64,000 nucleotides of DNA from Candidatus Altiarchaeota archaeon. GTDB taxonomy: Archaea > Altiarchaeota > Altiarchaeia > IMC4 > QMZM01. Position numbers and translations under genes: made by a program. The notes under the pieces are model-generated. The model made no database searches, had not been told where the DNA came from, and was given only the letters and a program-made list of their open reading frames with translations. The DNA lies in NCBI GenBank assembly GCA_038891095.1, contig JAWAEV010000004.1:570-64569 (forward strand), read 5' to 3'. This document shows, one piece after another, positions 1-64,000 of this stretch. Position 1 is the stretch's first letter. Every line of letters begins with the position of its first letter.

Positions 1-50
1 ATATTGTTATATATTCTAAAGAGTAAATAAAAGAATAAATAAAAGTAAAA

Positions 51-389
51 ATGACAAAGCTATTACCCCCAACTCTAAGAGAGAGAAATCGATATCTTGC
101 TTTTGAAATTATTTCTGAGAGAAAATTTTCTAAGGAGGATGTTACAAAGGCGATATGGAATTCTGTGTTGAAATTCTTAGGTGAACTTGGTACAGGAAAA
201 ACAAGTTTAAGATTAATTGAATGGAATGAAGAAAAACAGCATGGAATTATAAAGGTTAATCATAAGTCTGTTGATGAGATTAGAGCGGCGATCGCATTGA
301 TAAAGGAAATTAATTCTATTCCAATTATTCCAAGAGTGCTAGGAGTCTCTGGGACAATAAAAAAAACAAGGGAAAGGTGGTTAAGTTAG
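51..389 (+). CDS. rnp2: RNase P protein component 2 (Pop5/Rnp2 family)
   Basis: 112 aa. The N-terminus LLPPTLRERNRYLAFEI is the archaeal Pop5 signature and the size is typical. A tRNA gene lies next to it. Confidence 0.8.
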   Translation: MTKLLPPTLRERNRYLAFEIISERKFSKEDVTKAIWNSVLKFLGELGTGKTSLRLIEWNEEKQHGIIKVNHKSVDEIRAAIALIKEINSIPIIPRVLGVSGTIKKTRERWLS

Positions 390-520
390 GATTTTGTAAG
401 AATAGTAAGATAACTATAGTTGTATTACCTCTGTAGACCATCACTAATCTCCTTTGTTATCTTAATTAGATGTTCAAGTACAATCTTTGTCAATTGTCTA
501 AAATCATAAAAACAAAAATA

Positions 521-563
521 TGTCACCACTGAGATTTGAACTACCGCAGGAACCTAAGGCTCC
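521..563 (-). other. tRNA-like 3' fragment (T-arm/acceptor remnant) plus a small hairpin; not a complete tRNA
   Basis: Positions 526-542 (ccactgagatttgaact) match 682-698 of the tRNA-Ile gene at 16 of 17 nt. The T stem is disrupted by a 4 nt insertion (CTG[CGGT]AG) and no complementary 5' acceptor strand exists upstream. Positions 549-563 form a GGAACC/GGCTCC hairpin. Confidence 0.3.
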
Positions 564-654
564 TTCAGTCTTAAGTTCTCTCTAATTCTTTACCTTGAAA
601 TTTTTTGGATAACTAAACCCTCGAAGAGGACCCATTTTCTTTCCCTAACGCTTT

Positions 655-676
655 ATTTTTTCAAAAAAGGGCTGAA
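655..676 (-). terminator. Oligo-T tract immediately downstream of tRNA-Ile (candidate archaeal terminator, T-runs on both strands)
   Basis: The minus strand reads CCCTTTTTTGAAAAAATAAAG directly after the tRNA 3' end. Archaeal RNA polymerase terminates at oligo-T tracts. Confidence 0.3.
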
Positions 677-751
677 TGGGCCCGCTGAGATTTGAACTCA
701 GGACCTTTCGATTATCAGTCGAACGCTCCAACCAGGCTGAGCTACGGGCCC
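677..751 (-). tRNA. tRNA-Ile (anticodon GAT)
   Basis: The reverse complement GGGCCCGTAGCTCAGCCTGGTTGGAGCGTTCGACTGATAATCGAAAGGTCCTGAGTTCAAATCTCAGCGGGCCCA folds as a cloverleaf. It has a 7 bp acceptor stem, a GCTC/GAGC D stem, a TTCGA/TCGAA anticodon stem with loop CTGATAA, and a CTGAG/CTCAG T stem with a TTCAAAT loop. CCA is not encoded. Confidence 0.9.
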
Positions 752-803
752 TTATTTTAATTGATAAATTTATTGAAATTGAGAAAATAAAAATAACACC
801 TCT

Positions 804-2810
804 TTATTTCTTTACCTTTCTTGTATCGCAATTTGGATTTGAGCAAAATGTAGCTGCTTTTTCAGTAAGAGTTATTTTTGCATATCCACAAATTTCACAT
901 TTCCCTTCAACAATTAAATTTCCTTTTGGTAATGGAAATGTGAATTTACAGTTAGGATATTTGTCACATCCAATGAATTTTCCATGTCTTGAGGTTCTTA
1001 TGACCAAATTGCCATCACATCTAAGGCATTTACCAAGGATTTCAGTATTCTTGTTTTCAAGAGCAGTTTTTAGTTCTTTTCCAATGAGTATTTCATTTTT
1101 CTTAAACTCAGCAAGAATTCTCTCAAGAGTTTTCTTGCCCTCATCAATAACTTTATCACTTGAAATTTTTCCAAGTTCTATTGCTTCCATTTCCTTCTCA
1201 AATTTTCTTGTTAGTTCCTCACTTAAGACATCTGGACAGTATTTTTCGAGGGTATCAACAACTCTTAGACCAAGAGGTGTTACCTCTATACTCTTTCCAC
1301 GGAGATAATTCCTCTTGAATAAAATTTCTAAAATTTGAGCGCGAGTTGCTTTAGTGCCAAGATTTCTTTTTTCCATCTCTCTTATGATTGATGCTGGCGT
1401 ATACCTCTTAGGTGGCTTTGTTTTTTTCTCATGCATTTTCAGCTCCTTAACATTTAGAATTTCACCTTCATTTATCTCAGGTAATTCAATCTCATCAAAT
1501 TTTGCATATTTTCCATAGAGCAAGTGCCAGCCTTTTTCAACAGTTATTATACCATTAGCAATAAACTTCTCTGTATTGCTATCAAATTCAATTTGTTCTA
1601 TTTCTCGAATTGCTGCATCTCCAAAAGTTGCCATAAATCTCCTTACAATTAGATCATAAATTTTTTTTTGTTGCTCACCTAAGGATGTCGGGATTTCGCC
1701 AGTTGGATAAATCGCAGGATGTGCAGGATCTGTTTTTTTGCCATTATTTGGTTTAAGATTTTTTTTCTTCAAGAGAAGATCACAACAGTCACTATACTCC
1801 CCAATCTTTTTTAATTTTTCTAATATTCCAACATAGTTTATTTCAGGTGGTAATTTCTGCGAGGAAGTTCTTGGATAACTTATATATGCATTGGTATATA
1901 ACTCCTGAGCAATTTGTAAAGTTTTTGCGGGACTTATGTTATGATGTCTATAAGCTTCAGTTTGTAAAGTTGTTAAGTCAAATGGAAATGGCGCTAATTG
2001 TTTTTCTCTTTTTTTCACAACTTTTATTACTTTAGCAAGAGTTGAACATTTTTCTTTAGTTTTTAAGGCCTTTTCTTTATCCCAAAATTTCTTCTGCTCG
2101 TGAAAAGCACTAAAAATTTTCCCATCTTTTTCTAAAATTAGCTCCAACTCCCAATATTTCTTTGGAATAAATTTTTTTATTTCTCTATCACGAATTGATA
2201 AAATTTTAAGAGTTGGTCCTTGGACTCTGCCAATACTTAAAGTTACATAGCCTTTAGCTTTTCTTATCGCTAATGTTAATGCTCTCGATAAATTTATTCC
2301 CCAATACCAGTCAAGAATATGTCTCGTTAAACCAGCATATGCCATACCTTTATTTGGTTTTTCTAAATTTTTGTAAGCATTCAGAATTTCATTATCTGTA
2401 AGAGTGGAAAATTTCATTCTTGCAACATTCTCACCAAGAGGTTCTACTTTGCATGAATGTTTCAGTATATTATATGCAATTACTTCGCCTTCAATATCAT
2501 AGTCACAAGCATTTATGAACCTATTGCATATTTTTGCTAAATTTTCGATATTTTCTAAGTACTTTTTTGTAAAATCTAAATTTTTGTTTATAAGATAACT
2601 TGCAACCCAATTAATCTCAAATACAGGGTAGTGCCAACCTCTACTATCTTTTTCCACTAAAGAATAAAGATGTCCCACAGCAGGCACAACAATATTGTCA
2701 TCTACTTCATAATATGCAACTCCATTATCTAAAATTTTTTTTGCTTTACCTAATGCTCTTGCAATTCTTTCAGCAACATTTGGTTTTTCAGTCAAAATTA
2801 GGGTCCGCAT
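804..2810 (-). CDS. topA: DNA topoisomerase, type IA (archaeal TopA/Topo III-like) with C-terminal zinc ribbons
   Basis: 668 aa. Toprim motifs are present (LILTEKP and ACDYDIEGE). The active-site Tyr motif is ISYPRTSS. C-terminal CxxC zinc ribbons are present (CLRCDG...CDKYPNC, CEICG...CSNPNC). Confidence 0.9.
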   Translation of the reverse strand: MRTLILTEKPNVAERIARALGKAKKILDNGVAYYEVDDNIVVPAVGHLYSLVEKDSRGWHYPVFEINWVASYLINKNLDFTKKYLENIENLAKICNRFINACDYDIEGEVIAYNILKHSCKVEPLGENVARMKFSTLTDNEILNAYKNLEKPNKGMAYAGLTRHILDWYWGINLSRALTLAIRKAKGYVTLSIGRVQGPTLKILSIRDREIKKFIPKKYWELELILEKDGKIFSAFHEQKKFWDKEKALKTKEKCSTLAKVIKVVKKREKQLAPFPFDLTTLQTEAYRHHNISPAKTLQIAQELYTNAYISYPRTSSQKLPPEINYVGILEKLKKIGEYSDCCDLLLKKKNLKPNNGKKTDPAHPAIYPTGEIPTSLGEQQKKIYDLIVRRFMATFGDAAIREIEQIEFDSNTEKFIANGIITVEKGWHLLYGKYAKFDEIELPEINEGEILNVKELKMHEKKTKPPKRYTPASIIREMEKRNLGTKATRAQILEILFKRNYLRGKSIEVTPLGLRVVDTLEKYCPDVLSEELTRKFEKEMEAIELGKISSDKVIDEGKKTLERILAEFKKNEILIGKELKTALENKNTEILGKCLRCDGNLVIRTSRHGKFIGCDKYPNCKFTFPLPKGNLIVEGKCEICGYAKITLTEKAATFCSNPNCDTRKVKK

Positions 2811-2915
2811 TTTAATTAACTTTTGAAAGTAATATAAAAGGATTTATATATAAGTAAATACAAATTAAACAGAATATATTAACAAATAAAAATAAAAAGA
2901 TAACAAGCGATAAAA
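2811..2915. promoter_or_regulatory. Divergent promoter region between topA and the P-loop kinase gene
   Basis: A 105 bp AT-rich spacer separates divergent starts. It contains TTTATATA (2843-2850), which matches the archaeal TATA consensus TTTAWATA. Confidence 0.3.
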
Positions 2916-3470
2916 TTGGCACTAATTATCGGAATTACAGGAAAAATTGGTGCTGGAAAAACAGCATCCTCTGCGTATATATCTGAAAAATATAACGCTG
3001 CAGTTTATAGATTTTCACAAATTTTACTTGATATATTGCATAGACTCTATTTAGAACCAACAAGAGAAAATTTTCAGAGGATTGGCGCTTGCTTGAGAAA
3101 AGGTATAAATAAGAATGTAATTGTAGATGCACTAAGAAAGGATATTGAAAAAGAAAAATCTGAGATAATTGTGATCGATGGAATTCGCTATTTAAATGAA
3201 GTTCAAATGCTAAGGAAGTTTGATAGAAATGTGCTCCTTGCAGTTGATGCACCACTTGAGTTAAGATACATTAGATGTAAAGAGAGAAATGAAAAAAGCG
3301 AGGAAACAAAAATGACCTTAGAAGAATTTATTGAATCAGAAAGAAGAGAAACTGAGAGAGAACTCTCAACTGTTCTTAAGAAAGCAGATTATTGGATTGA
3401 TAACTCTGGTAGTAGAGAAGAACTTATGAAGAAAATTGATGAAATTCTTATAAATTTACTCAAGGATTAA
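2916..3470 (+). CDS. P-loop nucleotide kinase-like protein (dephospho-CoA kinase / dNMP kinase-like fold)
   Basis: 184 aa. The Walker A motif GITGKIGAGKT sits at the N-terminus, and size and layout fit small nucleotide kinases. The apparent start codon is TTG. Substrate is not assignable by eye. Confidence 0.5.
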   Translation: MALIIGITGKIGAGKTASSAYISEKYNAAVYRFSQILLDILHRLYLEPTRENFQRIGACLRKGINKNVIVDALRKDIEKEKSEIIVIDGIRYLNEVQMLRKFDRNVLLAVDAPLELRYIRCKERNEKSEETKMTLEEFIESERRETERELSTVLKKADYWIDNSGSREELMKKIDEILINLLKD

Positions 3471-4401
3471 TGTAAATTACTTCCAAAAAACTACCTTCTT
3501 TATCTTCAAATGAAAATTCAACATAATTCTCTTTAATATTACAATCTATATCCTTTGGGAGAATTTGAAATGTGCCATCTTGTAATCTTTTCTTCTCTCT
3601 GAGAATTTCTGCAACATCAAACATATGTAAGCCAGAATTCGAAATTTTCTGACTTCCTAATAATATTCCAGATTTAAATTCAACTAAAGGATCTTGTTCA
3701 TTGTATATATAATAGAGATTTATATCCATAGGAGCACTGAGTTTTGAGACATAAAGATAAATACCTGCACCAAGAATTTCAGCTTTATCTGGCAGTTGAC
3801 TTAACTCAAATTTTAAATTAGCTACCCTCTCTTTTTTTCTCCCTTTCATGTTAAGGCATTCATAACCAATATAAAATTTATTACCATTAACATCAAAGCT
3901 ATAAAAAAATTCTTTTTCTAATTGTTCAGAATGTTCTATATAAATTTGCTTTACTTCATAGGGTTTCAAAAACAATTTGTTAATTACCCATTTAATAACG
4001 CTATTACTACTTTTCTCTCCAAATTTGGAATACTCATAGTCAACTTGAATATAAAAAGCAAGACTTGGCTCTGGTGTTAAGATAATAGAGCATAATGTTT
4101 TTTCTTTTGGTAAAATAATCCTGCTATTACATGAAAAATTTTTTATCATAAAGTTTGAAGAAATGTTTCTTATAAGAATTTCATAAGATCCACTATTTTC
4201 TATTATAACCTCTATTAGTGTTTCTCTAACAGAAATTATGGCTTCTCTATCCATTTTTTTTACAGATATGGAGATTAAATTCTCTAACTGCTCTGTTTTA
4301 TTTGATTTCTCAAAACTTAAAAACATAATATATGAGAAAATTAAAAATGCTAAGATGGATAAAGCCAATATAAACTTTTTTTTACTTTCCATATTTTTCA
4401 T
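3460..4401 (-). CDS. Membrane-anchored hypothetical protein, last gene of the pilin-like operon
   Basis: 313 aa with an N-terminal signal anchor (KKKFILALSILAFLIFSYIMFL). Its start overlaps the stop of the Mre11-like gene by 20 nt. No recognisable domain. Confidence 0.5.
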   Translation of the reverse strand: MKNMESKKKFILALSILAFLIFSYIMFLSFEKSNKTEQLENLISISVKKMDREAIISVRETLIEVIIENSGSYEILIRNISSNFMIKNFSCNSRIILPKEKTLCSIILTPEPSLAFYIQVDYEYSKFGEKSSNSVIKWVINKLFLKPYEVKQIYIEHSEQLEKEFFYSFDVNGNKFYIGYECLNMKGRKKERVANLKFELSQLPDKAEILGAGIYLYVSKLSAPMDINLYYIYNEQDPLVEFKSGILLGSQKISNSGLHMFDVAEILREKKRLQDGTFQILPKDIDCNIKENYVEFSFEDKEGSFLEVIYINP

Positions 4402-5497
4402 ACAACTCTAAGCAAACTTTCTTTAATTCTCCTTCATCTTTTAGGCCAGATTTCTCAAAATATTCTTCAATTAACTCTGCACTTAATTCAATTCTCTCTA
4501 TTGTAACTTCCTTTGCCTTGTCAGTTTTTGGGATTATGTTTACATCTAAAATTGTGAAATTTTTATATATCGTTTGCCAATCACGCTTTATCTCAAAAAT
4601 ATCTCCCTTTATTTTAACATCTATATCAATCTGTAAGCATTTTACATCAGAGTTCTCTTCTATCAATTTCTTTATTCTTTCATTTATCTCCTCTGGAGTT
4701 TTCTCCTCATCATAGTACTCTTTTATAACTCTCATTTTTGCAGATCTCACTTCTATAAATTCTGGAGATGAAAAATTTAGATCATGAAAAACAAGAAAAC
4801 CATTTTTATTTTCACTTTCATTGAAACTTATTCGCTCAGTACTTCCAACATAAAACGCAGGTACATCGGAAATTTCTTCAATCTTTTTGTGCTTGTGTAA
4901 ATGCCCGAGAAGAATCAAATCAAATTTTTTTGCAAAAATTTTTATAATTTGCAGGGAAATTTCATGAGGTTCAAGATAATTCTGCAAAGCTTGATGAAGA
5001 CAAAGTATATTAACTATATCTTTTCCTTTTGAACTAATTTCTGAGGAGATTTTTTCGAGAATTTTTTCAGCATTCTCTTTATTGCGAGTGTACTCAAAAC
5101 CATGTATAGAAAATTTTTTTTCATTGATAAGGAAATTTATATGAGGTGTTGTGCTATTTAAAACATAAATGTTGCTATGAATTTCCGAGAAAAAATTTAA
5201 ATATGTTGTATCTAAGCTACCTTCAATTTCGTGATTTCCAATACAAAGAATAACTTTACATTTTTCAGCAATTTTTCGAATTGTTTTTATTGCAAGATGT
5301 AATGTTCTTGCATCTGGCTTTGGGTAATGAAATAAATCTCCAAGAAAAATTACAAGAATTGGATTGAATCGCATTGCTTTTTCTATGGCATCTTTAAATG
5401 CATTTTCATAATCAATTAATCTTTGATGCTTCAATCTATGCCTATAACCTAAATGGCAATCAGATATAACACAAATTTCGTTCATTTTTAAATGCAT
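4382..5497 (-). CDS. mre11: Mre11/SbcD-family metallophosphoesterase (DNA double-strand-break repair nuclease-like)
   Basis: All five calcineurin-like/Mre11 motifs are present in order: SDCHLG, LGDLFH, IGNHE, LCLHQ, LGHLHKH. There is no signal peptide. Start is ATG at 5497 or at 5485, which lies 2 nt after the upstream stop. Confidence 0.8.
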   Translation of the reverse strand: MHLKMNEICVISDCHLGYRHRLKHQRLIDYENAFKDAIEKAMRFNPILVIFLGDLFHYPKPDARTLHLAIKTIRKIAEKCKVILCIGNHEIEGSLDTTYLNFFSEIHSNIYVLNSTTPHINFLINEKKFSIHGFEYTRNKENAEKILEKISSEISSKGKDIVNILCLHQALQNYLEPHEISLQIIKIFAKKFDLILLGHLHKHKKIEEISDVPAFYVGSTERISFNESENKNGFLVFHDLNFSSPEFIEVRSAKMRVIKEYYDEEKTPEEINERIKKLIEENSDVKCLQIDIDVKIKGDIFEIKRDWQTIYKNFTILDVNIIPKTDKAKEVTIERIELSAELIEEYFEKSGLKDEGELKKVCLELYEKYGK

Positions 5498-7512
5498 CTA
5501 CCATCAATGCACTGATTATAACCGCAATAATATGTGGTAGAGTATACATTATTACCTGAGCAATAATACTCTCTTAATCTACTTGAAGTTATGCAATAAT
5601 CATAATAATAAAGACCATATCTTAGTACATAGCCATAAGTATAATAATTCTGACCACCGTCTGAATCATAGCATACTAATGTTGTGGTTGTTGTGCTAAT
5701 TGTAGTTGTTGTGGTTGTCATTGTTGTTGTAGTCGTTGTTGTAAAGCCTCCACAGGAGTTTGGAGGAGCGCACCATGTTGCTAATCCAGAACAAGATTCA
5801 TCGCACCATTCTATTATGTCAGGACCTTCTGGTGGAGGTATATGTATCACTTTGATATTCCACACACAGTTATTGTTTATGCAGTTAACACATGTATCAT
5901 AGGTGCTACATGCTACCATAGTTGTAGTAGTTGTTGCTATCGTCGTAGTTTGTATGGTTGTTGTGCTAATTGTAGTCGTTGTGGTTGTTGTTATTGTTGT
6001 TGTAGTGATTGATGTTGTTGTGGTTGTTGTAGTAGTTGTTGATGTTGTTGTACTGGTTTGTTCTGTAATATTGTATTTCTCCATATGTTGGCAATCTAAT
6101 CTAAACTTATAGCCAAATGTATTGCAAATTCCTTGAATTTCCTCTCCATAAATGTTTTGCCAATATAGATAATCCACCCATGAGGCATTTTCATTTATAG
6201 AAATTTCATGAGAGATTAGTTCATAAATATCGACAATACTCTCAATCCCAATTCTTGTTTCATTAAAAAATTGCTTAGATTGATTTAGATATTTTGATCC
6301 TAAGAAATAATTCCCATCTAATCTATCAAAGAAACTCCCACCTGGTGGGTATCTTTCAGAGCAATTTAAACCATAAGTGTCAATATCGCTAATCCCATAG
6401 CATGATGAGACATTTAACTCTTCTAAGGAAATTCCCCTTAACACAGTATGTTTAGATGGAGAATTTCTAATCCATATACACACACCTTCAGTTAAATTTA
6501 AATCATGAGTGCCATAAACATATGTTGATGTTATATTCGGGTCTCCACCAACATCTTGGTAGTCTATAACCCCAGCAAATTTATCTAGGCATTCCTTTAT
6601 TGTAGGATTGTTAATTAGGCCATATGCTTGATCAAATACAATAATTTTATTCTCTTTATTTGGAACTCCACAAACTTTATCATATAAATTTTCACCACCT
6701 AAATTTGAATATAAAACAGCTGTTCCTGTGCTGGTTCCATTACCGCTCGTTCCATTACCTATGACTCTATTTAGATTTATTGTCATGGAACAATTATAAA
6801 TGTATTTTATAATTTGTGCATTTGTGTTTAGTGGATACAACGGGTCTTCTAAGCCGATGATTGGGGTTATAGAAATAACACTTGTTGGAGTTTCTCTATA
6901 GAAGCACATACCTCTTTCATCTTTCGATGAAATTTCATTTTCAATAATAATTGCAAAATTCCATGCATCTTTTGGAATAACTTTAATTTCTTTAAGGCTC
7001 ATGTTAGTTAAAAAGTGCATTCTCCTACCATGCAATAAAATTCTCTCTATCCATTCCCTCAAAGTGTGGTTTACCATATATGTTACATTCTCTCCGTAGA
7101 GAGTTCCACATAACACAAGTTCTGAAATTGCTGCTTCTGAGCCATTTTCAGTATATATAAAATTTTCGCAGTTAACGCCACACATTTTATTGCAATTAAA
7201 TTTATAATTTTCAAAACCTTGACCTTTTTCAACTACTTGACCTATGGCATAAATTGCTGCTCTTCTGCCAAATATAACAACTGCCCTTTGTAAATCTCTT
7301 TTAACATCTTCAATCCAATAATGTAGTTCTTCACAGCGTATTTTCTCGGACTCGTCTGTTATTTCACTTTTGGATTGGTTCATATAGAAGGAAACTAAGA
7401 GTAGAAGAGGAATTACTAAAAAAGCTATTGCTAATGTAAAAAAAATTCCTTTCTTTACCCTTCTTTCTCTCATTATTAAATTTTTTATTTTTAAATTTAT
7501 TCTATTTTTCAT
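5488..7512 (-). CDS. Secreted pilin-like protein with two poly-Thr linkers, a PSI-like Cys domain and a C-terminal Cys/Tyr-rich domain
   Basis: The class III-like N-terminus is RRVKKG|IFFTLAIAFLVIPLLLL. ATG at 7510-7512 forms an ATGA overlap with the upstream stop (the ORF track extends to a TTG at 7548). The PSI-like domain is at 5746-5916. The C-terminal CYDSDGG...EYYC...C domain is at 5491-5679. Confidence 0.7.
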   Translation of the reverse strand: MKNRINLKIKNLIMRERRVKKGIFFTLAIAFLVIPLLLLVSFYMNQSKSEITDESEKIRCEELHYWIEDVKRDLQRAVVIFGRRAAIYAIGQVVEKGQGFENYKFNCNKMCGVNCENFIYTENGSEAAISELVLCGTLYGENVTYMVNHTLREWIERILLHGRRMHFLTNMSLKEIKVIPKDAWNFAIIIENEISSKDERGMCFYRETPTSVISITPIIGLEDPLYPLNTNAQIIKYIYNCSMTINLNRVIGNGTSGNGTSTGTAVLYSNLGGENLYDKVCGVPNKENKIIVFDQAYGLINNPTIKECLDKFAGVIDYQDVGGDPNITSTYVYGTHDLNLTEGVCIWIRNSPSKHTVLRGISLEELNVSSCYGISDIDTYGLNCSERYPPGGSFFDRLDGNYFLGSKYLNQSKQFFNETRIGIESIVDIYELISHEISINENASWVDYLYWQNIYGEEIQGICNTFGYKFRLDCQHMEKYNITEQTSTTTSTTTTTTTTTSITTTTITTTTTTTISTTTIQTTTIATTTTTMVACSTYDTCVNCINNNCVWNIKVIHIPPPEGPDIIEWCDESCSGLATWCAPPNSCGGFTTTTTTTMTTTTTTISTTTTTLVCYDSDGGQNYYTYGYVLRYGLYYYDYCITSSRLREYYCSGNNVYSTTYYCGYNQCIDGRCI
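5917..6060 (-). repeat. Poly-threonine linker-coding tract (ACN codon run); a second tract lies at 5680-5742
   Basis: It translates to TSTTTSTTTTTTTTTSITTTTITTTTTTTISTTTIQTTTIATTTTT. The antisense strand gives spurious poly-Val ORFs. Confidence 0.9.
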
Positions 7513-10265
7513 TCCCATAAAATTAATTTTAATGTTATTGGCCCCCAAAGTGATCTTACACCGCCTGCTCTTGAAAAGTCAAATATTAGCATATCTGAAT
7601 CAAATTTTATATCTATTTTTCCATTGTTATCAGAATCTAACTTTTCAATTAGTCTATAAACTGCGTCATCCACCGCATCTGTAGTATCAAATGAAATATT
7701 ATTAGAGCTATATACACAGGTGTCATTTCCTAAATAGCTTTCTGGAATTTTTGCTTCAAGATAAGAGTTATCTTCAAATTGAATTTTCCAATTACAGCCT
7801 TCTTTTTCTTGAAATACTGAGCCATAACCAACTTTCCCATCAAGTCTTAATGTGTAAATTGCAATATTATCAGCTGAACAACCAGTATCTTCTTCAGGGG
7901 AGTTCCCTGTTCTTATTTCAAAATAGTTTGTTCTGCCAGGAATTAAATTTTGTTGTGGATTTGGAATCTGAACTATAAATGGATCTCCTAAAATTAGGTA
8001 ATTATCACCAAAACTACCATCTCTTAAGCTATAAAATGTAAGTCCATTAACTCTTAAGAGATCTGTCCAATATTCTCCAGAATATGAGGTTAATTTAGCA
8101 TCAACAACTCTTGCATATTCTGTAATAAAAATATTTCCTGTACAATTCTCAGTGTTATTAAATCTTTCAGTATTTTGTGTTATTGTTATTTCACCATAAG
8201 CTGAAAGATTTGCTACGGGAGTATAAGAAAATTTTATATATGACTCAGGATATAAAATCATTTTTGTTAAATTTCCAACAACAGAAGCACTTTGTGCTTT
8301 ATAGCTGATATTAACTATTTGTTGTGCAATTTCTCTATAAATATTTTTTAATTCTGTTGCATTCGTACTTGAATAATATGCTCCGCCTCCACATAGAGCA
8401 ATTTGTCTTAAAGTTGAATTTCCTATAGGACAACTTCCTACTGGTCCAAAGCCAATAGCATATATAGTTGCATTTAGAACATTGTGCGCTTTACAAGAAT
8501 CATTTATTGCATCATTCTTAGCTTTCTCACTAACATAATCACCACATTGATAAGATAAACAACCTCCGCCTAAGCAAAACCAATCTGTTGGGCATGTGTA
8601 TGGAATACAACCAATAGTTGAATTTTCATCTATTGGAGAGCATTGAACATTTGCTAAGCCGTCAGTCATAACAATTATAAATTTTTGTCTTGAAGTATTG
8701 CTTTGTTGTTGTAAAATTTTTCTTGCTTGTCTTATTGCGCCACAAATCCCTGTTGCTCCTTGAGCATAATAGTTATTTACTTGTGTTTTCAGTGAAATTT
8801 TATTTGTACTTAAATCATGGTATGATCTTATCATTGTTGATGATTCAGTTGGAATTGAAGCAGGAATACCAGAATATGCAACCAAACCAACTCTATTTCC
8901 TGTGGTGTTTAAAATAATATCAATAAATTCGTTATCAAGACATTTTGCCAATGAAATTCTCTTTGTTGATGATGAATAAAGCAAAGGATCATTGCAATTT
9001 CTCTCTATTCCTGTGGCTGAGCTATCTAATCTCCAGTTCATACTCCCTGAGACATCTGTTATAAGGATAACATCAGCATTTCCTGTTGCATTTACAACAA
9101 AATTTAGATCATCTATGCCAAGTCTTAATGGCACCGTTATAAGACTTAAATCGTTATAATCAAGCATCGTTAAATTAGAGTCATAAAGATGATACTCTTG
9201 CGTAAAATTTTTTCCAGAGCTTTGAAAGACTTTCACATCGCCAAAATTCAAATAAGTTGTAAAGTTATTTAAAAATTTTAAGTAAATTTCAATTGAGTTT
9301 AAATACCCAGGAACATAAAAAGAGGAGTAGAGATTTATTAAGCCTTCTATCCCTGGGAATTGATAATAAGTTACTCCCTCCTCTTTTTCTGTTTCCATTT
9401 CAGATGTGTTATAAGTAACCTTCATAAAACCTCCACCAATATAACTCTCTTCTATACCGCCAAGAAAATTAATTTTTATTGTATTTTCGCCCGCATGGAA
9501 ATATAAATTTGGTGTTGGCAAATAACTTTGAATGTTAGCACTCATATTTCTCCCTGATGGTATGAAAGTCCCATAATCATGATCATTAACATAGAGTTTA
9601 AATCCTCCTCCGGAGGCCATCTCAATATACGCCCTTTTCACAGAACTCAAAGTTGATGGTAAAGTTATAATTTTTGTTAAATTTCCTTGACCTTCAAAAC
9701 CACCAAAATAAACATATTTTGAGGTTTCTTTCTCTCTTATCTTTGAAAGAAATGCTCTTGCAACATGGCCTCTTGTTGGCAAGCCAGCACCATAACCAAC
9801 TAAAAGTCTTGTTGAATGTGTTTCAGAAGTTGCATCTTTTCTTTTAGGTCTTTTACTTTTATTTAAATTTTCTGAACTACAAAAGGGAATTTCATCTATT
9901 GTCACTTCATAGCCAACATTTTCTGGCAATAATTTTTCAAGATATCCTTGCAAGAGAATGCTTGCATTTTGCCAGTGTGTTGAATTTATACTATAATTTG
10001 CATAGGCCCATTCCTCTCCAATAATATCAAGGACATTTGCTTTATTTAGAACATCTAAGATATCTTCAGATGTGTAATGCAACTTCTTAAATTCAGTCGC
10101 TGAAGTTTTTGCAATTTTTGAGTGAGTAAGTCCATAGTAGATAGTGAAAATTGCTAAAACAAAAATTAAAGCAATGAATGCGTCTAATATTACTGCAAGT
10201 CCTTTATTCCCGAAATTCATAAATTTAAAAATTTTTATTAGTCTTCCAAACATTTTACTTAGCAT
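7509..10265 (-). CDS. Pilin-like von Willebrand factor A (vWA) domain adhesin
   Basis: 918 aa. The N-terminus is NKG|LAVILDAFIALIFVLAIF. The vWA domain spans about 8316-9077 with MIDAS residues DVSGS...GATG...MTDG. A Cys-rich insert follows (QCSPIDENSTIGCIPYTCPTDWFCLGGGCLSYQC). N-x-S/T sequons are numerous. Confidence 0.8.
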   Translation of the reverse strand: MLSKMFGRLIKIFKFMNFGNKGLAVILDAFIALIFVLAIFTIYYGLTHSKIAKTSATEFKKLHYTSEDILDVLNKANVLDIIGEEWAYANYSINSTHWQNASILLQGYLEKLLPENVGYEVTIDEIPFCSSENLNKSKRPKRKDATSETHSTRLLVGYGAGLPTRGHVARAFLSKIREKETSKYVYFGGFEGQGNLTKIITLPSTLSSVKRAYIEMASGGGFKLYVNDHDYGTFIPSGRNMSANIQSYLPTPNLYFHAGENTIKINFLGGIEESYIGGGFMKVTYNTSEMETEKEEGVTYYQFPGIEGLINLYSSFYVPGYLNSIEIYLKFLNNFTTYLNFGDVKVFQSSGKNFTQEYHLYDSNLTMLDYNDLSLITVPLRLGIDDLNFVVNATGNADVILITDVSGSMNWRLDSSATGIERNCNDPLLYSSSTKRISLAKCLDNEFIDIILNTTGNRVGLVAYSGIPASIPTESSTMIRSYHDLSTNKISLKTQVNNYYAQGATGICGAIRQARKILQQQSNTSRQKFIIVMTDGLANVQCSPIDENSTIGCIPYTCPTDWFCLGGGCLSYQCGDYVSEKAKNDAINDSCKAHNVLNATIYAIGFGPVGSCPIGNSTLRQIALCGGGAYYSSTNATELKNIYREIAQQIVNISYKAQSASVVGNLTKMILYPESYIKFSYTPVANLSAYGEITITQNTERFNNTENCTGNIFITEYARVVDAKLTSYSGEYWTDLLRVNGLTFYSLRDGSFGDNYLILGDPFIVQIPNPQQNLIPGRTNYFEIRTGNSPEEDTGCSADNIAIYTLRLDGKVGYGSVFQEKEGCNWKIQFEDNSYLEAKIPESYLGNDTCVYSSNNISFDTTDAVDDAVYRLIEKLDSDNNGKIDIKFDSDMLIFDFSRAGGVRSLWGPITLKLILWE

Positions 10266-11209
10266 TGGCTTAAATTGTATTTACAAACATGTGCTAATTG
10301 TGAGCATGATGATGCGCACCATTCAAATTCTTCCCATGATGGTGGTCCCCCAACCCTAAAGTTCCACACACAACCAGCGGTTGTGCAATCTTCACAGCTG
10401 TAGTAAGTGTCGCAGGGCAGTGTCGTAGTTGTTATTGTAACTGTAGTCGAAGTTGTAGTACTTGTCTTTGTAGTAGTAGTTGTTGTGGTTGATGTAGTTG
10501 TTGTTGTAGTTGTTACTGGTGCGGTAGTAGTTGTCGTAGTAGTTGTCATAGTTGTTGTTGTCATAGCAGTAGTTATTGTGGTTGCTGTTGTCGTAGTTGT
10601 TGTTATTGCATTAGTAATAACCTCCTCTTCTTCACCATACCACACAGTCAAAATTATTCTAACTATCATTTCATTTAATAATGCTGTTCTTTTTATTGTT
10701 ATCATTTCTATAGGTAAATAGGGTTTTTTTCCAGTAGCGCAGCTTATATTTTCCAGAATAATTGTCGTGCCATTTATATCAGTTAAGTTAAAATAAAAGT
10801 TGTACTTCCCTATGCCAAGTAAATTTGCCCTTTCTTCATAACTTGTGTTCATGATTTTAATAAAACTTAAAATTTTTTCTTTTTGTAAAATTCTTGGTTC
10901 GTTAGCAAATGTTAAACCAATACTTAAAATTTTTTCCTCTGTTTCATTTTGCCAATTAGTTGGAGTTCCAGGTGTTTTTACTAACTTTTCTCCTAAGTCG
11001 ATAGCAACTTCTTCCATTGCATAAAATCTTTCAGAGTTTTTTATTTCAGTTATCGTTGTTGTCCATAGAAAAAAAACAATCACAATGGCTAAGGAGAAAA
11101 TCATATAAGCTAAGAGTGTCTCAGAGCTGAAAACCTGTGCTAAATCCTTAATTTTTTTATCTAACAAAAATTGTCGCATTGTAATAATTGTTGCTTTCAA
11201 TACTCTCAT
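10259..11209 (-). CDS. Pilin-like protein with a poly-Thr stalk and a C-terminal PSI-like Cys domain
   Basis: 316 aa. The N-terminus is KDLAQVFSSETLLAYMIFSLAIVIVFFLW, a class III-like Q-x-x-S-x-E motif followed by a hydrophobic helix. The poly-Thr stalk is at 10421-10612. The domain CDTYYSCEDCTTAGCVWN...EWCASSCSQLAHVC is at 10262-10420. Confidence 0.7.
   Translation of the reverse strand: MRVLKATIITMRQFLLDKKIKDLAQVFSSETLLAYMIFSLAIVIVFFLWTTTITEIKNSERFYAMEEVAIDLGEKLVKTPGTPTNWQNETEEKILSIGLTFANEPRILQKEKILSFIKIMNTSYEERANLLGIGKYNFYFNLTDINGTTIILENISCATGKKPYLPIEMITIKRTALLNEMIVRIILTVWYGEEEEVITNAITTTTTTATTITTAMTTTTMTTTTTTTTAPVTTTTTTTSTTTTTTTKTSTTTSTTVTITTTTLPCDTYYSCEDCTTAGCVWNFRVGGPPSWEEFEWCASSCSQLAHVCKYNLSQC
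10421..10612 (-). repeat. Poly-threonine linker-coding tract
   Basis: About 64 codons, nearly all Thr (ACN), with occasional A/M/S/V/K. An antisense poly-Val ORF lies at 10407..10721. Confidence 0.9.
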
Positions 11210-11882
11210 CTATATCATCATTTGGATCTAATATTATACTCACTGTGTAATTTCCTGATGTTAGAGGAGCAGTATAATTAACAAAAATTTTAGTTGCTTC
11301 ATCTATACCTAGAGAATTTACTACCAATTCTTGAGAATTGAACAAAACTTTAAATTGTTCTGCTTTCACAAGTCCAATATTTTTTATCCATACAGATAAA
11401 TTTACTTTTTCACCTGAATTAACTTCTGTTGGATATAATTTATCCTTCAAGATAATTAATTCTGGTTTGTAGCATATTACTATGACACTTTCATTATCAT
11501 TCAAAATTTTATTTTCTTTATACTCATCTTTATCTATACAATAAATTGTGACATTTGATGTAACTATCGCTAAGGAGTAAGGACTTAATTTTGAATCCCA
11601 AGAAATTTCAACTCTATTACTATAAACTGAAAGATTGTAATCAAAATTTTTATATAGCTTTGCAGGTAATTTAAATTTTTTGTAGTAGGAATTTCCTTGA
11701 GTTGAGATTGTATCTATGTTCATCGCAAATTTTCTGCAAATTCTCTTTGCATCAATCCAGGATTTTATATCATTGCTCTCTCGTAAATATTCATTTGCAA
11801 CAATCAGAAAGATTAGAAAAATTAAGGAGAGGAAAACTATACCTGTAATTAATTCCATGCTTGTTTGTGCTTTTTTAGTCAT
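11157..11882 (-). CDS. Class III signal peptide (archaeal type IV pilin-like) protein with a C-terminal CARDB-like domain
   Basis: 241 aa. The N-terminus MTKKAQTSMELITGIVFLSLIFLIFLI fits the archaeal prepilin motif [KR][GA]Q-x-S-x-E. The C-terminus (NLSVWIKNIGLVKAEQFKV...ILDPNDDIDESIESNN) resembles CARDB. Confidence 0.75.
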   Translation of the reverse strand: MTKKAQTSMELITGIVFLSLIFLIFLIVANEYLRESNDIKSWIDAKRICRKFAMNIDTISTQGNSYYKKFKLPAKLYKNFDYNLSVYSNRVEISWDSKLSPYSLAIVTSNVTIYCIDKDEYKENKILNDNESVIVICYKPELIILKDKLYPTEVNSGEKVNLSVWIKNIGLVKAEQFKVLFNSQELVVNSLGIDEATKIFVNYTAPLTSGNYTVSIILDPNDDIDESIESNNYYNATIFVR

Positions 11883-11984
11883 GTCCCAATTGGATAAAAA
11901 TTAAGTAAAATTTATCATGCAATAAATTATTAGAACATGAAATAAAAAATTTCTCTAATGGCAAGCAATTGGAACATCAGTAAG

Positions 11985-14894
11985 TTAAAAGGTAGTTGTT
12001 ATGGTAGTTGTTATATTACTTATTGTCAAATTCTCAACAAATTCATCAGGATATTTTATCTTATAAACTTTAACATAACCTAAATATGAATTATCAAGCT
12101 TATCACCTAAAAAACCATCAACTAATTCAAAATGCTCGCTTTTTTCTATATTTTCTGCTAAACCAAACTTCTTATATTCATCTAAGTGATCTGCTAAGTA
12201 TAGCTTAGTCATCATATAATCCTCAAATTTTTTTGGAACATAAATTAAATTTGTAAAAGTTGGAAATCCAATATACTTGTCTGTGTTATAATTCAAAGCA
12301 TTTCCAAGGATGTTATTCAATGATTGAACACCTAAGATTGCTCCACCATGTTCTTTTTGCCATAATTCCCATTTTATTGGAGTATCTAAACCTATTGAGC
12401 CTTGTTTCAATACAAAAGGATAGACCTTTATTGAAGAAAGCGCCTTATTTTTTATCTCAAATTCTATTGCTCCGATATAGTCCTTATATCCTCCTGATAA
12501 ACTGCAAAAGAATACAACTTTCTGCACTAAATCAAATGTACCCTCAGTATTTGGCATTGGTCTTGCTTTCAGAATGCTGTTCTCAGGATTAAAGCTACAT
12601 TGTGCATAGCCCTCTTTCTTACCTTCTCTATTTGGTGCATCTAATGGAGCAGTTACATTTGATGTTGCTATAAAGTGTGGGGCAGCGCTCTTGCCTATCA
12701 TGGTCCAATCTATGATGACATGAGTAGCATTATACTTTTTTGCAACTTCTAAAGCTTCTGTTTCATTTTCAATTAGAACATGGAATTTTGCAATATCTTG
12801 TACCATTAGTGCATCACCTTTTACATTATCTAATATACTTTTTCTTTCAGCAACTGCTGTAATAATATGCCCATAGTCCCACCATGTCAAAATTTCAGTT
12901 TTTTCTTTGTCAGTATTTTCTCTAAGCCATTGTAATGTTGGATTCCAAAAGAGTGCTTCTACATTATAGCCATAATACATCGGTTTTTCTCCTCCAAATG
13001 AACCTAAGAGAAAAACAGAGTTGTTAACAAAAGGTAGGAGCAATATTAAAGCAAAAAACATTATACTTGGCACAATCCTCAAACTTTCGAAATCTTTTAA
13101 TTTTATTGCTAAAATTAAGCCAATTGTTGAGCCTAATGAGATAATAGGCACACTTGCAGCAAATTGAAATTGAGCTTTATTTATAACGCCCCAGAGCAAT
13201 GGTAAGGATAGAGCCAAAATAAAAGTTGTGCCGAAATTTTTTTTCTTTAGTATTGCATAATATAAAAGCACAGGTATCATACCTAAGCCAAATAATGCTG
13301 ATATCCCAAATGTATTATAAAGTTTGTTCACACATCCAAAATCAATAGCATCACATAGAGGGGTCTGCTCTGCAGTTGTTTGTGGTATAATAGCCTTTGT
13401 TCTTGCTGCTTTTATAGTATCCAAAACATAATTTACTGCTTTTGGAAAGGAAATACCAAAATTTAATTTAGGATTAATAGAAGGAGTTAACAGAATTAGA
13501 ATAGCAAATAAAGTTATCAATGCAGATATTGACTTTGAATTTCTATTAAGATAGTTCTGTAATTTCTCTTCAAAATTTTTGCCTTCTTTTTCAAAGTTTC
13601 TCTCCTCTCTATGGAGTAAAACAATGCTCAAGAATTCAAGTATAAAAGGAATAAAAATTGCAGAGCCTATTGATATCATTTCTTGTAAGGGTAAAGTTGA
13701 AAATTCTGGCATTTGACCTTGAGGATGTAAAATAAATGGATGGAGTTGGCTTATAAAGAAAAAAATGAAAATGTAAGGAACTATCTCTATACAATTTTTT
13801 CCATGTATAAAATTAAAAATTGAATATAACACTCCAAAAATTCCAAGGACAACTACTGCATAACCATATCCGCTCCAAGTTAAATTTAACATCAAAAATG
13901 AAAAACCAGCAATTATCGCTAAGAGAAAACTTTTCCTCCTGAATGAAAATATAAACAAGAAAAATGATGCTGTAAAGAAGAACATCCCTAAGGAGTCATC
14001 CTCAGAATTAGTTGCGATTGCTTTTGCTCCATATGCAGGAGCAAAAATTAGCATAAGTGCTGCTAAAAATGCTGCAATTTTATTATATGGGGAAAAATCA
14101 GAGAAGAGCTCTTTTATTAGTAGATATAGCACAACTGAAGTGAATGCAGAAACAACTCCAGGAAAAAGAATTGCTAAATCCAAGGTTGTTAACCCAAAAT
14201 TTTTGAGAACTATTGTAAAAGCACCAATTGATAAAGAATTCATTAATCTAAAACCACCAAATGACATAAATTTCCCTGGATATACCATAGTCTCATGTTC
14301 TGGCAGATAGTTATTATTAACTAAAAAATTTGCATGTCTATAGTAATAGTAAGGATCTGTAATCTCCGCAAGGAATTTACCAGCAACCAAACTTGCAGGA
14401 TGGTTTGGCCAATTGTAAGAGAGTGCAGGTACTAAGTGGATAACAAGACTGGAAAGAAAAATTGCTATAACTACAGCAGTTTCTATAGTGGTGATATCAT
14501 GCAATGCAATTGCATAAAGCAAAAGAAAAATTCCAAAAATTATAGAAAATGCAGTATTATCTCTTGCTATAAAATATGAACTTTGTGTGGCTTGTAATGA
14601 AAAAAACACAATAAGAAATATAATGATAGGGATACCAAATAAGTAATAATTTTTCTTGCCTGATCTAAAATATAGATAGATGAAATAAATTGAAATAAAT
14701 GCTAACAGCACCTTTATTACTATAAATAAAACAGAAAAATCAGTAGGAACAAATCCTCTAAAAAAAGCCATAAGAGATACTACAACTGAAATTCCAAGTA
14801 GTGGGTCCTCAAAATGTTTTGCAATTTTTTCAGTTAATGTTATTCCTTTTTCTTCCTTTACTGTTTCTTTCTTTCTACTCATCTTAACCCCCAA
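11985..14894 (-). CDS. aglB: Archaeal oligosaccharyltransferase AglB (STT3 family)
   Basis: 969 aa. A multi-pass TM N-terminal half is followed by the catalytic WWDYGH motif (ILTWWDYGHIIT). Size is typical of long AglB proteins. Confidence 0.9.
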   Translation of the reverse strand: MGVKMSRKKETVKEEKGITLTEKIAKHFEDPLLGISVVVSLMAFFRGFVPTDFSVLFIVIKVLLAFISIYFIYLYFRSGKKNYYLFGIPIIIFLIVFFSLQATQSSYFIARDNTAFSIIFGIFLLLYAIALHDITTIETAVVIAIFLSSLVIHLVPALSYNWPNHPASLVAGKFLAEITDPYYYYRHANFLVNNNYLPEHETMVYPGKFMSFGGFRLMNSLSIGAFTIVLKNFGLTTLDLAILFPGVVSAFTSVVLYLLIKELFSDFSPYNKIAAFLAALMLIFAPAYGAKAIATNSEDDSLGMFFFTASFFLFIFSFRRKSFLLAIIAGFSFLMLNLTWSGYGYAVVVLGIFGVLYSIFNFIHGKNCIEIVPYIFIFFFISQLHPFILHPQGQMPEFSTLPLQEMISIGSAIFIPFILEFLSIVLLHREERNFEKEGKNFEEKLQNYLNRNSKSISALITLFAILILLTPSINPKLNFGISFPKAVNYVLDTIKAARTKAIIPQTTAEQTPLCDAIDFGCVNKLYNTFGISALFGLGMIPVLLYYAILKKKNFGTTFILALSLPLLWGVINKAQFQFAASVPIISLGSTIGLILAIKLKDFESLRIVPSIMFFALILLLPFVNNSVFLLGSFGGEKPMYYGYNVEALFWNPTLQWLRENTDKEKTEILTWWDYGHIITAVAERKSILDNVKGDALMVQDIAKFHVLIENETEALEVAKKYNATHVIIDWTMIGKSAAPHFIATSNVTAPLDAPNREGKKEGYAQCSFNPENSILKARPMPNTEGTFDLVQKVVFFCSLSGGYKDYIGAIEFEIKNKALSSIKVYPFVLKQGSIGLDTPIKWELWQKEHGGAILGVQSLNNILGNALNYNTDKYIGFPTFTNLIYVPKKFEDYMMTKLYLADHLDEYKKFGLAENIEKSEHFELVDGFLGDKLDNSYLGYVKVYKIKYPDEFVENLTISNITTTITTTF

Positions 14895-15576
14895 ATCTTC
14901 TTTCTCTTGAGTTAAAATCTTTAACTATGCTAACTAAATCCTCCTTTTCAAATTCTTGCCACAATTTTGGCACAAAATAAATTTCAGAATATGCCCCTTG
15001 AAACAAAAGAAAATTGCTAAGCCTTTTCTCCGCTGTTCTTATAATGATATCTGGATATGATGCTACCCATAAATTCTTTCTTAAATTTTCCTCATTTAGT
15101 TCTTCTCCAGATGAGAGAACTTTGTTTGCTGCATTTAATATCTCTCTTCTACCCCCATATGCAATTGCAAGATTTAAAATAGCTTTATTGTAATTTTTTG
15201 TTCTTTCTTCAAGTTCTCTTAGACTTCTAATAACTTTCTTTCTGAGAGTAATATCTGAAATTCTATCTGAAAGAAATTTTAAATCACCACAAATTTTTAC
15301 TTTCACCTCATTTGCTTTAAGTTTTCCATTTTCTATAACCTCAATGGCTTGTTTTGCAAATAAACTTAACAGTGTGTTAATCTCCTCTTTACTTCTATTC
15401 TCAATATTTTCTGTTGAGAGTGCATATATCGTCACTTCATCAATATCAAGTTCAATACACCAGCCAAGAAAATCATAAAATTTTTTTATCCCGCTCATAT
15501 AAGATTTCTTTAGATCTAGAATACCTTTTTTTTGCATATACCTTCTATTGCCATCAGGGATAACTGCTATATGCAT
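14884..15576 (-). CDS. uppS: Undecaprenyl/tritrans,polycis-polyprenyl diphosphate synthase (cis-prenyltransferase)
   Basis: The motif MHIAVIPDGNRRY sits at the N-terminus, with RLSNFLLFQ and ERRFGG near the C-terminus. I chose the internal ATG (15574-15576). The 83-codon upstream extension in the track is not UppS-like and would collide with the nob1 promoter. Confidence 0.9.
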   Translation of the reverse strand: MHIAVIPDGNRRYMQKKGILDLKKSYMSGIKKFYDFLGWCIELDIDEVTIYALSTENIENRSKEEINTLLSLFAKQAIEVIENGKLKANEVKVKICGDLKFLSDRISDITLRKKVIRSLRELEERTKNYNKAILNLAIAYGGRREILNAANKVLSSGEELNEENLRKNLWVASYPDIIIRTAEKRLSNFLLFQGAYSEIYFVPKLWQEFEKEDLVSIVKDFNSRERRFGG

Positions 15577-15662
15577 TTTTACTTTGTAATTAAATTGAAT
15601 TACATATGTTATCAATATATTAAATCCTAAATAAATATACCTCAAAGTAAAAAAATTAAAAA

Positions 15663-16145
15663 ATGGAAATTTTAGATGCTTCTTATATTTTACATTCAAA
15701 TTTGGATTTTTCTTCTGGGAATTATGTGACCACAAATTCTGTACTCTTGGAAATAAACAATGAGAATGCTCGCGTAAGTGTTGAGAGTGCGCTAAAAAAG
15801 GGCATGATAAAAATTCAAGAGCCAAAAAAGGAATTTATAGAAAAGGTGCAAAAGGAAGCTGAAAAAACCGGTGATTTAGAGTGTTTATCAAATGCAGATA
15901 TTGAAATTCTTGCATTAGCACTTGAAACAAAATACAAAATTTTGACTGATGATTATGCTATACAAAATGTTGCAGCTTCTCTTGGATTAAAATATGAAAA
16001 ATTTATTCAGAGAGGAATAAAAAAAAGGCTGAAATGGATAAAAATTTGCGAAGGTTGCAAAAGAAGATACTCCTCAAATACATCTGAAAATTTTTGCAGT
16101 TTTTGTGGTTCATTACTGAAGAAAATTCCCATAACCTCTAAGTAG
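15663..16145 (+). CDS. nob1: Nob1-like endonuclease (PIN domain plus C-terminal zinc ribbon)
   Basis: 160 aa. PIN-like acidic residues are present (LDAS..., NADIEILALA, LTDDYAIQNVA), followed by CEGC...CSFCG. This is the archaeal Nob1 architecture. Confidence 0.7.
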   Translation: MEILDASYILHSNLDFSSGNYVTTNSVLLEINNENARVSVESALKKGMIKIQEPKKEFIEKVQKEAEKTGDLECLSNADIEILALALETKYKILTDDYAIQNVAASLGLKYEKFIQRGIKKRLKWIKICEGCKRRYSSNTSENFCSFCGSLLKKIPITSK

Positions 16146-17303
16146 TAGATAAATTGCTAATGCTTCTGGAATTTTTGTTACGCCCTCAAAGAAAGGGCCA
16201 ACTTTTCCGTGATAAAAATCAAACTCAGGAATTTTTTGTAATATCTGAATTTTTACATTTTCGTTGCTAAATGCAATTGCATCTTCTAATGGATTGAATT
16301 TATCTATATCTGAAATTTTTTTTGCAATTAAGCCAGAATTTCCGTGTAAGCTTTCGGGCAGTCTTATAAGTCTTGATGTATCTATTGTGACCATCTTATC
16401 TGTGTCTCTTAGAGAGAGAGTTTTAATTGCCTTTTCCATAACTATCTCCTGAATTAACTTTGAACTTATTTTTTCATCCTTTGGAATTCTATATTTTATA
16501 TTCGGGTCTTGAGTAATTTTTTTTGATCGATCTGACATCTCAAAATTTATGGCAATTCCATTTAATGAATCATAAAATCCATTTTCAAGTTCGGTGAGGA
16601 TTCTTTCTCTGTTTGCAATTAAAAATTCAGCTTTTTTCTCACCAATTTTAGGAATGCTCTTAAATTGTTTTTTATCAGAATTTTTTATAAAATTATATAG
16701 ACCATAAAAAACTCTTCCTTTCCATCCAGTATCTGTTTTTTTTGGACCTCTTATTGAAACTCCATCAGAATACCAAAAAACATTAAAGTCAACATGTCCT
16801 AAGAGATAATCAATAATTTCACTTCTCTCATCACTCCCAAGTTTTTTTACTTTTTCTGAAAAAACATGCACATGATAACCTTTGCTTCCTGAAAAGTTAA
16901 TTGAAATTTCCTGTTGTGAAAAACCAAAATCATTCAAAAGAAAATCTCTAAGGTTAAGAACCTCATTCTTAGCAATTTTTAATTTTTCCTCATCAAAAAA
17001 ATCCATAGAGATGTCTAAATCAAAGATTAGATCAGCATACAAAAAATTTTTAGCACTCATCGGTTCATTACTTGGAAATTCATAATAAGCACTTGAATAA
17101 GAAATGAAAAATGGAGCTTCTCTTCTCAGATAATTTTGTAGTTCAATTTCATTAGAAAAGGATTTATGCCTTATTTGAATTTTCTTTTCTAATGTGCCTA
17201 TGCCAAATTCTCTCTTTTCGATTTCTCTTGGTGCAGGAATTTTCTCTTTTGAGTAATACTCCTGAAATTTTTTCTTTAAGTATATCCTAGTGTTTATATC
17301 CAT
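16113..17303 (-). CDS. priS: DNA primase small (catalytic) subunit PriS
   Basis: 396 aa. The motif DLIFDLDI is followed by FSGSKGYHVHVF, the archaeo-eukaryotic primase catalytic signature, and later RLPESLH. Confidence 0.85.
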   Translation of the reverse strand: MDINTRIYLKKKFQEYYSKEKIPAPREIEKREFGIGTLEKKIQIRHKSFSNEIELQNYLRREAPFFISYSSAYYEFPSNEPMSAKNFLYADLIFDLDISMDFFDEEKLKIAKNEVLNLRDFLLNDFGFSQQEISINFSGSKGYHVHVFSEKVKKLGSDERSEIIDYLLGHVDFNVFWYSDGVSIRGPKKTDTGWKGRVFYGLYNFIKNSDKKQFKSIPKIGEKKAEFLIANRERILTELENGFYDSLNGIAINFEMSDRSKKITQDPNIKYRIPKDEKISSKLIQEIVMEKAIKTLSLRDTDKMVTIDTSRLIRLPESLHGNSGLIAKKISDIDKFNPLEDAIAFSNENVKIQILQKIPEFDFYHGKVGPFFEGVTKIPEALAIYLLLRGYGNFLQ

Positions 17304-17373
17304 AAACTACAGAAATTTATTTTTTTATATAAAGTTATATTATTACTGTTAATTAAGTTAAAGGGGCTCAAAA

Positions 17374-19731
17374 ATGGCTAAAAGAAATTTAAATTTTTGG
17401 GGTTTTTTGGTAGTTGGAATTTTTATGTTTTTTCTTGGAAATGTTAGTGCAATTTCATGCACTTGCAGTAGTTGTGATGGTTGCACTGCCGCTTTGAATG
17501 ACAATATTGGTTGCCCTCTTGGAGTAAATTTAACAGCAGACATAACAAACCATGCAGGAACTTGTATTAATAATCCTGAAAACTTCTCTAATAAAATTTT
17601 TGATTGTCAAGGACATACAATAGATGGAGATGGTTCTGGAACAGATTATGGAATTTATTTAAATGGAAAAACAGGCAACACAATAAAGAATTGTATAATT
17701 ACTGGCTTTTATAGGGGAATTTATTTATGGTCTTCCTCAAGCAACACCCTGACAAGCAACACTGCAAGCTCAAATTATTATGGAATTTATTTATATTCTT
17801 CCTCAAACAACACCCTGACAAGCAACACTGCAAGCTCAAATTATTATGGAATTTATTTAGGTTCTTCCTCAAACAACACCCTGACAAGCAACACTGCAAG
17901 CTCAAATAGTTATGGAATTTATTTAGGTTCTTCCTCAAACAACACCCTGACAAACAACACTGCAAGCTCAAATAGTTATGGAATTCGTTTATATTCTTCC
18001 TCAAACAACATCCTGACAAACAACACTGCAAGCTCAAATGATAAAGGAATTTATTTATATTCTTCCTCAAACAACATCCTGACAAGCAACACTGCAAGCT
18101 CAAATAGTTATGGAATTTATTTATATTCTTCCTCAAACAACACTCTGACAAATAATACAATGAACAACAATACATATAATTTTGGCATATATGGAGAGGA
18201 TATTTCACATTATTATCAAGACATCAACACATCAAACACAGTTGATGGAAAGCCAATTTATTATTGGACAAATGAAAAATATGCTCCAAATAATTGTAAA
18301 AATGTAGAAATAGATGAATCAAGTAATGCTGGGTTTGTTGCATTAGTTTCTTGTGAGAATATTACAGTAAAAAATTTAAATTTAAATCACAACGATGAGG
18401 GAATTTTATTAGTAAATACAACAAATAGCAAAATTTTAAACAACAATGCAAGTTCAAATGGTGAAGGAATTTATTTATATTCTTCATCAAACAACAACAT
18501 AACAAGCAACATTGCAAGCTCAAATGGTGATGGAATTTCTTTATATTCTTCCTCAAACAACATCCTGACAAACAACACTGCAAACTCAAATAGTAATTAT
18601 GGAATTTCTTTATATTCTTCCTCAAACAACACTCTGACAAACAACACTGCAAGCTCAAATGGTTATCTTGGAATTTATTTATATTCTTCCTCAAACAACA
18701 CCCTGACAAACAACACTGCAAGCTCAAATAGTTATGGAATTTATATTTTTTATAATTCAAATTTCAACGAAATTTTAAATAACAAAATTTCTAACAACAC
18801 CAAGACAGGAATTACAATATCTGACTGTAATCCTCTGGGTTGGTGTGGAAATGGAAATACAAATAACACCATTGAAAACAATGAAATTTTAAATAATAAA
18901 ATTGGGATATTCTCACAGGCATCAAATTCAACGATAAATGGAAATACTGTTTGTGGCAATACAAATCTTGACTTTAATTCTTCAGATTGGCTTTTAAGCA
19001 ACGGAGATAATAACACCTGTGATAAACCAGATGGATGGAATGATACAGGAACCACAGGATGCACTTATTCTTGTCCTGTAGTATGCACTTGTAATAGTTG
19101 TTCAGATTGTAATGCAAAACTAAATAGTGTTTCTTGCACAGAAGTAAAACTAACCGCAGACATTTCAGATTTTGCAGGAACTTGTATAGACAATCCTTCA
19201 AACTTCACAAATAAAATTTTTGATTGTCAAGGCTATAGAATAGATGGTGCCAGTTCAACTTCAAATCAAGGGATTTATTTGGATAACAAGAGTAATAACA
19301 CTATAAAGAATTGCTTAATCAATGACTTTTATGATGGGATACTCCTCTATCCGGGATCTAAAAATAATACTATACTTAATAACACAATTAGCAATACAAC
19401 TTATGGAATTAGAATGTCTAGCTCTGTGAATAACACTATAGAAGGGAATCTAATAATTAACAATTCAAAAGGCCTATATGTCTCTGATTTCGGAGCAAAA
19501 GAAAATCTCTTAAGATCTAACAGAGTTTGCCTTAATGGTATTGATATTGACGGAGCTAAGGTAGGTTTGAATTATGGCTACAATAACACTTGCAATACAA
19601 GTGATAATTGGAATGATCTAAGCACTTGGAGTTGCAAATACACTTGCGATGGCAAGCAGAGAGTTATCTTTTCATTTCCATTTTATTTTGGTTGGAATTT
19701 AATTTCAGTACCCCTAAATTTTGTTTCATAA
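17374..19731 (+). CDS. Secreted two-module right-handed parallel beta-helix (PbH1/NosD-like) surface protein
   Basis: 785 aa with a signal peptide. Cys-rich cap motifs (CTCSSCDGC...TCINNPENFSNKIFDCQGHTIDG) are followed by 22 aa N/S/T-rich beta-helix rungs. The C-terminus is GWNLISVPLNFVS. Confidence 0.8.
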   Translation: MAKRNLNFWGFLVVGIFMFFLGNVSAISCTCSSCDGCTAALNDNIGCPLGVNLTADITNHAGTCINNPENFSNKIFDCQGHTIDGDGSGTDYGIYLNGKTGNTIKNCIITGFYRGIYLWSSSSNTLTSNTASSNYYGIYLYSSSNNTLTSNTASSNYYGIYLGSSSNNTLTSNTASSNSYGIYLGSSSNNTLTNNTASSNSYGIRLYSSSNNILTNNTASSNDKGIYLYSSSNNILTSNTASSNSYGIYLYSSSNNTLTNNTMNNNTYNFGIYGEDISHYYQDINTSNTVDGKPIYYWTNEKYAPNNCKNVEIDESSNAGFVALVSCENITVKNLNLNHNDEGILLVNTTNSKILNNNASSNGEGIYLYSSSNNNITSNIASSNGDGISLYSSSNNILTNNTANSNSNYGISLYSSSNNTLTNNTASSNGYLGIYLYSSSNNTLTNNTASSNSYGIYIFYNSNFNEILNNKISNNTKTGITISDCNPLGWCGNGNTNNTIENNEILNNKIGIFSQASNSTINGNTVCGNTNLDFNSSDWLLSNGDNNTCDKPDGWNDTGTTGCTYSCPVVCTCNSCSDCNAKLNSVSCTEVKLTADISDFAGTCIDNPSNFTNKIFDCQGYRIDGASSTSNQGIYLDNKSNNTIKNCLINDFYDGILLYPGSKNNTILNNTISNTTYGIRMSSSVNNTIEGNLIINNSKGLYVSDFGAKENLLRSNRVCLNGIDIDGAKVGLNYGYNNTCNTSDNWNDLSTWSCKYTCDGKQRVIFSFPFYFGWNLISVPLNFVS
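17731..18126 (+). repeat. Six tandem, roughly 95%-identical 66 bp coding repeats (22 aa beta-helix rungs)
   Basis: The unit tcttcctcaaacaacaccctgacaagcaacactgcaagctcaaat(a/t)(g/t)ttatggaatttatttatat begins at 17731, 17797, 17863, 17929, 17995 and 18061. A diverged seventh copy follows. Confidence 0.95.
18481..18750 (+). repeat. Second block of four 66-69 bp tandem coding repeats of the same family
   Basis: Copies begin at 18481, 18547, 18616 and 18685 and encode SSSNN(I/T)LTNNTA(S/N)SN..YGI(S/Y)LY rungs. Confidence 0.9.
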
Positions 19732-19772
19732 CGATTTTTTTTACTTTGGATTCTAATTTATAATGTCTAAAA

Positions 19773-22403
19773 ATGAATTGCAAAAGTTTAATCTTTAGAA
19801 TATTATTTTGTTGCTTGCTCCTTTTGCTGAGTGAAAATATTTTTGCTTACACAAGTGAGGGCAACGGAACTTGCAACTGTAATGGTTGTACTGACTGCCA
19901 AAATGCGTTAAGCAATAACACAAACTGCTCTGTGCTTGTAAAATTAACAGAGGATATTATAGATCATGCAGGAACATGCATCAATAATCCCGAAAACTTC
20001 AACAACAAAGTCTTTGATTGTCAAGGCCATAGAATAGATGGTGATAACACAGGAACAGATTACGGAATTTATCTCTATAATAAAGTTAACGATACTATAA
20101 AAAATTGCATCATCACTCAATTTTATAATGGGATTTATATATCTGCTTATGGCTATCATATTATAGCGAACAATACCATAAATTCAAATACTGAAAGCGG
20201 TGTTCGAATAGAGGCTAATTACAATCTTCTCGCTAATAACACTGCGAATTCAAATGTTTATGGAGTTTACCTAACAAGCGCTCCATACAATATTCTGGAG
20301 GGAAATACCTTAATTTTGAATACCGCTTATGGAATTTTTTTGTATTACTCTGCGTATAATAACATAAGTAAAAATACTGCAAATTCTAATACTCTATGCG
20401 GGATTTATCTTTTTGGCTCCCCGCGGTGTAACATCGTAAACAACACCGCTATTTCAAACAAATATGGGCTTTATCTCACATATTATTCAGATTATAATAA
20501 TATATTATCTAATAATTTTTCTGGTAACCAAATAGGATTTGTCACATCCCATACTGACCCAAATGGAGTTTATTATAGCTTAGGAAACTCTGGCAATACT
20601 CTTAGAGAAAACGAAATTTCAAATAATGGTAATGGAATTTATTCCATTGGCTCGAGTTCGACAATAAACTGGAACAGAGTCTGTGGAAATGGAAACTTAG
20701 ATTTTAACTCCACAAATTGGCAATCAAGCTCTGGAGATAATAACACTTGCGACAAACCGCAAATTTGGAATGACTATCTAACAACCGGTTGCACATACAG
20801 CTGCACAACAAAAACTGACTACATCTGCAACTGCTCGAATTGTGATGATTGTGAGGAAAGGATAATTGATCAAAATTGCAGAGAGATAAGACTAAGCACA
20901 GATATAAGCAGTTATACTGGCACATGTATCGATAATCCTGAAAATTTTAATAACAAAATTTTTGATTGTCAAGGACATAAGATAGATGGGGATGACTTGG
21001 AGATAGATTATGGAATTTACTTAAGTGCCAAGGATAACAATACGATAAAAAACTGTGTTATTACTGACTTCTATCATGGAATTTTCCTAAATTTTTCTTC
21101 AAACATAACATTATCAAACATTAACACAAGTTCGCACACTCAGTATGGTGTCTTTCTACTCCACTCTATAGGTAACTTATTAGCAAACTTGACTGCAAAC
21201 TCAAACAGTCAGAATGGAGTTTACATGCGCTCTTCATCACAGAATACTTTAGTGGATTTGACTGCAAATTCGAATAGTCAGAATGGAGTTTATCTCTATA
21301 ACTCTGTAAATAATACTCTATTTACAATAACTGCAAATTCAAATAGCCAAAATGGTATATATCTATACAATTCTTCCCACAATCAATTATCAAACAGCAC
21401 AGTGAGCTTAAATAGCTATGGGTTGTATCTTCTGTACTCATCAAATTTTAACAACATTTCAAACAACAGATTCTTTAACAACACAAATAATGGAATTACG
21501 ACATCCAATTGTGACACCTCGCTATGGTGTCCTGGTGGAAATACGAACAACACTCTGCAAGGGAATAGAATTTTGAATAACAATATTGGAATTTACTCTA
21601 AAAGCTCAAGTTCAACAATAAATTCAAACTTAGTGTGTGAAAACTCAAATTTAGATTTCAATTCTATAGACTGGCAATTAAGTTTTGGAGATGACAACAC
21701 ATGCAACAGACCTGATGGGTGGAATGACACAGGAGCAATAGGATGCACATATCATTGTCCATGTTATTGTTCTTCATGCTCTAGTTGTCAAGAAAAGTTG
21801 AATGACACTTCATGCAACATGGTTTACCTAACATCAAATATACTCAATTCCCCATCAACTTGCATTAATAACCCAGAAAATTTCATCAATAAAACCTTTG
21901 ATTGTCAGCAATATATCATTGATGGTAATGGCCTAAATTATGGAATCTATTTGAACGGAAAATCTTGGAATACAATAAAGAACTGTATGGTTACTGGATT
22001 TTACAATGGCATATATCTGTTCAATTCCTCCAACAACACTCTTCTTTATAACACGGTAAATTCAAATAACTATACTGGAATTTTCCTCTCCTACTCTTCT
22101 GGTAATACTTTTTCTGGAATAACAGCAAACAACAACAAACAGCATGGATTTTATGCTGATGCTTCCTCAACCAACAATAAAATAAACTCAAATACTTTCT
22201 GTTACAATAATGGAACAGTTGATAGTTATGACATTTATAATACGGATTCAAATTTTGGTGATGATAACATATGCGATTCTTTCTATGGTTGGGAAGACGA
22301 AAGTAGTTTTCTTGGATGTAAACACACATGTGATGGTAGAGTAAGATATCGCCTACTTCTACAGATTGGCTGGAATCTCATCTCATTTCCTGTGGATATC
22401 TAA
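19773..22403 (+). CDS. Secreted three-module right-handed beta-helix (PbH1/NosD-like) surface protein, paralog of the upstream gene
   Basis: 876 aa with a signal peptide (LFCCLLLLLSENIFA). It has three cap motifs (about 19872-20042, 20826-20990, 21762-21926) and three end-caps (C..N.DFNS.DW....GD(D/N)NTC..P.GWND....GCTY.C). The C-terminus is GWNLISFPVDI. Confidence 0.8.
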   Translation: MNCKSLIFRILFCCLLLLLSENIFAYTSEGNGTCNCNGCTDCQNALSNNTNCSVLVKLTEDIIDHAGTCINNPENFNNKVFDCQGHRIDGDNTGTDYGIYLYNKVNDTIKNCIITQFYNGIYISAYGYHIIANNTINSNTESGVRIEANYNLLANNTANSNVYGVYLTSAPYNILEGNTLILNTAYGIFLYYSAYNNISKNTANSNTLCGIYLFGSPRCNIVNNTAISNKYGLYLTYYSDYNNILSNNFSGNQIGFVTSHTDPNGVYYSLGNSGNTLRENEISNNGNGIYSIGSSSTINWNRVCGNGNLDFNSTNWQSSSGDNNTCDKPQIWNDYLTTGCTYSCTTKTDYICNCSNCDDCEERIIDQNCREIRLSTDISSYTGTCIDNPENFNNKIFDCQGHKIDGDDLEIDYGIYLSAKDNNTIKNCVITDFYHGIFLNFSSNITLSNINTSSHTQYGVFLLHSIGNLLANLTANSNSQNGVYMRSSSQNTLVDLTANSNSQNGVYLYNSVNNTLFTITANSNSQNGIYLYNSSHNQLSNSTVSLNSYGLYLLYSSNFNNISNNRFFNNTNNGITTSNCDTSLWCPGGNTNNTLQGNRILNNNIGIYSKSSSSTINSNLVCENSNLDFNSIDWQLSFGDDNTCNRPDGWNDTGAIGCTYHCPCYCSSCSSCQEKLNDTSCNMVYLTSNILNSPSTCINNPENFINKTFDCQQYIIDGNGLNYGIYLNGKSWNTIKNCMVTGFYNGIYLFNSSNNTLLYNTVNSNNYTGIFLSYSSGNTFSGITANNNKQHGFYADASSTNNKINSNTFCYNNGTVDSYDIYNTDSNFGDDNICDSFYGWEDESSFLGCKHTCDGRVRYRLLLQIGWNLISFPVDI

Positions 22404-22447
22404 TAAAGTTGTTTCCTGGCTTATAAGTTGAAACAAAAAAGCACTCA

Positions 22448-23947
22448 CTATAAAAACTTAATCTCCTTAGGTAAATTTCCAATTCTTCTATTAAATTCTT
22501 CTGGCCAAGAGTCTTGCTCTAAGCCATGCTGTGCTATAAATGTTGCTAACCATCTTTCTAAACCAACTCCGCTACAGCCTGAATATAAAGCTTCAGAAGA
22601 TTGTGATTTAACATTAAATCCTTTCGGATATTTTTCACCATTATTAGAAACATTTTGAAATTCAAGCCATTCTTTTGAGTATGGTAAGAAAGATTCAAAA
22701 TCTATAGTGCCAACATCTCTTTTGCTTTTATCTTCTTCTGCCAAACCTTTTAAACCTTCTTGAGCCATAAACCATGGTGTAACCCATGACATCCTCCACT
22801 CAAGTTCAAGAATTTCATTGAAAATTTTTCTAAAGCACTCAACTATTTCATCTCTAATTTTCTTAACTTGTTCATGGTAACCAATCCAAACAATCTCCAA
22901 CCTATGAAATTCATCAACTCTTTCAATACCATGAATACCACCAGATTCATATCTCATAGAGGGTCCAGAATGGTCAAAGACCTTTATTGGTAAAGACTCA
23001 TCTGCTATAGTCTTATTCTGGAAGTAAGGCCATAATGGAGGGCATTGAGCATAACAAACACCGCCAATTGGAGGTTTTATATTCTCTTTTATTTCATCAA
23101 CAGGAACATCGCCAGTAATTTTATAGAAATCAATAATATGCTCCCAATCTTCTCTATTCCTTGTTTTTGGTGGGCAGATATAATAAATCTCTGGATAAAT
23201 ACTTTTTGCATGTCCTGATTTTTGCCAGACATCCCATGTCACCGCTTTTGGAATTATAACTTCATTAAAGCCAAGAGGTTTTAACAGCTCCTTAGATACA
23301 ATATCCTCAAAAGTTCTCATTATTTTTGTTGCTATAGGACTAAAAATCCACTGACCTCTGCCGCGATGCATAATCCAGCCATGCTTTTCCATCTCATTTG
23401 TTGGATTTTTATTAAATTTATGTTCTTTTTTTTCAGATTGCCATATTACTTCGTGGTATTCCTCTTTACCTTTGTAATATTGCATGTCAATTTTATCTTC
23501 TATCAGTGAGAGTATTCTGTCAATATAATTTTTCTGCAAAAATTCTTCGTCAAGATTCTCAAGTTTTATCCTACATAATTTTTCTTGAAATTTAATTTCT
23601 TTCACAAATGGTATCCTTATGCTTTCCTTTGGTTCCTTAGAAACTTCAAATTCTATATCATACCGCTTCGCAAAAATTTTTTTCACGCCAAGTTTATGTT
23701 TCTTCCCTAACTGCTCTGCAAAAAAATTTTTCAATCTAAAAATAGCATCATGTGGCCTAACCCATCTCTCAGACTCAATTTCAATTGACAATAAATCACG
23801 ATTTAATTTCCATGACTTAATTTTTGCTCCTCTTCCTTTTGGTGCGCCTTTCTCTAAGATAGTGTCTATGCCCTCTAAAATTTTTTCCATATCAAGTTCT
23901 TCAACATTCCTACTGAATGTTAGCTCAGCACTAAGAAAAAATTTCAT
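22448..23947 (-). CDS. serS: Seryl-tRNA synthetase, methanogen-type (type 2 SerRS)
   Basis: 499 aa. Blocks I recognise from the Methanosarcina barkeri-type enzyme include RPHDAIFRLKNFF, RGQWIFSP, VTWDVWQKSGHAKSIYPEIYYICPP, GGVCYAQCPPLWPY, RYESGGIHGIERVDEFHRLEIVWIG, VTPWFMAQEGL, WLEFQNVSNNGEKYPKGFNVK and SGCSGVGLERW. The C-terminal block is WPEEF..R.G..PK.I.FL. Confidence 0.9.
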   Translation of the reverse strand: MKFFLSAELTFSRNVEELDMEKILEGIDTILEKGAPKGRGAKIKSWKLNRDLLSIEIESERWVRPHDAIFRLKNFFAEQLGKKHKLGVKKIFAKRYDIEFEVSKEPKESIRIPFVKEIKFQEKLCRIKLENLDEEFLQKNYIDRILSLIEDKIDMQYYKGKEEYHEVIWQSEKKEHKFNKNPTNEMEKHGWIMHRGRGQWIFSPIATKIMRTFEDIVSKELLKPLGFNEVIIPKAVTWDVWQKSGHAKSIYPEIYYICPPKTRNREDWEHIIDFYKITGDVPVDEIKENIKPPIGGVCYAQCPPLWPYFQNKTIADESLPIKVFDHSGPSMRYESGGIHGIERVDEFHRLEIVWIGYHEQVKKIRDEIVECFRKIFNEILELEWRMSWVTPWFMAQEGLKGLAEEDKSKRDVGTIDFESFLPYSKEWLEFQNVSNNGEKYPKGFNVKSQSSEALYSGCSGVGLERWLATFIAQHGLEQDSWPEEFNRRIGNLPKEIKFL

Positions 23948-24072
23948 TTTATCACCTCTTTAATTTTTTAATGATTCTTGTTGAGTTGAGATGTATGAAT
24001 ATAAATGAATATAAGTTAGGTATGATAAAAATAAAAGAGAATGTAGTAAAAAGCAAAAAATCAAAAATGTTT

Positions 24073-24606
24073 TTATTCCGATGAGCAGTCTTCGCATATT
24101 AATCTACCCTCAACTGGCTGTAAATTTTCAGAGTAATTACCACAAACTTCACAGATTCCAGATACTGTTCCAGTTATTGTTGTAATGTCAGAAATGTCAA
24201 ATTTTGAATGTTCGCTTATGAGAACATGCATTGCTGGCTCTATTCTGACTAAATCAAACTCTGTGAGAATTCCAATAATGTTATCACCTTGCTTTACAAC
24301 AAGCCTTCTTATGTTTTTGTCACGCATTATTTTTGCTGCTGCATCAATATCAACATGTGGTGCTACTGTTATCAATGGCGATGTCATAACTTCTGCTGCT
24401 GTGATAGTGTTTGGATTCTTACCCTCAGCAACAATTTTATTTATTATATCCCTATCAGTTATCATTCCTAAGCCATGTTTTTTGTCTATTACTATAACTG
24501 AGTCAATGTCATTGTTTTTCATTATTTCTGCGACTCTCTTGATATTTTCATTTGGGCGGACGTATATTACTCCTTTGGTCATGACATCCCCAACTCTTAA
24601 CTCCAT
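24073..24606 (-). CDS. CBS-pair domain protein with a C-terminal zinc ribbon
   Basis: 177 aa. It has two CBS repeats (VGDVMTKGVIYV...GMITDRDI and VMTSPLITV...GILTEFDL) followed by CEVCG...CEDC. Confidence 0.8.
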   Translation of the reverse strand: MELRVGDVMTKGVIYVRPNENIKRVAEIMKNNDIDSVIVIDKKHGLGMITDRDIINKIVAEGKNPNTITAAEVMTSPLITVAPHVDIDAAAKIMRDKNIRRLVVKQGDNIIGILTEFDLVRIEPAMHVLISEHSKFDISDITTITGTVSGICEVCGNYSENLQPVEGRLICEDCSSE

Positions 24607-24675
24607 TTTATTCTTTAAATTTTAACTTTTGCTTCAATTAATTATCAGTTAATTAAATAGAATTAACATTTAAAA

Positions 24676-26382
24676 ATGCGTAGCTTAGATTTTGAAATTA
24701 AAGCGAAGGATATTGCGGCAAGGATAGGAAAATTAAAAATTTCTCAGAAGGAAATTGAAACCCCTGCGCTTTTACCTGTTTATAACCTAAATAAGCAAAT
24801 TATTTCAATTCATGATCTAAAGAGAGAATTCAAAATTAATGCAATAATGACAAACGCTTATTCACTCTTTAAAAATGAAAAATTTAGGGATGATGTAAAA
24901 GAGAAGGGAATACATAAATTTCTGAATTTCTCAGGACTCATTGCAACAGATTCTGGGTCATACCAACTTATGCGTTATGGTTTTGTGAGTGTTAGCAATG
25001 AAGAAATCTTAAAATTTCAAGAGCAGATTAGAGTTGAAATTGGCTCATTTCTTGACATTCCAACTTTACCGTTTGCATATAAAAAAAATGCAGAGCAAGA
25101 CTTAACGACCACATTAGAAAGAGCAAAAGAAGCAAAAAATTTTGACATTGTTATAAATGCAGGAATTCAAGGTTCAACATTTCTTGATTTAAGGAAAAGG
25201 GCAGCAAAATTTATAGGTAAGGAATTTCAGTTGTGCGCAATTGGCGGCATTGTTAAGTTAATGGAAGATTATAAATTTTCAGATTTAGCAAAGATAATTC
25301 TTACTGTCAAGAAAAATATCCCAAGTGATAGAGTTGTGCATGCATTTGGTTTAGGACATCCTATGCTTTTTTCTTTTGCAGTTGCTCTTGGTTGTGATCT
25401 TTTAGATTCTGCAGCATATGCTCTTTTTGCTCAGGATGATCGCTACTTAACATCCGAAGGAACAAAAAAAATTTCTTCGTTAGAGTATTTACCATGTTCA
25501 TGTAAAGTTTGTGAAAATTTCAATGCAAAAGAAATTAGAGAGATGGAAAAAAACAAAAGAGAGATAGAACTTGCAAAGCATAACCTCTATGTTACTCTTG
25601 AAGAAATAAAAAAAATAAAACAAGCAATAAAAGAGCAGGCCTTGTGGGAATTTTTGGAAATTAGAGCAAGAGCACATCCAGAACTTTTTCTTTGCTTAAA
25701 AGAAATTCAAAGACATAAGAAATTTTTAGCAAAGTTAGATATGATAACAAAGAAACAAGGTTTTTATTTTCTTAGTAATGAATCAAAAAATAGAACTGAA
25801 ATTGTAAATGCTAAGGAGAGGATAAAGAGAATTAATTCAAAAAATTCTATAGAGCTTAAGCCATTTGGAAGAGTGCCAATTGAAATTCTTGAAATTTACC
25901 CTTTCAATTCGCTAATGCCAAAAGAAGAGAAAATTAAAATTGATGAAATACAAAAAATAAGACAGATAATGAACTACCAATTTGGCATAAATGCTGAAAA
26001 TACACTACCGGAAAAATTTCATGTGAAAAAATCAAGAAAAACTCTTAGAGCGAGAGCGATTTATTATGGTAGAGAGATGATTGCATCTATAAGAGCATCA
26101 GATCACTTTATAATTCCACATAAATTTTTAGCAGAAAAATTGCATGAAAAATTTCCATACCCAAATTTGAGAGTTGTAATTCATGATGATGCAGTTCAAT
26201 TTGTAAAACAAGGCAAAAGCGTTTTTGCAAAATTTGTTTTAGATATTGACAAAAATTTAAGAGCAGGTGATGAAGTTTTAATTGTTGATAAAAAGGATAA
26301 TCTACTTAGGACAGGTACATTATTACTTTCGCCAATTGAAGCAAAAACATTCAAAAGAGGAGTTGCTGTTAGAGTACGCTAA
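24676..26382 (+). CDS. tgtA: Archaeosine tRNA-guanine transglycosylase (ArcTGT) with a C-terminal PUA domain
   Basis: 568 aa. The TGT core (TPALLPV, ATDSGSYQ, GLGHP) carries the zinc motif CSCKVCENF. A PUA-like C-terminal region includes FAKFVLDIDKNLRAGDEVLIVD. Confidence 0.9.
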   Translation: MRSLDFEIKAKDIAARIGKLKISQKEIETPALLPVYNLNKQIISIHDLKREFKINAIMTNAYSLFKNEKFRDDVKEKGIHKFLNFSGLIATDSGSYQLMRYGFVSVSNEEILKFQEQIRVEIGSFLDIPTLPFAYKKNAEQDLTTTLERAKEAKNFDIVINAGIQGSTFLDLRKRAAKFIGKEFQLCAIGGIVKLMEDYKFSDLAKIILTVKKNIPSDRVVHAFGLGHPMLFSFAVALGCDLLDSAAYALFAQDDRYLTSEGTKKISSLEYLPCSCKVCENFNAKEIREMEKNKREIELAKHNLYVTLEEIKKIKQAIKEQALWEFLEIRARAHPELFLCLKEIQRHKKFLAKLDMITKKQGFYFLSNESKNRTEIVNAKERIKRINSKNSIELKPFGRVPIEILEIYPFNSLMPKEEKIKIDEIQKIRQIMNYQFGINAENTLPEKFHVKKSRKTLRARAIYYGREMIASIRASDHFIIPHKFLAEKLHEKFPYPNLRVVIHDDAVQFVKQGKSVFAKFVLDIDKNLRAGDEVLIVDKKDNLLRTGTLLLSPIEAKTFKRGVAVRVR

Positions 26383-26455
26383 TAAATCTACTATTTAAAT
26401 TATAAATCAAATATTATCAAATATATAAAATTTAAGTAAATTTAAAGGTGGAATT

Positions 26456-27196
26456 ATGTATCCGATAGGTCCAGCAGCATATGATAGAGCAATAACAGTT
26501 TTTAGCCCAGATGGAAGACTTTTTCAGGTTGAATATGCAAGAGAGGCTGTGAAAAGAGGCACAACAGCTTGTGGTATTACATATAAAAATGGCGTTCTCT
26601 TAGCAGTGGATAAATCAATTTCTTCGAAGCTTATAATTCCTGATTCTATAGAAAAAATTTTTAAGGTAGATGAGCATATTGCAATTTCCACATCAGGATT
26701 AGTTGCAGATGCTCGGCGCTTAGTTGAGGATGCTCGCTTAATTGCACAAAGAAATAGGCTTATCTATAATGAGCCTGTAACAGTTTTAAGTCTCACTAGA
26801 GAAATATGTAATACAAAACAATTGTATACACAGTATGGTGGTGCAAGACCTTTTGGAGCAGCACTTCTAATTGCTGGTTTAAATGAGGAGCCTCATCTAT
26901 TTGAAACTGATCCAAGTGGAGCATTTACTGAATATTTTGCAACTGCAATCGGTATTGGTAAAACAGAAGTTGAAAAAATTTTTGAGAAATACTATCAACA
27001 AGGCCTTTCTAGGAAAGAAGCAATAGAATTAGCTATACGAGGACTGAATGCTGTTTCTACTGAAAAATTGAAAAAAGAAAACATAGAGATGATAACAATA
27101 GAAAGAGACAAACCATATTCTTATGTAAGTATTGATGAAATTTCAGATGTTTTTTCAAGACTTTCAAAGGAATTAGAAAAAGAAAAGAAAAAGTAG
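26456..27196 (+). CDS. psmA: Proteasome subunit alpha
   Basis: The N-terminus is [20 protein letters not shown]. The protein is 246 aa, and an SD-like AGGTGG precedes the ATG. Confidence 0.95.
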
Positions 27197-27276
27197 CTCA
27201 TTTTTACCGAAATTATAGAAAGGTCAGAATCACCATATCCTAAAATTTTATTTTTCTAGTGAGTTAAAAAAATAAG

Positions 27277-27987
27277 ATGGTTGATATAAATAAAGCAAGT
27301 GTTATAAAATTAAAAATTTCTGGGGAAAATTTTGAAGTTTTGGTTGACCCTGATTTAGCATTTGATTATCGTTCTGGAAAGAACATAAACATAGAGAGAA
27401 TTCTTGCCATTCCTGAAATTTTTAAGGATGCAAAAACAGGAGATAAAGCGTCTCTTGAACGAATGAAACAGGTATTTGGAACAGATGATATTCTTAAAAT
27501 TGCTGATATAATTATAAAAAAGGGAGAATTTTCTCTAACAACAGAACAAAGAAGGAAAATTTTAGAGGAAAAGAGAAGACAGATAATTAACATAATTGCA
27601 AGAAATGCAATTGATCCGAAAACAAAATTACCGCATCCACCAAAGAGAATAGAAATTGCAATGGAAGAAGCAAAAGTTTCAATTGATTTTAGAAAAAGTG
27701 CAGAAGAGCAGGTTGAAGATGTTGTCAGAGCGATTCGGCCTTTGTTGCCTATAAAATTTGAAACCATAAAATTAGCAGTAAAAATTCCTGTGCAATATTA
27801 CAATAGCTGCTATAAAAAATTAAGGGAGATATCAGAAATACAAAAAGAAGAATGGTCAGCTCAAGATTACTTATGCTTAGTTGAACTCCCTGCTGGGCTA
27901 CAAGATGAATTCTATTCGTCATTAAATAGTTTAACTCATGGTGAAGTAAAAATAAAAATTCTTGAAAAAGAAGATGTTAGAAAATGA
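27277..27987 (+). CDS. Ribosome maturation protein SDO1/SBDS
   Basis: 236 aa. It sits in the conserved position between psmA and rrp4. The N-terminal FYSH-like region reads [27 protein letters not shown]. Confidence 0.85.
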
Positions 27988-28657
27988 TAGAACTTTTGTA
28001 ATACCAGGACAAAAAATTTCTGAAGCAGGAAATACAGAGTGTAACTTAAATTGTTATTTTGAAGATAATGCTATCATCTCATCTGTAGTTGGGTTAGCTA
28101 AATTTGAAGGTAGTAGAGGTAACAATATAGTAAATGTTATACCCTCTTCCGGTGTTTATATCCCAAAGCCAGATGATGTCGTCCTTGCTATTATCAAAAG
28201 AGAGCACTCAACATGCTTTGAGTTGGATATAAATTCTCCATATGAATGCATCCTCCTAAAGGAAGAATTTCATGAAAATAGAAAATTAATCAGAAGAGAA
28301 CAAGAAGAAAAATTTAAAGTTGGCGATCTACTTAGTGTGAAAATCTTAAGTGTAAATGAGATAAATTTCTCACAAGCAATAAAGCCATGGAAACTTGAAG
28401 TTGCAAGAGTGCTCGAGGTGAATCCAAAAAGAGTTCCGAGGATCATAGGCAGAAAAAAATCAATGCTCTCTTTGCTTAGAGAAAAAACAAAATGTAATAT
28501 TATCGTTGGCCAGAATGGTAGGGTATGGATAAAAGGTAAAAATGAAGAACTTGCAGTTAGGGTTATAGAAAAAATTGTAGAAGAAGCTCTAACTCAAGGC
28601 TTGACTGATAGAATTGAAAAATTTTTAGATAAAGAAATTTCAGCTATGGAAAAATGA
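27974..28657 (+). CDS. rrp4: Exosome complex RNA-binding subunit Rrp4 (S1 plus KH)
   Basis: It has the [11 protein letters not shown]-terminus, S1-like and KH ([28 protein letters not shown]) regions. The ATG at 27974 overlaps the SBDS stop by 14 nt (the track start at 27962 is TTG). Confidence 0.85.
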
Positions 28658-29376
28658 AAGAGAATATAAAATTAATTGTTGATGGTAGGAGAATTGATGG
28701 TAGAAAATTTGATGAATTGAGGCAGATAAAGATGTCTGTTGGTGTTTTGAAAAATGCCACTGGCTCTGCTTATGTTGAATGGGGTAAAAATAAAGTTATT
28801 GCCGGTGTCCATGGTCCAAGAGAGTTACATCCAAAATTTCTGAGAGATCCAACAAGGGCGTTGCTTAGGTGCGTTTATAACTTAGCTCCATTTTCAGTAG
28901 ATGAAAGAAAAAAACCTGGGCCTGATAGGAGAAGCATTGAAATTTCAAAAGTCACAACAGAAGCATTTTCATCAGTTATTCTGTTGGAGAGATTTCCAGA
29001 TACTGTTATAGATGTTTTTATAGAGATTTTACAAGCTGATGCAGGTACAAGGTGTGCAGGCATAGTTGCAGCATCATTAGCTTTAGCAGATGCAGGAATT
29101 CCAATGAGAGATTTAATTAGTGCATGCGCAGCAGGAAAAATTGAAAATGAGATTGTCCTTGATCTTTGCAAAGAGGAGGATAATTATGGTGAGAGCGACT
29201 TACCAATTGCAATAATCCCAAGAAAAAAAGAATATGTGCTTTTGCAAATGGATGGAAAATTAACAAAGGAGGAATTTCAAAAAGCTCTAAGGCTTGCAAC
29301 TGATGGAGCAATGAAAATTTATGAAATGCAAAAGGAAACTTTAATGAAAAATTTATCTAATCAAAATGGAAGTTGA
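28654..29376 (+). CDS. rrp41: Exosome complex exonuclease Rrp41 (RNase PH-like)
   Basis: The motif is [43 protein letters not shown]. It has an ATGA overlap with the rrp4 stop. Confidence 0.9.
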
Positions 29377-30145
29377 AGCTTATTTGAAAAGGGACTATAT
29401 AAGAAATTTAATTTCTCAAGGAAAAAGAATTGATGGTAGAAAATTTGATGAATACAGGAAGTTAGAAATCATAAAGGGCTATGTTTCAGAAAAATGCTGT
29501 GGTTCTGCACTAGTGAACTTAGGTAATACAAAAGTTTTAGTTGGCGTTTCGATGGATGTCGGCGAGCCTTATCCTGATGCTCCTGGGGAGGGCGTTCTTA
29601 CAGTTAGCGCAGAACTTAGGCCTGTTGCATCATCAAAATTTGAGTTAGGGCCACCGGATGACATCTCAATTGAGATTGCGAGAGTTGTTGATCGTGGCAT
29701 TAGAGAAGCAAAAGCAATCGAACTTGATAAAATGTTTATTGAGGAAGGAAAAGTATGGATCATATTTGTTGACATTCATGTTCTTGACTATATGGGAAAT
29801 TTAATTGATGCTTCAGGAATAGCGGCAATTTCAGCATTGCTAAACACAAAAATTCCAAAATATGAGGATGACAAAATTGTAAGAGGCGAATTCCAAGGAA
29901 AATTACCTTTAAGGGAAATTCCAATTCCATGCACAACAGCAAAGATTTCAAATGCATTTGTTTTTGACCCAAATCTTGACGAAGAATATGCAATGGATTC
30001 AAGGTTAACAGTTACAACAACTGATACAATAAACGCAATGCAAAAAGGAAATTTTGGAAGTTTTACTGAAAGGGAAATTTTTGAGATAGTTGAAAATTCA
30101 TTCAAAAAAGCAGATGAGTTGCGGAGGTTTGTAATTTCAGAGTAA
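29366..30145 (+). CDS. rrp42: Exosome complex subunit Rrp42 (RNase PH-like)
   Basis: 259 aa with an RNase PH fold signature ([15 protein letters not shown]...[16 protein letters not shown]). It overlaps the rrp41 stop by 11 nt. Confidence 0.9.
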
Positions 30146-30166
30146 ACACCTGTTTAATCAATAAAA

Positions 30167-32482
30167 TCAAAAAGAGCCAAGAGTTATTTGTTTTCCCAAA
30201 CCCTTAAGTTCATCTTCACTATAACCTAAAGACTCCAAAATTCTGAAAACTGCTGGTAGAACTTGGTTGTTTATGTAATAGTCAGCATCATAATCTCCTT
30301 CTTCGACGAAGTCAATTATCTTAGCCTTATCTGAAATTGAAGAGCCTTTTTTTGTTATAATATATGTTATAATATCTCCTTGCCTAAATTCAAAACCTTG
30401 TTTCATTGCTTTCTTTGCTGCAACTATATGTGGGCCATCTTGCACATATTCAGCCATATTTCTTGTTATCTGTGTATTTATTGCAAGGTCCTTAAGAGAA
30501 ATTTTTCCATCTTTTATCCTTTTGACTGTTTCTTTGACAATTTCTGCAGCTTTCTTAGGGTCATTATCCTTCAGTAAAGCCATAAGCACTTTATTTTGTG
30601 TCTCTTTCGCGACATTTGCCCAATCGCGCCTTCTTGTTTCAAGCCCTTTGACAATTAAATTTCCTTTTTCGTCTATCAAAGCATATCTTTTTTTTGTTAT
30701 GAAAATTCCTCTTGGATAAAAACCATCAAATTCTAACTCCATTGCTTCTGGTAATTCAGAATTAATTTTTTTTAGAAATGTAAATGCATCATTCAAAATT
30801 TTCTCTTTTTCTTTCTCAGAATGCTTTGTTAAGTAAACTGAATCAGTATCACCATAAAGAACATCGAAACCAAATTTTTTAGCCTCATTTATCGTTCTAT
30901 GGATATATTCCCTACCAAGAGCAGCAATTATTTCTGCACATTCTTTTGAGTACCATCTTGCACGGGCAAAAGCATAATAGCCATACATTGAATTTGCTAA
31001 AATTTTCAATGCTTGCTGTTCAACATTTAGAAATTTTTTTCTTTCAATATCAATTTCTTCCTTTAACTTTCTTTTAACTTCAATTCTTCTGTCTATTAAT
31101 TCTCTTAAAATTTCAGGTATGAATCCCTTTTTATTTTTACAAAAATGATACTCCCCCTGTTTTTCTTTACCAATACAACAATTACAATCTAATGTTGAGG
31201 GATCTATGTTATAGGAAATAATGATACTTGGATATAATGAGCGAAAATCAAAAAGAACTATTGAGTTGTGAATTCCTTTTTTTGGCTCGACAACATATGC
31301 TCCAACATATGAGCTTCTCTGTCTCTCTTCTGCAACTCTGTCAGGTGGTTTATTAGGCACGAGAATGTTCTTTTCAAATGCTCTTCTTATTAACAAAGCT
31401 TCAACTCTTTGGCTAGCACTTGAGCGAGATGATTCATATATTAGGTCGCGAGTTATTCTTGAAAGTTCATATTGTAAAGGAAGCACAACTAAAGCTATTT
31501 TTAATGTTGAGATAGCATCACTCATTGAATACTCAAAAATTTTTTTTATAAATTCTTTATTGTTCGAGTCCCAAAATCTGTGCATTTCACCTGTTTGTAT
31601 ATCTATTTTTTCTTCACCAAAAATTTCAAGATAAACATCCTCAAGTGTGTAGCGAGAAAGATTAAAAATTTGTCTGCAAATTGGAAAGAGATCAATATGT
31701 GGCCTGCCTTTAACTCTCGCTCCAAGATTCATCCCACGACGTTCTAATTTTACTTCACTGTTGTCAATCCCTAAATCTAATTGAATTTTATATTTTCCTG
31801 CTCTCTCTTTTAGATATGGAAAATCAAAGTTATCACCATTATAGCTAATAATAATGTCAATCTCCTGCTTCTTTACCATCTCTATAAATTTTTTTATTAC
31901 TTCTGCTTCATCCTTCAGAGTTTCAACAAATTCTAGTTCTGAGTTATGCCTATAAGTGAAAACTTTTTTCATGCCCAAATTATCAGCATAGCTTATCATA
32001 AGTATCGGGTCTCTATCAGAATGTGGTTCACCTTTTGGGTTATAAACTTCCAAATCAAATGCTGCAATTCTTAAATTTATTTTCTCAGCATTTTCCATTG
32101 GAATTAGCTCAGAATTTATTATATATCTTTCAGAGAAGGGTATATCTGCTTCTCTTATCTCTTTGCAATTTTCAGAATTTTTTATAATCTCTCTTAATTC
32201 AGGCACATTTTTTGGCTGTTTTACTGTTATAGAGAGAACTTCTATTTCATTACATAGGTCTATCATCCTCTTTTTCTCAACTTTTACAACATTTGGTAAT
32301 TTTTTAACTTCTTCAAAAAGCTCTGAGGTTTTTCCCTCCTTTGGAATTGCGTAAAAATATGGCTCAAAATTTTTAACTTCTTCAATTTCTCTACCTTTCT
32401 CAGTTTTATAGAAAAGCCTGACAACTGCCTTTTCATTAACAGTAACATAATCTGCATCAAGAAGACATTTCATTTTTTCCAT
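30167..32482 (-). CDS. polB: Family B DNA polymerase (PolB), no intein
   Basis: 771 aa. Exo I is FDLEV and Exo II is YNGDNFDFPYL. Pol motif A is DFRSLYPSII, motif B is KILANSMYGY, and motif C is YGDTDS. Confidence 0.95.
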   Translation of the reverse strand: MEKMKCLLDADYVTVNEKAVVRLFYKTEKGREIEEVKNFEPYFYAIPKEGKTSELFEEVKKLPNVVKVEKKRMIDLCNEIEVLSITVKQPKNVPELREIIKNSENCKEIREADIPFSERYIINSELIPMENAEKINLRIAAFDLEVYNPKGEPHSDRDPILMISYADNLGMKKVFTYRHNSELEFVETLKDEAEVIKKFIEMVKKQEIDIIISYNGDNFDFPYLKERAGKYKIQLDLGIDNSEVKLERRGMNLGARVKGRPHIDLFPICRQIFNLSRYTLEDVYLEIFGEEKIDIQTGEMHRFWDSNNKEFIKKIFEYSMSDAISTLKIALVVLPLQYELSRITRDLIYESSRSSASQRVEALLIRRAFEKNILVPNKPPDRVAEERQRSSYVGAYVVEPKKGIHNSIVLFDFRSLYPSIIISYNIDPSTLDCNCCIGKEKQGEYHFCKNKKGFIPEILRELIDRRIEVKRKLKEEIDIERKKFLNVEQQALKILANSMYGYYAFARARWYSKECAEIIAALGREYIHRTINEAKKFGFDVLYGDTDSVYLTKHSEKEKEKILNDAFTFLKKINSELPEAMELEFDGFYPRGIFITKKRYALIDEKGNLIVKGLETRRRDWANVAKETQNKVLMALLKDNDPKKAAEIVKETVKRIKDGKISLKDLAINTQITRNMAEYVQDGPHIVAAKKAMKQGFEFRQGDIITYIITKKGSSISDKAKIIDFVEEGDYDADYYINNQVLPAVFRILESLGYSEDELKGLGKQITLGSF

Positions 32483-32745
32483 TAAAAAGGTAATTTTGGT
32501 AATGGGATTCTTAGAAAATTCATAGCATAGGCTATCATTAAAAGTATGAGTAAAAATATCAATGCTCCAAGCATAAATCCAAAGCCAAAACGAATTGCAT
32601 CAACCAATTCAATTTTTAAGAAAACCTCCTCTGGCTTATGCTCTGACTCAAAAATCTTCCTCTTTTGGGTTTTTATTATTATATAGATAGCTTCTACAAT
32701 TGCAATTCCTAATATTGCTATCAATGCAATGCTTAAATATTCCAC
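32482..32745 (-). CDS. Small two-TM membrane protein, translationally coupled to polB
   Basis: 87 aa with two hydrophobic helices. Its TAA stop shares one base with the polB ATG (TAATG). Confidence 0.5.
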   Translation of the reverse strand: MEYLSIALIAILGIAIVEAIYIIIKTQKRKIFESEHKPEEVFLKIELVDAIRFGFGFMLGALIFLLILLMIAYAMNFLRIPLPKLPF

Positions 32746-32780
32746 TTTATTTTATAATTCACTTTCATTTATAAAACATA

Positions 32781-33674
32781 TTAAATTCTTTCTTGTTTCA
32801 TCCCCCACATCTCTGCTGAAATTGTTGAGCCATAAATGAATATTCTACTTATTCCAATTCTTGTGTTTTCATCAATCCATTGACCGTATTTGTCAGTAAG
32901 ATAAATCTTCCTCTCAATTCCATCAGGTGAGCGAACATAGAGGCAAAGGCCATCAGGCTTTTTACTTTTAGAGATGACATATTTTATCTTAAAGGAATAG
33001 ATATCATAACCTGAAAATACAGTATTTGATATTGGAAAAATTTGTGAATCTTTTGGTGGTTTTTCTAAAATTTTATACTCTCCCCAAAAAACAAAAGCAC
33101 AATAAGGTTCACCTTCAACACAATTTTCCTTTTCAATATCGCATCTCTTCAATAGTTCTCTTTTTGCTATTCTAATGCATTGGGCTGACGGAGTTCCTGG
33201 ATACTTACAAACTGGATCAGTATAAACACTATAGATAAGATTGGCATCGCAGGTATAATTATGTGTTACCTCTCTAACACCACAATCAGAGTTAGTGCAG
33301 CATTTTGCATTACATCCTAGTGTTGTAGATGTTGTAGTTGTTTCTTCGAATTCAAAATTAAGGCAACAACATTTTTGCTCAAAACAGCCTTCATTACCAA
33401 TATATACAAAGTTTTCACTACATTCATCAAGGCAAAATCCTGTAGGAAAGCCATAAATAACACAACTATCATTGCATTTTATTGTGGTTGTTGTAAATGT
33501 TGTAAGAATTTCAGGTGTTGTATACCGCATCTCTGTCGTTGTGATTATTGTTGTTATCCTTGCTTCTGTTGTCAATGTAGTTGTTGTGCTCACAGGAATA
33601 TTGTTAATACATCCTAAAAAAATTGAAGTAATAATGACCGTAGTTAACACAACAAATAAATTTAAAATTTTCAT
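32781..33674 (-). CDS. Secreted Cys-rich protein with Thr-rich linkers (possible lipoprotein)
   Basis: 297 aa. The signal peptide ends in FLGC. Thr-rich spacers separate two Cys-dense modules (CNDSCVIYGFPTGFCLDECS...CCC and CNAKCCTNSDC...C...C). Confidence 0.6.
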   Translation of the reverse strand: MKILNLFVVLTTVIITSIFLGCINNIPVSTTTTLTTEARITTIITTTEMRYTTPEILTTFTTTTIKCNDSCVIYGFPTGFCLDECSENFVYIGNEGCFEQKCCCLNFEFEETTTTSTTLGCNAKCCTNSDCGVREVTHNYTCDANLIYSVYTDPVCKYPGTPSAQCIRIAKRELLKRCDIEKENCVEGEPYCAFVFWGEYKILEKPPKDSQIFPISNTVFSGYDIYSFKIKYVISKSKKPDGLCLYVRSPDGIERKIYLTDKYGQWIDENTRIGISRIFIYGSTISAEMWGMKQERI

Positions 33675-33682
33675 CTTTCTAC

Positions 33683-34615
33683 TTAATACTTTAGCATTCT
33701 TTCTGTTAAAATATTAAAGTCTATGCCATCAGTCTCAACGATAATAGTACCTTCATTGTCTGTTCTATGAACTTCTATTTTCTCTAAAATTTTAAGTGTC
33801 TTAAGTGAAGGATGCCCATAGATATTGTCTTTTCCAACTGAGATAATTGCAATCTTAGGATTTACTTTATTCAAAAATTGTAATGATGTTGCTGTTTTAT
33901 CCCCTGAAAAAGCAACTTTTAAAATTTCCGCACTTAAATTTCCTTGAAGCTGCGCCTCGCACTCAAAATTACAATCACTCATAAGCATAAAGTGCGCATC
34001 TCCAAAACCTAAGCGCAATACTATAGAATTTTTTATCATCTCTGCATATGGCCTTGCGACTTTTGGCCAAAGAACTTCAATTTTTGCATCTGAAAATTTC
34101 AAAGAGTTATCTTTACTTAAAATTCCAGTTGAAATATTTTTAGCTTTAATTTCTGATGCATACTTCTTGTATGTTTCAGTATAATAAATTTGTCCATTTT
34201 CAAAAATTTTCTTTACATTAAAATTTTTCAAAACAGTATCACAAGCTCCAAGATGTTCATCCCTAAAATTTGTTACAATAAGAAATTCTAATGTTGAGAT
34301 GTTCCTCTTGTAGAGATAATAATAAATTTTTCTGTAATTGCTACCACAGTCAATTAATGCATATAAACCATCTTTCTCAAGAAGAATAGCATCGCCTTCG
34401 CCAACATCAATGAAATGAACTTTCAGTTTTGATTTTGTTACAATGGTAGTTGTTGTAATTGTTGTCGTAAATTCTACTGTCTCATAAGTTGAGGTTGTCT
34501 CTTGTAGTGTAGTAATTGTCGTTTCCTCTTTCTTTTGAAAATTTTCTATACAACAAGAAAAAATTAAAATAAAAAAGAGAAATATGAAAATTTTTTCCTT
34601 AGCTAAGATATTCAT
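33683..34615 (-). CDS. Secreted metallo-beta-lactamase-fold protein (ComEC C-terminal domain-like) with a degenerate metal motif
   Basis: 310 aa. The signal peptide (IFSCC) is followed by a Thr-rich linker and then KVHFIDVGEGDAILLEKDGLYALIDCG and IYGHPS, as in ComEC/Rec2 MBL domains. The HxHxDH position reads TNFRDEH. Confidence 0.65.
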   Translation of the reverse strand: MNILAKEKIFIFLFFILIFSCCIENFQKKEETTITTLQETTSTYETVEFTTTITTTTIVTKSKLKVHFIDVGEGDAILLEKDGLYALIDCGSNYRKIYYYLYKRNISTLEFLIVTNFRDEHLGACDTVLKNFNVKKIFENGQIYYTETYKKYASEIKAKNISTGILSKDNSLKFSDAKIEVLWPKVARPYAEMIKNSIVLRLGFGDAHFMLMSDCNFECEAQLQGNLSAEILKVAFSGDKTATSLQFLNKVNPKIAIISVGKDNIYGHPSLKTLKILEKIEVHRTDNEGTIIVETDGIDFNILTERMLKY

Positions 34616-34621
34616 CTCAAC

Positions 34622-35710
34622 TTAGATTTTTTGAAATCTGCTTTCTAATTTTTTCATTACTTCTGGAAGAGTTGTGTACTCCATCTCCCCAGGTGGCAGT
34701 AAATGTGGTTGGAAAGGCCCATGCCTTCGCATATAGTAAGCTAACTCATTTGCTTGTTTTCTTGCTAAGTCAAATGAAACATCTGAGAAGAGATCAACTG
34801 GGCCAGCTAATTTTCCATTTTTCATTGAAAATGCTAAACCAACTATCCTAGGCGGCCCATCAAATCTTGTTGGATTCGCATCTTTCTCACTAACAGGCAT
34901 TAATGGCCCTCTATGTGAACCTCGCATCCATCCAGCAATTAAAAATGGCTTTGAGAATGGCTCTACTACTTCACCAGTTGCTGGATATCCAGATTGAGAT
35001 CTTACTAACATGCATGGATCATCTTTGCCAACATATCTACCAGCAATTAAATTTACCTTCTCAGTTGATGCAACTGCTGCGATTTCTCCAGATTTTTTAT
35101 AGACTCTTTTTATAGCGTATATATCTGTTAAGCCTATTAAAGCTAAAAGATCATAGCTTTCTTCAGGAGTATCAAAGAAAATTTTTCTTGAGCCTTTTAC
35201 ATCATGCACTTCAAATTTGAAACCGTCATGTAGTTTAGGGTCTAAAACTAAGCCAGCTGTATTAAATGGATTTGCAAACATTTCAAACAAAGGCAAATTA
35301 AATGCTGATGCCTCAGTTTTATCTGCCATAAATGCTATCACAACTTCAGCTGGCCGTTCTTCAATTTCCATTTCAGCAATTCCTGGGCCTAAACCACGAA
35401 CATTTCCAGAGAATGCCTCAGCTAATAAATCCTGACCCGCACCATATAAGCCTAATTTCTTTGCAATTTCAGCACTTTCTTCAAAAGTTTCCCATGCAAG
35501 TTTATGAATTTTTTTTGAATCAACTCCTTCTTTATGCGTCATTATAAGTTCTAAATCATCACCACATCTTGTAACATAGGAATCAATTAATAACTTTCCA
35601 TGTTCTTTTTTAAGTTTTTCCTTAGCTATATCCATGATCTTCTCATGGACCTTTACATGCCCACCAATACTACCAATATCTGCCTTTATCAAACTTATTG
35701 TAGTTTTCAT
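34622..35710 (-). CDS. fbp: Fructose-1,6-bisphosphate aldolase/phosphatase (class V FBPase)
   Basis: 362 aa. The N-terminus is TISLIKADIGSIGGH, with full-length resemblance to the archaeal bifunctional FBP aldolase/phosphatase family. Confidence 0.93.
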   Translation of the reverse strand: MKTTISLIKADIGSIGGHVKVHEKIMDIAKEKLKKEHGKLLIDSYVTRCGDDLELIMTHKEGVDSKKIHKLAWETFEESAEIAKKLGLYGAGQDLLAEAFSGNVRGLGPGIAEMEIEERPAEVVIAFMADKTEASAFNLPLFEMFANPFNTAGLVLDPKLHDGFKFEVHDVKGSRKIFFDTPEESYDLLALIGLTDIYAIKRVYKKSGEIAAVASTEKVNLIAGRYVGKDDPCMLVRSQSGYPATGEVVEPFSKPFLIAGWMRGSHRGPLMPVSEKDANPTRFDGPPRIVGLAFSMKNGKLAGPVDLFSDVSFDLARKQANELAYYMRRHGPFQPHLLPPGEMEYTTLPEVMKKLESRFQKI

Positions 35711-35754
35711 TTTTATCCATTAATTATATTAAATTATCTAAATAAATTCAACAT

Positions 35755-36702
35755 CTAAATAAATTCAACTCTTACCCCTTCATCTGAAATTTCAGTTTTT
35801 ATTACTTTGCCTTTAGCTTCTTCAATTTCTTTACTAACATTGCCTAAAGCGATAATTATACCTCCTTTTCCTGCGCCACAAATTTTAGCTCCAAGGGAAT
35901 TTTTTCTTGCAGCCCAAACGAGTTCTTCAAGTTTTGGATGAGATACCCCAATAGCAGAGAGTAAGCCATGATTTATATTCATCAACTTCCCAAAATTTTC
36001 CATATCTCCTTTTTCTAAAAATTTTCTTCCAGAGATAACAATTTCTTTACTTGCTCTCAGATAGAAATTAAAAAATTTTGGAAATTTTTCCTTAAGTTTC
36101 ATAACCTCCAAAACAACAGTGCCAGTGTCTGAGCTAATTCCAGTATCGCCAATAGTTATCTCAGGATATTTTTTAACTTTCACTCTTGTAAATTTTCCAG
36201 ATCTGTAGAGCATAATCCCACCAAATGTTACTGCAAATGGATCAACTCCTGATGACTTTTTATGAATTATATTCTCTATTTGCCATGCCAAATTTGCAAT
36301 TTCCCTTTTTTTTAAATTTACTCCAAGATCTTTTGAGATTGCTAAGACAAGTGCTGAAGCTAAAGACGCAGAACTTCCAAGTCCTGAAGCAACAGGAATT
36401 TCCGAATTTATTGCTATATTCCAACCACAAAGTTTTTCATTTGTAAATTCGTGAACTCTCTCGACTGCTTCAATTGTCAGTGATAACTCCCTTCTTTTTT
36501 TCATTTCATGGATTTTACTTAACGGAAATTTCTCCTTAAATTTAAGTTCTCTGCTTTCTATAGAAATTTCACCCGTAGAATTTTTCTCAGCAATGACATA
36601 AGTTCTTAAGTTTATTGCCGCAACTAAAACAGGATTTCCATAAACTGCTGCATGTTCTCCAAGCAATATTACTTTCCCTGGAGCTGATGCTTTTGTTACC
36701 AT
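35755..36702 (-). CDS. mvk: Mevalonate kinase (GHMP kinase)
   Basis: The motif SAPGKVILLGEHAAVYG is present together with the GHMP motif PVASGLGSSASLASA. 315 aa. Confidence 0.9.
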   Translation of the reverse strand: MVTKASAPGKVILLGEHAAVYGNPVLVAAINLRTYVIAEKNSTGEISIESRELKFKEKFPLSKIHEMKKRRELSLTIEAVERVHEFTNEKLCGWNIAINSEIPVASGLGSSASLASALVLAISKDLGVNLKKREIANLAWQIENIIHKKSSGVDPFAVTFGGIMLYRSGKFTRVKVKKYPEITIGDTGISSDTGTVVLEVMKLKEKFPKFFNFYLRASKEIVISGRKFLEKGDMENFGKLMNINHGLLSAIGVSHPKLEELVWAARKNSLGAKICGAGKGGIIIALGNVSKEIEEAKGKVIKTEISDEGVRVEFI

Positions 36703-36762
36703 ATTTTAAAATTAGATAATTATTTATATTTGAGATAAATAAAATTTGAGATAAATAAAAAG

Positions 36763-37590
36763 ATGAACATAAATTCAAAAGTAAAGTTAAATAATGGCGT
36801 GGAGATTCCATATTTAGGCTTAGGAACATGGCTTCTCAATTCTGGAAAGGAAACTCAGAATGCGGTATTGTGGGCATTGGAGTTTGGCTATAGACTTATT
36901 GATACAGCTTCAATATATGGGAATGAAAGCGATGTTGGTATAGCAATAAAAAAATCAAAAATTTCAAGAGATAAAATTTTTGTTACAACAAAGCTATGGA
37001 ACTCTGATCAAGGATATGAAAAAACTTTAAAGGCTTTTGAAAAAAGTTTAAAAATTTTAAATTTATCTTATATTGACCTCTACTTAGTTCATTGGCCAGC
37101 AGAAAAGAAAAGTTTGAGAGAGGAAACTTGGAGGGCAATTGAAAAAGTATATATGGATGGCAAATGCAGGGCTATTGGTGTTAGTAACTACACAATAAAA
37201 CACTTAAGCGAACTTTTAGAAATTGCAGAAATTATTCCAGCAATAAATCAAGTTGAATTCAGCCCTTTTCTTTATCAAAAAGAACTTTTAGAATTTTGCA
37301 ATTCTAACAAAATTCAAGTTGAAGCTTACTCACCTTTAACTCGTGGTAAAAAGTTAAATGATCCTAAATTATTAGAAATTGCAGAAAAATATGGAAAAAC
37401 ACCAGCACAAATTTTGATAAGATGGGCTTTACAGCATTCCTTAGTTGTTATTCCAAAATCTTCAAAAAAAGAACACATCTATGAAAACTCACAGGTTTTT
37501 GATTTTGAAATTTCTAAGGGAGATATGGAAAAATTAGATTCATTCAACGAGAATTTTCGTGTTTGCTGGAATCCGGAGAATATCCCATAA
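36763..37590 (+). CDS. Aldo/keto reductase (2,5-diketo-D-gluconate reductase-like)
   Basis: 275 aa with LNNGVEIPYLGLGTW, LIDTASIYGNE, LVHWP and VVIPKSS. Confidence 0.9.
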   Translation: MNINSKVKLNNGVEIPYLGLGTWLLNSGKETQNAVLWALEFGYRLIDTASIYGNESDVGIAIKKSKISRDKIFVTTKLWNSDQGYEKTLKAFEKSLKILNLSYIDLYLVHWPAEKKSLREETWRAIEKVYMDGKCRAIGVSNYTIKHLSELLEIAEIIPAINQVEFSPFLYQKELLEFCNSNKIQVEAYSPLTRGKKLNDPKLLEIAEKYGKTPAQILIRWALQHSLVVIPKSSKKEHIYENSQVFDFEISKGDMEKLDSFNENFRVCWNPENIP

Positions 37591-37603
37591 TTTAAAAATT
37601 CTG

Positions 37604-38563
37604 TTAATTTTTCAAAATCTCTTCAGCTTCAATCTCATTATAATACTTGTACCCGAAGACAACTTTTTCCTTTCTATAAGTTCCATAAACTGTTGCAATT
37701 ACATTTTCAGAAATTTCAGGATGTCCAGAAATAAATATATTAATTCTATTTGAGTCATCAACTAAAGTGAAAGTTGTGTACTCATTTCCAAATTTTGAAA
37801 TCTTCTTTTTCACTCCATAGACTTTTCCAGAAACTCTAACTTTCTTACCATCATAAATTTCCTTATTGCTAAGAATTTCAGAAATTGTTAAATTAGTTTC
37901 AATTTTTTTTATACTACTGCAATTAACTTCCTTTGAATTTCTCCATAAATTCCAGAAATATTGTTCATATGCAGCAGTAAAAATTTCTGAAACTATTGCA
38001 GCTGAGGCCTCATTGTTTTGCTCTAAGGCATAGTAATTCCAATTTGTTGAGCCAATTATAGCAGTGTTATCAACTAAAATTAATTTAGCATGTGTTGTTT
38101 TATCTTCAGGATCAAATTTAACTTGTATTCCAAAATTTTGCAAGAAGCTACATGCATTCTTTTGTTTTTCAAAAAAATCTTCTCCAAGAAAATCATCGCC
38201 AGATTCAAGTATTAGTTTTACATCAACACCTCTCTTCTTTGCATTAATTAAATCTTGTAAAAGTGTTGAAATCGCACTTTCATTATAACCCTCATAATAT
38301 GAAATTTGAAACATTACAATATGAATAAAATTTTTTGCATTTTGAAATTTCTCATGAACATAAGGAAAATATGCTCTATTTGGAATTGCCTTAACTTCAA
38401 TTTCCTTGGAAGAAAAAAGTGTTATCACTGAATAACTAAAAAAAATTCCGCAAAGAAATGAAATTAAACAAAAAAGCAACAGTTTTTTGTTCTTTCTCAG
38501 TCTATGTGAAACTTTTTGCAATTTCATAAATTTTCTCAGCGTCATAAATATCTTTTTCCTCAA
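37604..38563 (-). CDS. Membrane-anchored single-HKD phospholipase D/Nuc-family protein fused to an OB-fold-like C-terminal domain
   Basis: An N-terminal TM helix (LLLFCLISFLCGIFF) is followed by one HKD motif (HAKLILVDNTAIIGSTNW). The C-terminal region GKKVRVSGKVYGV...TTFTLVDDSNRINIF looks like an OB fold. The start is probably an internal Met, because the first codons overlap the upstream gene. Confidence 0.7.
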   Translation of the reverse strand: MRKKIFMTLRKFMKLQKVSHRLRKNKKLLLFCLISFLCGIFFSYSVITLFSSKEIEVKAIPNRAYFPYVHEKFQNAKNFIHIVMFQISYYEGYNESAISTLLQDLINAKKRGVDVKLILESGDDFLGEDFFEKQKNACSFLQNFGIQVKFDPEDKTTHAKLILVDNTAIIGSTNWNYYALEQNNEASAAIVSEIFTAAYEQYFWNLWRNSKEVNCSSIKKIETNLTISEILSNKEIYDGKKVRVSGKVYGVKKKISKFGNEYTTFTLVDDSNRINIFISGHPEISENVIATVYGTYRKEKVVFGYKYYNEIEAEEILKN

Positions 38564-39374
38564 AAATAATTTTCATTAGTTTTGAGTGAATTTTCATCTT
38601 TAAATTACCTATGGAAAATGCACCAAAGCAAATTTTACCATCTCTCTCTGTTGAGTTGTCATTTGCTTGAACACCTTCTATCCCCAACGGAGGAACTGCA
38701 TTTACATCTGCGAGAATTTTCAGCTCAGGAAACTTCATCCATAATTCTTTTCTTAGAGTTCTTACCCCTTCTGGTCCAGTAGAAATAACTATGTCAGCAT
38801 TTGAAATTACTCTTTCAGTTTCTTTTTCATTACTTGCTTGCAAGGGTGATATAGAAATTTTATATTCTCTATTTAATTTTTCTGTAATTTCTTTCGCTCT
38901 TTCAAATTTTCTTGATGTTATCACAACATTTGAATTTTCCTTTGCAAGAAAGATTGCAGTGCTTTGTCCTACTGGTCCTGTACCAGCTAAAATAACTGAA
39001 TTTTTTCCAGAAATTTCAATTGAACTTTTTATCTTTATTACACATGCAGCAGCTGTTGTGCATGCCCCATCAGGATCAAATGCAACAGAAACTCTAAGAT
39101 CCTTAGGCAAATTTTCAAAAATTTTAATAGAAGTTTTCAATAATTCATAACACTTCCAGAAATCACTACCACCAATAAAAATTGCAGTATTCCTCAAATC
39201 TTTTGGAGCTCTTGTAAAGACTGCTCCATATATAACTTCCTTCATCTCAAATGGAGATATCTCAGTATAAGTCGCAATTGCATCAACTTCGCTATCATAT
39301 GCAACAACTAAATCAAAGAATCCTGCATTCTTATCTGGCGTGACATAAGCTAAAATTTTTTTTATTGAAGCCAT
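38502..39374 (-). CDS. MtdA-like NAD(P)-dependent methylene-tetrahydromethanopterin/tetrahydrofolate dehydrogenase
   Basis: 290 aa. It is colinear with the MtdA blocks I recall: F(D)LVV.YD...D, AIF(I/V)GG.D, TTAAA, VILAGTGPVG, PPLGI.G, FGA..IG.LK.K.H, and D.YDAE.IYE.AK at the C-terminus. Confidence 0.8.
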   Translation of the reverse strand: MASIKKILAYVTPDKNAGFFDLVVAYDSEVDAIATYTEISPFEMKEVIYGAVFTRAPKDLRNTAIFIGGSDFWKCYELLKTSIKIFENLPKDLRVSVAFDPDGACTTAAACVIKIKSSIEISGKNSVILAGTGPVGQSTAIFLAKENSNVVITSRKFERAKEITEKLNREYKISISPLQASNEKETERVISNADIVISTGPEGVRTLRKELWMKFPELKILADVNAVPPLGIEGVQANDNSTERDGKICFGAFSIGNLKMKIHSKLMKIIFEEKDIYDAEKIYEIAKSFT

Positions 39375-39392
39375 ATCTTCATTTTTTACTAT

Positions 39393-40679
39393 CTAAAAAT
39401 TTAACACTTCTCTATAACCATTTATATCTAAAAATCCATGACCTGAAATGTTAAATGCTATAACTTTCTCTTCACCTGTTTTTTTGCATTTTATGGCTTC
39501 ATCTATTGCACAAGCTATACTATATGCCGATTCTGGTGCTGGAAGCCAACCTTCTGCTTGTATAAATTGCAAAGCTCTTTCAAATACATATTTCTCATCA
39601 ACAGGATAAGCAATCGTATCTATAATCTTATGATATCTAAGCAAGCTTATGATCGGTGAACATCCATGATATCTTAATCCATCACCCTTTATTGGTTTGA
39701 AGTCAGATTTATGACCAAGAGTATACATCTTGAGTTGTGGTGTTATTTCAGCATAATCTGCAAAGTTGTACTTGTATTCACCTTGTAAATTAGGTGCAGC
39801 CTGACTTTGTGCTGCAATAAACTTTATTTCTTTTTTCTTTGCTAAAACATCAGCAATAAATGGTAATGTAAAACCACCAAAATTACTACCTCCTCCAAGA
39901 CAAGAGATCATAATATCTGGATAAACATCAATTTTTTCAAATTGTTTTTTTGTTTCTAAGCCAATAATTGTTTGATGCATTAAAACATGATTTAGCACAG
40001 AACCTAATGCATATGCAGCATCAGGATCATTTCTTGAATCTTCTAAACCTTCAGAAATTGCAATTGCCAAAGAACCAGGATGTTTTGGATTTTTCTCATA
40101 GAGTACCTTACCTGAATTTGTTTTATTACTTGGAGAGGCATAAACTTCTGCTCCTAACATTTTCATAAATGCTCTTCTTTCATGTTTCCAGTCATGAACT
40201 GCTCTAACCCAATAAATTGTACACCCTAAATCATTTAATGCGCAGGCATATGCTAATGCAGTCCCCCATTGACCTGCACCAGTTTCAGTCGTAAGTCTTT
40301 TAAATCCCTGCTCTTTTGCATAATAGGCTTGTGCTAACGCAGTATTAACTTTATGACTTCCAGTTGGGCTGAAAAATTCTGACTTATAAAAAAGTTTTGC
40401 AGGAGTTTTTAACTTCTTCTCTAAATTTATTGCTCTAAACAGAGGTCTTGGTCTACCAGCTTTAGCATAAATTTCTAAAAGTTCCTTTGGAATTTTTACC
40501 CAACTTTCATCTAAGAATTCTTGCTCTAAGCACTTAGGAATCATCATATTTGGCAAATTTTTTAGTTGTTCATCACCTTTTGGTTTAGGCAAGGGTTCAA
40601 GATATTTAGCTAAATCAGGCACTATATTATACCACTTATCAGGCATCTCCTCAGGAAGTAAATTTACTTGGCTTTGCAT
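39393..40679 (-). CDS. trpB2: TrpB2-type tryptophan synthase beta-like PLP enzyme
   Basis: 428 aa. The PLP-lysine motif is SPTGSHKVNTA, the N-terminal extension is typical of TrpB2, and GGGSNFGG is present. Confidence 0.88.
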   Translation of the reverse strand: MQSQVNLLPEEMPDKWYNIVPDLAKYLEPLPKPKGDEQLKNLPNMMIPKCLEQEFLDESWVKIPKELLEIYAKAGRPRPLFRAINLEKKLKTPAKLFYKSEFFSPTGSHKVNTALAQAYYAKEQGFKRLTTETGAGQWGTALAYACALNDLGCTIYWVRAVHDWKHERRAFMKMLGAEVYASPSNKTNSGKVLYEKNPKHPGSLAIAISEGLEDSRNDPDAAYALGSVLNHVLMHQTIIGLETKKQFEKIDVYPDIMISCLGGGSNFGGFTLPFIADVLAKKKEIKFIAAQSQAAPNLQGEYKYNFADYAEITPQLKMYTLGHKSDFKPIKGDGLRYHGCSPIISLLRYHKIIDTIAYPVDEKYVFERALQFIQAEGWLPAPESAYSIACAIDEAIKCKKTGEEKVIAFNISGHGFLDINGYREVLNF

Positions 40680-40910
40680 CCAACCACCTCCAAAAGAAAT
40701 ATAAATATATTATTTACAAATTTAAAAAGCCCATTAAATTTTTAAATCTGGAAATGTTAACCTGTATACACAAAATCGGCATTTGTTCTATTAAAACAAC
40801 ATGTTTAGGATTCAAGATAAATTTTTATCCATCCTTGGTTAACACTCCTTATAACCCAATTAACTAATTCCCGCTCTTATTCTTTGAAGTTCAATTTTTA
40901 TCATACAAAG
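40680..40910. promoter_or_regulatory. Divergent promoter region between trpB2 and infB
   Basis: A 231 bp AT-rich spacer separates divergent starts. TATA-like strings such as AAATATAAATATA lie about 20-30 nt from the trpB2 ATG. Confidence 0.3.
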
Positions 40911-42641
40911 ATGTCGGGAGATATAAAAAAAATTCGTGAGCCGATAATTTCTGTTCTTGGGCATGTAGATCATGGCAAGACAACTCTCTTAGATTATATT
41001 CGTGGTTCTGTAGTAGCATCAAGAGAAGCAGGTGGTATAACACAGCATATTGGTGCAACAGAAGTTCCATTTTACATAATTGAAAAAATTTGTGGAAATT
41101 TGCTTGAAAAATTAAAGCTAAAAATTAAGATTAGAGGATTTCTCTTTATTGACACACCTGGGCATCAAGCATTCACTACATTAAGAAAAAGAGGCGGTTC
41201 AGTTGCTGATCTCGTAATTCTTGTTGTTGACATTAACGAAGGCTTAATGCCGCAGTCAATTGAAGCAATAAAAATTTTGAAGGAATATAAAACTCCATTT
41301 GTTGTTGCTGCAAATAAAATTGATTTAATTCCTGGATGGATCAAAAATAAAAAGCTTGAAGACCAAATGCCACATGTGCAAGAGGAATTTAATAAAAAAT
41401 TTTATTCTCTTGTTTCCCAAATTTCTGAGTATGGCTTTAATCCTGAGTTATTTTCGAGAATTTCAGATTTCTCAAAACAACTTGCAATTGTGCCAATATC
41501 TGCAAAGACAGGCGAAGGTATCCCAGAACTTTTGATGATTCTACTTGGATTAGCACAGCAATATCTGCTAAATGAATTAACAATAGAAATAAATTCTCCG
41601 GGTAAAGGTACAATTCTTGAAATAAAGGAAACGAAAGGGTTAGGCATAACAATGGATGTAATTCTTTATGACGGAGTTATTAGAATGGGAGATCAAATTG
41701 TTGTTGGTGCAAAGAAGCCAATAATAACAAAAGTCAAAGCATTGCTAAAACCTGCTCCATTAGATGAGATGCGTGATCCAAGAAAAAAATTTCAATCAGT
41801 TGATGAAGTATACGCAGCATCTGGAGTGAAAATTGTAGCTCCTAATATAAATGATGCTCTCCCAGGTGCTCCTGTTTATGTTGGTGATTCTTCATTAATT
41901 GAGAAAATTAAAAATGAAATTAAAGATGTTGAAATTCAAAGTGAAAAAATCGGAGTTATTATAAGAGCAGACACAATTGGCTCATTGGAAGCAATTATAA
42001 AAATGCTAAATACTGAGGGAATTCCAATAAGAAGGGCAACTCTTGGCAAAGTTTCAAAACAGGATATTGTTGAAGCTTTAACAGTAAAAATTCAAGATAA
42101 ATATCTTGGAGTTGTGCTTGCTTTCAATTCAGAAGTTTTACCTGAAGCGGAAAATTTTGCTATTGAAAGAAAAATAAAAATTTTCCAAAACAATATAATC
42201 TATAAACTCTTGGAAGATTATGAAAAATGGGTAAAAACTGAAAAGGAAAATGAAAAAAAAGATAAAATTTCATCTATAACATCACCTGTAAAATTAAAAA
42301 TTCTTCCGAATTGTATTTTTAGGCAGAGTAAGCCTGCAATTTGTGGAGTTGAAATTCTTGCAGGAAAATTAACTACTAATTGTAAAATTATGAAAGATGG
42401 AAAAATTGTCGGGATAATAAAAGAAATACAAAAAAACAAAGAACCAGTTAAAGAAGCTCTCAAGGGCGAAAAAGTTGCTGTTGCTATAGAAAATGCAGTA
42501 GTTGGAAAAAATATAGATGAAAATGATACTTTGCTATCTTTTCTCAGTGATGAAGAAATAAAAGTTCTTTGCTCTTGTGAGCTCACTGAAGATGAACGCT
42601 CTCTAATAAATGAAATAAGTAAAATTAAAAAAGAGAAATAA
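40911..42641 (+). CDS. infB: Translation initiation factor aIF5B (IF-2)
   Basis: The G domain carries GHVDHGKTTLLD, DTPGH and NKID. The product is 576 aa from the ATG at 40911 (the track start at 40884 is TTG). Confidence 0.95.
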   Translation: MSGDIKKIREPIISVLGHVDHGKTTLLDYIRGSVVASREAGGITQHIGATEVPFYIIEKICGNLLEKLKLKIKIRGFLFIDTPGHQAFTTLRKRGGSVADLVILVVDINEGLMPQSIEAIKILKEYKTPFVVAANKIDLIPGWIKNKKLEDQMPHVQEEFNKKFYSLVSQISEYGFNPELFSRISDFSKQLAIVPISAKTGEGIPELLMILLGLAQQYLLNELTIEINSPGKGTILEIKETKGLGITMDVILYDGVIRMGDQIVVGAKKPIITKVKALLKPAPLDEMRDPRKKFQSVDEVYAASGVKIVAPNINDALPGAPVYVGDSSLIEKIKNEIKDVEIQSEKIGVIIRADTIGSLEAIIKMLNTEGIPIRRATLGKVSKQDIVEALTVKIQDKYLGVVLAFNSEVLPEAENFAIERKIKIFQNNIIYKLLEDYEKWVKTEKENEKKDKISSITSPVKLKILPNCIFRQSKPAICGVEILAGKLTTNCKIMKDGKIVGIIKEIQKNKEPVKEALKGEKVAVAIENAVVGKNIDENDTLLSFLSDEEIKVLCSCELTEDERSLINEISKIKKEK

Positions 42642-42748
42642 TTAAGCCTTTGATTTAATTCAAGAGAAATGCTTTTATATTCCTAATGATAATAATTAAA
42701 TGATAATAATTAATAGACAATATTTTTTTACTTTGAATTAAAAATAAA

Positions 42749-43462
42749 ATGGTAAATTTAAATGAAAGATGTCCAAGTGGAATTCCTGGCTTGGATGAAT
42801 TAATTGAAGGAGGCTATCCCCGTGGCAGAACAATTCTAATTTCAGGAACTTGTGGAACTGGTAAAACTACATTCGCAGTTCAATTTCTATATGCAGGAGT
42901 TAAAGATTATAACGAGAATGGAATAATGGTAACTTTGGAGCAAACACCAGAAGAGCTAAGAAGAGATATGCTCAAATATGGTATGGATTTAGAAAAATAT
43001 GAAAAACAAGGTAAATTGTTGCTCTTAGATCAAGACAAAGTATCATATGACTTTGGAAGCATTACAGATATGCTTATAACAAAAGCCCAAGAAATAAATG
43101 CAAAACGTGCAGTTGTTGATTCATTAGGAGCAATGGATTTTGCTTCAGGCGGAAAATATGACATGAGAAAAACTCTATTCAACTTAAACAAAATGTTAAA
43201 AGATTCTGGACTTACTACATTATTTGTCTCTGAAATTTCTCGTGGCTCAGAAGAAATTTCGACTCATGGTGTTGAAAGCTATCTGATGGATGGCGTTATC
43301 ATTCTCACATTACATGAAGCTTTGGATTCAAGAAAAATTGAAATAAGAAAGATGCGAGCAACAAAACACTCAATAAAAAGCAGAGAATTTGAATTTACCG
43401 ATAGAGGCATAGTTATCATAGAGAAAGAAGAAAATAAGCCTAAGAAGGCCATATTTCTTTAG
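42749..43462 (+). CDS. Single-domain KaiC/RecA-superfamily ATPase
   Basis: 237 aa with GIPGLDELIEGGYPRGRTILISGTCGTGKTTF (Walker A) and RAVVDSL (Walker B). This is a KaiC/RadA-like layout. Confidence 0.8.
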   Translation: MVNLNERCPSGIPGLDELIEGGYPRGRTILISGTCGTGKTTFAVQFLYAGVKDYNENGIMVTLEQTPEELRRDMLKYGMDLEKYEKQGKLLLLDQDKVSYDFGSITDMLITKAQEINAKRAVVDSLGAMDFASGGKYDMRKTLFNLNKMLKDSGLTTLFVSEISRGSEEISTHGVESYLMDGVIILTLHEALDSRKIEIRKMRATKHSIKSREFEFTDRGIVIIEKEENKPKKAIFL

Positions 43463-43619
43463 TGGATTCTTTATTTTTAGAAAAAACAAAATTAGTAAGG
43501 AAGATTCCTTTTAAGCAAGCAGAAGCTAATCTTAAATGCCAAAGAAATTAAAAGATGATTGATTTAAGAAAAAATAGCCCACTAAAAAAAACATAGTTTT
43601 GTGTTAACTCCATATAGGA

Positions 43620-44006
43620 ATGGAATCAAAAAAAGAACAAATAAAAGAAATTTTGAAAGAAGATTTATTACGCTTTGAGGATATATACGCCTGTGCAGTT
43701 TCAGCAAAGCATTTAGGTGAGGGTATAGGTCCTTTTACTAAGCCAGAGCATGAATCTGAACTGAGAAGTATTTGGGATTCTTTAGAAAAAACAACCGATG
43801 AGTTCTTCAGGATAATCGAAAATTATTCTAATTATGGATTGGGAGAAGTTTACTTTAGGCTTCAGGAATATGAGGTAATGTTTTTCGTTCTTCCCGAAAC
43901 TGATACAGCCTTAGTCGCAATAATCCCAGCATTAGCAAATAAAGGTTTGCTTGAGGTAGCAATGGAAAAAGCTAGAAGAAAGATTATAAAGATAATGAAA
44001 GACTGA
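43620..44006 (+). CDS. Roadblock/LC7 (MglB-like) domain protein candidate
   Basis: 128 aa. Size and the alpha-beta-alpha pattern (IYACAVSA...GEVYFRLQEYEVMFFVLPETDTALVAIIP) resemble Roadblock/LC7. This assignment was made by eye only. Confidence 0.4.
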   Translation: MESKKEQIKEILKEDLLRFEDIYACAVSAKHLGEGIGPFTKPEHESELRSIWDSLEKTTDEFFRIIENYSNYGLGEVYFRLQEYEVMFFVLPETDTALVAIIPALANKGLLEVAMEKARRKIIKIMKD

Positions 44007-44116
44007 ATGAAAGAATAACTAAATTTTATTTTCGTTTTTTCTTTTCAAGCAGTAGCTAAGTTTTTTATACTAAATTCTACAATGTAATAATAACACACAA
44101 ATAGATATAACAGCTA

Positions 44117-44758
44117 ATGGCATATAAAATGTTAGACCCACTAATTTTAATTTTAGGTTATGCCCTTTTAGGAGCAGGTTTAAAGTATATAGATCAAGCT
44201 TATGATGTTGGTGTTTTTAACAAGAAAATTGCAAAATTAGTTGCTATCCCTTGTGGAATATTAATGGCCTCTTTGATAATTTTTGACTCTTCATCAGCAA
44301 TCATACTTATGGCAATGCTTATCGGCTTAGCTTTGACAAGAAAGATTGACAACATTGCTTTCTACATTGGCACAGGAATTGTTATTTTACTCCCAATAAT
44401 ATTTCATGATACATTAAAAATTGAATGGCTCCCTTTTGGAATTCTCATATTAGCTGGTATAATAGATGAGCTAGGAAATGACTGGGCAGATAGAAGAGTG
44501 TTAAAAAGATTGATCAAACATACTACTCAAAAAAATGAAAAAAATAAAAAATTCACTTATAAACTTGGTGAAAAATTTTTCTTGAATAGGTTTATGATGA
44601 AAATTGCAGTTTTTTTCTTGGCATTATTTAACTTCTTTGCTTGGATTTATTTTATAGCTTTTTTGCTCTTTGATACAATGTATCTTTTAGTTGAACAGTA
44701 TAGCTTTAGATTAAAAACTTACTCAATAGGGAAAAAGATAAAAATGTCAAAATGTTAA
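44117..44758 (+). CDS. Multi-pass membrane protein, unknown function
   Basis: 213 aa with about 5-6 hydrophobic helices. Its stop overlaps the downstream FIST-like gene by 7 nt. Confidence 0.5.
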   Translation: MAYKMLDPLILILGYALLGAGLKYIDQAYDVGVFNKKIAKLVAIPCGILMASLIIFDSSSAIILMAMLIGLALTRKIDNIAFYIGTGIVILLPIIFHDTLKIEWLPFGILILAGIIDELGNDWADRRVLKRLIKHTTQKNEKNKKFTYKLGEKFFLNRFMMKIAVFFLALFNFFAWIYFIAFLLFDTMYLLVEQYSFRLKTYSIGKKIKMSKC

Positions 44759-46059
44759 TCAGAGACTTTAAAGCTGGAGTTGGCTCATCTGAAAAATGGG
44801 ATGCAAGAGAAGCAGGTCGAGAAGTTGCAGAAAATACTCTTGAGAAACTCGATGGTAAGAAACCAAATTTTTTTCTTTTGTTTTCTACAATTCATTATGA
44901 AAAATATGGCGGCTTTAAAGAATTTTTAAATGGCGTTTGGGAAGTTCTACCAGAAGGGACTCCTCTCATAGGTGGAACCGTTGCTGGTTTCATAACCCCT
45001 GAAGACTGTTTTGTTCATGGTGCTGCTGGCTTAGCTGTTTCATATCCAAATATGGATGTGGCTGTTGGGGTTGGGTATAACACAAAAAGAAATCCAACAA
45101 AAGCTGGTAAAGAATGTGGTAAACAACTTACAAAAAGATTACAAACTTCTCCATATCCTAACGGAATAGTTTATCATCTCATTTCTGCATCTACAATTTA
45201 CAATATACCTGGAATGAAAAGAGTTCTCAGATTTAATAATTCTCTGATAAATAGAGTATTCAGTTTGGTGGCTGCATATGTTGCAGATTTTTCTGTATTT
45301 CTATTCCAAAGAGGACTTGGAAATGAAGACAAAATATATGAAAGTCTACTAAGTGAGTTACCTAAGGATTACACAGTTATTGGAGGAGATTGTATAGATG
45401 ATAATAAAATGTGCAATAATTATCAATTTATTGGCAAAACTGTGATAAACAACGGTATCGTCGCTTTGGGAATAAAGACAGACCTTAATGTTCATATCAA
45501 TACAACGTATGGACTTAAAGAAACAGGTAAAAAAATTAATGTTACACATTTTAGAAGTAACAATAGGATAATTCACAAAATTAACAATAAACCTGCGGTA
45601 CCTGAGTTAGTAAAAGTTTTAGATTGGGGGATATGGTTCTTTGATGATGAGACTATACTCAGAAGAACATTTTTTTTACCATTTGGTTTTGAAAAAAATG
45701 GTATCTTACATCCGCAAGTAATCGGTATGGTTATTGGAGATGATATAGGATGTGGATATAGAATAACAAAATCAGAACTCAGTTTATTGTCCGCTTCAGG
45801 TAGAAGTATGTTAGAATCTATTGATGAAAATCTAAATGAATTTAAAGATAAAAACAATCAAATGGCTCTTATATTTTCATGTGCTGCTAGGTTGGAATCA
45901 CTAGGTTTTTACGTGTATTATACTAAAGAAAAACTTCAACATTTCTTTAAAAATATACCCTTTTTGTTGGTATATGTAGGAGGAGAGGATACGCGAAGTA
46001 GTGAGAAGGGATGCCGCCATGTATATGAAAGTTTTAATGTTTCTACTTTATATAAATGA
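44752..46059 (+). CDS. FIST-domain (putative sensory) protein candidate
   Basis: 435 aa. The N-terminal pattern GVGSSEKWDAREAGREVAE...PNFFLLFST...PLIGGTVAGFI fits FIST_N, and the C-terminal half fits FIST_C (...ALIFSCAARL...). Assignment by eye only. Confidence 0.5.
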   Translation: MLIRDFKAGVGSSEKWDAREAGREVAENTLEKLDGKKPNFFLLFSTIHYEKYGGFKEFLNGVWEVLPEGTPLIGGTVAGFITPEDCFVHGAAGLAVSYPNMDVAVGVGYNTKRNPTKAGKECGKQLTKRLQTSPYPNGIVYHLISASTIYNIPGMKRVLRFNNSLINRVFSLVAAYVADFSVFLFQRGLGNEDKIYESLLSELPKDYTVIGGDCIDDNKMCNNYQFIGKTVINNGIVALGIKTDLNVHINTTYGLKETGKKINVTHFRSNNRIIHKINNKPAVPELVKVLDWGIWFFDDETILRRTFFLPFGFEKNGILHPQVIGMVIGDDIGCGYRITKSELSLLSASGRSMLESIDENLNEFKDKNNQMALIFSCAARLESLGFYVYYTKEKLQHFFKNIPFLLVYVGGEDTRSSEKGCRHVYESFNVSTLYK

Positions 46060-46078
46060 CACAGTTCAGCTATTGGGT

Positions 46079-47275
46079 TTAGAATGTGCTATAATCGTCT
46101 TCATCAATTTCATTCATAAGGTATTTCAAAATCAATTCTTTATTGCCATCTCTCTTTACTTGCTTTATGTATTCAATTGTCTTATCCCAATATTCATCAG
46201 TTTCTATTTTTAATGAATCTAAAGATAAATCAAATTTTTTACCTAAATAATCCTCACATTTTCTTTGGTAATCTCTGAGAGCATCCTCACTATAATCATT
46301 CATTTTTATTGCTTTTCTTGCTATATTAGCAGCATATCTTCCACAAATCATAGCAAATCTTATTCCTTCTCCTAATAAAGGACTAGCCTGAGCTGCAGCA
46401 TCACCTACAATTAAAAGTCCACTAGCATAAGGCTTTTTAATCTGCCCACATAGCGGATACGAACCACTATGGAATTCTATTGGCTGTGCTTTTTTAACTA
46501 TCTTACTAACAATTGGATGTTCATTTAGTAACTTATCAAAACAATCGTATATATCCTTACCTGTTTCTTTCTTGAATTTTTCGTACTCTCTTGTTGGATT
46601 ATTGATAATTGTACATATTCCTACTCTTGCCTCGTTTAATCCCGTAGGAAACACCCAACCATATCCTACGGGAACTACATCATATCCTACATAAAATTCC
46701 ATCCTCTTAGGATTTTTTAGTTTTACATTTTTCATCTCGTACTCCATACCTATTCCCAATTCACGCCCTTTATAATCTAACCTACCAAGTTTCTTTGCAA
46801 TCACTGCAGATGGTCCTGAAGCATCGATAGTTATCTTTGCTCTTACTTTTCTTGTTTTGTTTAAAGTGTTAATAACAACTCCGACTATTTTACTATCTTC
46901 AAATAAAACATCTGAAACTGTCGCAGGTAATATTAAATTAGCACCATTTCTAATTGCTCTAAAAGTTAATTCCTGTAAGAATTTATGAAATTGAAGAGTA
47001 CATAAAACATCTTGGTTCCATCTAACTTCAACATCTTTTTTAGAAGAAATTGAGTGAATATATATTGAATCCATTGTTTGGCATATACTTTCTTTAGAAA
47101 TTTTAAAATCTTGGATTACGCTCATCCAAGTGGCTGCAGAAGTTTTTACAGGATAGCCGATCTCGCTACTTTTTTCTATTATAATAGTTTTTAATCCATT
47201 TTTAGCACTTTCTATAGCTGTTGATAACCCAGCAGGGCCTGCCCCTACAACTAAAACATCACAATCTATTTTCAT
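46079..47275 (-). CDS. FAD-dependent geranylgeranyl reductase family oxidoreductase
   Basis: 398 aa with CDVLVVGAGPAGLSTA (dinucleotide-binding fold) and LLIVGDAAAQASPLLGEGIRFA (GGR motif). Confidence 0.8.
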   Translation of the reverse strand: MKIDCDVLVVGAGPAGLSTAIESAKNGLKTIIIEKSSEIGYPVKTSAATWMSVIQDFKISKESICQTMDSIYIHSISSKKDVEVRWNQDVLCTLQFHKFLQELTFRAIRNGANLILPATVSDVLFEDSKIVGVVINTLNKTRKVRAKITIDASGPSAVIAKKLGRLDYKGRELGIGMEYEMKNVKLKNPKRMEFYVGYDVVPVGYGWVFPTGLNEARVGICTIINNPTREYEKFKKETGKDIYDCFDKLLNEHPIVSKIVKKAQPIEFHSGSYPLCGQIKKPYASGLLIVGDAAAQASPLLGEGIRFAMICGRYAANIARKAIKMNDYSEDALRDYQRKCEDYLGKKFDLSLDSLKIETDEYWDKTIEYIKQVKRDGNKELILKYLMNEIDEDDYSTF

Positions 47276-47276
47276 T

Positions 47277-48347
47277 TTACCATCCTACTTTATTGCTTAG
47301 ATCATATGCTTTATACAGCTTAAGATATTTTCTATAAAATAACAAACATTTTATCTGCGTAAGCCATGAGGCCCCTTTTATAAATAGTTTTATGTGTTTG
47401 CTTAATTCATCGTTATTCATTTGAGTCAACTGCTCAAATGCTTCTATAAAAATTTTTGAAGAAAAATCTGTTTTCAACCATTCATTTTCATACTGTAATG
47501 GATTTTCATTTATAATTGCTTTTGCTGCTAACTTACCTGCGAGCATTCCAGGTCTTATTCCTCCTTTTGTGATAGCATTTGTTTGACATGCAGCATCACC
47601 AACTAATAAAATTCTTCCATGAACGTATTTATTTATGCCACCATAACCGATTGCACGGGATTGTTTCACTAATATTTTTTCCTTTGGTTTAAATATCCTG
47701 CCTTTTATGAGTGGATAACCAACTTTAGTTTTATCTCCATGTGGAAAAATCCACATATAATCCCCATCATATTTCTCATCATAATAGAACATGAGTGTAC
47801 CATGCTCTGGTTCTTTGTCTACGATATACTGAACAAAATACCTAACCTTTCCTTTAATTCCTAAATTACTTCTGATTAAAGAATTAGCACCATCTGCTGC
47901 TATAACATAATCATAATCTCTAATTTCATCCTCAAATTTTACTTTGACTTTTTTATCACTTTGATTTATTGCTTTTACTACTTTATTCTTAAACTCTCCC
48001 CCCTTCTTTTTAAACTCTTCTACTATAGATCTAAGAAATTGTGCTCTATTTAGGATATATCCTTCTACTTTCGTATCTATTTCAATATCACCTGGCCAGT
48101 AATCTTTTATTAGTTTTATTTCTTCAACAATACCTCCAGGTTCCAATGGTGTTAGTTCATTAAGAAGATGTTTACTCACTGCTTCTCCACACATATCATG
48201 ATATTTAGAATAGTTATCTTCATCTAATTTTTCCACTAATTCTACAGTGATTAAGTTATCCTTATCAAACTCCTTAATGAAATAAGCAGCACTTGCACCA
48301 GCAGGTCCAGCCCCAACAACCAACACATCGCATTTTAGTGTTGACAT
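47277..48347 (-). CDS. FAD-dependent geranylgeranyl reductase-like oxidoreductase (divergent paralog)
   Basis: 356 aa with CDVLVVGAGPAGASAA, VIAADGANS and ILLVGDAACQTNAITKGGIRPG. Confidence 0.7.
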   Translation of the reverse strand: MSTLKCDVLVVGAGPAGASAAYFIKEFDKDNLITVELVEKLDEDNYSKYHDMCGEAVSKHLLNELTPLEPGGIVEEIKLIKDYWPGDIEIDTKVEGYILNRAQFLRSIVEEFKKKGGEFKNKVVKAINQSDKKVKVKFEDEIRDYDYVIAADGANSLIRSNLGIKGKVRYFVQYIVDKEPEHGTLMFYYDEKYDGDYMWIFPHGDKTKVGYPLIKGRIFKPKEKILVKQSRAIGYGGINKYVHGRILLVGDAACQTNAITKGGIRPGMLAGKLAAKAIINENPLQYENEWLKTDFSSKIFIEAFEQLTQMNNDELSKHIKLFIKGASWLTQIKCLLFYRKYLKLYKAYDLSNKVGW

Positions 48348-48349
48348 TT

Positions 48350-51300
48350 TTAACCCCTATAATAATCCTTATTCACTTGATACCATAGATTATCATAACA
48401 TTTAACTTGATATACTGGCTTATAATTGGAACTTATTTTTGTTGCCCAATTTTCATTATTCCCGGAATCTAAGTAATATTGGGCATTTTTGCTTCCTGAT
48501 GAATAACTATAACTTCTATAGCTATAAATTCCTTGAGTACATTTGCAGAATTTATTCATCTGATTACTGTTTCTTTGCAAATAGGGATAGGCAGACCAGC
48601 ATTTTGGTAGAGTGGTTGTTGTAGTGGTGGATGTTATTATAGTAGTGATTGTGCTAGTTGTCGTTATTGTAGGAGTAGTAGTTGTAGTGCTTGTCGTTGT
48701 GCTAGTGGTTGTTGTTAGTGTTGTTGTAGTCACTATTATCTTATAATAATCTTTATTCAAAGGATAAATATTATTGTCAGAACATTTTACTTGATATATT
48801 GGCTTATATTGAGAACTTATTCCCGTTGCCCAGTTTTCATTGTTTCCTGAGTCTAAATAATATTGAGAATTTTTCCAACCAGAGGTATAACTGTAACCTC
48901 TATAGCTATAAGAACCTTGAGCACATTTACAAAACTTCTTGACTTGAGAAGCCTCTCTTTTTAGATAAGAGTAAGCAGACCAGCATTTCATTGAAGGTAA
49001 AGTTGTTGTTGTGGTTGTCTCTGTGGTTGTTGTGGTCGTGGTAATTGTACTTGTAGTTGTCGTGGTAGTAGTAGTTGTCGTAGTTGTCGGAGTGGTTGTC
49101 GTTGGAGTCGTAGTCGTACTTGTCATAGTGCTAGTTGTTGTACTTATAGTTGTTGTTGAGGTCGTTGTAGTGATAGTGGTTGTAGTGCTTGTTGTTGTGG
49201 TACTTGTAGTTGTCGTGGTAGTAGTAGTTGTCGTAGTTGGAGGTAATTGTTTTATCATAACTAACACTTTTTGCCTATCTTTCAATCCTTCAGGATCTGA
49301 TAAAGAAACTACTATGAATTTTTCTCCGAAAATATTTGGTTTTGGTGTTATAATCAAAATGCTATTATTTTCAATAGAAGCATTGAATATTTCGTTGCTA
49401 TTTCTTTCAATTCCCCAGATTAATTTTTCTTTACTGCTTTCTCTATCTCTTCCATAAGGAGATAAGTTTAATGTCACAGGAATATTTTCATTTGTGATTA
49501 TATCTGGAATTAAGGGATCTATTATTGGTGGAGTATTAACATTGTTAACTGTAACTTTCCATGTTTTTGAGGTAACAGCAAGGCCATCACTTACAGTTAA
49601 AACAATATTTTTAACACCAGAATCATCATAACCTGGCGAATATGTATAATAACTTGATGTTGACACAACAACACCATCTAAAGTCCATACATAGCTTAGA
49701 ATTCCTTTTGCTCCAATGACTATAGCTTCAAACTCTAAACTCTGACCTTCATCAACATTAGGCATAGTTGTACTTGGCTTACAAGAAGCAATCAATAATG
49801 GCACTTCTCCAATGCTAATCGTGAACAGCTCATTCATCTTCCAACCTTCAACTTTATCTTCTCCTGGAGAAGGTGTTGTTGTAGGAATGCCATTTATCTT
49901 CCAAGTTAATGCATCGCCTTGCATAGCTTCTCCATCTGTGGGATCATTAGTATCAACTATAGGAATCTGTATAGAATATCTTCCATCACTGCATATAGTT
50001 GTTGTGTTAGTAACAACTTCTCCAGTATTAGTAACCTCAACAGTAATTTGTGTTCCATCTGGAGCTAAAGTACCATTAATGACAGCATGCCCAAAATAAC
50101 TCTCTGGCAAATTTGGCATTTCTAATGATGCTGTTGCTCTTAATCCACTAAGTTGCCCTTTATTTATCTCACAACTTTGTGGTGTTAATGAAGAACCACC
50201 ATCAATGAAGATAAATGCTTCTAAGGGTAGTGAGATCAAATTCCAGCCTTCATTCAAGTGAATAGTGAAAGTTTTTATTTCTTCAGCATCACATATACTG
50301 CCTATACCATTGTTATTACCATCCCTCTGCTCAGGATTGTAATTAAAGGGACAATTGTCATTCACATCCAAAACTCCATCATTATCATCATCTAAATCAT
50401 GAAAATCAGGGTCACCATCTTTGTCATTATCTTTACCAACATACAATTTAAATTCACCACTACCTTCCCACCAAGCAACCTCAATGTAGTATGTTCCTGG
50501 GATAGATATCACACAACTTTCATTCACACCATACCCCTCTCTCCAAGAAGTGCATATGGGTTTCTCACTGTAATTTCTCATAATAGATAGGTCATAATCT
50601 GCTGAATTTGGAACTTCAAGAAAGACACTAATTGGATAATTCACAGTGTTCAAATTATATCTAGAGTAAATTTCTGTGAGATAGCAATTTTGCATATTCT
50701 CTATGTTTATAGGTCTCCCAGGCCAATTCTTATCTCCGCAGTTTGATGTTGGCAATGTTGTAGTGGTGCTTGTGGTTGTCGTTGTTGTTGGTGTAGTAGT
50801 TGCATTATTTTCTGAGTTAACAACTATTTCCTTTTCAATCACATTATTCCATTCATCACTTTCATCAATTATGTTATCTGGATCAACTCTTGCAGTAATG
50901 CTATGATTCCCCAACCTAGCAAGCAAATTAAATTCTAATGTTGTTTTTGATATTTGTGATAAGAGAGGAATAGTCTTATTCTCATATGAATTTCCATCAG
51001 CCAATAACTCAACTTTTACATTGCTGGCATCGGTGTAACCTAAGTTAACCAATGTTAAGTTAACTTTCACTTCCTCTCCTGCCTTAGGCACTTCTGGCTG
51101 AATTGAAATTTTTAAAGGTAATAGATCTGCTCTGTTTCTAATCTTTACTGAAATGTTTCTGTCAATAGAATTCCCAACCTTATCAGTTGCAACAACCTGA
51201 ATTATATGAGAGCCATTCAAACCAAGTGTGCCCCATATTGTCTTTAAACCATAGCCAATCTTTCTTCTTTCATTTCCAGAAATTAAGAACCATTCAACTT

Positions 51301-54300
51301 CTCCAATTCCTGTGCCGGAGTCAAAAGCAGTTACATTCAACTCTGTTATATCCCTTATAACTGCTCTATCTGAGGGAAAAACATCTGAAATTACTGGAGG
51401 AGTATTGTCAACATTTACACTGAAGGTTTTCGTTGCTAAGTTACCAACCTTATCTTTGACTTTAACCTCAAGCTGATGCATTCCATCGTTTTCTCCTTTT
51501 GTATCCCACAGTAGTGAAGAATTCTCTCCTAAATAAGAGCCATCTTTGTACCATTTAATTTCAAAAGCTCCGGTTTCAGGGTCATATGCCAATGTTCCTA
51601 AGAGAACTTCTCCGCTCACATTTTGCTCATAAACTTTCCCTTTCTCAGTTTCTAAGACAAAAGTTGAGTTTATTATTGGTACAGACTCATCTTTTCTAAC
51701 AGTTATCGTGAGTATCTCGCTCTCAGCCCAATTGTTCTTGCTGTCATAGACTTTTGCATATGCATGATAAGTTCCTAAATTATTTAAGGATGGGATACTT
51801 CTTGTACATGTTTCTCTCACACTCTTTCCACTCAAATATCTAATACAAAATGCTGTGTTCTTACTTGCTTCCTCAATGAAGAAATCAACATGGTCTAATT
51901 CTTTATCATCATTAGCTTTAATTTCAAATTGAATCTCATTAAAGAAGACCTTTATAGAAAAGTTTTCAATTTTTGGAGGCTCATCTATTGAGAGATTAAA
52001 ACCAATAATATTGGAATCTACTGAGATGCTACGCCAATTATCATCATAACCATAAACTCTCATCAGAAATCTATTCTCCCCATTTTTATTCATTCCGCAA
52101 TAGTCAATGGGAATTCTAACATCAAAATAATCTGTTAAGCCATTAGGAACATAAGTGTTACCAAAATTGACTTTTTCGCAAGTGCAAAGACCCCAACCAG
52201 ATGATGTTCTAATCACTGGAATAATGTCCTTAACATAAATTGGTCCAGAAATACCAACTTTCACTTCTATGTACCTTTTATCAACACCATTACAATTCTT
52301 TGCAAGGAATGTGTTTGCAATAAATTTATTCCCTGGCATTAAGTTTAAGATTTTAACTTCGCTAATTTCTTCTATCCATGCTGAAGGAGATCCACTTGCT
52401 GAAATATTGTTAGAAGTTTGAGTAATGTTCTCTCCTATGTCTGTAATTAACTCAGAAGTAGTGGAACTGCATACAATTTCACCACCACAAATATGCGTAT
52501 ACTCAACTTTTGGATCTGATTTTGCGTATACTGTCGTTGAAGGATCAGACCATCCCTCACCACTAACAGAAACATTGAATGTATAGTTTATCAACTCTTC
52601 ATCAAAAATGAAAGGAACATAAATCGGTAAAACTCTCAGATAAACATCACCTGAATCTGCAGCAGTGAAATCCAACTTCCCACCCTTATTTGCCCCTAAG
52701 AAAATATTAGGTATAATTGGTAGCATACTCGTCAATCCGGTTCTCTGTTCTTTTACCTCTAACCAAATTGGCAAATTTGAAAATAAAACATTAATTGAAT
52801 ATTTCTGTCCCTTTTTGACATAGAACTTATACCAATCTTCGCTGTCGTTTTGCTTAGTGAGAAGATATGCATTCAGTTCTTGATTCAATTTTGAATTTAG
52901 ATCATCTGCAATGGCTTCAGAATTTGCTGCATCTTTGCTTAGGTTCGCATCCTCTAAAACCTGAATTTTAAACATTTGCTGGTCGTTGTCGTTCAGGCTT
53001 TGCTGATTCCCATCTGAAGCATAAATCTGAAAGGTTATTACGTCTCCGTTTTTTGCATCCACAGGTATTGTAAAGTTAGTGCTCCAATTTCCGTCAAATT
53101 GAGAACCCTCTACAAAACTCATTGGAGCTGCATGATGCACACCTTTATAAATCCAATCAATTGCAGTTCCTGTTGAAACTACACCTTCATCATCAAGAAT
53201 ATTTGCTAATACACGAGCATTACCTTGTGGGTAAGCGACAGAGTTAAATTTTACATTCCAGATATACGGGGAAGTTACTACGAACTCATTAATCGTCTGG
53301 AAATAGTTCTCACATTTTTCTAAACCTGCTACTGTGGGTGAATAATACCTTAGCTTTGCATAGTTTTTAAAATTTCCCAGTTGGTCCTCAGGTGATTTTA
53401 CCCAATCGGCATCTCCCTTCAATAAGTCATTATTTTGTGTTTCATTGAACTGATTGAAATACACCCATGAACATCTCATCTCAGGAGTTGGTGTTAGGAC
53501 ATCAACATAATAAAGAGAACTTCCTAAATTTATAAACGTCATTGGATAAATCTGACTTTCTGTTGGTTTATTTATGTGGGTATCCGGATCATAACAATAA
53601 GGGGGATTTGGATAATAACCACGAATCCACGATCTGATAATTATGTCTAAATCATCTGTTTCAGTATTGGCGCATCTCTTATCTTCTTTAGAAAAATAGA
53701 ACGGAACCTCTACGAATACTATGGAAACTAATATCATAGTTGGTCCACCAGCTGCGCCTTTCGATAAAACGCGAACACCATGTTCCACACCCACCTCAAC
53801 ACCAAATTTTATCATAGCTTCAGGGGTGAGTAAATCACTTATTGATTCATCCGGATTAATTGCAGCACTTGCAACATTAACTATGATAATACTTCCCGCA
53901 TTAGCGTGTAATGCTTTTTTTAAGATCGGTGATGTTACGCGCTTTTCAATAACTTCTTCAGCAATTTCTTTAGGTAGTATCCATATTGGGCTTTCACCAA
54001 GATCAATTGAACTCTTTGTGACATTTCCAAAAATATCTGCATGTTTCCACAGTTTGTTCTCTCTCGTCTCCAAGAAAATTCGTGCTATATCCCTCTCCCC
54101 TTGCTTTACATTGGTATAGACAATACTCTCAGATACGAAATGGTAAACTTTATAGTATATAGGATCACAGCTAGTAGTATTGCAATTTAACCAAGCTCTA
54201 CATGTGTAAGGTAAACCTTTAGAATCGGTAAATACTCCCTTTTCACCATAATTACATTCCACTTGACATTTAGGACTCTCGCAATCAGATTTTTCTAAGT

Positions 54301-54592
54301 CTATTTCAGTTTGTGCGATTATCTTGTAAGTGCCGGTGTGGTCAACAGGTATATCAGCAGAGTTCTCAGAAGTAAGTGATATGTTCCTAACTTGAGTGTC
54401 CTTGTAGTATATCTCAATATCTACTTTTCTGTTAATATCATCTCCGAGGGCATCAGTTACAATAATATGAATAATGTCTGCAGCTTTTACGTTAAAACTT
54501 ATTGTTAGTAGTAAAACTATTACTGGAACTAAGTATGTTCTCAAGATAAAACTCATCAAATAAACCGTTCTTAATCTAGTGATTTTTGACAT
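48350..54592 (-). CDS. Giant mosaic cell-surface adhesin-like protein (2080 aa)
   Basis: It has a signal peptide and PPC-like domains (DWYKFYV..., and 50435-50743 with ADYDLSI). Ig-like repeats are present (VDNTPPVISD...). Further domains are CARDB (50819-51130), TSP type 3-like Ca-binding repeats (50285-50431), a PKD-like domain (49538-49765), poly-Thr stalks and two copies of a C-terminal Cys/Tyr domain. Confidence 0.85.
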   Translation of the reverse strand: MSKITRLRTVYLMSFILRTYLVPVIVLLLTISFNVKAADIIHIIVTDALGDDINRKVDIEIYYKDTQVRNISLTSENSADIPVDHTGTYKIIAQTEIDLEKSDCESPKCQVECNYGEKGVFTDSKGLPYTCRAWLNCNTTSCDPIYYKVYHFVSESIVYTNVKQGERDIARIFLETRENKLWKHADIFGNVTKSSIDLGESPIWILPKEIAEEVIEKRVTSPILKKALHANAGSIIIVNVASAAINPDESISDLLTPEAMIKFGVEVGVEHGVRVLSKGAAGGPTMILVSIVFVEVPFYFSKEDKRCANTETDDLDIIIRSWIRGYYPNPPYCYDPDTHINKPTESQIYPMTFINLGSSLYYVDVLTPTPEMRCSWVYFNQFNETQNNDLLKGDADWVKSPEDQLGNFKNYAKLRYYSPTVAGLEKCENYFQTINEFVVTSPYIWNVKFNSVAYPQGNARVLANILDDEGVVSTGTAIDWIYKGVHHAAPMSFVEGSQFDGNWSTNFTIPVDAKNGDVITFQIYASDGNQQSLNDNDQQMFKIQVLEDANLSKDAANSEAIADDLNSKLNQELNAYLLTKQNDSEDWYKFYVKKGQKYSINVLFSNLPIWLEVKEQRTGLTSMLPIIPNIFLGANKGGKLDFTAADSGDVYLRVLPIYVPFIFDEELINYTFNVSVSGEGWSDPSTTVYAKSDPKVEYTHICGGEIVCSSTTSELITDIGENITQTSNNISASGSPSAWIEEISEVKILNLMPGNKFIANTFLAKNCNGVDKRYIEVKVGISGPIYVKDIIPVIRTSSGWGLCTCEKVNFGNTYVPNGLTDYFDVRIPIDYCGMNKNGENRFLMRVYGYDDNWRSISVDSNIIGFNLSIDEPPKIENFSIKVFFNEIQFEIKANDDKELDHVDFFIEEASKNTAFCIRYLSGKSVRETCTRSIPSLNNLGTYHAYAKVYDSKNNWAESEILTITVRKDESVPIINSTFVLETEKGKVYEQNVSGEVLLGTLAYDPETGAFEIKWYKDGSYLGENSSLLWDTKGENDGMHQLEVKVKDKVGNLATKTFSVNVDNTPPVISDVFPSDRAVIRDITELNVTAFDSGTGIGEVEWFLISGNERRKIGYGLKTIWGTLGLNGSHIIQVVATDKVGNSIDRNISVKIRNRADLLPLKISIQPEVPKAGEEVKVNLTLVNLGYTDASNVKVELLADGNSYENKTIPLLSQISKTTLEFNLLARLGNHSITARVDPDNIIDESDEWNNVIEKEIVVNSENNATTTPTTTTTTSTTTTLPTSNCGDKNWPGRPINIENMQNCYLTEIYSRYNLNTVNYPISVFLEVPNSADYDLSIMRNYSEKPICTSWREGYGVNESCVISIPGTYYIEVAWWEGSGEFKLYVGKDNDKDGDPDFHDLDDDNDGVLDVNDNCPFNYNPEQRDGNNNGIGSICDAEEIKTFTIHLNEGWNLISLPLEAFIFIDGGSSLTPQSCEINKGQLSGLRATASLEMPNLPESYFGHAVINGTLAPDGTQITVEVTNTGEVVTNTTTICSDGRYSIQIPIVDTNDPTDGEAMQGDALTWKINGIPTTTPSPGEDKVEGWKMNELFTISIGEVPLLIASCKPSTTMPNVDEGQSLEFEAIVIGAKGILSYVWTLDGVVVSTSSYYTYSPGYDDSGVKNIVLTVSDGLAVTSKTWKVTVNNVNTPPIIDPLIPDIITNENIPVTLNLSPYGRDRESSKEKLIWGIERNSNEIFNASIENNSILIITPKPNIFGEKFIVVSLSDPEGLKDRQKVLVMIKQLPPTTTTTTTTTTTSTTTTSTTTTITTTTSTTTISTTTSTMTSTTTTPTTTTPTTTTTTTTTTTTSTITTTTTTTETTTTTTLPSMKCWSAYSYLKREASQVKKFCKCAQGSYSYRGYSYTSGWKNSQYYLDSGNNENWATGISSQYKPIYQVKCSDNNIYPLNKDYYKIIVTTTTLTTTTSTTTSTTTTTPTITTTSTITTIITSTTTTTTLPKCWSAYPYLQRNSNQMNKFCKCTQGIYSYRSYSYSSGSKNAQYYLDSGNNENWATKISSNYKPVYQVKCYDNLWYQVNKDYYRG
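48608..48733 (-). repeat. Poly-threonine linker-coding tract (between the twin C-terminal domains)
   Basis: It translates to VTTTTLTTTTSTTTSTTTTTPTITTTSTITTIITSTTTTTT. Confidence 0.9.
48998..49243 (-). repeat. Poly-threonine/proline linker-coding tract (about 82 codons)
   Basis: It translates to PPTTTTTTTTTTTSTTTTSTTTTITTTT...TTTTT. An antisense poly-Val ORF lies at 49011..49457. Confidence 0.9.
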
Positions 54593-55337
54593 AGTTTATA
54601 CAAAAATTTTTTGAGTAGTTTCTTTTTATTTTTTCGCAGTATAACAAATCCAATTTTGCTTTTGCTAAGTTCAGAAAACAAACATCTCTATTGTCTTCGT
54701 TTGAGAGCATATCACAAATGGAGGAATCTGTTATTTTTTCATTTACGCTGAGATAACACATCTCTTTAAAATTTGTCGACGCTATCTTGTTGCAAACTGT
54801 ATAGTCCCCCCTATCTATGGCCTCTGTAGTGTAACGCCTATAGACTTCATACTCACTTAGTTGTACAGAATCATATACCTGAACTACAATTAGTACAAGA
54901 ATTGCTATCAACGAAATTAGTTTATCAAACAGATTTACTCTCTGAAACAAACTCTTAACTTTTATCAATCCTAAAAATATCGTTATGCTGATTAATCTTC
55001 CGAGAAGTCTTTCAACTGTGTTATTATCACCATGAAAAATGAACATGATGATAGCGATTATTAGACCTAAATAAAACCCCCATCTTAGACGAAGTATTAT
55101 CCCTATACCTGCAATTATTGAGATAATATGTACGAATGATTGTGTAGTGCTGCCAATGAAATAAAGTTCATCAAATGTAGTAAACAAGTTAACTATGCCT
55201 CTCAGAATAAAGACAACTGCAATGAAATCAATAGCCCACGGTTTTACACTTATTTTTCTCGCTTTTTTAGAAGCAATAACTATTGGTTTCTTGTGTTGCA
55301 TACCTTTTTCCCCACCATGTCGCTCTTCTTTTTCCAT
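54576..55337 (-). CDS. Membrane protein with a C-terminal periodic-cysteine region
   Basis: 253 aa with about 4 TM helices. The C-terminal region has Cys every 12-14 residues (CNKIASTNFKEMCYLSVNEKITDSSICDMLSNEDNRDVCFLNLAKAKLDLLYCEKIKRNYSKNFC). It overlaps the start of the giant adhesin gene by 17 nt. Confidence 0.5.
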   Translation of the reverse strand: MEKEERHGGEKGMQHKKPIVIASKKARKISVKPWAIDFIAVVFILRGIVNLFTTFDELYFIGSTTQSFVHIISIIAGIGIILRLRWGFYLGLIIAIIMFIFHGDNNTVERLLGRLISITIFLGLIKVKSLFQRVNLFDKLISLIAILVLIVVQVYDSVQLSEYEVYRRYTTEAIDRGDYTVCNKIASTNFKEMCYLSVNEKITDSSICDMLSNEDNRDVCFLNLAKAKLDLLYCEKIKRNYSKNFCINYVKNH

Positions 55338-55346
55338 TTGAGTTTT

Positions 55347-56693
55347 CTATCTAGACCTCTTAATTTTACTCCTTATGAAAAATATGGCTATCAAAATTAC
55401 TGCAAAAATGAAGAACATTAAAGCGATACTAAAGTCAAACTCCTGTTTTTGCATTTTATCTTTTTCACCAAAAAGTTTTTTTTGCACACTATCAAATCGA
55501 TTGAGCATTATCTCATAATTTGAATATCTTGACTCTTCATCTCCTAAAATCTCAGAATCTTGTTCTTGGTATAGGAAATCACGTGCCTTGTTAAGAGAAC
55601 TAATATTCTTGTTTAATACAGAATCAAGGTAATAGAAGTGAGACATTCTAAGCGATAAATTAGTTTTTAATAGTTTGTCCATATAGATTACAGACTCGTT
55701 GTAGTTTCCCGCCATTAGATAACAGTACGATACATCATTGTACAATCCCAATAGATATCCTGACATAGCAGTTACATTTACACTTTTAGCATAATTTCTA
55801 CAAATAGCCTCATCACCTAATTCAAGGAAATATTCTTTAATTTCCATTATTCTATTTCTGGTAGAGCTGCTATGTGCTATGTCAATTGCCCTATCTAAGT
55901 CACTGATGTTTGATGTGACTACGGCCCGTGCAGTATAATAGATTCTTGTGGTGTAGTATACTGATCCTATTTCAGTGAGATTATACCTCTCCCAAGAATC
56001 TAAAACTCTCTTTGCAATTTCTTTAGACTTTTGTACATCATTAATTTTTATGAGATACATCCATGATGCAATATCATAGTCTGAAAACGCACTATTTGGA
56101 TCATTTTTTTCCAACCAACTTTCAGCAGCTTTTACATAACTTTCAGCAGCTTTTCTATAATATTCTTTTGCCAAATCTTTTTTATTTATTTTTTCGTATG
56201 TTATCGCAGCACTTCCATAATATCTTGCTGTGTTGTCATAATCTTTTCTGTCAAGATATACCTCAGCCTCTTCTATTAGCATATCTGCTATTTTTATCTG
56301 GTACTCATCATAGAGTTTTCTATTACCTCTTTTTTCATATATCTTAGAAATCAATCCATATTGAATTGCTGCATTCTCATAATCTCTATCACTAAAAGCC
56401 TCATTAGCTCCTTTGATGTAATACTCTATGGCTTTGTCGTAATATCGGCTAGAATTTTTAGTATCTACTATCTCCTCAAAGCATTTAGCAAGTTCGTCAT
56501 ATTTCATTCCAATAGCGAAGTAGTCGCATATAAGTTCTTTATGTAAGCACTTCTCAAGTTTGCTTAATTGCTCTGAACACTCATTAGAGGCCATAGTAAT
56601 ATTTGAAAATAAAAATAAGACAACAGCTAATATCAAAAAAACAGAAATCTTTCTTAAATCTGGAATTAAAAAATCTTTTATTTCTTTTTTCAT
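55347..56693 (-). CDS. TPR/SNAP-like helical repeat protein with an N-terminal signal and a C-terminal TM anchor
   Basis: 448 aa. It has repeated A..Y..KA...Y helical-pair patterns (YYDKAIEYYIKGANEAF, ARYYGSAAITYEK, EYYRKAAESYVKAAESW). The C-terminal anchor is IALMFFIFAVILIAIFFIRSKIKRSR. Confidence 0.5.
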   Translation of the reverse strand: MKKEIKDFLIPDLRKISVFLILAVVLFLFSNITMASNECSEQLSKLEKCLHKELICDYFAIGMKYDELAKCFEEIVDTKNSSRYYDKAIEYYIKGANEAFSDRDYENAAIQYGLISKIYEKRGNRKLYDEYQIKIADMLIEEAEVYLDRKDYDNTARYYGSAAITYEKINKKDLAKEYYRKAAESYVKAAESWLEKNDPNSAFSDYDIASWMYLIKINDVQKSKEIAKRVLDSWERYNLTEIGSVYYTTRIYYTARAVVTSNISDLDRAIDIAHSSSTRNRIMEIKEYFLELGDEAICRNYAKSVNVTAMSGYLLGLYNDVSYCYLMAGNYNESVIYMDKLLKTNLSLRMSHFYYLDSVLNKNISSLNKARDFLYQEQDSEILGDEESRYSNYEIMLNRFDSVQKKLFGEKDKMQKQEFDFSIALMFFIFAVILIAIFFIRSKIKRSR

Positions 56694-56891
56694 ATTCCTA
56701 AGCTCTCAACCACTAATCTCCTATCGTTCAAAAAATTCTAATTAAAGTTATATATTGTATTCTTAGGAAAATATTCCTTAAAAAGCTATTTTCGTGTGTT
56801 TTTTGTTATACGCAATGATAGTTTAAAAAGAGTTGCGGTAGTTTCGTGGCATAAAAACAGTAACTATTTTAAATGATTTTTGCCTTTTGAG

Positions 56892-58064
56892 TTAAATTCC
56901 ATTTTTTGCTTCCAATAATTTTGCTTCTAAAGCTTCATAACTCATCTCTTCGATTTCATCTAACCTTTCTAATTCAAACAATCCTGCTACCAAACCTAAA
57001 AACAATAAATGTTTTTCTCTCCCTTTAGTTTCAAACCATCTCTTTATTATCTCTTCAAGTTCTTTTGAAGCTCTAAAATGCGGATGAAGCGATTTCTCAA
57101 TTGATTCTAGATAATGCCCCATTTTTACTTCCTCCCCTTTATGCATTTTTGCAGCAAGTTCGCCTGCTAAATTTCCACTTATTATTGCTGGAAGAATGCC
57201 CTCAATAAATGGTTTCAAGCTATGGTTTGCTGCATCACCTGCTAATAAAACATTTCCATGAATCCATTTGTTAGTTATGTCTCCAACAACTGCTTTCTTA
57301 CTTCTTTCATTAACAAATTTTGCATCTTTCAGCTGCTCTTTTACTTGTTTTATATTTAAAAATTCTTCAAAGTAATGCTCCAATTTTCTTTCAGGAAAAA
57401 TGCCTCCAACACCAACATTTGCTTCTGTTCGTGACTTAGGAAAGATATATGCATAGCCTGAAGGCGTAAAATCACCTATATAAATTTGTTCAAAATGCGG
57501 ATTTTTTAGCTTAAGATTTTTCATTTCCCATGAATGAACTTCAGAGATATGTCCTCTCTTTGGTTTGTACTCTCCTAAAAGTTTTAGAACAGTGGACTCA
57601 ACACCGTCAGCTCCGATAATAACTTTTGGTTCAATTTCGATAAGTTTTTCATTTCGTCTAATGATAGCTTTCTTAACCTCATCATTTTTTATATCAAAAT
57701 CTATTAGCTCAGTATCAAGAAAAAGTTTTGCACCTTCTCTTATGGCTAAAGTGGATAGCCACTTATCAAATTTTTCTCTATCTACAGTGTAACCATCCCA
57801 TATCTCACCTTCTCTTTTTATTGATATATTTTCTGCTAAAAAAATCATACCATCAATTCGCCATCTAAGTTGCTCCTTTGGAATTTTAAACGGTAAATAA
57901 GGAAAGAGGTACTTTCCAATGCCCTCAGCGCATTTAACTGGAATTCCAACTTCTTTTTTCTTGTCGATGAAAATTGTTTTTGCCCCATTTATTGCAGCAG
58001 CCCTTGCAGCAGAACTTCCAGCAGGACCTGCTCCTATAACGAGAATGTCACATTTAATTGCCAT
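56892..58064 (-). CDS. Digeranylgeranylglycerophospholipid reductase-like (geranylgeranyl reductase family)
   Basis: 390 aa with CDILVIGAGPAGSSAA, KCAEGI, IGADGVES and VLLAGDAANH. Confidence 0.85.
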   Translation of the reverse strand: MAIKCDILVIGAGPAGSSAARAAAINGAKTIFIDKKKEVGIPVKCAEGIGKYLFPYLPFKIPKEQLRWRIDGMIFLAENISIKREGEIWDGYTVDREKFDKWLSTLAIREGAKLFLDTELIDFDIKNDEVKKAIIRRNEKLIEIEPKVIIGADGVESTVLKLLGEYKPKRGHISEVHSWEMKNLKLKNPHFEQIYIGDFTPSGYAYIFPKSRTEANVGVGGIFPERKLEHYFEEFLNIKQVKEQLKDAKFVNERSKKAVVGDITNKWIHGNVLLAGDAANHSLKPFIEGILPAIISGNLAGELAAKMHKGEEVKMGHYLESIEKSLHPHFRASKELEEIIKRWFETKGREKHLLFLGLVAGLFELERLDEIEEMSYEALEAKLLEAKNGI

Positions 58065-58211
58065 CCCATACTTATTTTAAATATATTATTATTTTATAAT
58101 TTTATTTACTAAAAATATATAAACATACTGTGAACATGAAAATATTCTCATTCAAAGAGAGGAAAAATAAGATTTCAACAAATTGCACAGAGAGATAATA
58201 AATTTTTCAAT

Positions 58212-58529
58212 TCAGATAACAATCCCTTCTTTTATAGCTTCACTCACAATTGTAACCCCCTTGGAAAGTTTTTCAAATTCCTCAGGAGTGTAGCACAGAA
58301 AATCTACTGGAAGATTTAAAGTCCAGTAGTTATACATTTTTGCTCCTCTCTGAAAGAAATCAAGTTTTCTGAATTTCGGGCTAACAATGATTAAGTCTAC
58401 ATCGCTGTCTCTCCTTGATTTACTATGAACTCTGCTTCCGAATAGTATTAACCTCTCTATAGGAATATCCTTACTTAGTCTTTCTTTAAACTCCTTCAAT
58501 TTCTCAATTATATGTTCTCTTCCGCCCAT
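58212..58529 (-). CDS. Minimal nucleotidyltransferase (MNT), partner of the HEPN gene
   Basis: 105 aa with the motif LFGSRVHSKSRRDSDVDLIIV (GS-x9-10-D-x-D). Its start overlaps the HEPN reading frame by about 22 nt. Confidence 0.8.
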   Translation of the reverse strand: MGGREHIIEKLKEFKERLSKDIPIERLILFGSRVHSKSRRDSDVDLIIVSPKFRKLDFFQRGAKMYNYWTLNLPVDFLCYTPEEFEKLSKGVTIVSEAIKEGIVI

Positions 58530-58875
58530 TTCAATGCTTCTGCTGATAATTCTAAAAAATAAGATACTTTCTTCCTTAAATCCACATTATCTTCTAGTTG
58601 TATTCCAGGATAGCGTGAATATATATAAGCCATAGTCAATTCCTTTACATTCTCAAGAAGCGTTTCTGGAATTTTTATACTTTTGCCCAGTTCTACAAGG
58701 TCATGTATCTTTCTCAGTTTACCAGTTTTTTGATTGATACAGCCCTAAATGCTTTCTCAACAGCTTGTTGACAATAAAAAGCCGCAGCTTTATATTTCTT
58801 ATTTTTATATAAAATATTAGCCGTCTCCAAATCTTCAACTGCTTGTTTCAGCCATGTCTCAACTTCATTAGTCAT
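58508..58875 (-). pseudogene. HEPN-domain gene interrupted by a frameshift in an A6 run
   Basis: The N-terminal part (58714-58875) reads MTNEVETWLKQAVEDLETANILYKNKKYKAAAFYCQQAVEKAF.... The C-terminal part, in another frame (58508-58713), reads RKIHDLVELGK...YIYSRYPG...LSAEALKWAEENI. Adding one A to the minus-strand AAAAAA at 58725-58730 restores ...SIKKTGKLRKIHDL.... Confidence 0.75.
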
Positions 58876-60074
58876 GTTAGGATATTTAAATATATTAGAT
58901 TTCAAATTTAATTAAACAAAGACAATAAGCAATTAGTTACATTATTGCCATCCCATTTAACTTATATTATCTTCTCTAATAAAAACATATGGATATGAAG
59001 CTACTCGTTCATTCAAGGAACAAATTAAATGCTAAAAGAGCAATCAAATTCATCGGGTCTCTAAAAAGCAAGTTAGCTATTGTGCATTCTCCAATCAAGG
59101 ATGAAGTTTTATTTTTAAATTTCTTCACACTTAATTCAAAAGCTAAAAATACCTTTCGTTGGATGAGAGTTTCTGGAATAGCAACAAATGAAGAGGAGTA
59201 TAGTAAAATTCTGTTGCGATTGCAGTTTTATGTAAAAATTTTGGTGTGAATATTCTTTCATGAAAGATTAATTATAAGCTAAAGAGACTGCAAAGAAAGA
59301 GATCTCTAAATGAATTAAGAGAATAATTTATGTGGATCATACTCTACGAACAATTCAAAATAATTTTCCAAAGATGCAATTGTGGTGAGGTGCGTCTCCA
59401 TATAAGCCAATAGTTTTTTTCTTCTGAAGGTAAATTTGAAGATACGCTCGTTTTCGCAGTTTTAAGAAATGTTAATGTTGACTTTACAATATTTTTCCGG
59501 AGGAAAATTTGAAAAGACAGCGAAGAATATGAAATAACAAGATCTGATAATCATTGCATATACGAATTGATGGAAAGAATGCAGCTGAAGAATATTCAAA
59601 AATGCAATATATAGGAGCATGTTTTCAAAACATTCTTTTTTACTTACTATGCCAGATGTTTCAGAGTTTTTAAAATTCTTTCCAATGCTAATTCAACTCT
59701 GTATGGGGGCGTTATTAGAACTTGTATGATGGGTTTAGGAAGGAAAAATGAGGGAATTGTTGAGCTATTTTGGTATTAACTCTCGCAATTTTATCAATTT
59801 TATTTGTTGGAGAATCACTTAGTAACTTTAGGATATAAAGCCAAAGGGAACAAAACTAAAATGGAAGATTATATCCTGGAAACCATTTCAAGACATATAA
59901 AATCTAGCTAAGAAACTTAAACTTTAAAAGCCATACTAATAAATTCTTGCGTGATAAGAAAATTTTGGATTAACTTTGATTTTGAAACCTTAGGAAAGAA
60001 ATTGAAGAAATTTTTTAGTTCATGAGTGCGCAGTTAAAAAATTAAAAATCTTTTGAGAAATCAGAATATGTTTC

Positions 60075-60518
60075 TTACTTCCAAATCTCGACTTCTAAAG
60101 TCCCAGGATGCACTTCACTCTGAGAAAATCTTATTGCAACAGGAAGTTTAACTATTCTAGTAAAATTTGTTGAAGAAAAATCAGCACCACAAGAACAGAG
60201 TAAAATTCCATCTTCCAAATCGTTTACTTTATAATTTAACTTATAGTTTGAGAAAGAAAAAGTACAGTTTTTACATATTTTACTAACATCTAAAAGACGA
60301 GAATAAGAGCTAGAATCTACATATGACCATTCTGTTGATACTTTGTCTGCAATGATCCATGCAGTCCTGTAAATGTCTAATTTGGCAGAAGCAGAGACAT
60401 AATTTGTTAATAAGTTATTGAGAGCAGTTAAAAGAATAGCTATTGCAAGAATTAAAATTATAAGTAGGACTAAATCCTCTCCGAGAGGGCCGGCTTGACC
60501 TTTTGTACCAAATATCAT
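60075..60518 (-). CDS. Class III signal peptide (pilin-like) protein
   Basis: 147 aa with the N-terminus MIFGTKGQAGPLGEDLVLLIILILAIAILL: a basic residue, then G-Q, then a hydrophobic helix. Confidence 0.6.
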   Translation of the reverse strand: MIFGTKGQAGPLGEDLVLLIILILAIAILLTALNNLLTNYVSASAKLDIYRTAWIIADKVSTEWSYVDSSSYSRLLDVSKICKNCTFSFSNYKLNYKVNDLEDGILLCSCGADFSSTNFTRIVKLPVAIRFSQSEVHPGTLEVEIWK

Positions 60519-60776
60519 GTTTTAGATTTGAAAAATCTTCATTCCTACATCATAGAATTATCTACCCTCTATACCCTACTCCAGAATCTTTGATGCTTTC
60601 TCAAATGATATATCTTACTCTCCTTTTATATAACTGTGTCACAGCAGATAGTTCTAAACTTGATTTTATCTTGAATAAACTCATATAGCCTTTCTTTACC
60701 ATATCTGAAATTACTTACAGGGCCTATATTTTAGTATAGGGAAATGAAAAGATAAATATTGGGGTTCTCTATAGAT

Positions 60777-61274
60777 TTATGTTAGTACCTCTATCAAGTA
60801 TTCTTTCTCTAAATTTGTACTGTCGTTTCTAATCCAATATACTATTGTGAGATTATATTTTCCCGGACCATCTAAAGACTTATTGCCACGATAAATAAGT
60901 TCAACATCCAAAGAATATTCCTTAACTAAATTAATTTCTCTTTTGAGGAGTATACTAGAATTTTTTACCTCAATATTATAACCAGGAGGTAAATTCAGAA
61001 AAATTTGTTCTGTTGAGCCAATATCTCCTAAAGTATAGACCGAATTTATCGCAGTTATTATTTTTTTAGTCTCAGAGATAGCTTTTTCTCTTTCTGTGAT
61101 AGCTTGCCATTCTCTAAAAATTGGGAATATAAGTAATGCCGTCAAGAACAAAATTATTCCTGCTAAAAGAAGAAAAAAAGGGGAGGTCTCTATACCTCTT
61201 TTATTCTTACTCAAATTTGAGAGTTTTGCTATTGTAGAGTACATTAAGCACCATAATTTTTTATCTACTTGCAT
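60777..61274 (-). CDS. Class III signal peptide (pilin-like) protein
   Basis: 165 aa ORF. KNKRGIETSPFFLLLAGIILFLTALLIF shares the K(K/R)GIET motif with the upstream small pilin. The true start is probably the internal Met (MYSTIAK...). Confidence 0.6.
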   Translation of the reverse strand: MQVDKKLWCLMYSTIAKLSNLSKNKRGIETSPFFLLLAGIILFLTALLIFPIFREWQAITEREKAISETKKIITAINSVYTLGDIGSTEQIFLNLPPGYNIEVKNSSILLKREINLVKEYSLDVELIYRGNKSLDGPGKYNLTIVYWIRNDSTNLEKEYLIEVLT

Positions 61275-61458
61275 TGGTTAGAGTCTGATTTGCTTGGGAT
61301 AATGCTCTTTGAAGCATGTCACCAACTTGTCCCATTAAACCGGTTATCATTGCTATTAGCAATACCAAAATTATCGCAGCGAGTACAAATACTAAGACTT
61401 TAGTTTCTATACCCTTCTTGTTCTTCAAAAATTTTTTAAGTTCTTCTTTGAAGGCCAT
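61261..61458 (-). CDS. Small (65 aa) type IV pilin-like protein, candidate major pilin
   Basis: The sequence is MAFKEELKKFLKNKKGIETKVLVFVLAAIILVLLIAMITGL followed by a short polar tail. Its size and layout resemble Flp-like or short archaeal pilins. Confidence 0.6.
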   Translation of the reverse strand: MAFKEELKKFLKNKKGIETKVLVFVLAAIILVLLIAMITGLMGQVGDMLQRALSQANQTLTNASR

Positions 61459-61545
61459 TTTGAGTTTACTTTTAGTTTTTTATTAGATAATATATTTCAT
61501 TACAGTTATAAAAATACTATTAACTTTAAAAAAAAGGTTAAAATT
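61459..61545. promoter_or_regulatory. Divergent promoter region between the pilin genes and the platform gene
   Basis: An 87 bp AT-rich spacer contains TTATAAAAAT and an SD-like AAGGT 8 nt before the 61546 ATG. Confidence 0.3.
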
Positions 61546-63471
61546 ATGAAATTTAACGAAATTGAGAAGAAAACATGGGCAGAAAATTTATTTGAGAGAG
61601 CTTGCATAGGAACGAATAAATATTTTTCGTTTTTTTTCAAGGGCATAAATTTAGAATGGGATAAAGAACTTGAGAGCTCTATAGAATTTTCTCAATTAAA
61701 TGTAAAACCAAGAGAAGTGGTCGTTTTTGCATGGTCTATAGCTCTACTCTCCTTAGTTTTCTCTCTAATAGTTGCTATAGTTTCATTTGCTCTTAAAATT
61801 GGGAATTATCTCTTGTTTATTTTAGTAGGCTTTATTTTTGCTCTTTTTTCTGCGTACTATATCCCAGAGTATCCTAAAAAATTAGCCTCGTTAAAGAGAA
61901 TAAGAGCATTGAGTTATGCTCCTGAAATAGTTGCTTATCTTGTCATCCCTTTAAAGCAGAATCCTAACTTAGAAGATGCAGTAAAATTTGCAGCAGAATA
62001 TGGACAAGGTGAAATAGCTTTGGATTTAAAAAAAGCCATACTAGAGACATGGGCGGGGAATTATAAGTCCATAGGAGAGAGTCTGCCATTATTAGGATAT
62101 AAATGGGGCAAGCACATTAAAGGCTTTGAAGATGCTATGTATGCAATAAGAACTTCTCAAATTGAAAAGTCAGAGCAAAGAAGATTAAACACCTTAGACA
62201 GAGCAATAGATTCTCTACTTAAAGGAATCCAAAAGAAATTTGACGAATTTGTCAATTATTTAAGGCTTCCTACCATGCTCATCTTCGCTTTTGGGGCATT
62301 GTTCCCTTTAGTCGTGACAATTTTGTTGCCTCTAATATCCTTTATTATTATAGACATGGGAACTCCGATAAATTTATTTATTGGATTGCTTAGCATCATA
62401 ATAGGCGTATTTTTATTTTCAGAGCATACTTTAAGAAAAAGGCCCTCTACCTTTCCTTTTATAGAAATTCCTGATAACCATCCTGACTTACCACCTAGAG
62501 GAAAGATGAAACTCTTTGGTAAGGAAAAGTCAATTTTCAAAATTTCAGTTGGAACAGGAATTTTAATTTCTTCTCTGAGTTTACCTTTTTTACTTTCTTT
62601 GCAGCATCCAATTACTAACTTCTTGAATACTTTGCCAATAATTATAGGAATTTCATTATGCTTATGGATTTATCTTAGAGAAACTTCACTTCAAAAAAAG
62701 AAAATAAGAGATGAAATAAAAGAAACTGAAGAGGATATGATAGAAGCAACATTTCATTTGGGGAATAGACTTCTTTCTGGGATGTCTGCAGAAGAAGCTT
62801 TTGTGAGAGTTTCAGAATTAATGTCAAAGCCAAATGGGGGGAAAAATTATAAATCAAAAATAAAGGAGATATTTGAAAGGGCAGCTAGAAATGTAAAATA
62901 TATGAATTTAGGTTTAGAAGAAAGTTTTTTTGATGAGAAAATAGGTGCTCTTAAAGATATATACTCCGGAATGATTAGAGGCATCTTTAGAATTTTTATC
63001 ATCTCCATGAAAAAAAGCATAAGGACTGCATCAGAATCTTTAATAACTACAGCAAATCATATTCGCGAGATAAAAAGAATGGAAGATTCTTTAAAAGAAA
63101 AAATTTCCTATACAACTCAGATGATGAAACTTACAGCAACAATAATTACTCCAGCAATTTGTGCATTAACTGTTTACATTGCAGAAGTTTTCAAGAAAAT
63201 AATCACAGAAACTAAAACAGTAATGAGTGTAGGGACATCAGCAGAATTTGAAACCAGTTTAATTTTAAAACCTCCGGCGACTTCACCAGAGATATTACAG
63301 TTAATAGTTGGCATTTATATGCTTCTTCTGTTAATTGTTTTGATAAGGTATGTCACAATTTTGGAAAATGGCGATGACCCTATTTTAGTGAAAATAGAAA
63401 TTGCAAAGAATATTCCAATTGCATTAATTACTTTTCTAACAACTTTATTTATGAGCAAAATTTTTTTTTAA
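61546..63471 (+). CDS. Polytopic membrane protein, PilC/TadC/FlaJ-like (type IV filament platform) candidate
   Basis: 641 aa. Two soluble helical regions (about aa 120-240 and 395-480) are each followed by TM clusters, as in T2SSF-domain proteins. It is divergent from three pilin-like genes. Assignment by eye only. Confidence 0.5.
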   Translation: MKFNEIEKKTWAENLFERACIGTNKYFSFFFKGINLEWDKELESSIEFSQLNVKPREVVVFAWSIALLSLVFSLIVAIVSFALKIGNYLLFILVGFIFALFSAYYIPEYPKKLASLKRIRALSYAPEIVAYLVIPLKQNPNLEDAVKFAAEYGQGEIALDLKKAILETWAGNYKSIGESLPLLGYKWGKHIKGFEDAMYAIRTSQIEKSEQRRLNTLDRAIDSLLKGIQKKFDEFVNYLRLPTMLIFAFGALFPLVVTILLPLISFIIIDMGTPINLFIGLLSIIIGVFLFSEHTLRKRPSTFPFIEIPDNHPDLPPRGKMKLFGKEKSIFKISVGTGILISSLSLPFLLSLQHPITNFLNTLPIIIGISLCLWIYLRETSLQKKKIRDEIKETEEDMIEATFHLGNRLLSGMSAEEAFVRVSELMSKPNGGKNYKSKIKEIFERAARNVKYMNLGLEESFFDEKIGALKDIYSGMIRGIFRIFIISMKKSIRTASESLITTANHIREIKRMEDSLKEKISYTTQMMKLTATIITPAICALTVYIAEVFKKIITETKTVMSVGTSAEFETSLILKPPATSPEILQLIVGIYMLLLLIVLIRYVTILENGDDPILVKIEIAKNIPIALITFLTTLFMSKIFF

Positions 63472-63490
63472 ATGCCAAGAATTAAAAACA

Positions 63491-64000
63491 ATGAAAAAAT
63501 TTTGCAACCCTATATTTTTAGGAGCTATATTTTTTGTAGTTTATATCTGTTCCTTATCAGCATACCGTTACTTTGCAGTCTCTATACTACACACTGAACA
63601 TCCCTCTTTCGTTCCTGCAATTTTTATTTCTATTTTGATTTTTTACATACTTTTTTTCAAAAAGTTAAGTCAATATAGCAAGAAAGAATTGTTGAACATA
63701 TTTGAATATTTTTCTCTGTTTTATCTGCTTTTTTTCTTTGGGATTGCACTTATTATTATACCATCACTTAATGAAAATGTTTCACCTATTATTCCATTCA
63801 TCGACCTAATAGTGAAATTATTGATGATACTTTTAGGATATTACTTCTTGTTAATTTGGGTACCTGGACTATCGAAAAAGAGAAGCATGAGATGCAGTAA
63901 TAAGGGGATGGTAGGGGAATTGTCAAAATTGGCAATTTTGCTAGCAGCTTTAATGCTCTTTTCTTTAATGCTATATTTCCATATTGATTCCAATAGAATT
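63491..64000 (+). CDS. Partial ORF running off the window: 4-TM membrane region followed in frame by a pilin-like N-terminus
   Basis: This ORF is not in the track (no stop before the window end); I translated it myself. The frame is open from the ATG at 63491. An in-frame Met at 63887 starts MRCSNKGMVGELSKLAILLAALMLFSL, which resembles the N-terminus of the 147 aa pilin-like protein. Confidence 0.45.
   Translation, partial: MKKFCNPIFLGAIFFVVYICSLSAYRYFAVSILHTEHPSFVPAIFISILIFYILFFKKLSQYSKKELLNIFEYFSLFYLLFFFGIALIIIPSLNENVSPIIPFIDLIVKLLMILLGYYFLLIWVPGLSKKRSMRCSNKGMVGELSKLAILLAALMLFSLMLYFHIDSNRI

Follow-up and report, generated by a model that had tools for sequence, protein, structure and literature searches.

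Large minor pilins that carry a vWA domain, TadG/CpaL and PilB, are found at the tips of bacterial pili (PMC11870444, PMC12918778, PMC8179133), and an archaeal ancestor has been proposed for Tad pili (PMC11870444, PMC12918778). In the type IVa system, the four-minor-pilin priming tip complex FimU-PilVWX presents the large vWA adhesin PilY1 (PMC7541494, PMC5979040). The published census of modular pilins covers bacteria only (PMC8179133). Among archaeal systems, the combination of one ATPase, two platform genes and many minor pilins is that of clade 1 or System 1 (Epd-like), which has been reported in methanogens, Thermococcales and DPANN (PMC4858521; bioRxiv 10.64898/2026.04.22.720090). A vWA-bearing class III protein is mentioned in neither of these two surveys. 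Methanococcus maripaludis has a minor-pilin operon that is separate from its ATPase and platform genes (PMC3875500).

Here we analysed a 64-kb stretch of DNA from an Altiarchaeota MAG (the window), in which a block of six genes had been proposed to encode a minor-pilin or tip-adhesin complex. This proposal was supported for the first four genes, g1–g4, by their N-termini, the linkage to motor genes in relatives and the match of g3 with PilB, but not for g5 and g6. Based on these N-termini, the TFF linkage in relatives, the signs of selection and the g3 model, we infer, with a probability of about 0.75, that g1–g4 supply an archaeal type IV filament (TFF) with its minor pilins or tip adhesins. 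The module is a widely conserved, concrete candidate for the attachment of DPANN and Altiarchaeota to hosts or surfaces: a putative pilus-tip set of five proteins (four in Altiarchaeota) that includes a vWA adhesin with a MIDAS, and adhesion modules that differ between lineages. It would extend the modular-pilin principle to Archaea. It would also give TadG/CpaL an archaeal counterpart for comparison, a point of relevance to the archaeal origin proposed for Tad pili.

The gene block and its N-terminal signals

ORF calls at 3460-11882 gave six co-oriented, abutting minus-strand ORFs. The first, g1 (11157..11882), encodes a small pilin-like protein of 241 aa with a C-terminal CARDB domain, followed by g2 (10259..11209), a pilin-like protein of 316 aa, g3 (7509..10265), a large modular pilin-like adhesin of 918 aa with a vWA domain, and g4 (5488..7548), a large pilin-like protein whose ORF has 686 aa, or 674 aa (5488..7512) when read from the ATG of the ATGA overlap at 7512. 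The last two are g5 (4382..5497; 371 aa), a cytoplasmic Mre11-family phosphoesterase, and g6 (3460..4401; 313 aa), an N-terminally anchored or secreted protein. The junctions in the preliminary description (11157/11209, 10259/10265, ATGA at 7509-7512, 5488/5497 and 4382/4401) were all exact. The translational coupling claimed for the operon agrees with the overlaps as called, but these hinge on the choice of start codons, so that coupling is uncertain at g2/g3 and g3/g4. The starts suggested by orthologues (M11 of g2 at 11179, M16 of g3 at 10220 and M26 of g4 at 7473) leave gaps of 38 nt at g2/g3 and 35 nt at g3/g4, with no overlap.

The ORFs are real genes, as judged from the existence of orthologues and from dN/dS values of 0.09-0.20 for g1, g3 and g4; the individual values were 0.18-0.20 for g1, 0.09-0.13 for g3 (0.13 against a relative with 88% identity, hereafter the 88% relative) and 0.115 for g4 against the same relative. 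Directly upstream of g1, also on the minus strand, are genes for an AglB/STT3 oligosaccharyltransferase (11985-14894) and, next to it, a UppS prenyltransferase (14884-15825), and this neighbourhood is kept across Altiarchaeota. The density of N-x-S/T sequons is 1.9-2.9 per 100 aa in g1–g4, as compared with 0.1-0.3 in the cytoplasmic proteins of the window, and the neighbouring AglB probably adds N-glycans to all four.

The class III-like N-termini reported for g1–g4 are present in the translations and are kept in orthologues: in all four families the leader is short and basic, position -1 is G/A and a hydrophobic helix follows. A FlaFind-type check of the individual proteins gave a mixed outcome. 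The N-terminus of g1, MTKKA|QTSME (KKA|QTSME), passed the strict class III pattern, whereas that of g2, which reads ...KDLA|QVFSSE from its probable start M11, failed since DLA|Q has no K/R at -2. In g3, read from its probable start M16 (NKG|LAVILD), and in g4 (RRVKKG|IFFTLAIAF; KKG|IFFTL), the leader conforms to the class III type; in g1, g3 and g4 it ends in G/A right ahead of a hydrophobic segment of ~20 residues. The motif was counted within each family. It was present in 79/96 members of the g1-like family (as [KR][GAS] plus a hydrophobic helix; Q at +1 in 69, acidic residue at +5 in 68), 55/67 of the g2-like family F2 (Q at +1 in 50, acidic +6 in 49), 72/78 of the vWA (g3) family (acidic +6 in 67) and 62/71 of the g4-like family, as compared with 66/251 among the remaining ORFs whose N-terminus has a hydrophobic segment. 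In three families an acidic residue occupies a constant position, +5 or +6; it is lacking in g4-type proteins. As judged from these comparisons, the N-terminal motifs are family-specific, unlike generic signal anchors. Our approximate version of the strict FlaFind-like pattern was passed by only about one-third to one-half of the family members, and the sole match to Pfam Class_IIIsignal was sub-threshold, on the small pilin of one relative (E 0.013).

Domain architecture and comparison with described pilus tips

The CARDB, vWA, poly-Thr and Cys-rich modules listed in the preliminary description, including the intact MIDAS, were all found by profile search or inspection. A profile search placed the CARDB domain of g1 at aa 139-235 (nt 11178-11468; E 4.6e-14). 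In g2, a conserved core of ~170 aa precedes the poly-Thr stalk of aa 201-263, and a PSI-like, Cys-rich knob occupies aa 264-316; this Cys module is common to g4, in which the copy is a weak PSI match (E 0.012). The predicted structure of g3 (pLDDT 74) has a long N-terminal helix, a beta-sandwich, a vWA domain and beta domains. Its N-terminal part comprises the alpha1 helix (aa 22-75) and a small pilin-like alpha/beta module extending to about aa 165, followed by a galactose-binding-like beta-sandwich (aa 179-394), the unsplit vWA (aa 397-655, nt 8301-9077; VWA_2/VWA matches, VWA_2 E 5.5e-8) and the C-terminal beta domains, which end in a conserved strand. The MIDAS motif DVSGS lies at aa 404-408 (nt 9042-9056), and the MIDAS residues D404, S406, S408, T505 and D535 are invariant across 18 orthologues. 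The top Foldseek match of the g3 model was Streptococcus sanguinis PilB (7BA2/7B7P, E 2e-12), and the next PDB matches were the pilus tip adhesins PitA, SpaC, Mfa5 and RrgA. Relatives of g3 occur in at least 456 species-representative genomes or places, within Altiarchaeota and the DPANN groups Aenigmatarchaeota, Woesearchaeota, Pacearchaeota and Nanoarchaeota.

The g4 model, with a pLDDT mostly >90 for aa 20-484, has an N-terminal helix of ~95 residues (2-96) and a conserved head of ~390 aa reaching to aa 484. Behind the head are a poly-Thr segment (486-534), a PSI-like knob, a second poly-Thr segment (591-611) and a second Cys-rich knob, and these C-terminal modules differ among orthologues. 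A structure search with the model returned no PDB match for the head better than E 0.03; the head is a confidently predicted fold, apparently new and awaiting structure determination.

By analogy, we read g1–g4 as functionally similar to bacterial TadE/F/G(CpaL) or PilB. Like the archaeal module, Tad TadE/TadF/TadG (CpaJ/CpaK/CpaL) combines small minor pilins with one large vWA/MIDAS minor-pilin-like protein, and the machinery of the relatives, like that of Tad (type IVc) pili, pairs a single FlaI/TadA-type ATPase with two separate TadB/TadC-like platform proteins. The vWA of CpaL is split by inserted beta domains, with its MIDAS from residue 160 (PMC11870444), whereas in g3 the beta-sandwich precedes an unsplit vWA. 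Compared with the Tad tip, g3 has ~260 extra C-terminal residues and the archaeal set adds g4, which has no solved analogue; no Pfam or NCBIfam Tad match, including the TadE/TadG N-terminal families, was obtained in g1–g4. S. sanguinis PilB shares with g3 the succession of a pilin module and a MIDAS-containing vWA adhesion module, as well as the concept of tip presentation (PMC8179133), but the two sequences are 13-16% identical, g3 has twice the length and three more beta domains, and its leader and +1 to +6 motif are archaeal-type (KG|xxF[ST]LDA). PilY1 is not a pilin and docks via a beta-propeller, whereas the vWA protein g3 itself has a pilin-like N-terminus; a profile search found no PilY1 C-terminal domain in g1–g4.

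Clade 1 / System 1 (Epd, M. maripaludis) resembles the module in its many class III minor pilins, its large adhesin-like proteins and the Q at +1 of its small pilins. However, the large clade 1 proteins carry DUF2341, for which g3 and g4 gave no match even at E up to 10, and the pilin accompanying the module in relatives has ~150 aa with a globular domain, as compared with the ~70-aa Epd type. The clade 1 likeness of the relatives' machinery is one of gene content, the ATPase being placed by its nearest solved relatives only. The earlier claim that the composition has no described archaeal counterpart thus holds for the vWA-bearing class III protein, absent from both archaeal surveys, but not for the machinery class, already reported for DPANN. 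The module does not represent a new machine type; its assembly system falls in a class catalogued by archaeal TFF surveys.

Linkage to filament machinery

Conservation of the gene order had been proposed as a check, and clustering of ORFs from 79 loci showed that the order is kept in relatives: pilin, pilin, g2-like, vWA, g4-like, DUF2226, T2SSE, T2SSF, T2SSF, pilin. In 57/77 loci the g2-like gene is the immediate upstream neighbour of the vWA gene, and a g4-like gene lies ≤1.5 kb downstream of the latter in 64/77. Linkage was counted in the 32 related loci that were flanked by 8 kb or more on each side. The T2SSE ATPase was present in 30 of these, two T2SSF platform genes in 29 and DUF2226 in 29, and a canonical major pilin of ~150 aa (F6 type; KGQ|AAMEFLMTYGWA) stood beside the module in 20. 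Several loci, L008 and L046 among them, have T2SSE and then two T2SSF genes, with four to five class III-like genes. The relatives' ATPase matched A. fulgidus GspE (2OAP, E 1e-71) and CpaF (E 4e-51), and FlaI was also matched.

In agreement with the preliminary description, the motor is missing at the locus itself: the T2SSE ATPase and its cognate T2SSF pair were undetected throughout the window, as was an F6-type major pilin, and a simple motif search recognised no prepilin peptidase in the window or the related loci. In a sister MAG with 63% identity in g3, another contig of the same assembly carries the ATPase and two T2SSF genes. The window lineage has lost its adjacent motor, yet g3 and g4 are still under purifying selection (dN/dS ~0.12). 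The window also contains a second TFF-like locus (60075..63471, mixed strands) with three pilin-like genes and a platform-like protein. Two pilin-like genes (60075-60518 and 60777-61274) and a short pilin of 65 aa (61261-61458; KKG|IETKVLVFVLAAIIL) are on the minus strand, and a polytopic protein of 641 aa is encoded on the plus strand (61546-63471). The platform-like gene noted 50 kb away corresponds to this 641-aa ORF, although its likeness to TadC is weak (hmmsearch E 1e-6; hhalign probability 72%). It is possible that the second locus is the partner machinery for g1–g4.

In the mechanism that we propose, each of g1–g4 would be made with a class III-type signal, an archaeal prepilin peptidase would cut after G/A, and the hydrophobic alpha1 helix would hold the protein in the membrane. 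The alpha1 helices of the four proteins would then join into an initiation complex. With a FlaI/TadA-type ATPase driving polymerisation on a TadC-type platform, this complex would come to lie at the distal tip of the pilus. Such a tip would display the CARDB domain of g1, the PSI-like Cys knobs of g2 and g4 on their poly-Thr stalks, and the galactose-binding-like sandwich and MIDAS-containing vWA of g3.

A wider and tentative possibility, which we favour less than the tip-set assignment itself, is that the bacterial Tad TadE/F/G(CpaL) tip-initiation complex has its archaeal counterpart, and perhaps its ancestor, in the g1–g4 set (with a g2-g3-g4 core across DPANN). A vWA minor pilin would then have existed in an Epd/Tad-lineage filament before its transfer to bacteria, and the tip in ultrasmall archaea might be a swappable, glycosylated device for host or surface attachment. 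The module in the window, uncoupled from its original motor, may use the second TFF locus at 60-63.5 kb, with its short 65-aa pilin and fused platform-like protein.

Alternative readings and the neighbouring genes g5 and g6

The g1–g4 proteins might instead form a short pseudopilus or a bindosome-like structure, as in T2SS or the Sulfolobus bindosome, that holds binding domains near the envelope instead of at the end of a long pilus. The galactose-binding-like domain of g3 and the missing F6-type pilin in the window would fit such a structure, and it has been proposed that binding proteins with class III signals, which add functions to TFF machineries, occur widely among archaea (bioRxiv 10.64898/2026.04.22.720090). 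We regard it as unlikely, since the ~150-aa major pilin accompanies the module in most well-flanked loci and the five-protein set resembles the tip-initiation complexes of true pili (PMC12918778). It is quite unlikely that g1–g4 are uncleaved type II (signal-anchor) membrane proteins forming a cell-surface adhesion complex without a filament. Adhesins anchored in the envelope, too, typically have large poly-Thr stalks with knobs, g2 and g4 depart from the strict class III pattern, and the window has neither ATPase nor peptidase; however, G/A at -1 and the acidic +5/+6 residue are kept across hundreds of orthologues, T2SSE and two T2SSF genes are almost always linked to the module in relatives, and g3 is structurally closest to a true pilin.

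Bacterial type IV filaments mediate DNA uptake, and all six genes share a strand and abut or overlap their neighbours. One could thus imagine g1–g6 as one unit, for instance a pilus for DNA uptake that works with an Mre11-like nuclease on the imported DNA. The g5 protein has a calcineurin-like phosphoesterase domain similar to archaeal Mre11 (Metallophos E 2e-14; PDB match M. jannaschii Mre11 3AUZ, E 8e-18), although its Mre11_Sulfo score of 81 bits is far under the equivalog cut-off of 500. It has no signal sequence, and no Rad50-like ORF (Rad50/SbcC) is adjacent among the ORFs of the window. The treatment of the six genes as a functional unit was not supported by gene order, and we consider this reading extremely improbable: the only loci with an Mre11-like gene behind g4 are the window and the 88% relative, in which this gene, and not DUF2226 and the ATPase, comes directly after g4. 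It is absent within 10 kb of the module in 79 other species loci. The g6 protein has no G/A ahead of its hydrophobic segment and only sub-threshold CBM96/DNRLRE matches; no orthologue lies beside the module, and one relative with 27% identity is found elsewhere in locus L074. As judged from these gene orders, g5 and g6 are recent chance neighbours outside the conserved module and probably its co-transcribed passengers. In a relative with 72% identity, the Mre11-like gene is ~9 kb away on the other side of the module, on the opposite strand and beside PriS. When L081 and L083 are compared with the window, their gene orders agree with one simple inversion that spans PriS to g4, and a recent inversion of this block probably brought g5 and g6 beside g4.

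The gene cluster at 3460-11882 and its products

We confirmed six consecutive minus-strand ORFs at 3460-11882, with junctions identical to those in the preliminary description. In transcription order, these are g1 (11157-11882, 241 a.a.), g2 (10259-11209, 316 a.a.), g3 (7509-10265, 918 a.a.), g4 (5488-7548, 686 a.a., or 674 a.a. from the ATG at 7512, which overlaps the g3 stop codon as ATGA), g5 (4382-5497, 371 a.a.) and g6 (3460-4401, 313 a.a.). The N-termini of orthologues favored shorter leaders than those of the longest ORFs for g2 (M11, 11179) and g3 (M16, 10220), and placed the g4 start at M13 (7512) or M26 (7473). The orthologue-suggested starts leave gaps of 38 nt between g2 and g3 and 35 nt between g3 and g4, with no overlap. 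The tight packing is real, but the strict translational coupling proposed earlier is not established for every junction. AglB/STT3 and UppS are encoded upstream on the same strand, and a convergent AAA_18 kinase-like gene and topoisomerase I lie downstream of the six genes. The window is archaeal, with a GC content of ~31%; it encodes PriS and, as read by eye from the N-termini, a proteasome subunit, exosome subunits, PolB and aIF5B. An NCBI Candidatus Altiarchaeota MAG has an annotated copy of g4 with 99% identity.

The N-termini of each family were aligned on the hydrophobic segment. All families share a short basic leader, G/A (sometimes S) at -1 and ~20 hydrophobic residues, and the residues from +1 to +6 are family-specific. 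The motifs are [KR][GAS]Q|xSxE[FY] in the small pilins including g1, [KR][GA]Q|[VI][WF]Sx[DE] in the g2-like proteins, [KR][KR][GA]|xxF[ST][LI]DA in the vWA proteins (the g3 family), and [KR][KR]G|xx[FY][TS][LI], lacking the acidic residue, in the g4-like proteins. The combination of [KR][GAS] and the hydrophobic segment was present in 72 of 78 vWA proteins (acidic at +6 in 67), 55 of 67 g2-like proteins (Q at +1 in 50, acidic at +6 in 49), 79 of 96 g1-like proteins (Q at +1 in 69, acidic at +5 in 68) and 62 of 71 g4-like proteins, which have no other conserved positions. Among other ORFs with an N-terminal hydrophobic segment, [KR][GAS] occurred in 66/251, mostly without the acidic residue. 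A strict FlaFind-like pattern was passed by g1 and g3 of the window, and g4 passed a loose pattern; in g2, which shows A|Q and E at +6, position -2 is L in place of K/R. The N-termini of g6 (KKKFILALS...) and g5 fail the class III pattern. A search of the window and the related loci for prepilin peptidase with the motif G[GAS]GD[VIALFM][KR], a weak test, returned nothing convincing.

Domain searches identified CARDB in g1 (E 4.6e-14) and VWA_2/VWA in g3, and no significant Pfam family in g2, g4 or g6. Poly-Thr tracts occupy a.a. 201-263 of g2 and a.a. 486-534 and 591-611 of g4. These two proteins share a Cys-rich knob of ~55 a.a., with a weak PSI/plexin-repeat match in the g4 copy, and a second Cys-rich module forms the C-terminal end of g4. 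The products of g1-g4 carry 1.9-2.9 N-glycosylation sequons per 100 a.a., versus 0.1-0.3 in the cytoplasmic proteins of the window, which fits extracellular glycoproteins encoded beside AglB.

The AlphaFold2 model of g3 (18 orthologues, mean pLDDT 74) begins with an N-terminal helix (22-75) and its small alpha/beta module, followed by a beta-sandwich (179-394) weakly similar to BetaGal_ABD2, a vWA fold (397-655) and C-terminal beta domains, the last element of which is a conserved strand (...GPITLKLILWE). The MIDAS residues D404, S406, S408, T505 and D535 are invariant. When the model was compared with the PDB using Foldseek, the bimodular vWA pilin PilB of S. sanguinis ranked first (E 2e-12), and the other top matches include the pilus tip adhesins PitA, SpaC, Mfa5 and RrgA. 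Close to the g3 C-terminus (a.a. 860-885, window ~7610-7690), the loop DSDNNGKIDIKFD is EF-hand- or dockerin-like and may be a calcium site; its Pfam EF-hand score is sub-threshold (E 0.06). In the g4 model, built with 29 orthologues, an N-terminal helix of 95 residues precedes a head whose pLDDT is mostly above 90 up to residue 484; a Foldseek search of the PDB found no solved analogue better than E 0.03, the matches being NTF2-like fragments. Orthologues of g4 keep the head but differ in their C-terminal modules, which are Big_7, InhA-type or poly-Thr/Cys. A DUF2341/PilY-like identity of g3 or g4 was rejected, with zero matches even at E values up to 10.

Neighborhood of the vWA gene in relatives

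Full-length homologues of g3 number in the hundreds, and relatives were confirmed at 456 places or more when species-representative genomes were scanned. We fetched 79 of the 456 loci, from Altiarchaeota, Aenigmatarchaeota, Woesearchaeota, Pacearchaeota and Nanoarchaeota, called ORFs in all of them and clustered the products. The recurrent order is two small pilins (~135 and ~128 a.a.), a g2-like protein (~170 a.a.), the vWA protein (~900 a.a.), a g4-like protein (at least 320 a.a.), a DUF2226 protein, a T2SSE ATPase, two T2SSF platform proteins, and one or two ~150-a.a. pilins with the N-terminus KGQ|AAMEFLMTYGWA, sometimes with KaiC. Among the 32 loci that extend for 8 kb or more in both directions from the vWA gene, the ATPase was present in 30, the two T2SSF genes in 29, DUF2226 in 29 and the 150-a.a. 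pilin in 20. The DUF2226, T2SSE and two T2SSF genes of the relatives were confirmed with Pfam, and the ATPase is closest among solved structures to A. fulgidus GspE, FlaI and CpaF; a literature search on DUF2226 found no paper. In the Altiarchaeota loci L004, L008 and L074, the order is AglB, g1 with CARDB, g2, g3, g4, DUF2226, ATPase, T2SSF and T2SSF, sometimes with a free-standing poly-Thr/Cys protein between g3 and g4.

The last two genes of the window cluster do not form part of this conserved order. The g5 product is a Metallophos protein whose best solved relatives are archaeal Mre11 proteins; the nearest NCBIfam models are also archaeal Mre11, with scores far below the equivalog cut-offs. 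Within 10 kb of the vWA gene, the 79 species loci contain no homologues of g5 or g6, except for one g6-like ORF (27%) elsewhere in L074. The 88% relative (L085) is the only close relative with the Mre11-like gene directly after g4. That gene adjoins PriS on the opposite strand in the 72% relative (L083), and g4 of the 69% relative (L081) is followed by unrelated opposite-strand genes. A single inversion of the PriS-to-g4 block relates the order TopA(-), AAA_18(+), Mre11(-), PriS(+)...g4(+) of the relatives to the order PriS...g4, Mre11, g6, AAA_18, TopA of the window, indicating that the adjacency of g5 and g6 is recent and accidental. They are probably now co-transcribed with the module. A six-gene functional operon was rejected on the lack of synteny in the relatives, and the interpretation is supported for g1-g4, with g5 and g6 outside the module.

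The motor genes are missing after g4 in the window lineage. The DUF2226, ATPase and T2SSF genes are lacking there in the window and in the 88%, 72% (L083/84) and 69% relatives, and the 64% relative (L082) retains DUF2226 and the ATPase. The 63% sister MAG carries the ATPase and two T2SSF genes on another contig of the same assembly. Searches of the 64-kb window by tblastn and family HMMs found no ATPase and no cognate platform pair, with only a weak TadC-like 641-a.a. ORF scoring, and the ATPase of the 64% relative, used as a query, gave no match attributable to the MAG or sample of the window. The only match of DUF2226-family queries, an ORF at 24073-24606, was dismissed after being read by eye as a CBS-domain protein. 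Comparison of the window with the 88% relative gave dN/dS values of 0.13 for g3 and 0.115 for g4, at dS of 0.6-1.2, indicating that both genes are under purifying selection and not decaying. At L082 10001-17230, the module is cut to vWA, g4-like, DUF2226 and ATPase genes; a g1 or g2 homologue is absent upstream, as are T2SSF genes downstream. In this subclade of Altiarchaeota, the cluster is fragmenting.

A probable type IV filament module and rival readings

The most economical reading is that g1-g4 encode a minor-pilin or tip-adhesin set of a type IV filament (probability roughly 0.75), because the signal-like N-termini are conserved, relatives link the genes to the machinery, the architecture is that of a pilin plus vWA, and selection is purifying. 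On this reading, g1-g4 represent an archaeal set of modular vWA pilins that is conserved in DPANN as well as Altiarchaeota and, in the window, is uncoupled from its motor. A prepilin peptidase would cleave the N-termini of g1-g4, whose helices would bundle into an initiation complex displayed at the filament tip; ligands would be bound via the MIDAS, CARDB, lectin-like sandwich and Cys knobs, and AglB would N-glycosylate the proteins. Separation from the ATPase and platform genes is documented for a minor-pilin operon in M. maripaludis (PMC3875500).

Set beside the same evidence, assembly of the four proteins into a short, bindosome-like structure is unlikely, and their retention as uncleaved adhesins of the envelope about equally so. 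A DNA-uptake unit comprising all six genes is highly improbable, as g5 and g6 are non-syntenic with the module in relatives. The taxon also suggested hami, the grappling hooks of Altiarchaeum, the subunits of which are described as S-layer-like; they were set aside, as the genes have pilin-type N-termini and linkage to type IV filament machinery.

In function, the set is closest to TadE/F/G(CpaL) of Tad pili and to S. sanguinis PilB (PMC11870444, PMC12918778, PMC8179133). Membership in TadG is unsupported, since there is no family match and the domain topology of g3 differs. The machinery type resembles archaeal clade 1 / System 1, which has already been reported for DPANN (PMC4858521; bioRxiv 10.64898/2026.04.22.720090); in a partial test of System 1 membership, the two platform genes were found in relatives, but DUF2341 adhesins were not. 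Neither of these archaeal surveys mentions a vWA-bearing class III protein, and the modular-pilin census covers bacteria only (PMC8179133).

Associated and additional loci

At 11985-15825 of the window (minus strand), and also in L003, L004, L008, L019, L074, L081 and L083, AglB, usually with UppS, lies directly upstream of the pilin module. This placement occurs in several Altiarchaeota and is absent from other DPANN, and the adjacency suggests dedicated or co-regulated N-glycosylation of the sequon-rich module proteins. At 6383-8323 of L081, a restriction-modification pair (N6_N4_Mtase and a Tsp45I-like endonuclease) is located between AglB and the g1 homologue. In some Altiarchaeota (L008 8601-9254, also L004), a free-standing gene of ~217 a.a. 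lies between the vWA gene and the g4 homologue, and its product has a hydrophobic segment at the N-terminus in addition to a poly-Thr tract and a Cys-rich domain. In the window, g2 and g4 carry comparable poly-Thr/Cys modules as C-terminal fusions, which points to module shuffling.

A second locus resembling type IV filament genes, at 60075-63471, comprises three minus-strand pilin-like genes (147 a.a., KGQ|AGPLGED...; 165 a.a., KRG|IETSPFF...; 65 a.a., KKG|IETKVLVFVL..., the last essentially without a globular domain) and the divergent 641-a.a. polytopic protein, which is weakly TadC/T2SSF-like (hmmsearch E 1e-6, hhalign probability 72%). No ATPase was seen there before the window end, the point at which the public contig also ends. 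A stand-alone KaiC-like ATPase at 42749-43462 (plus strand; Pfam KaiC E 4.5e-67) belongs to the same family as the KaiC beside the pilus loci in 9/32 well-flanked relatives.

Tandem paralogous secreted proteins of 785 and 876 a.a. (17374-19731 and 19773-22403, plus strand) combine NosD/right-handed beta-helix repeats with Cys-rich N-termini and have very high sequon densities (4.7 and 3.4 per 100 a.a.). A giant surface protein of 2080 a.a. (48350-54592, minus strand) combines a CARDB domain with a thrombospondin type 3 repeat; two geranylgeranyl-reductase-like genes come after it on that strand. Finally, an MNT-type nucleotidyltransferase and a HEPN protein (58212-58529 and 58714-58905, minus strand) form a toxin-antitoxin-like module, in which the short HEPN ORF (63 a.a.) may be truncated.
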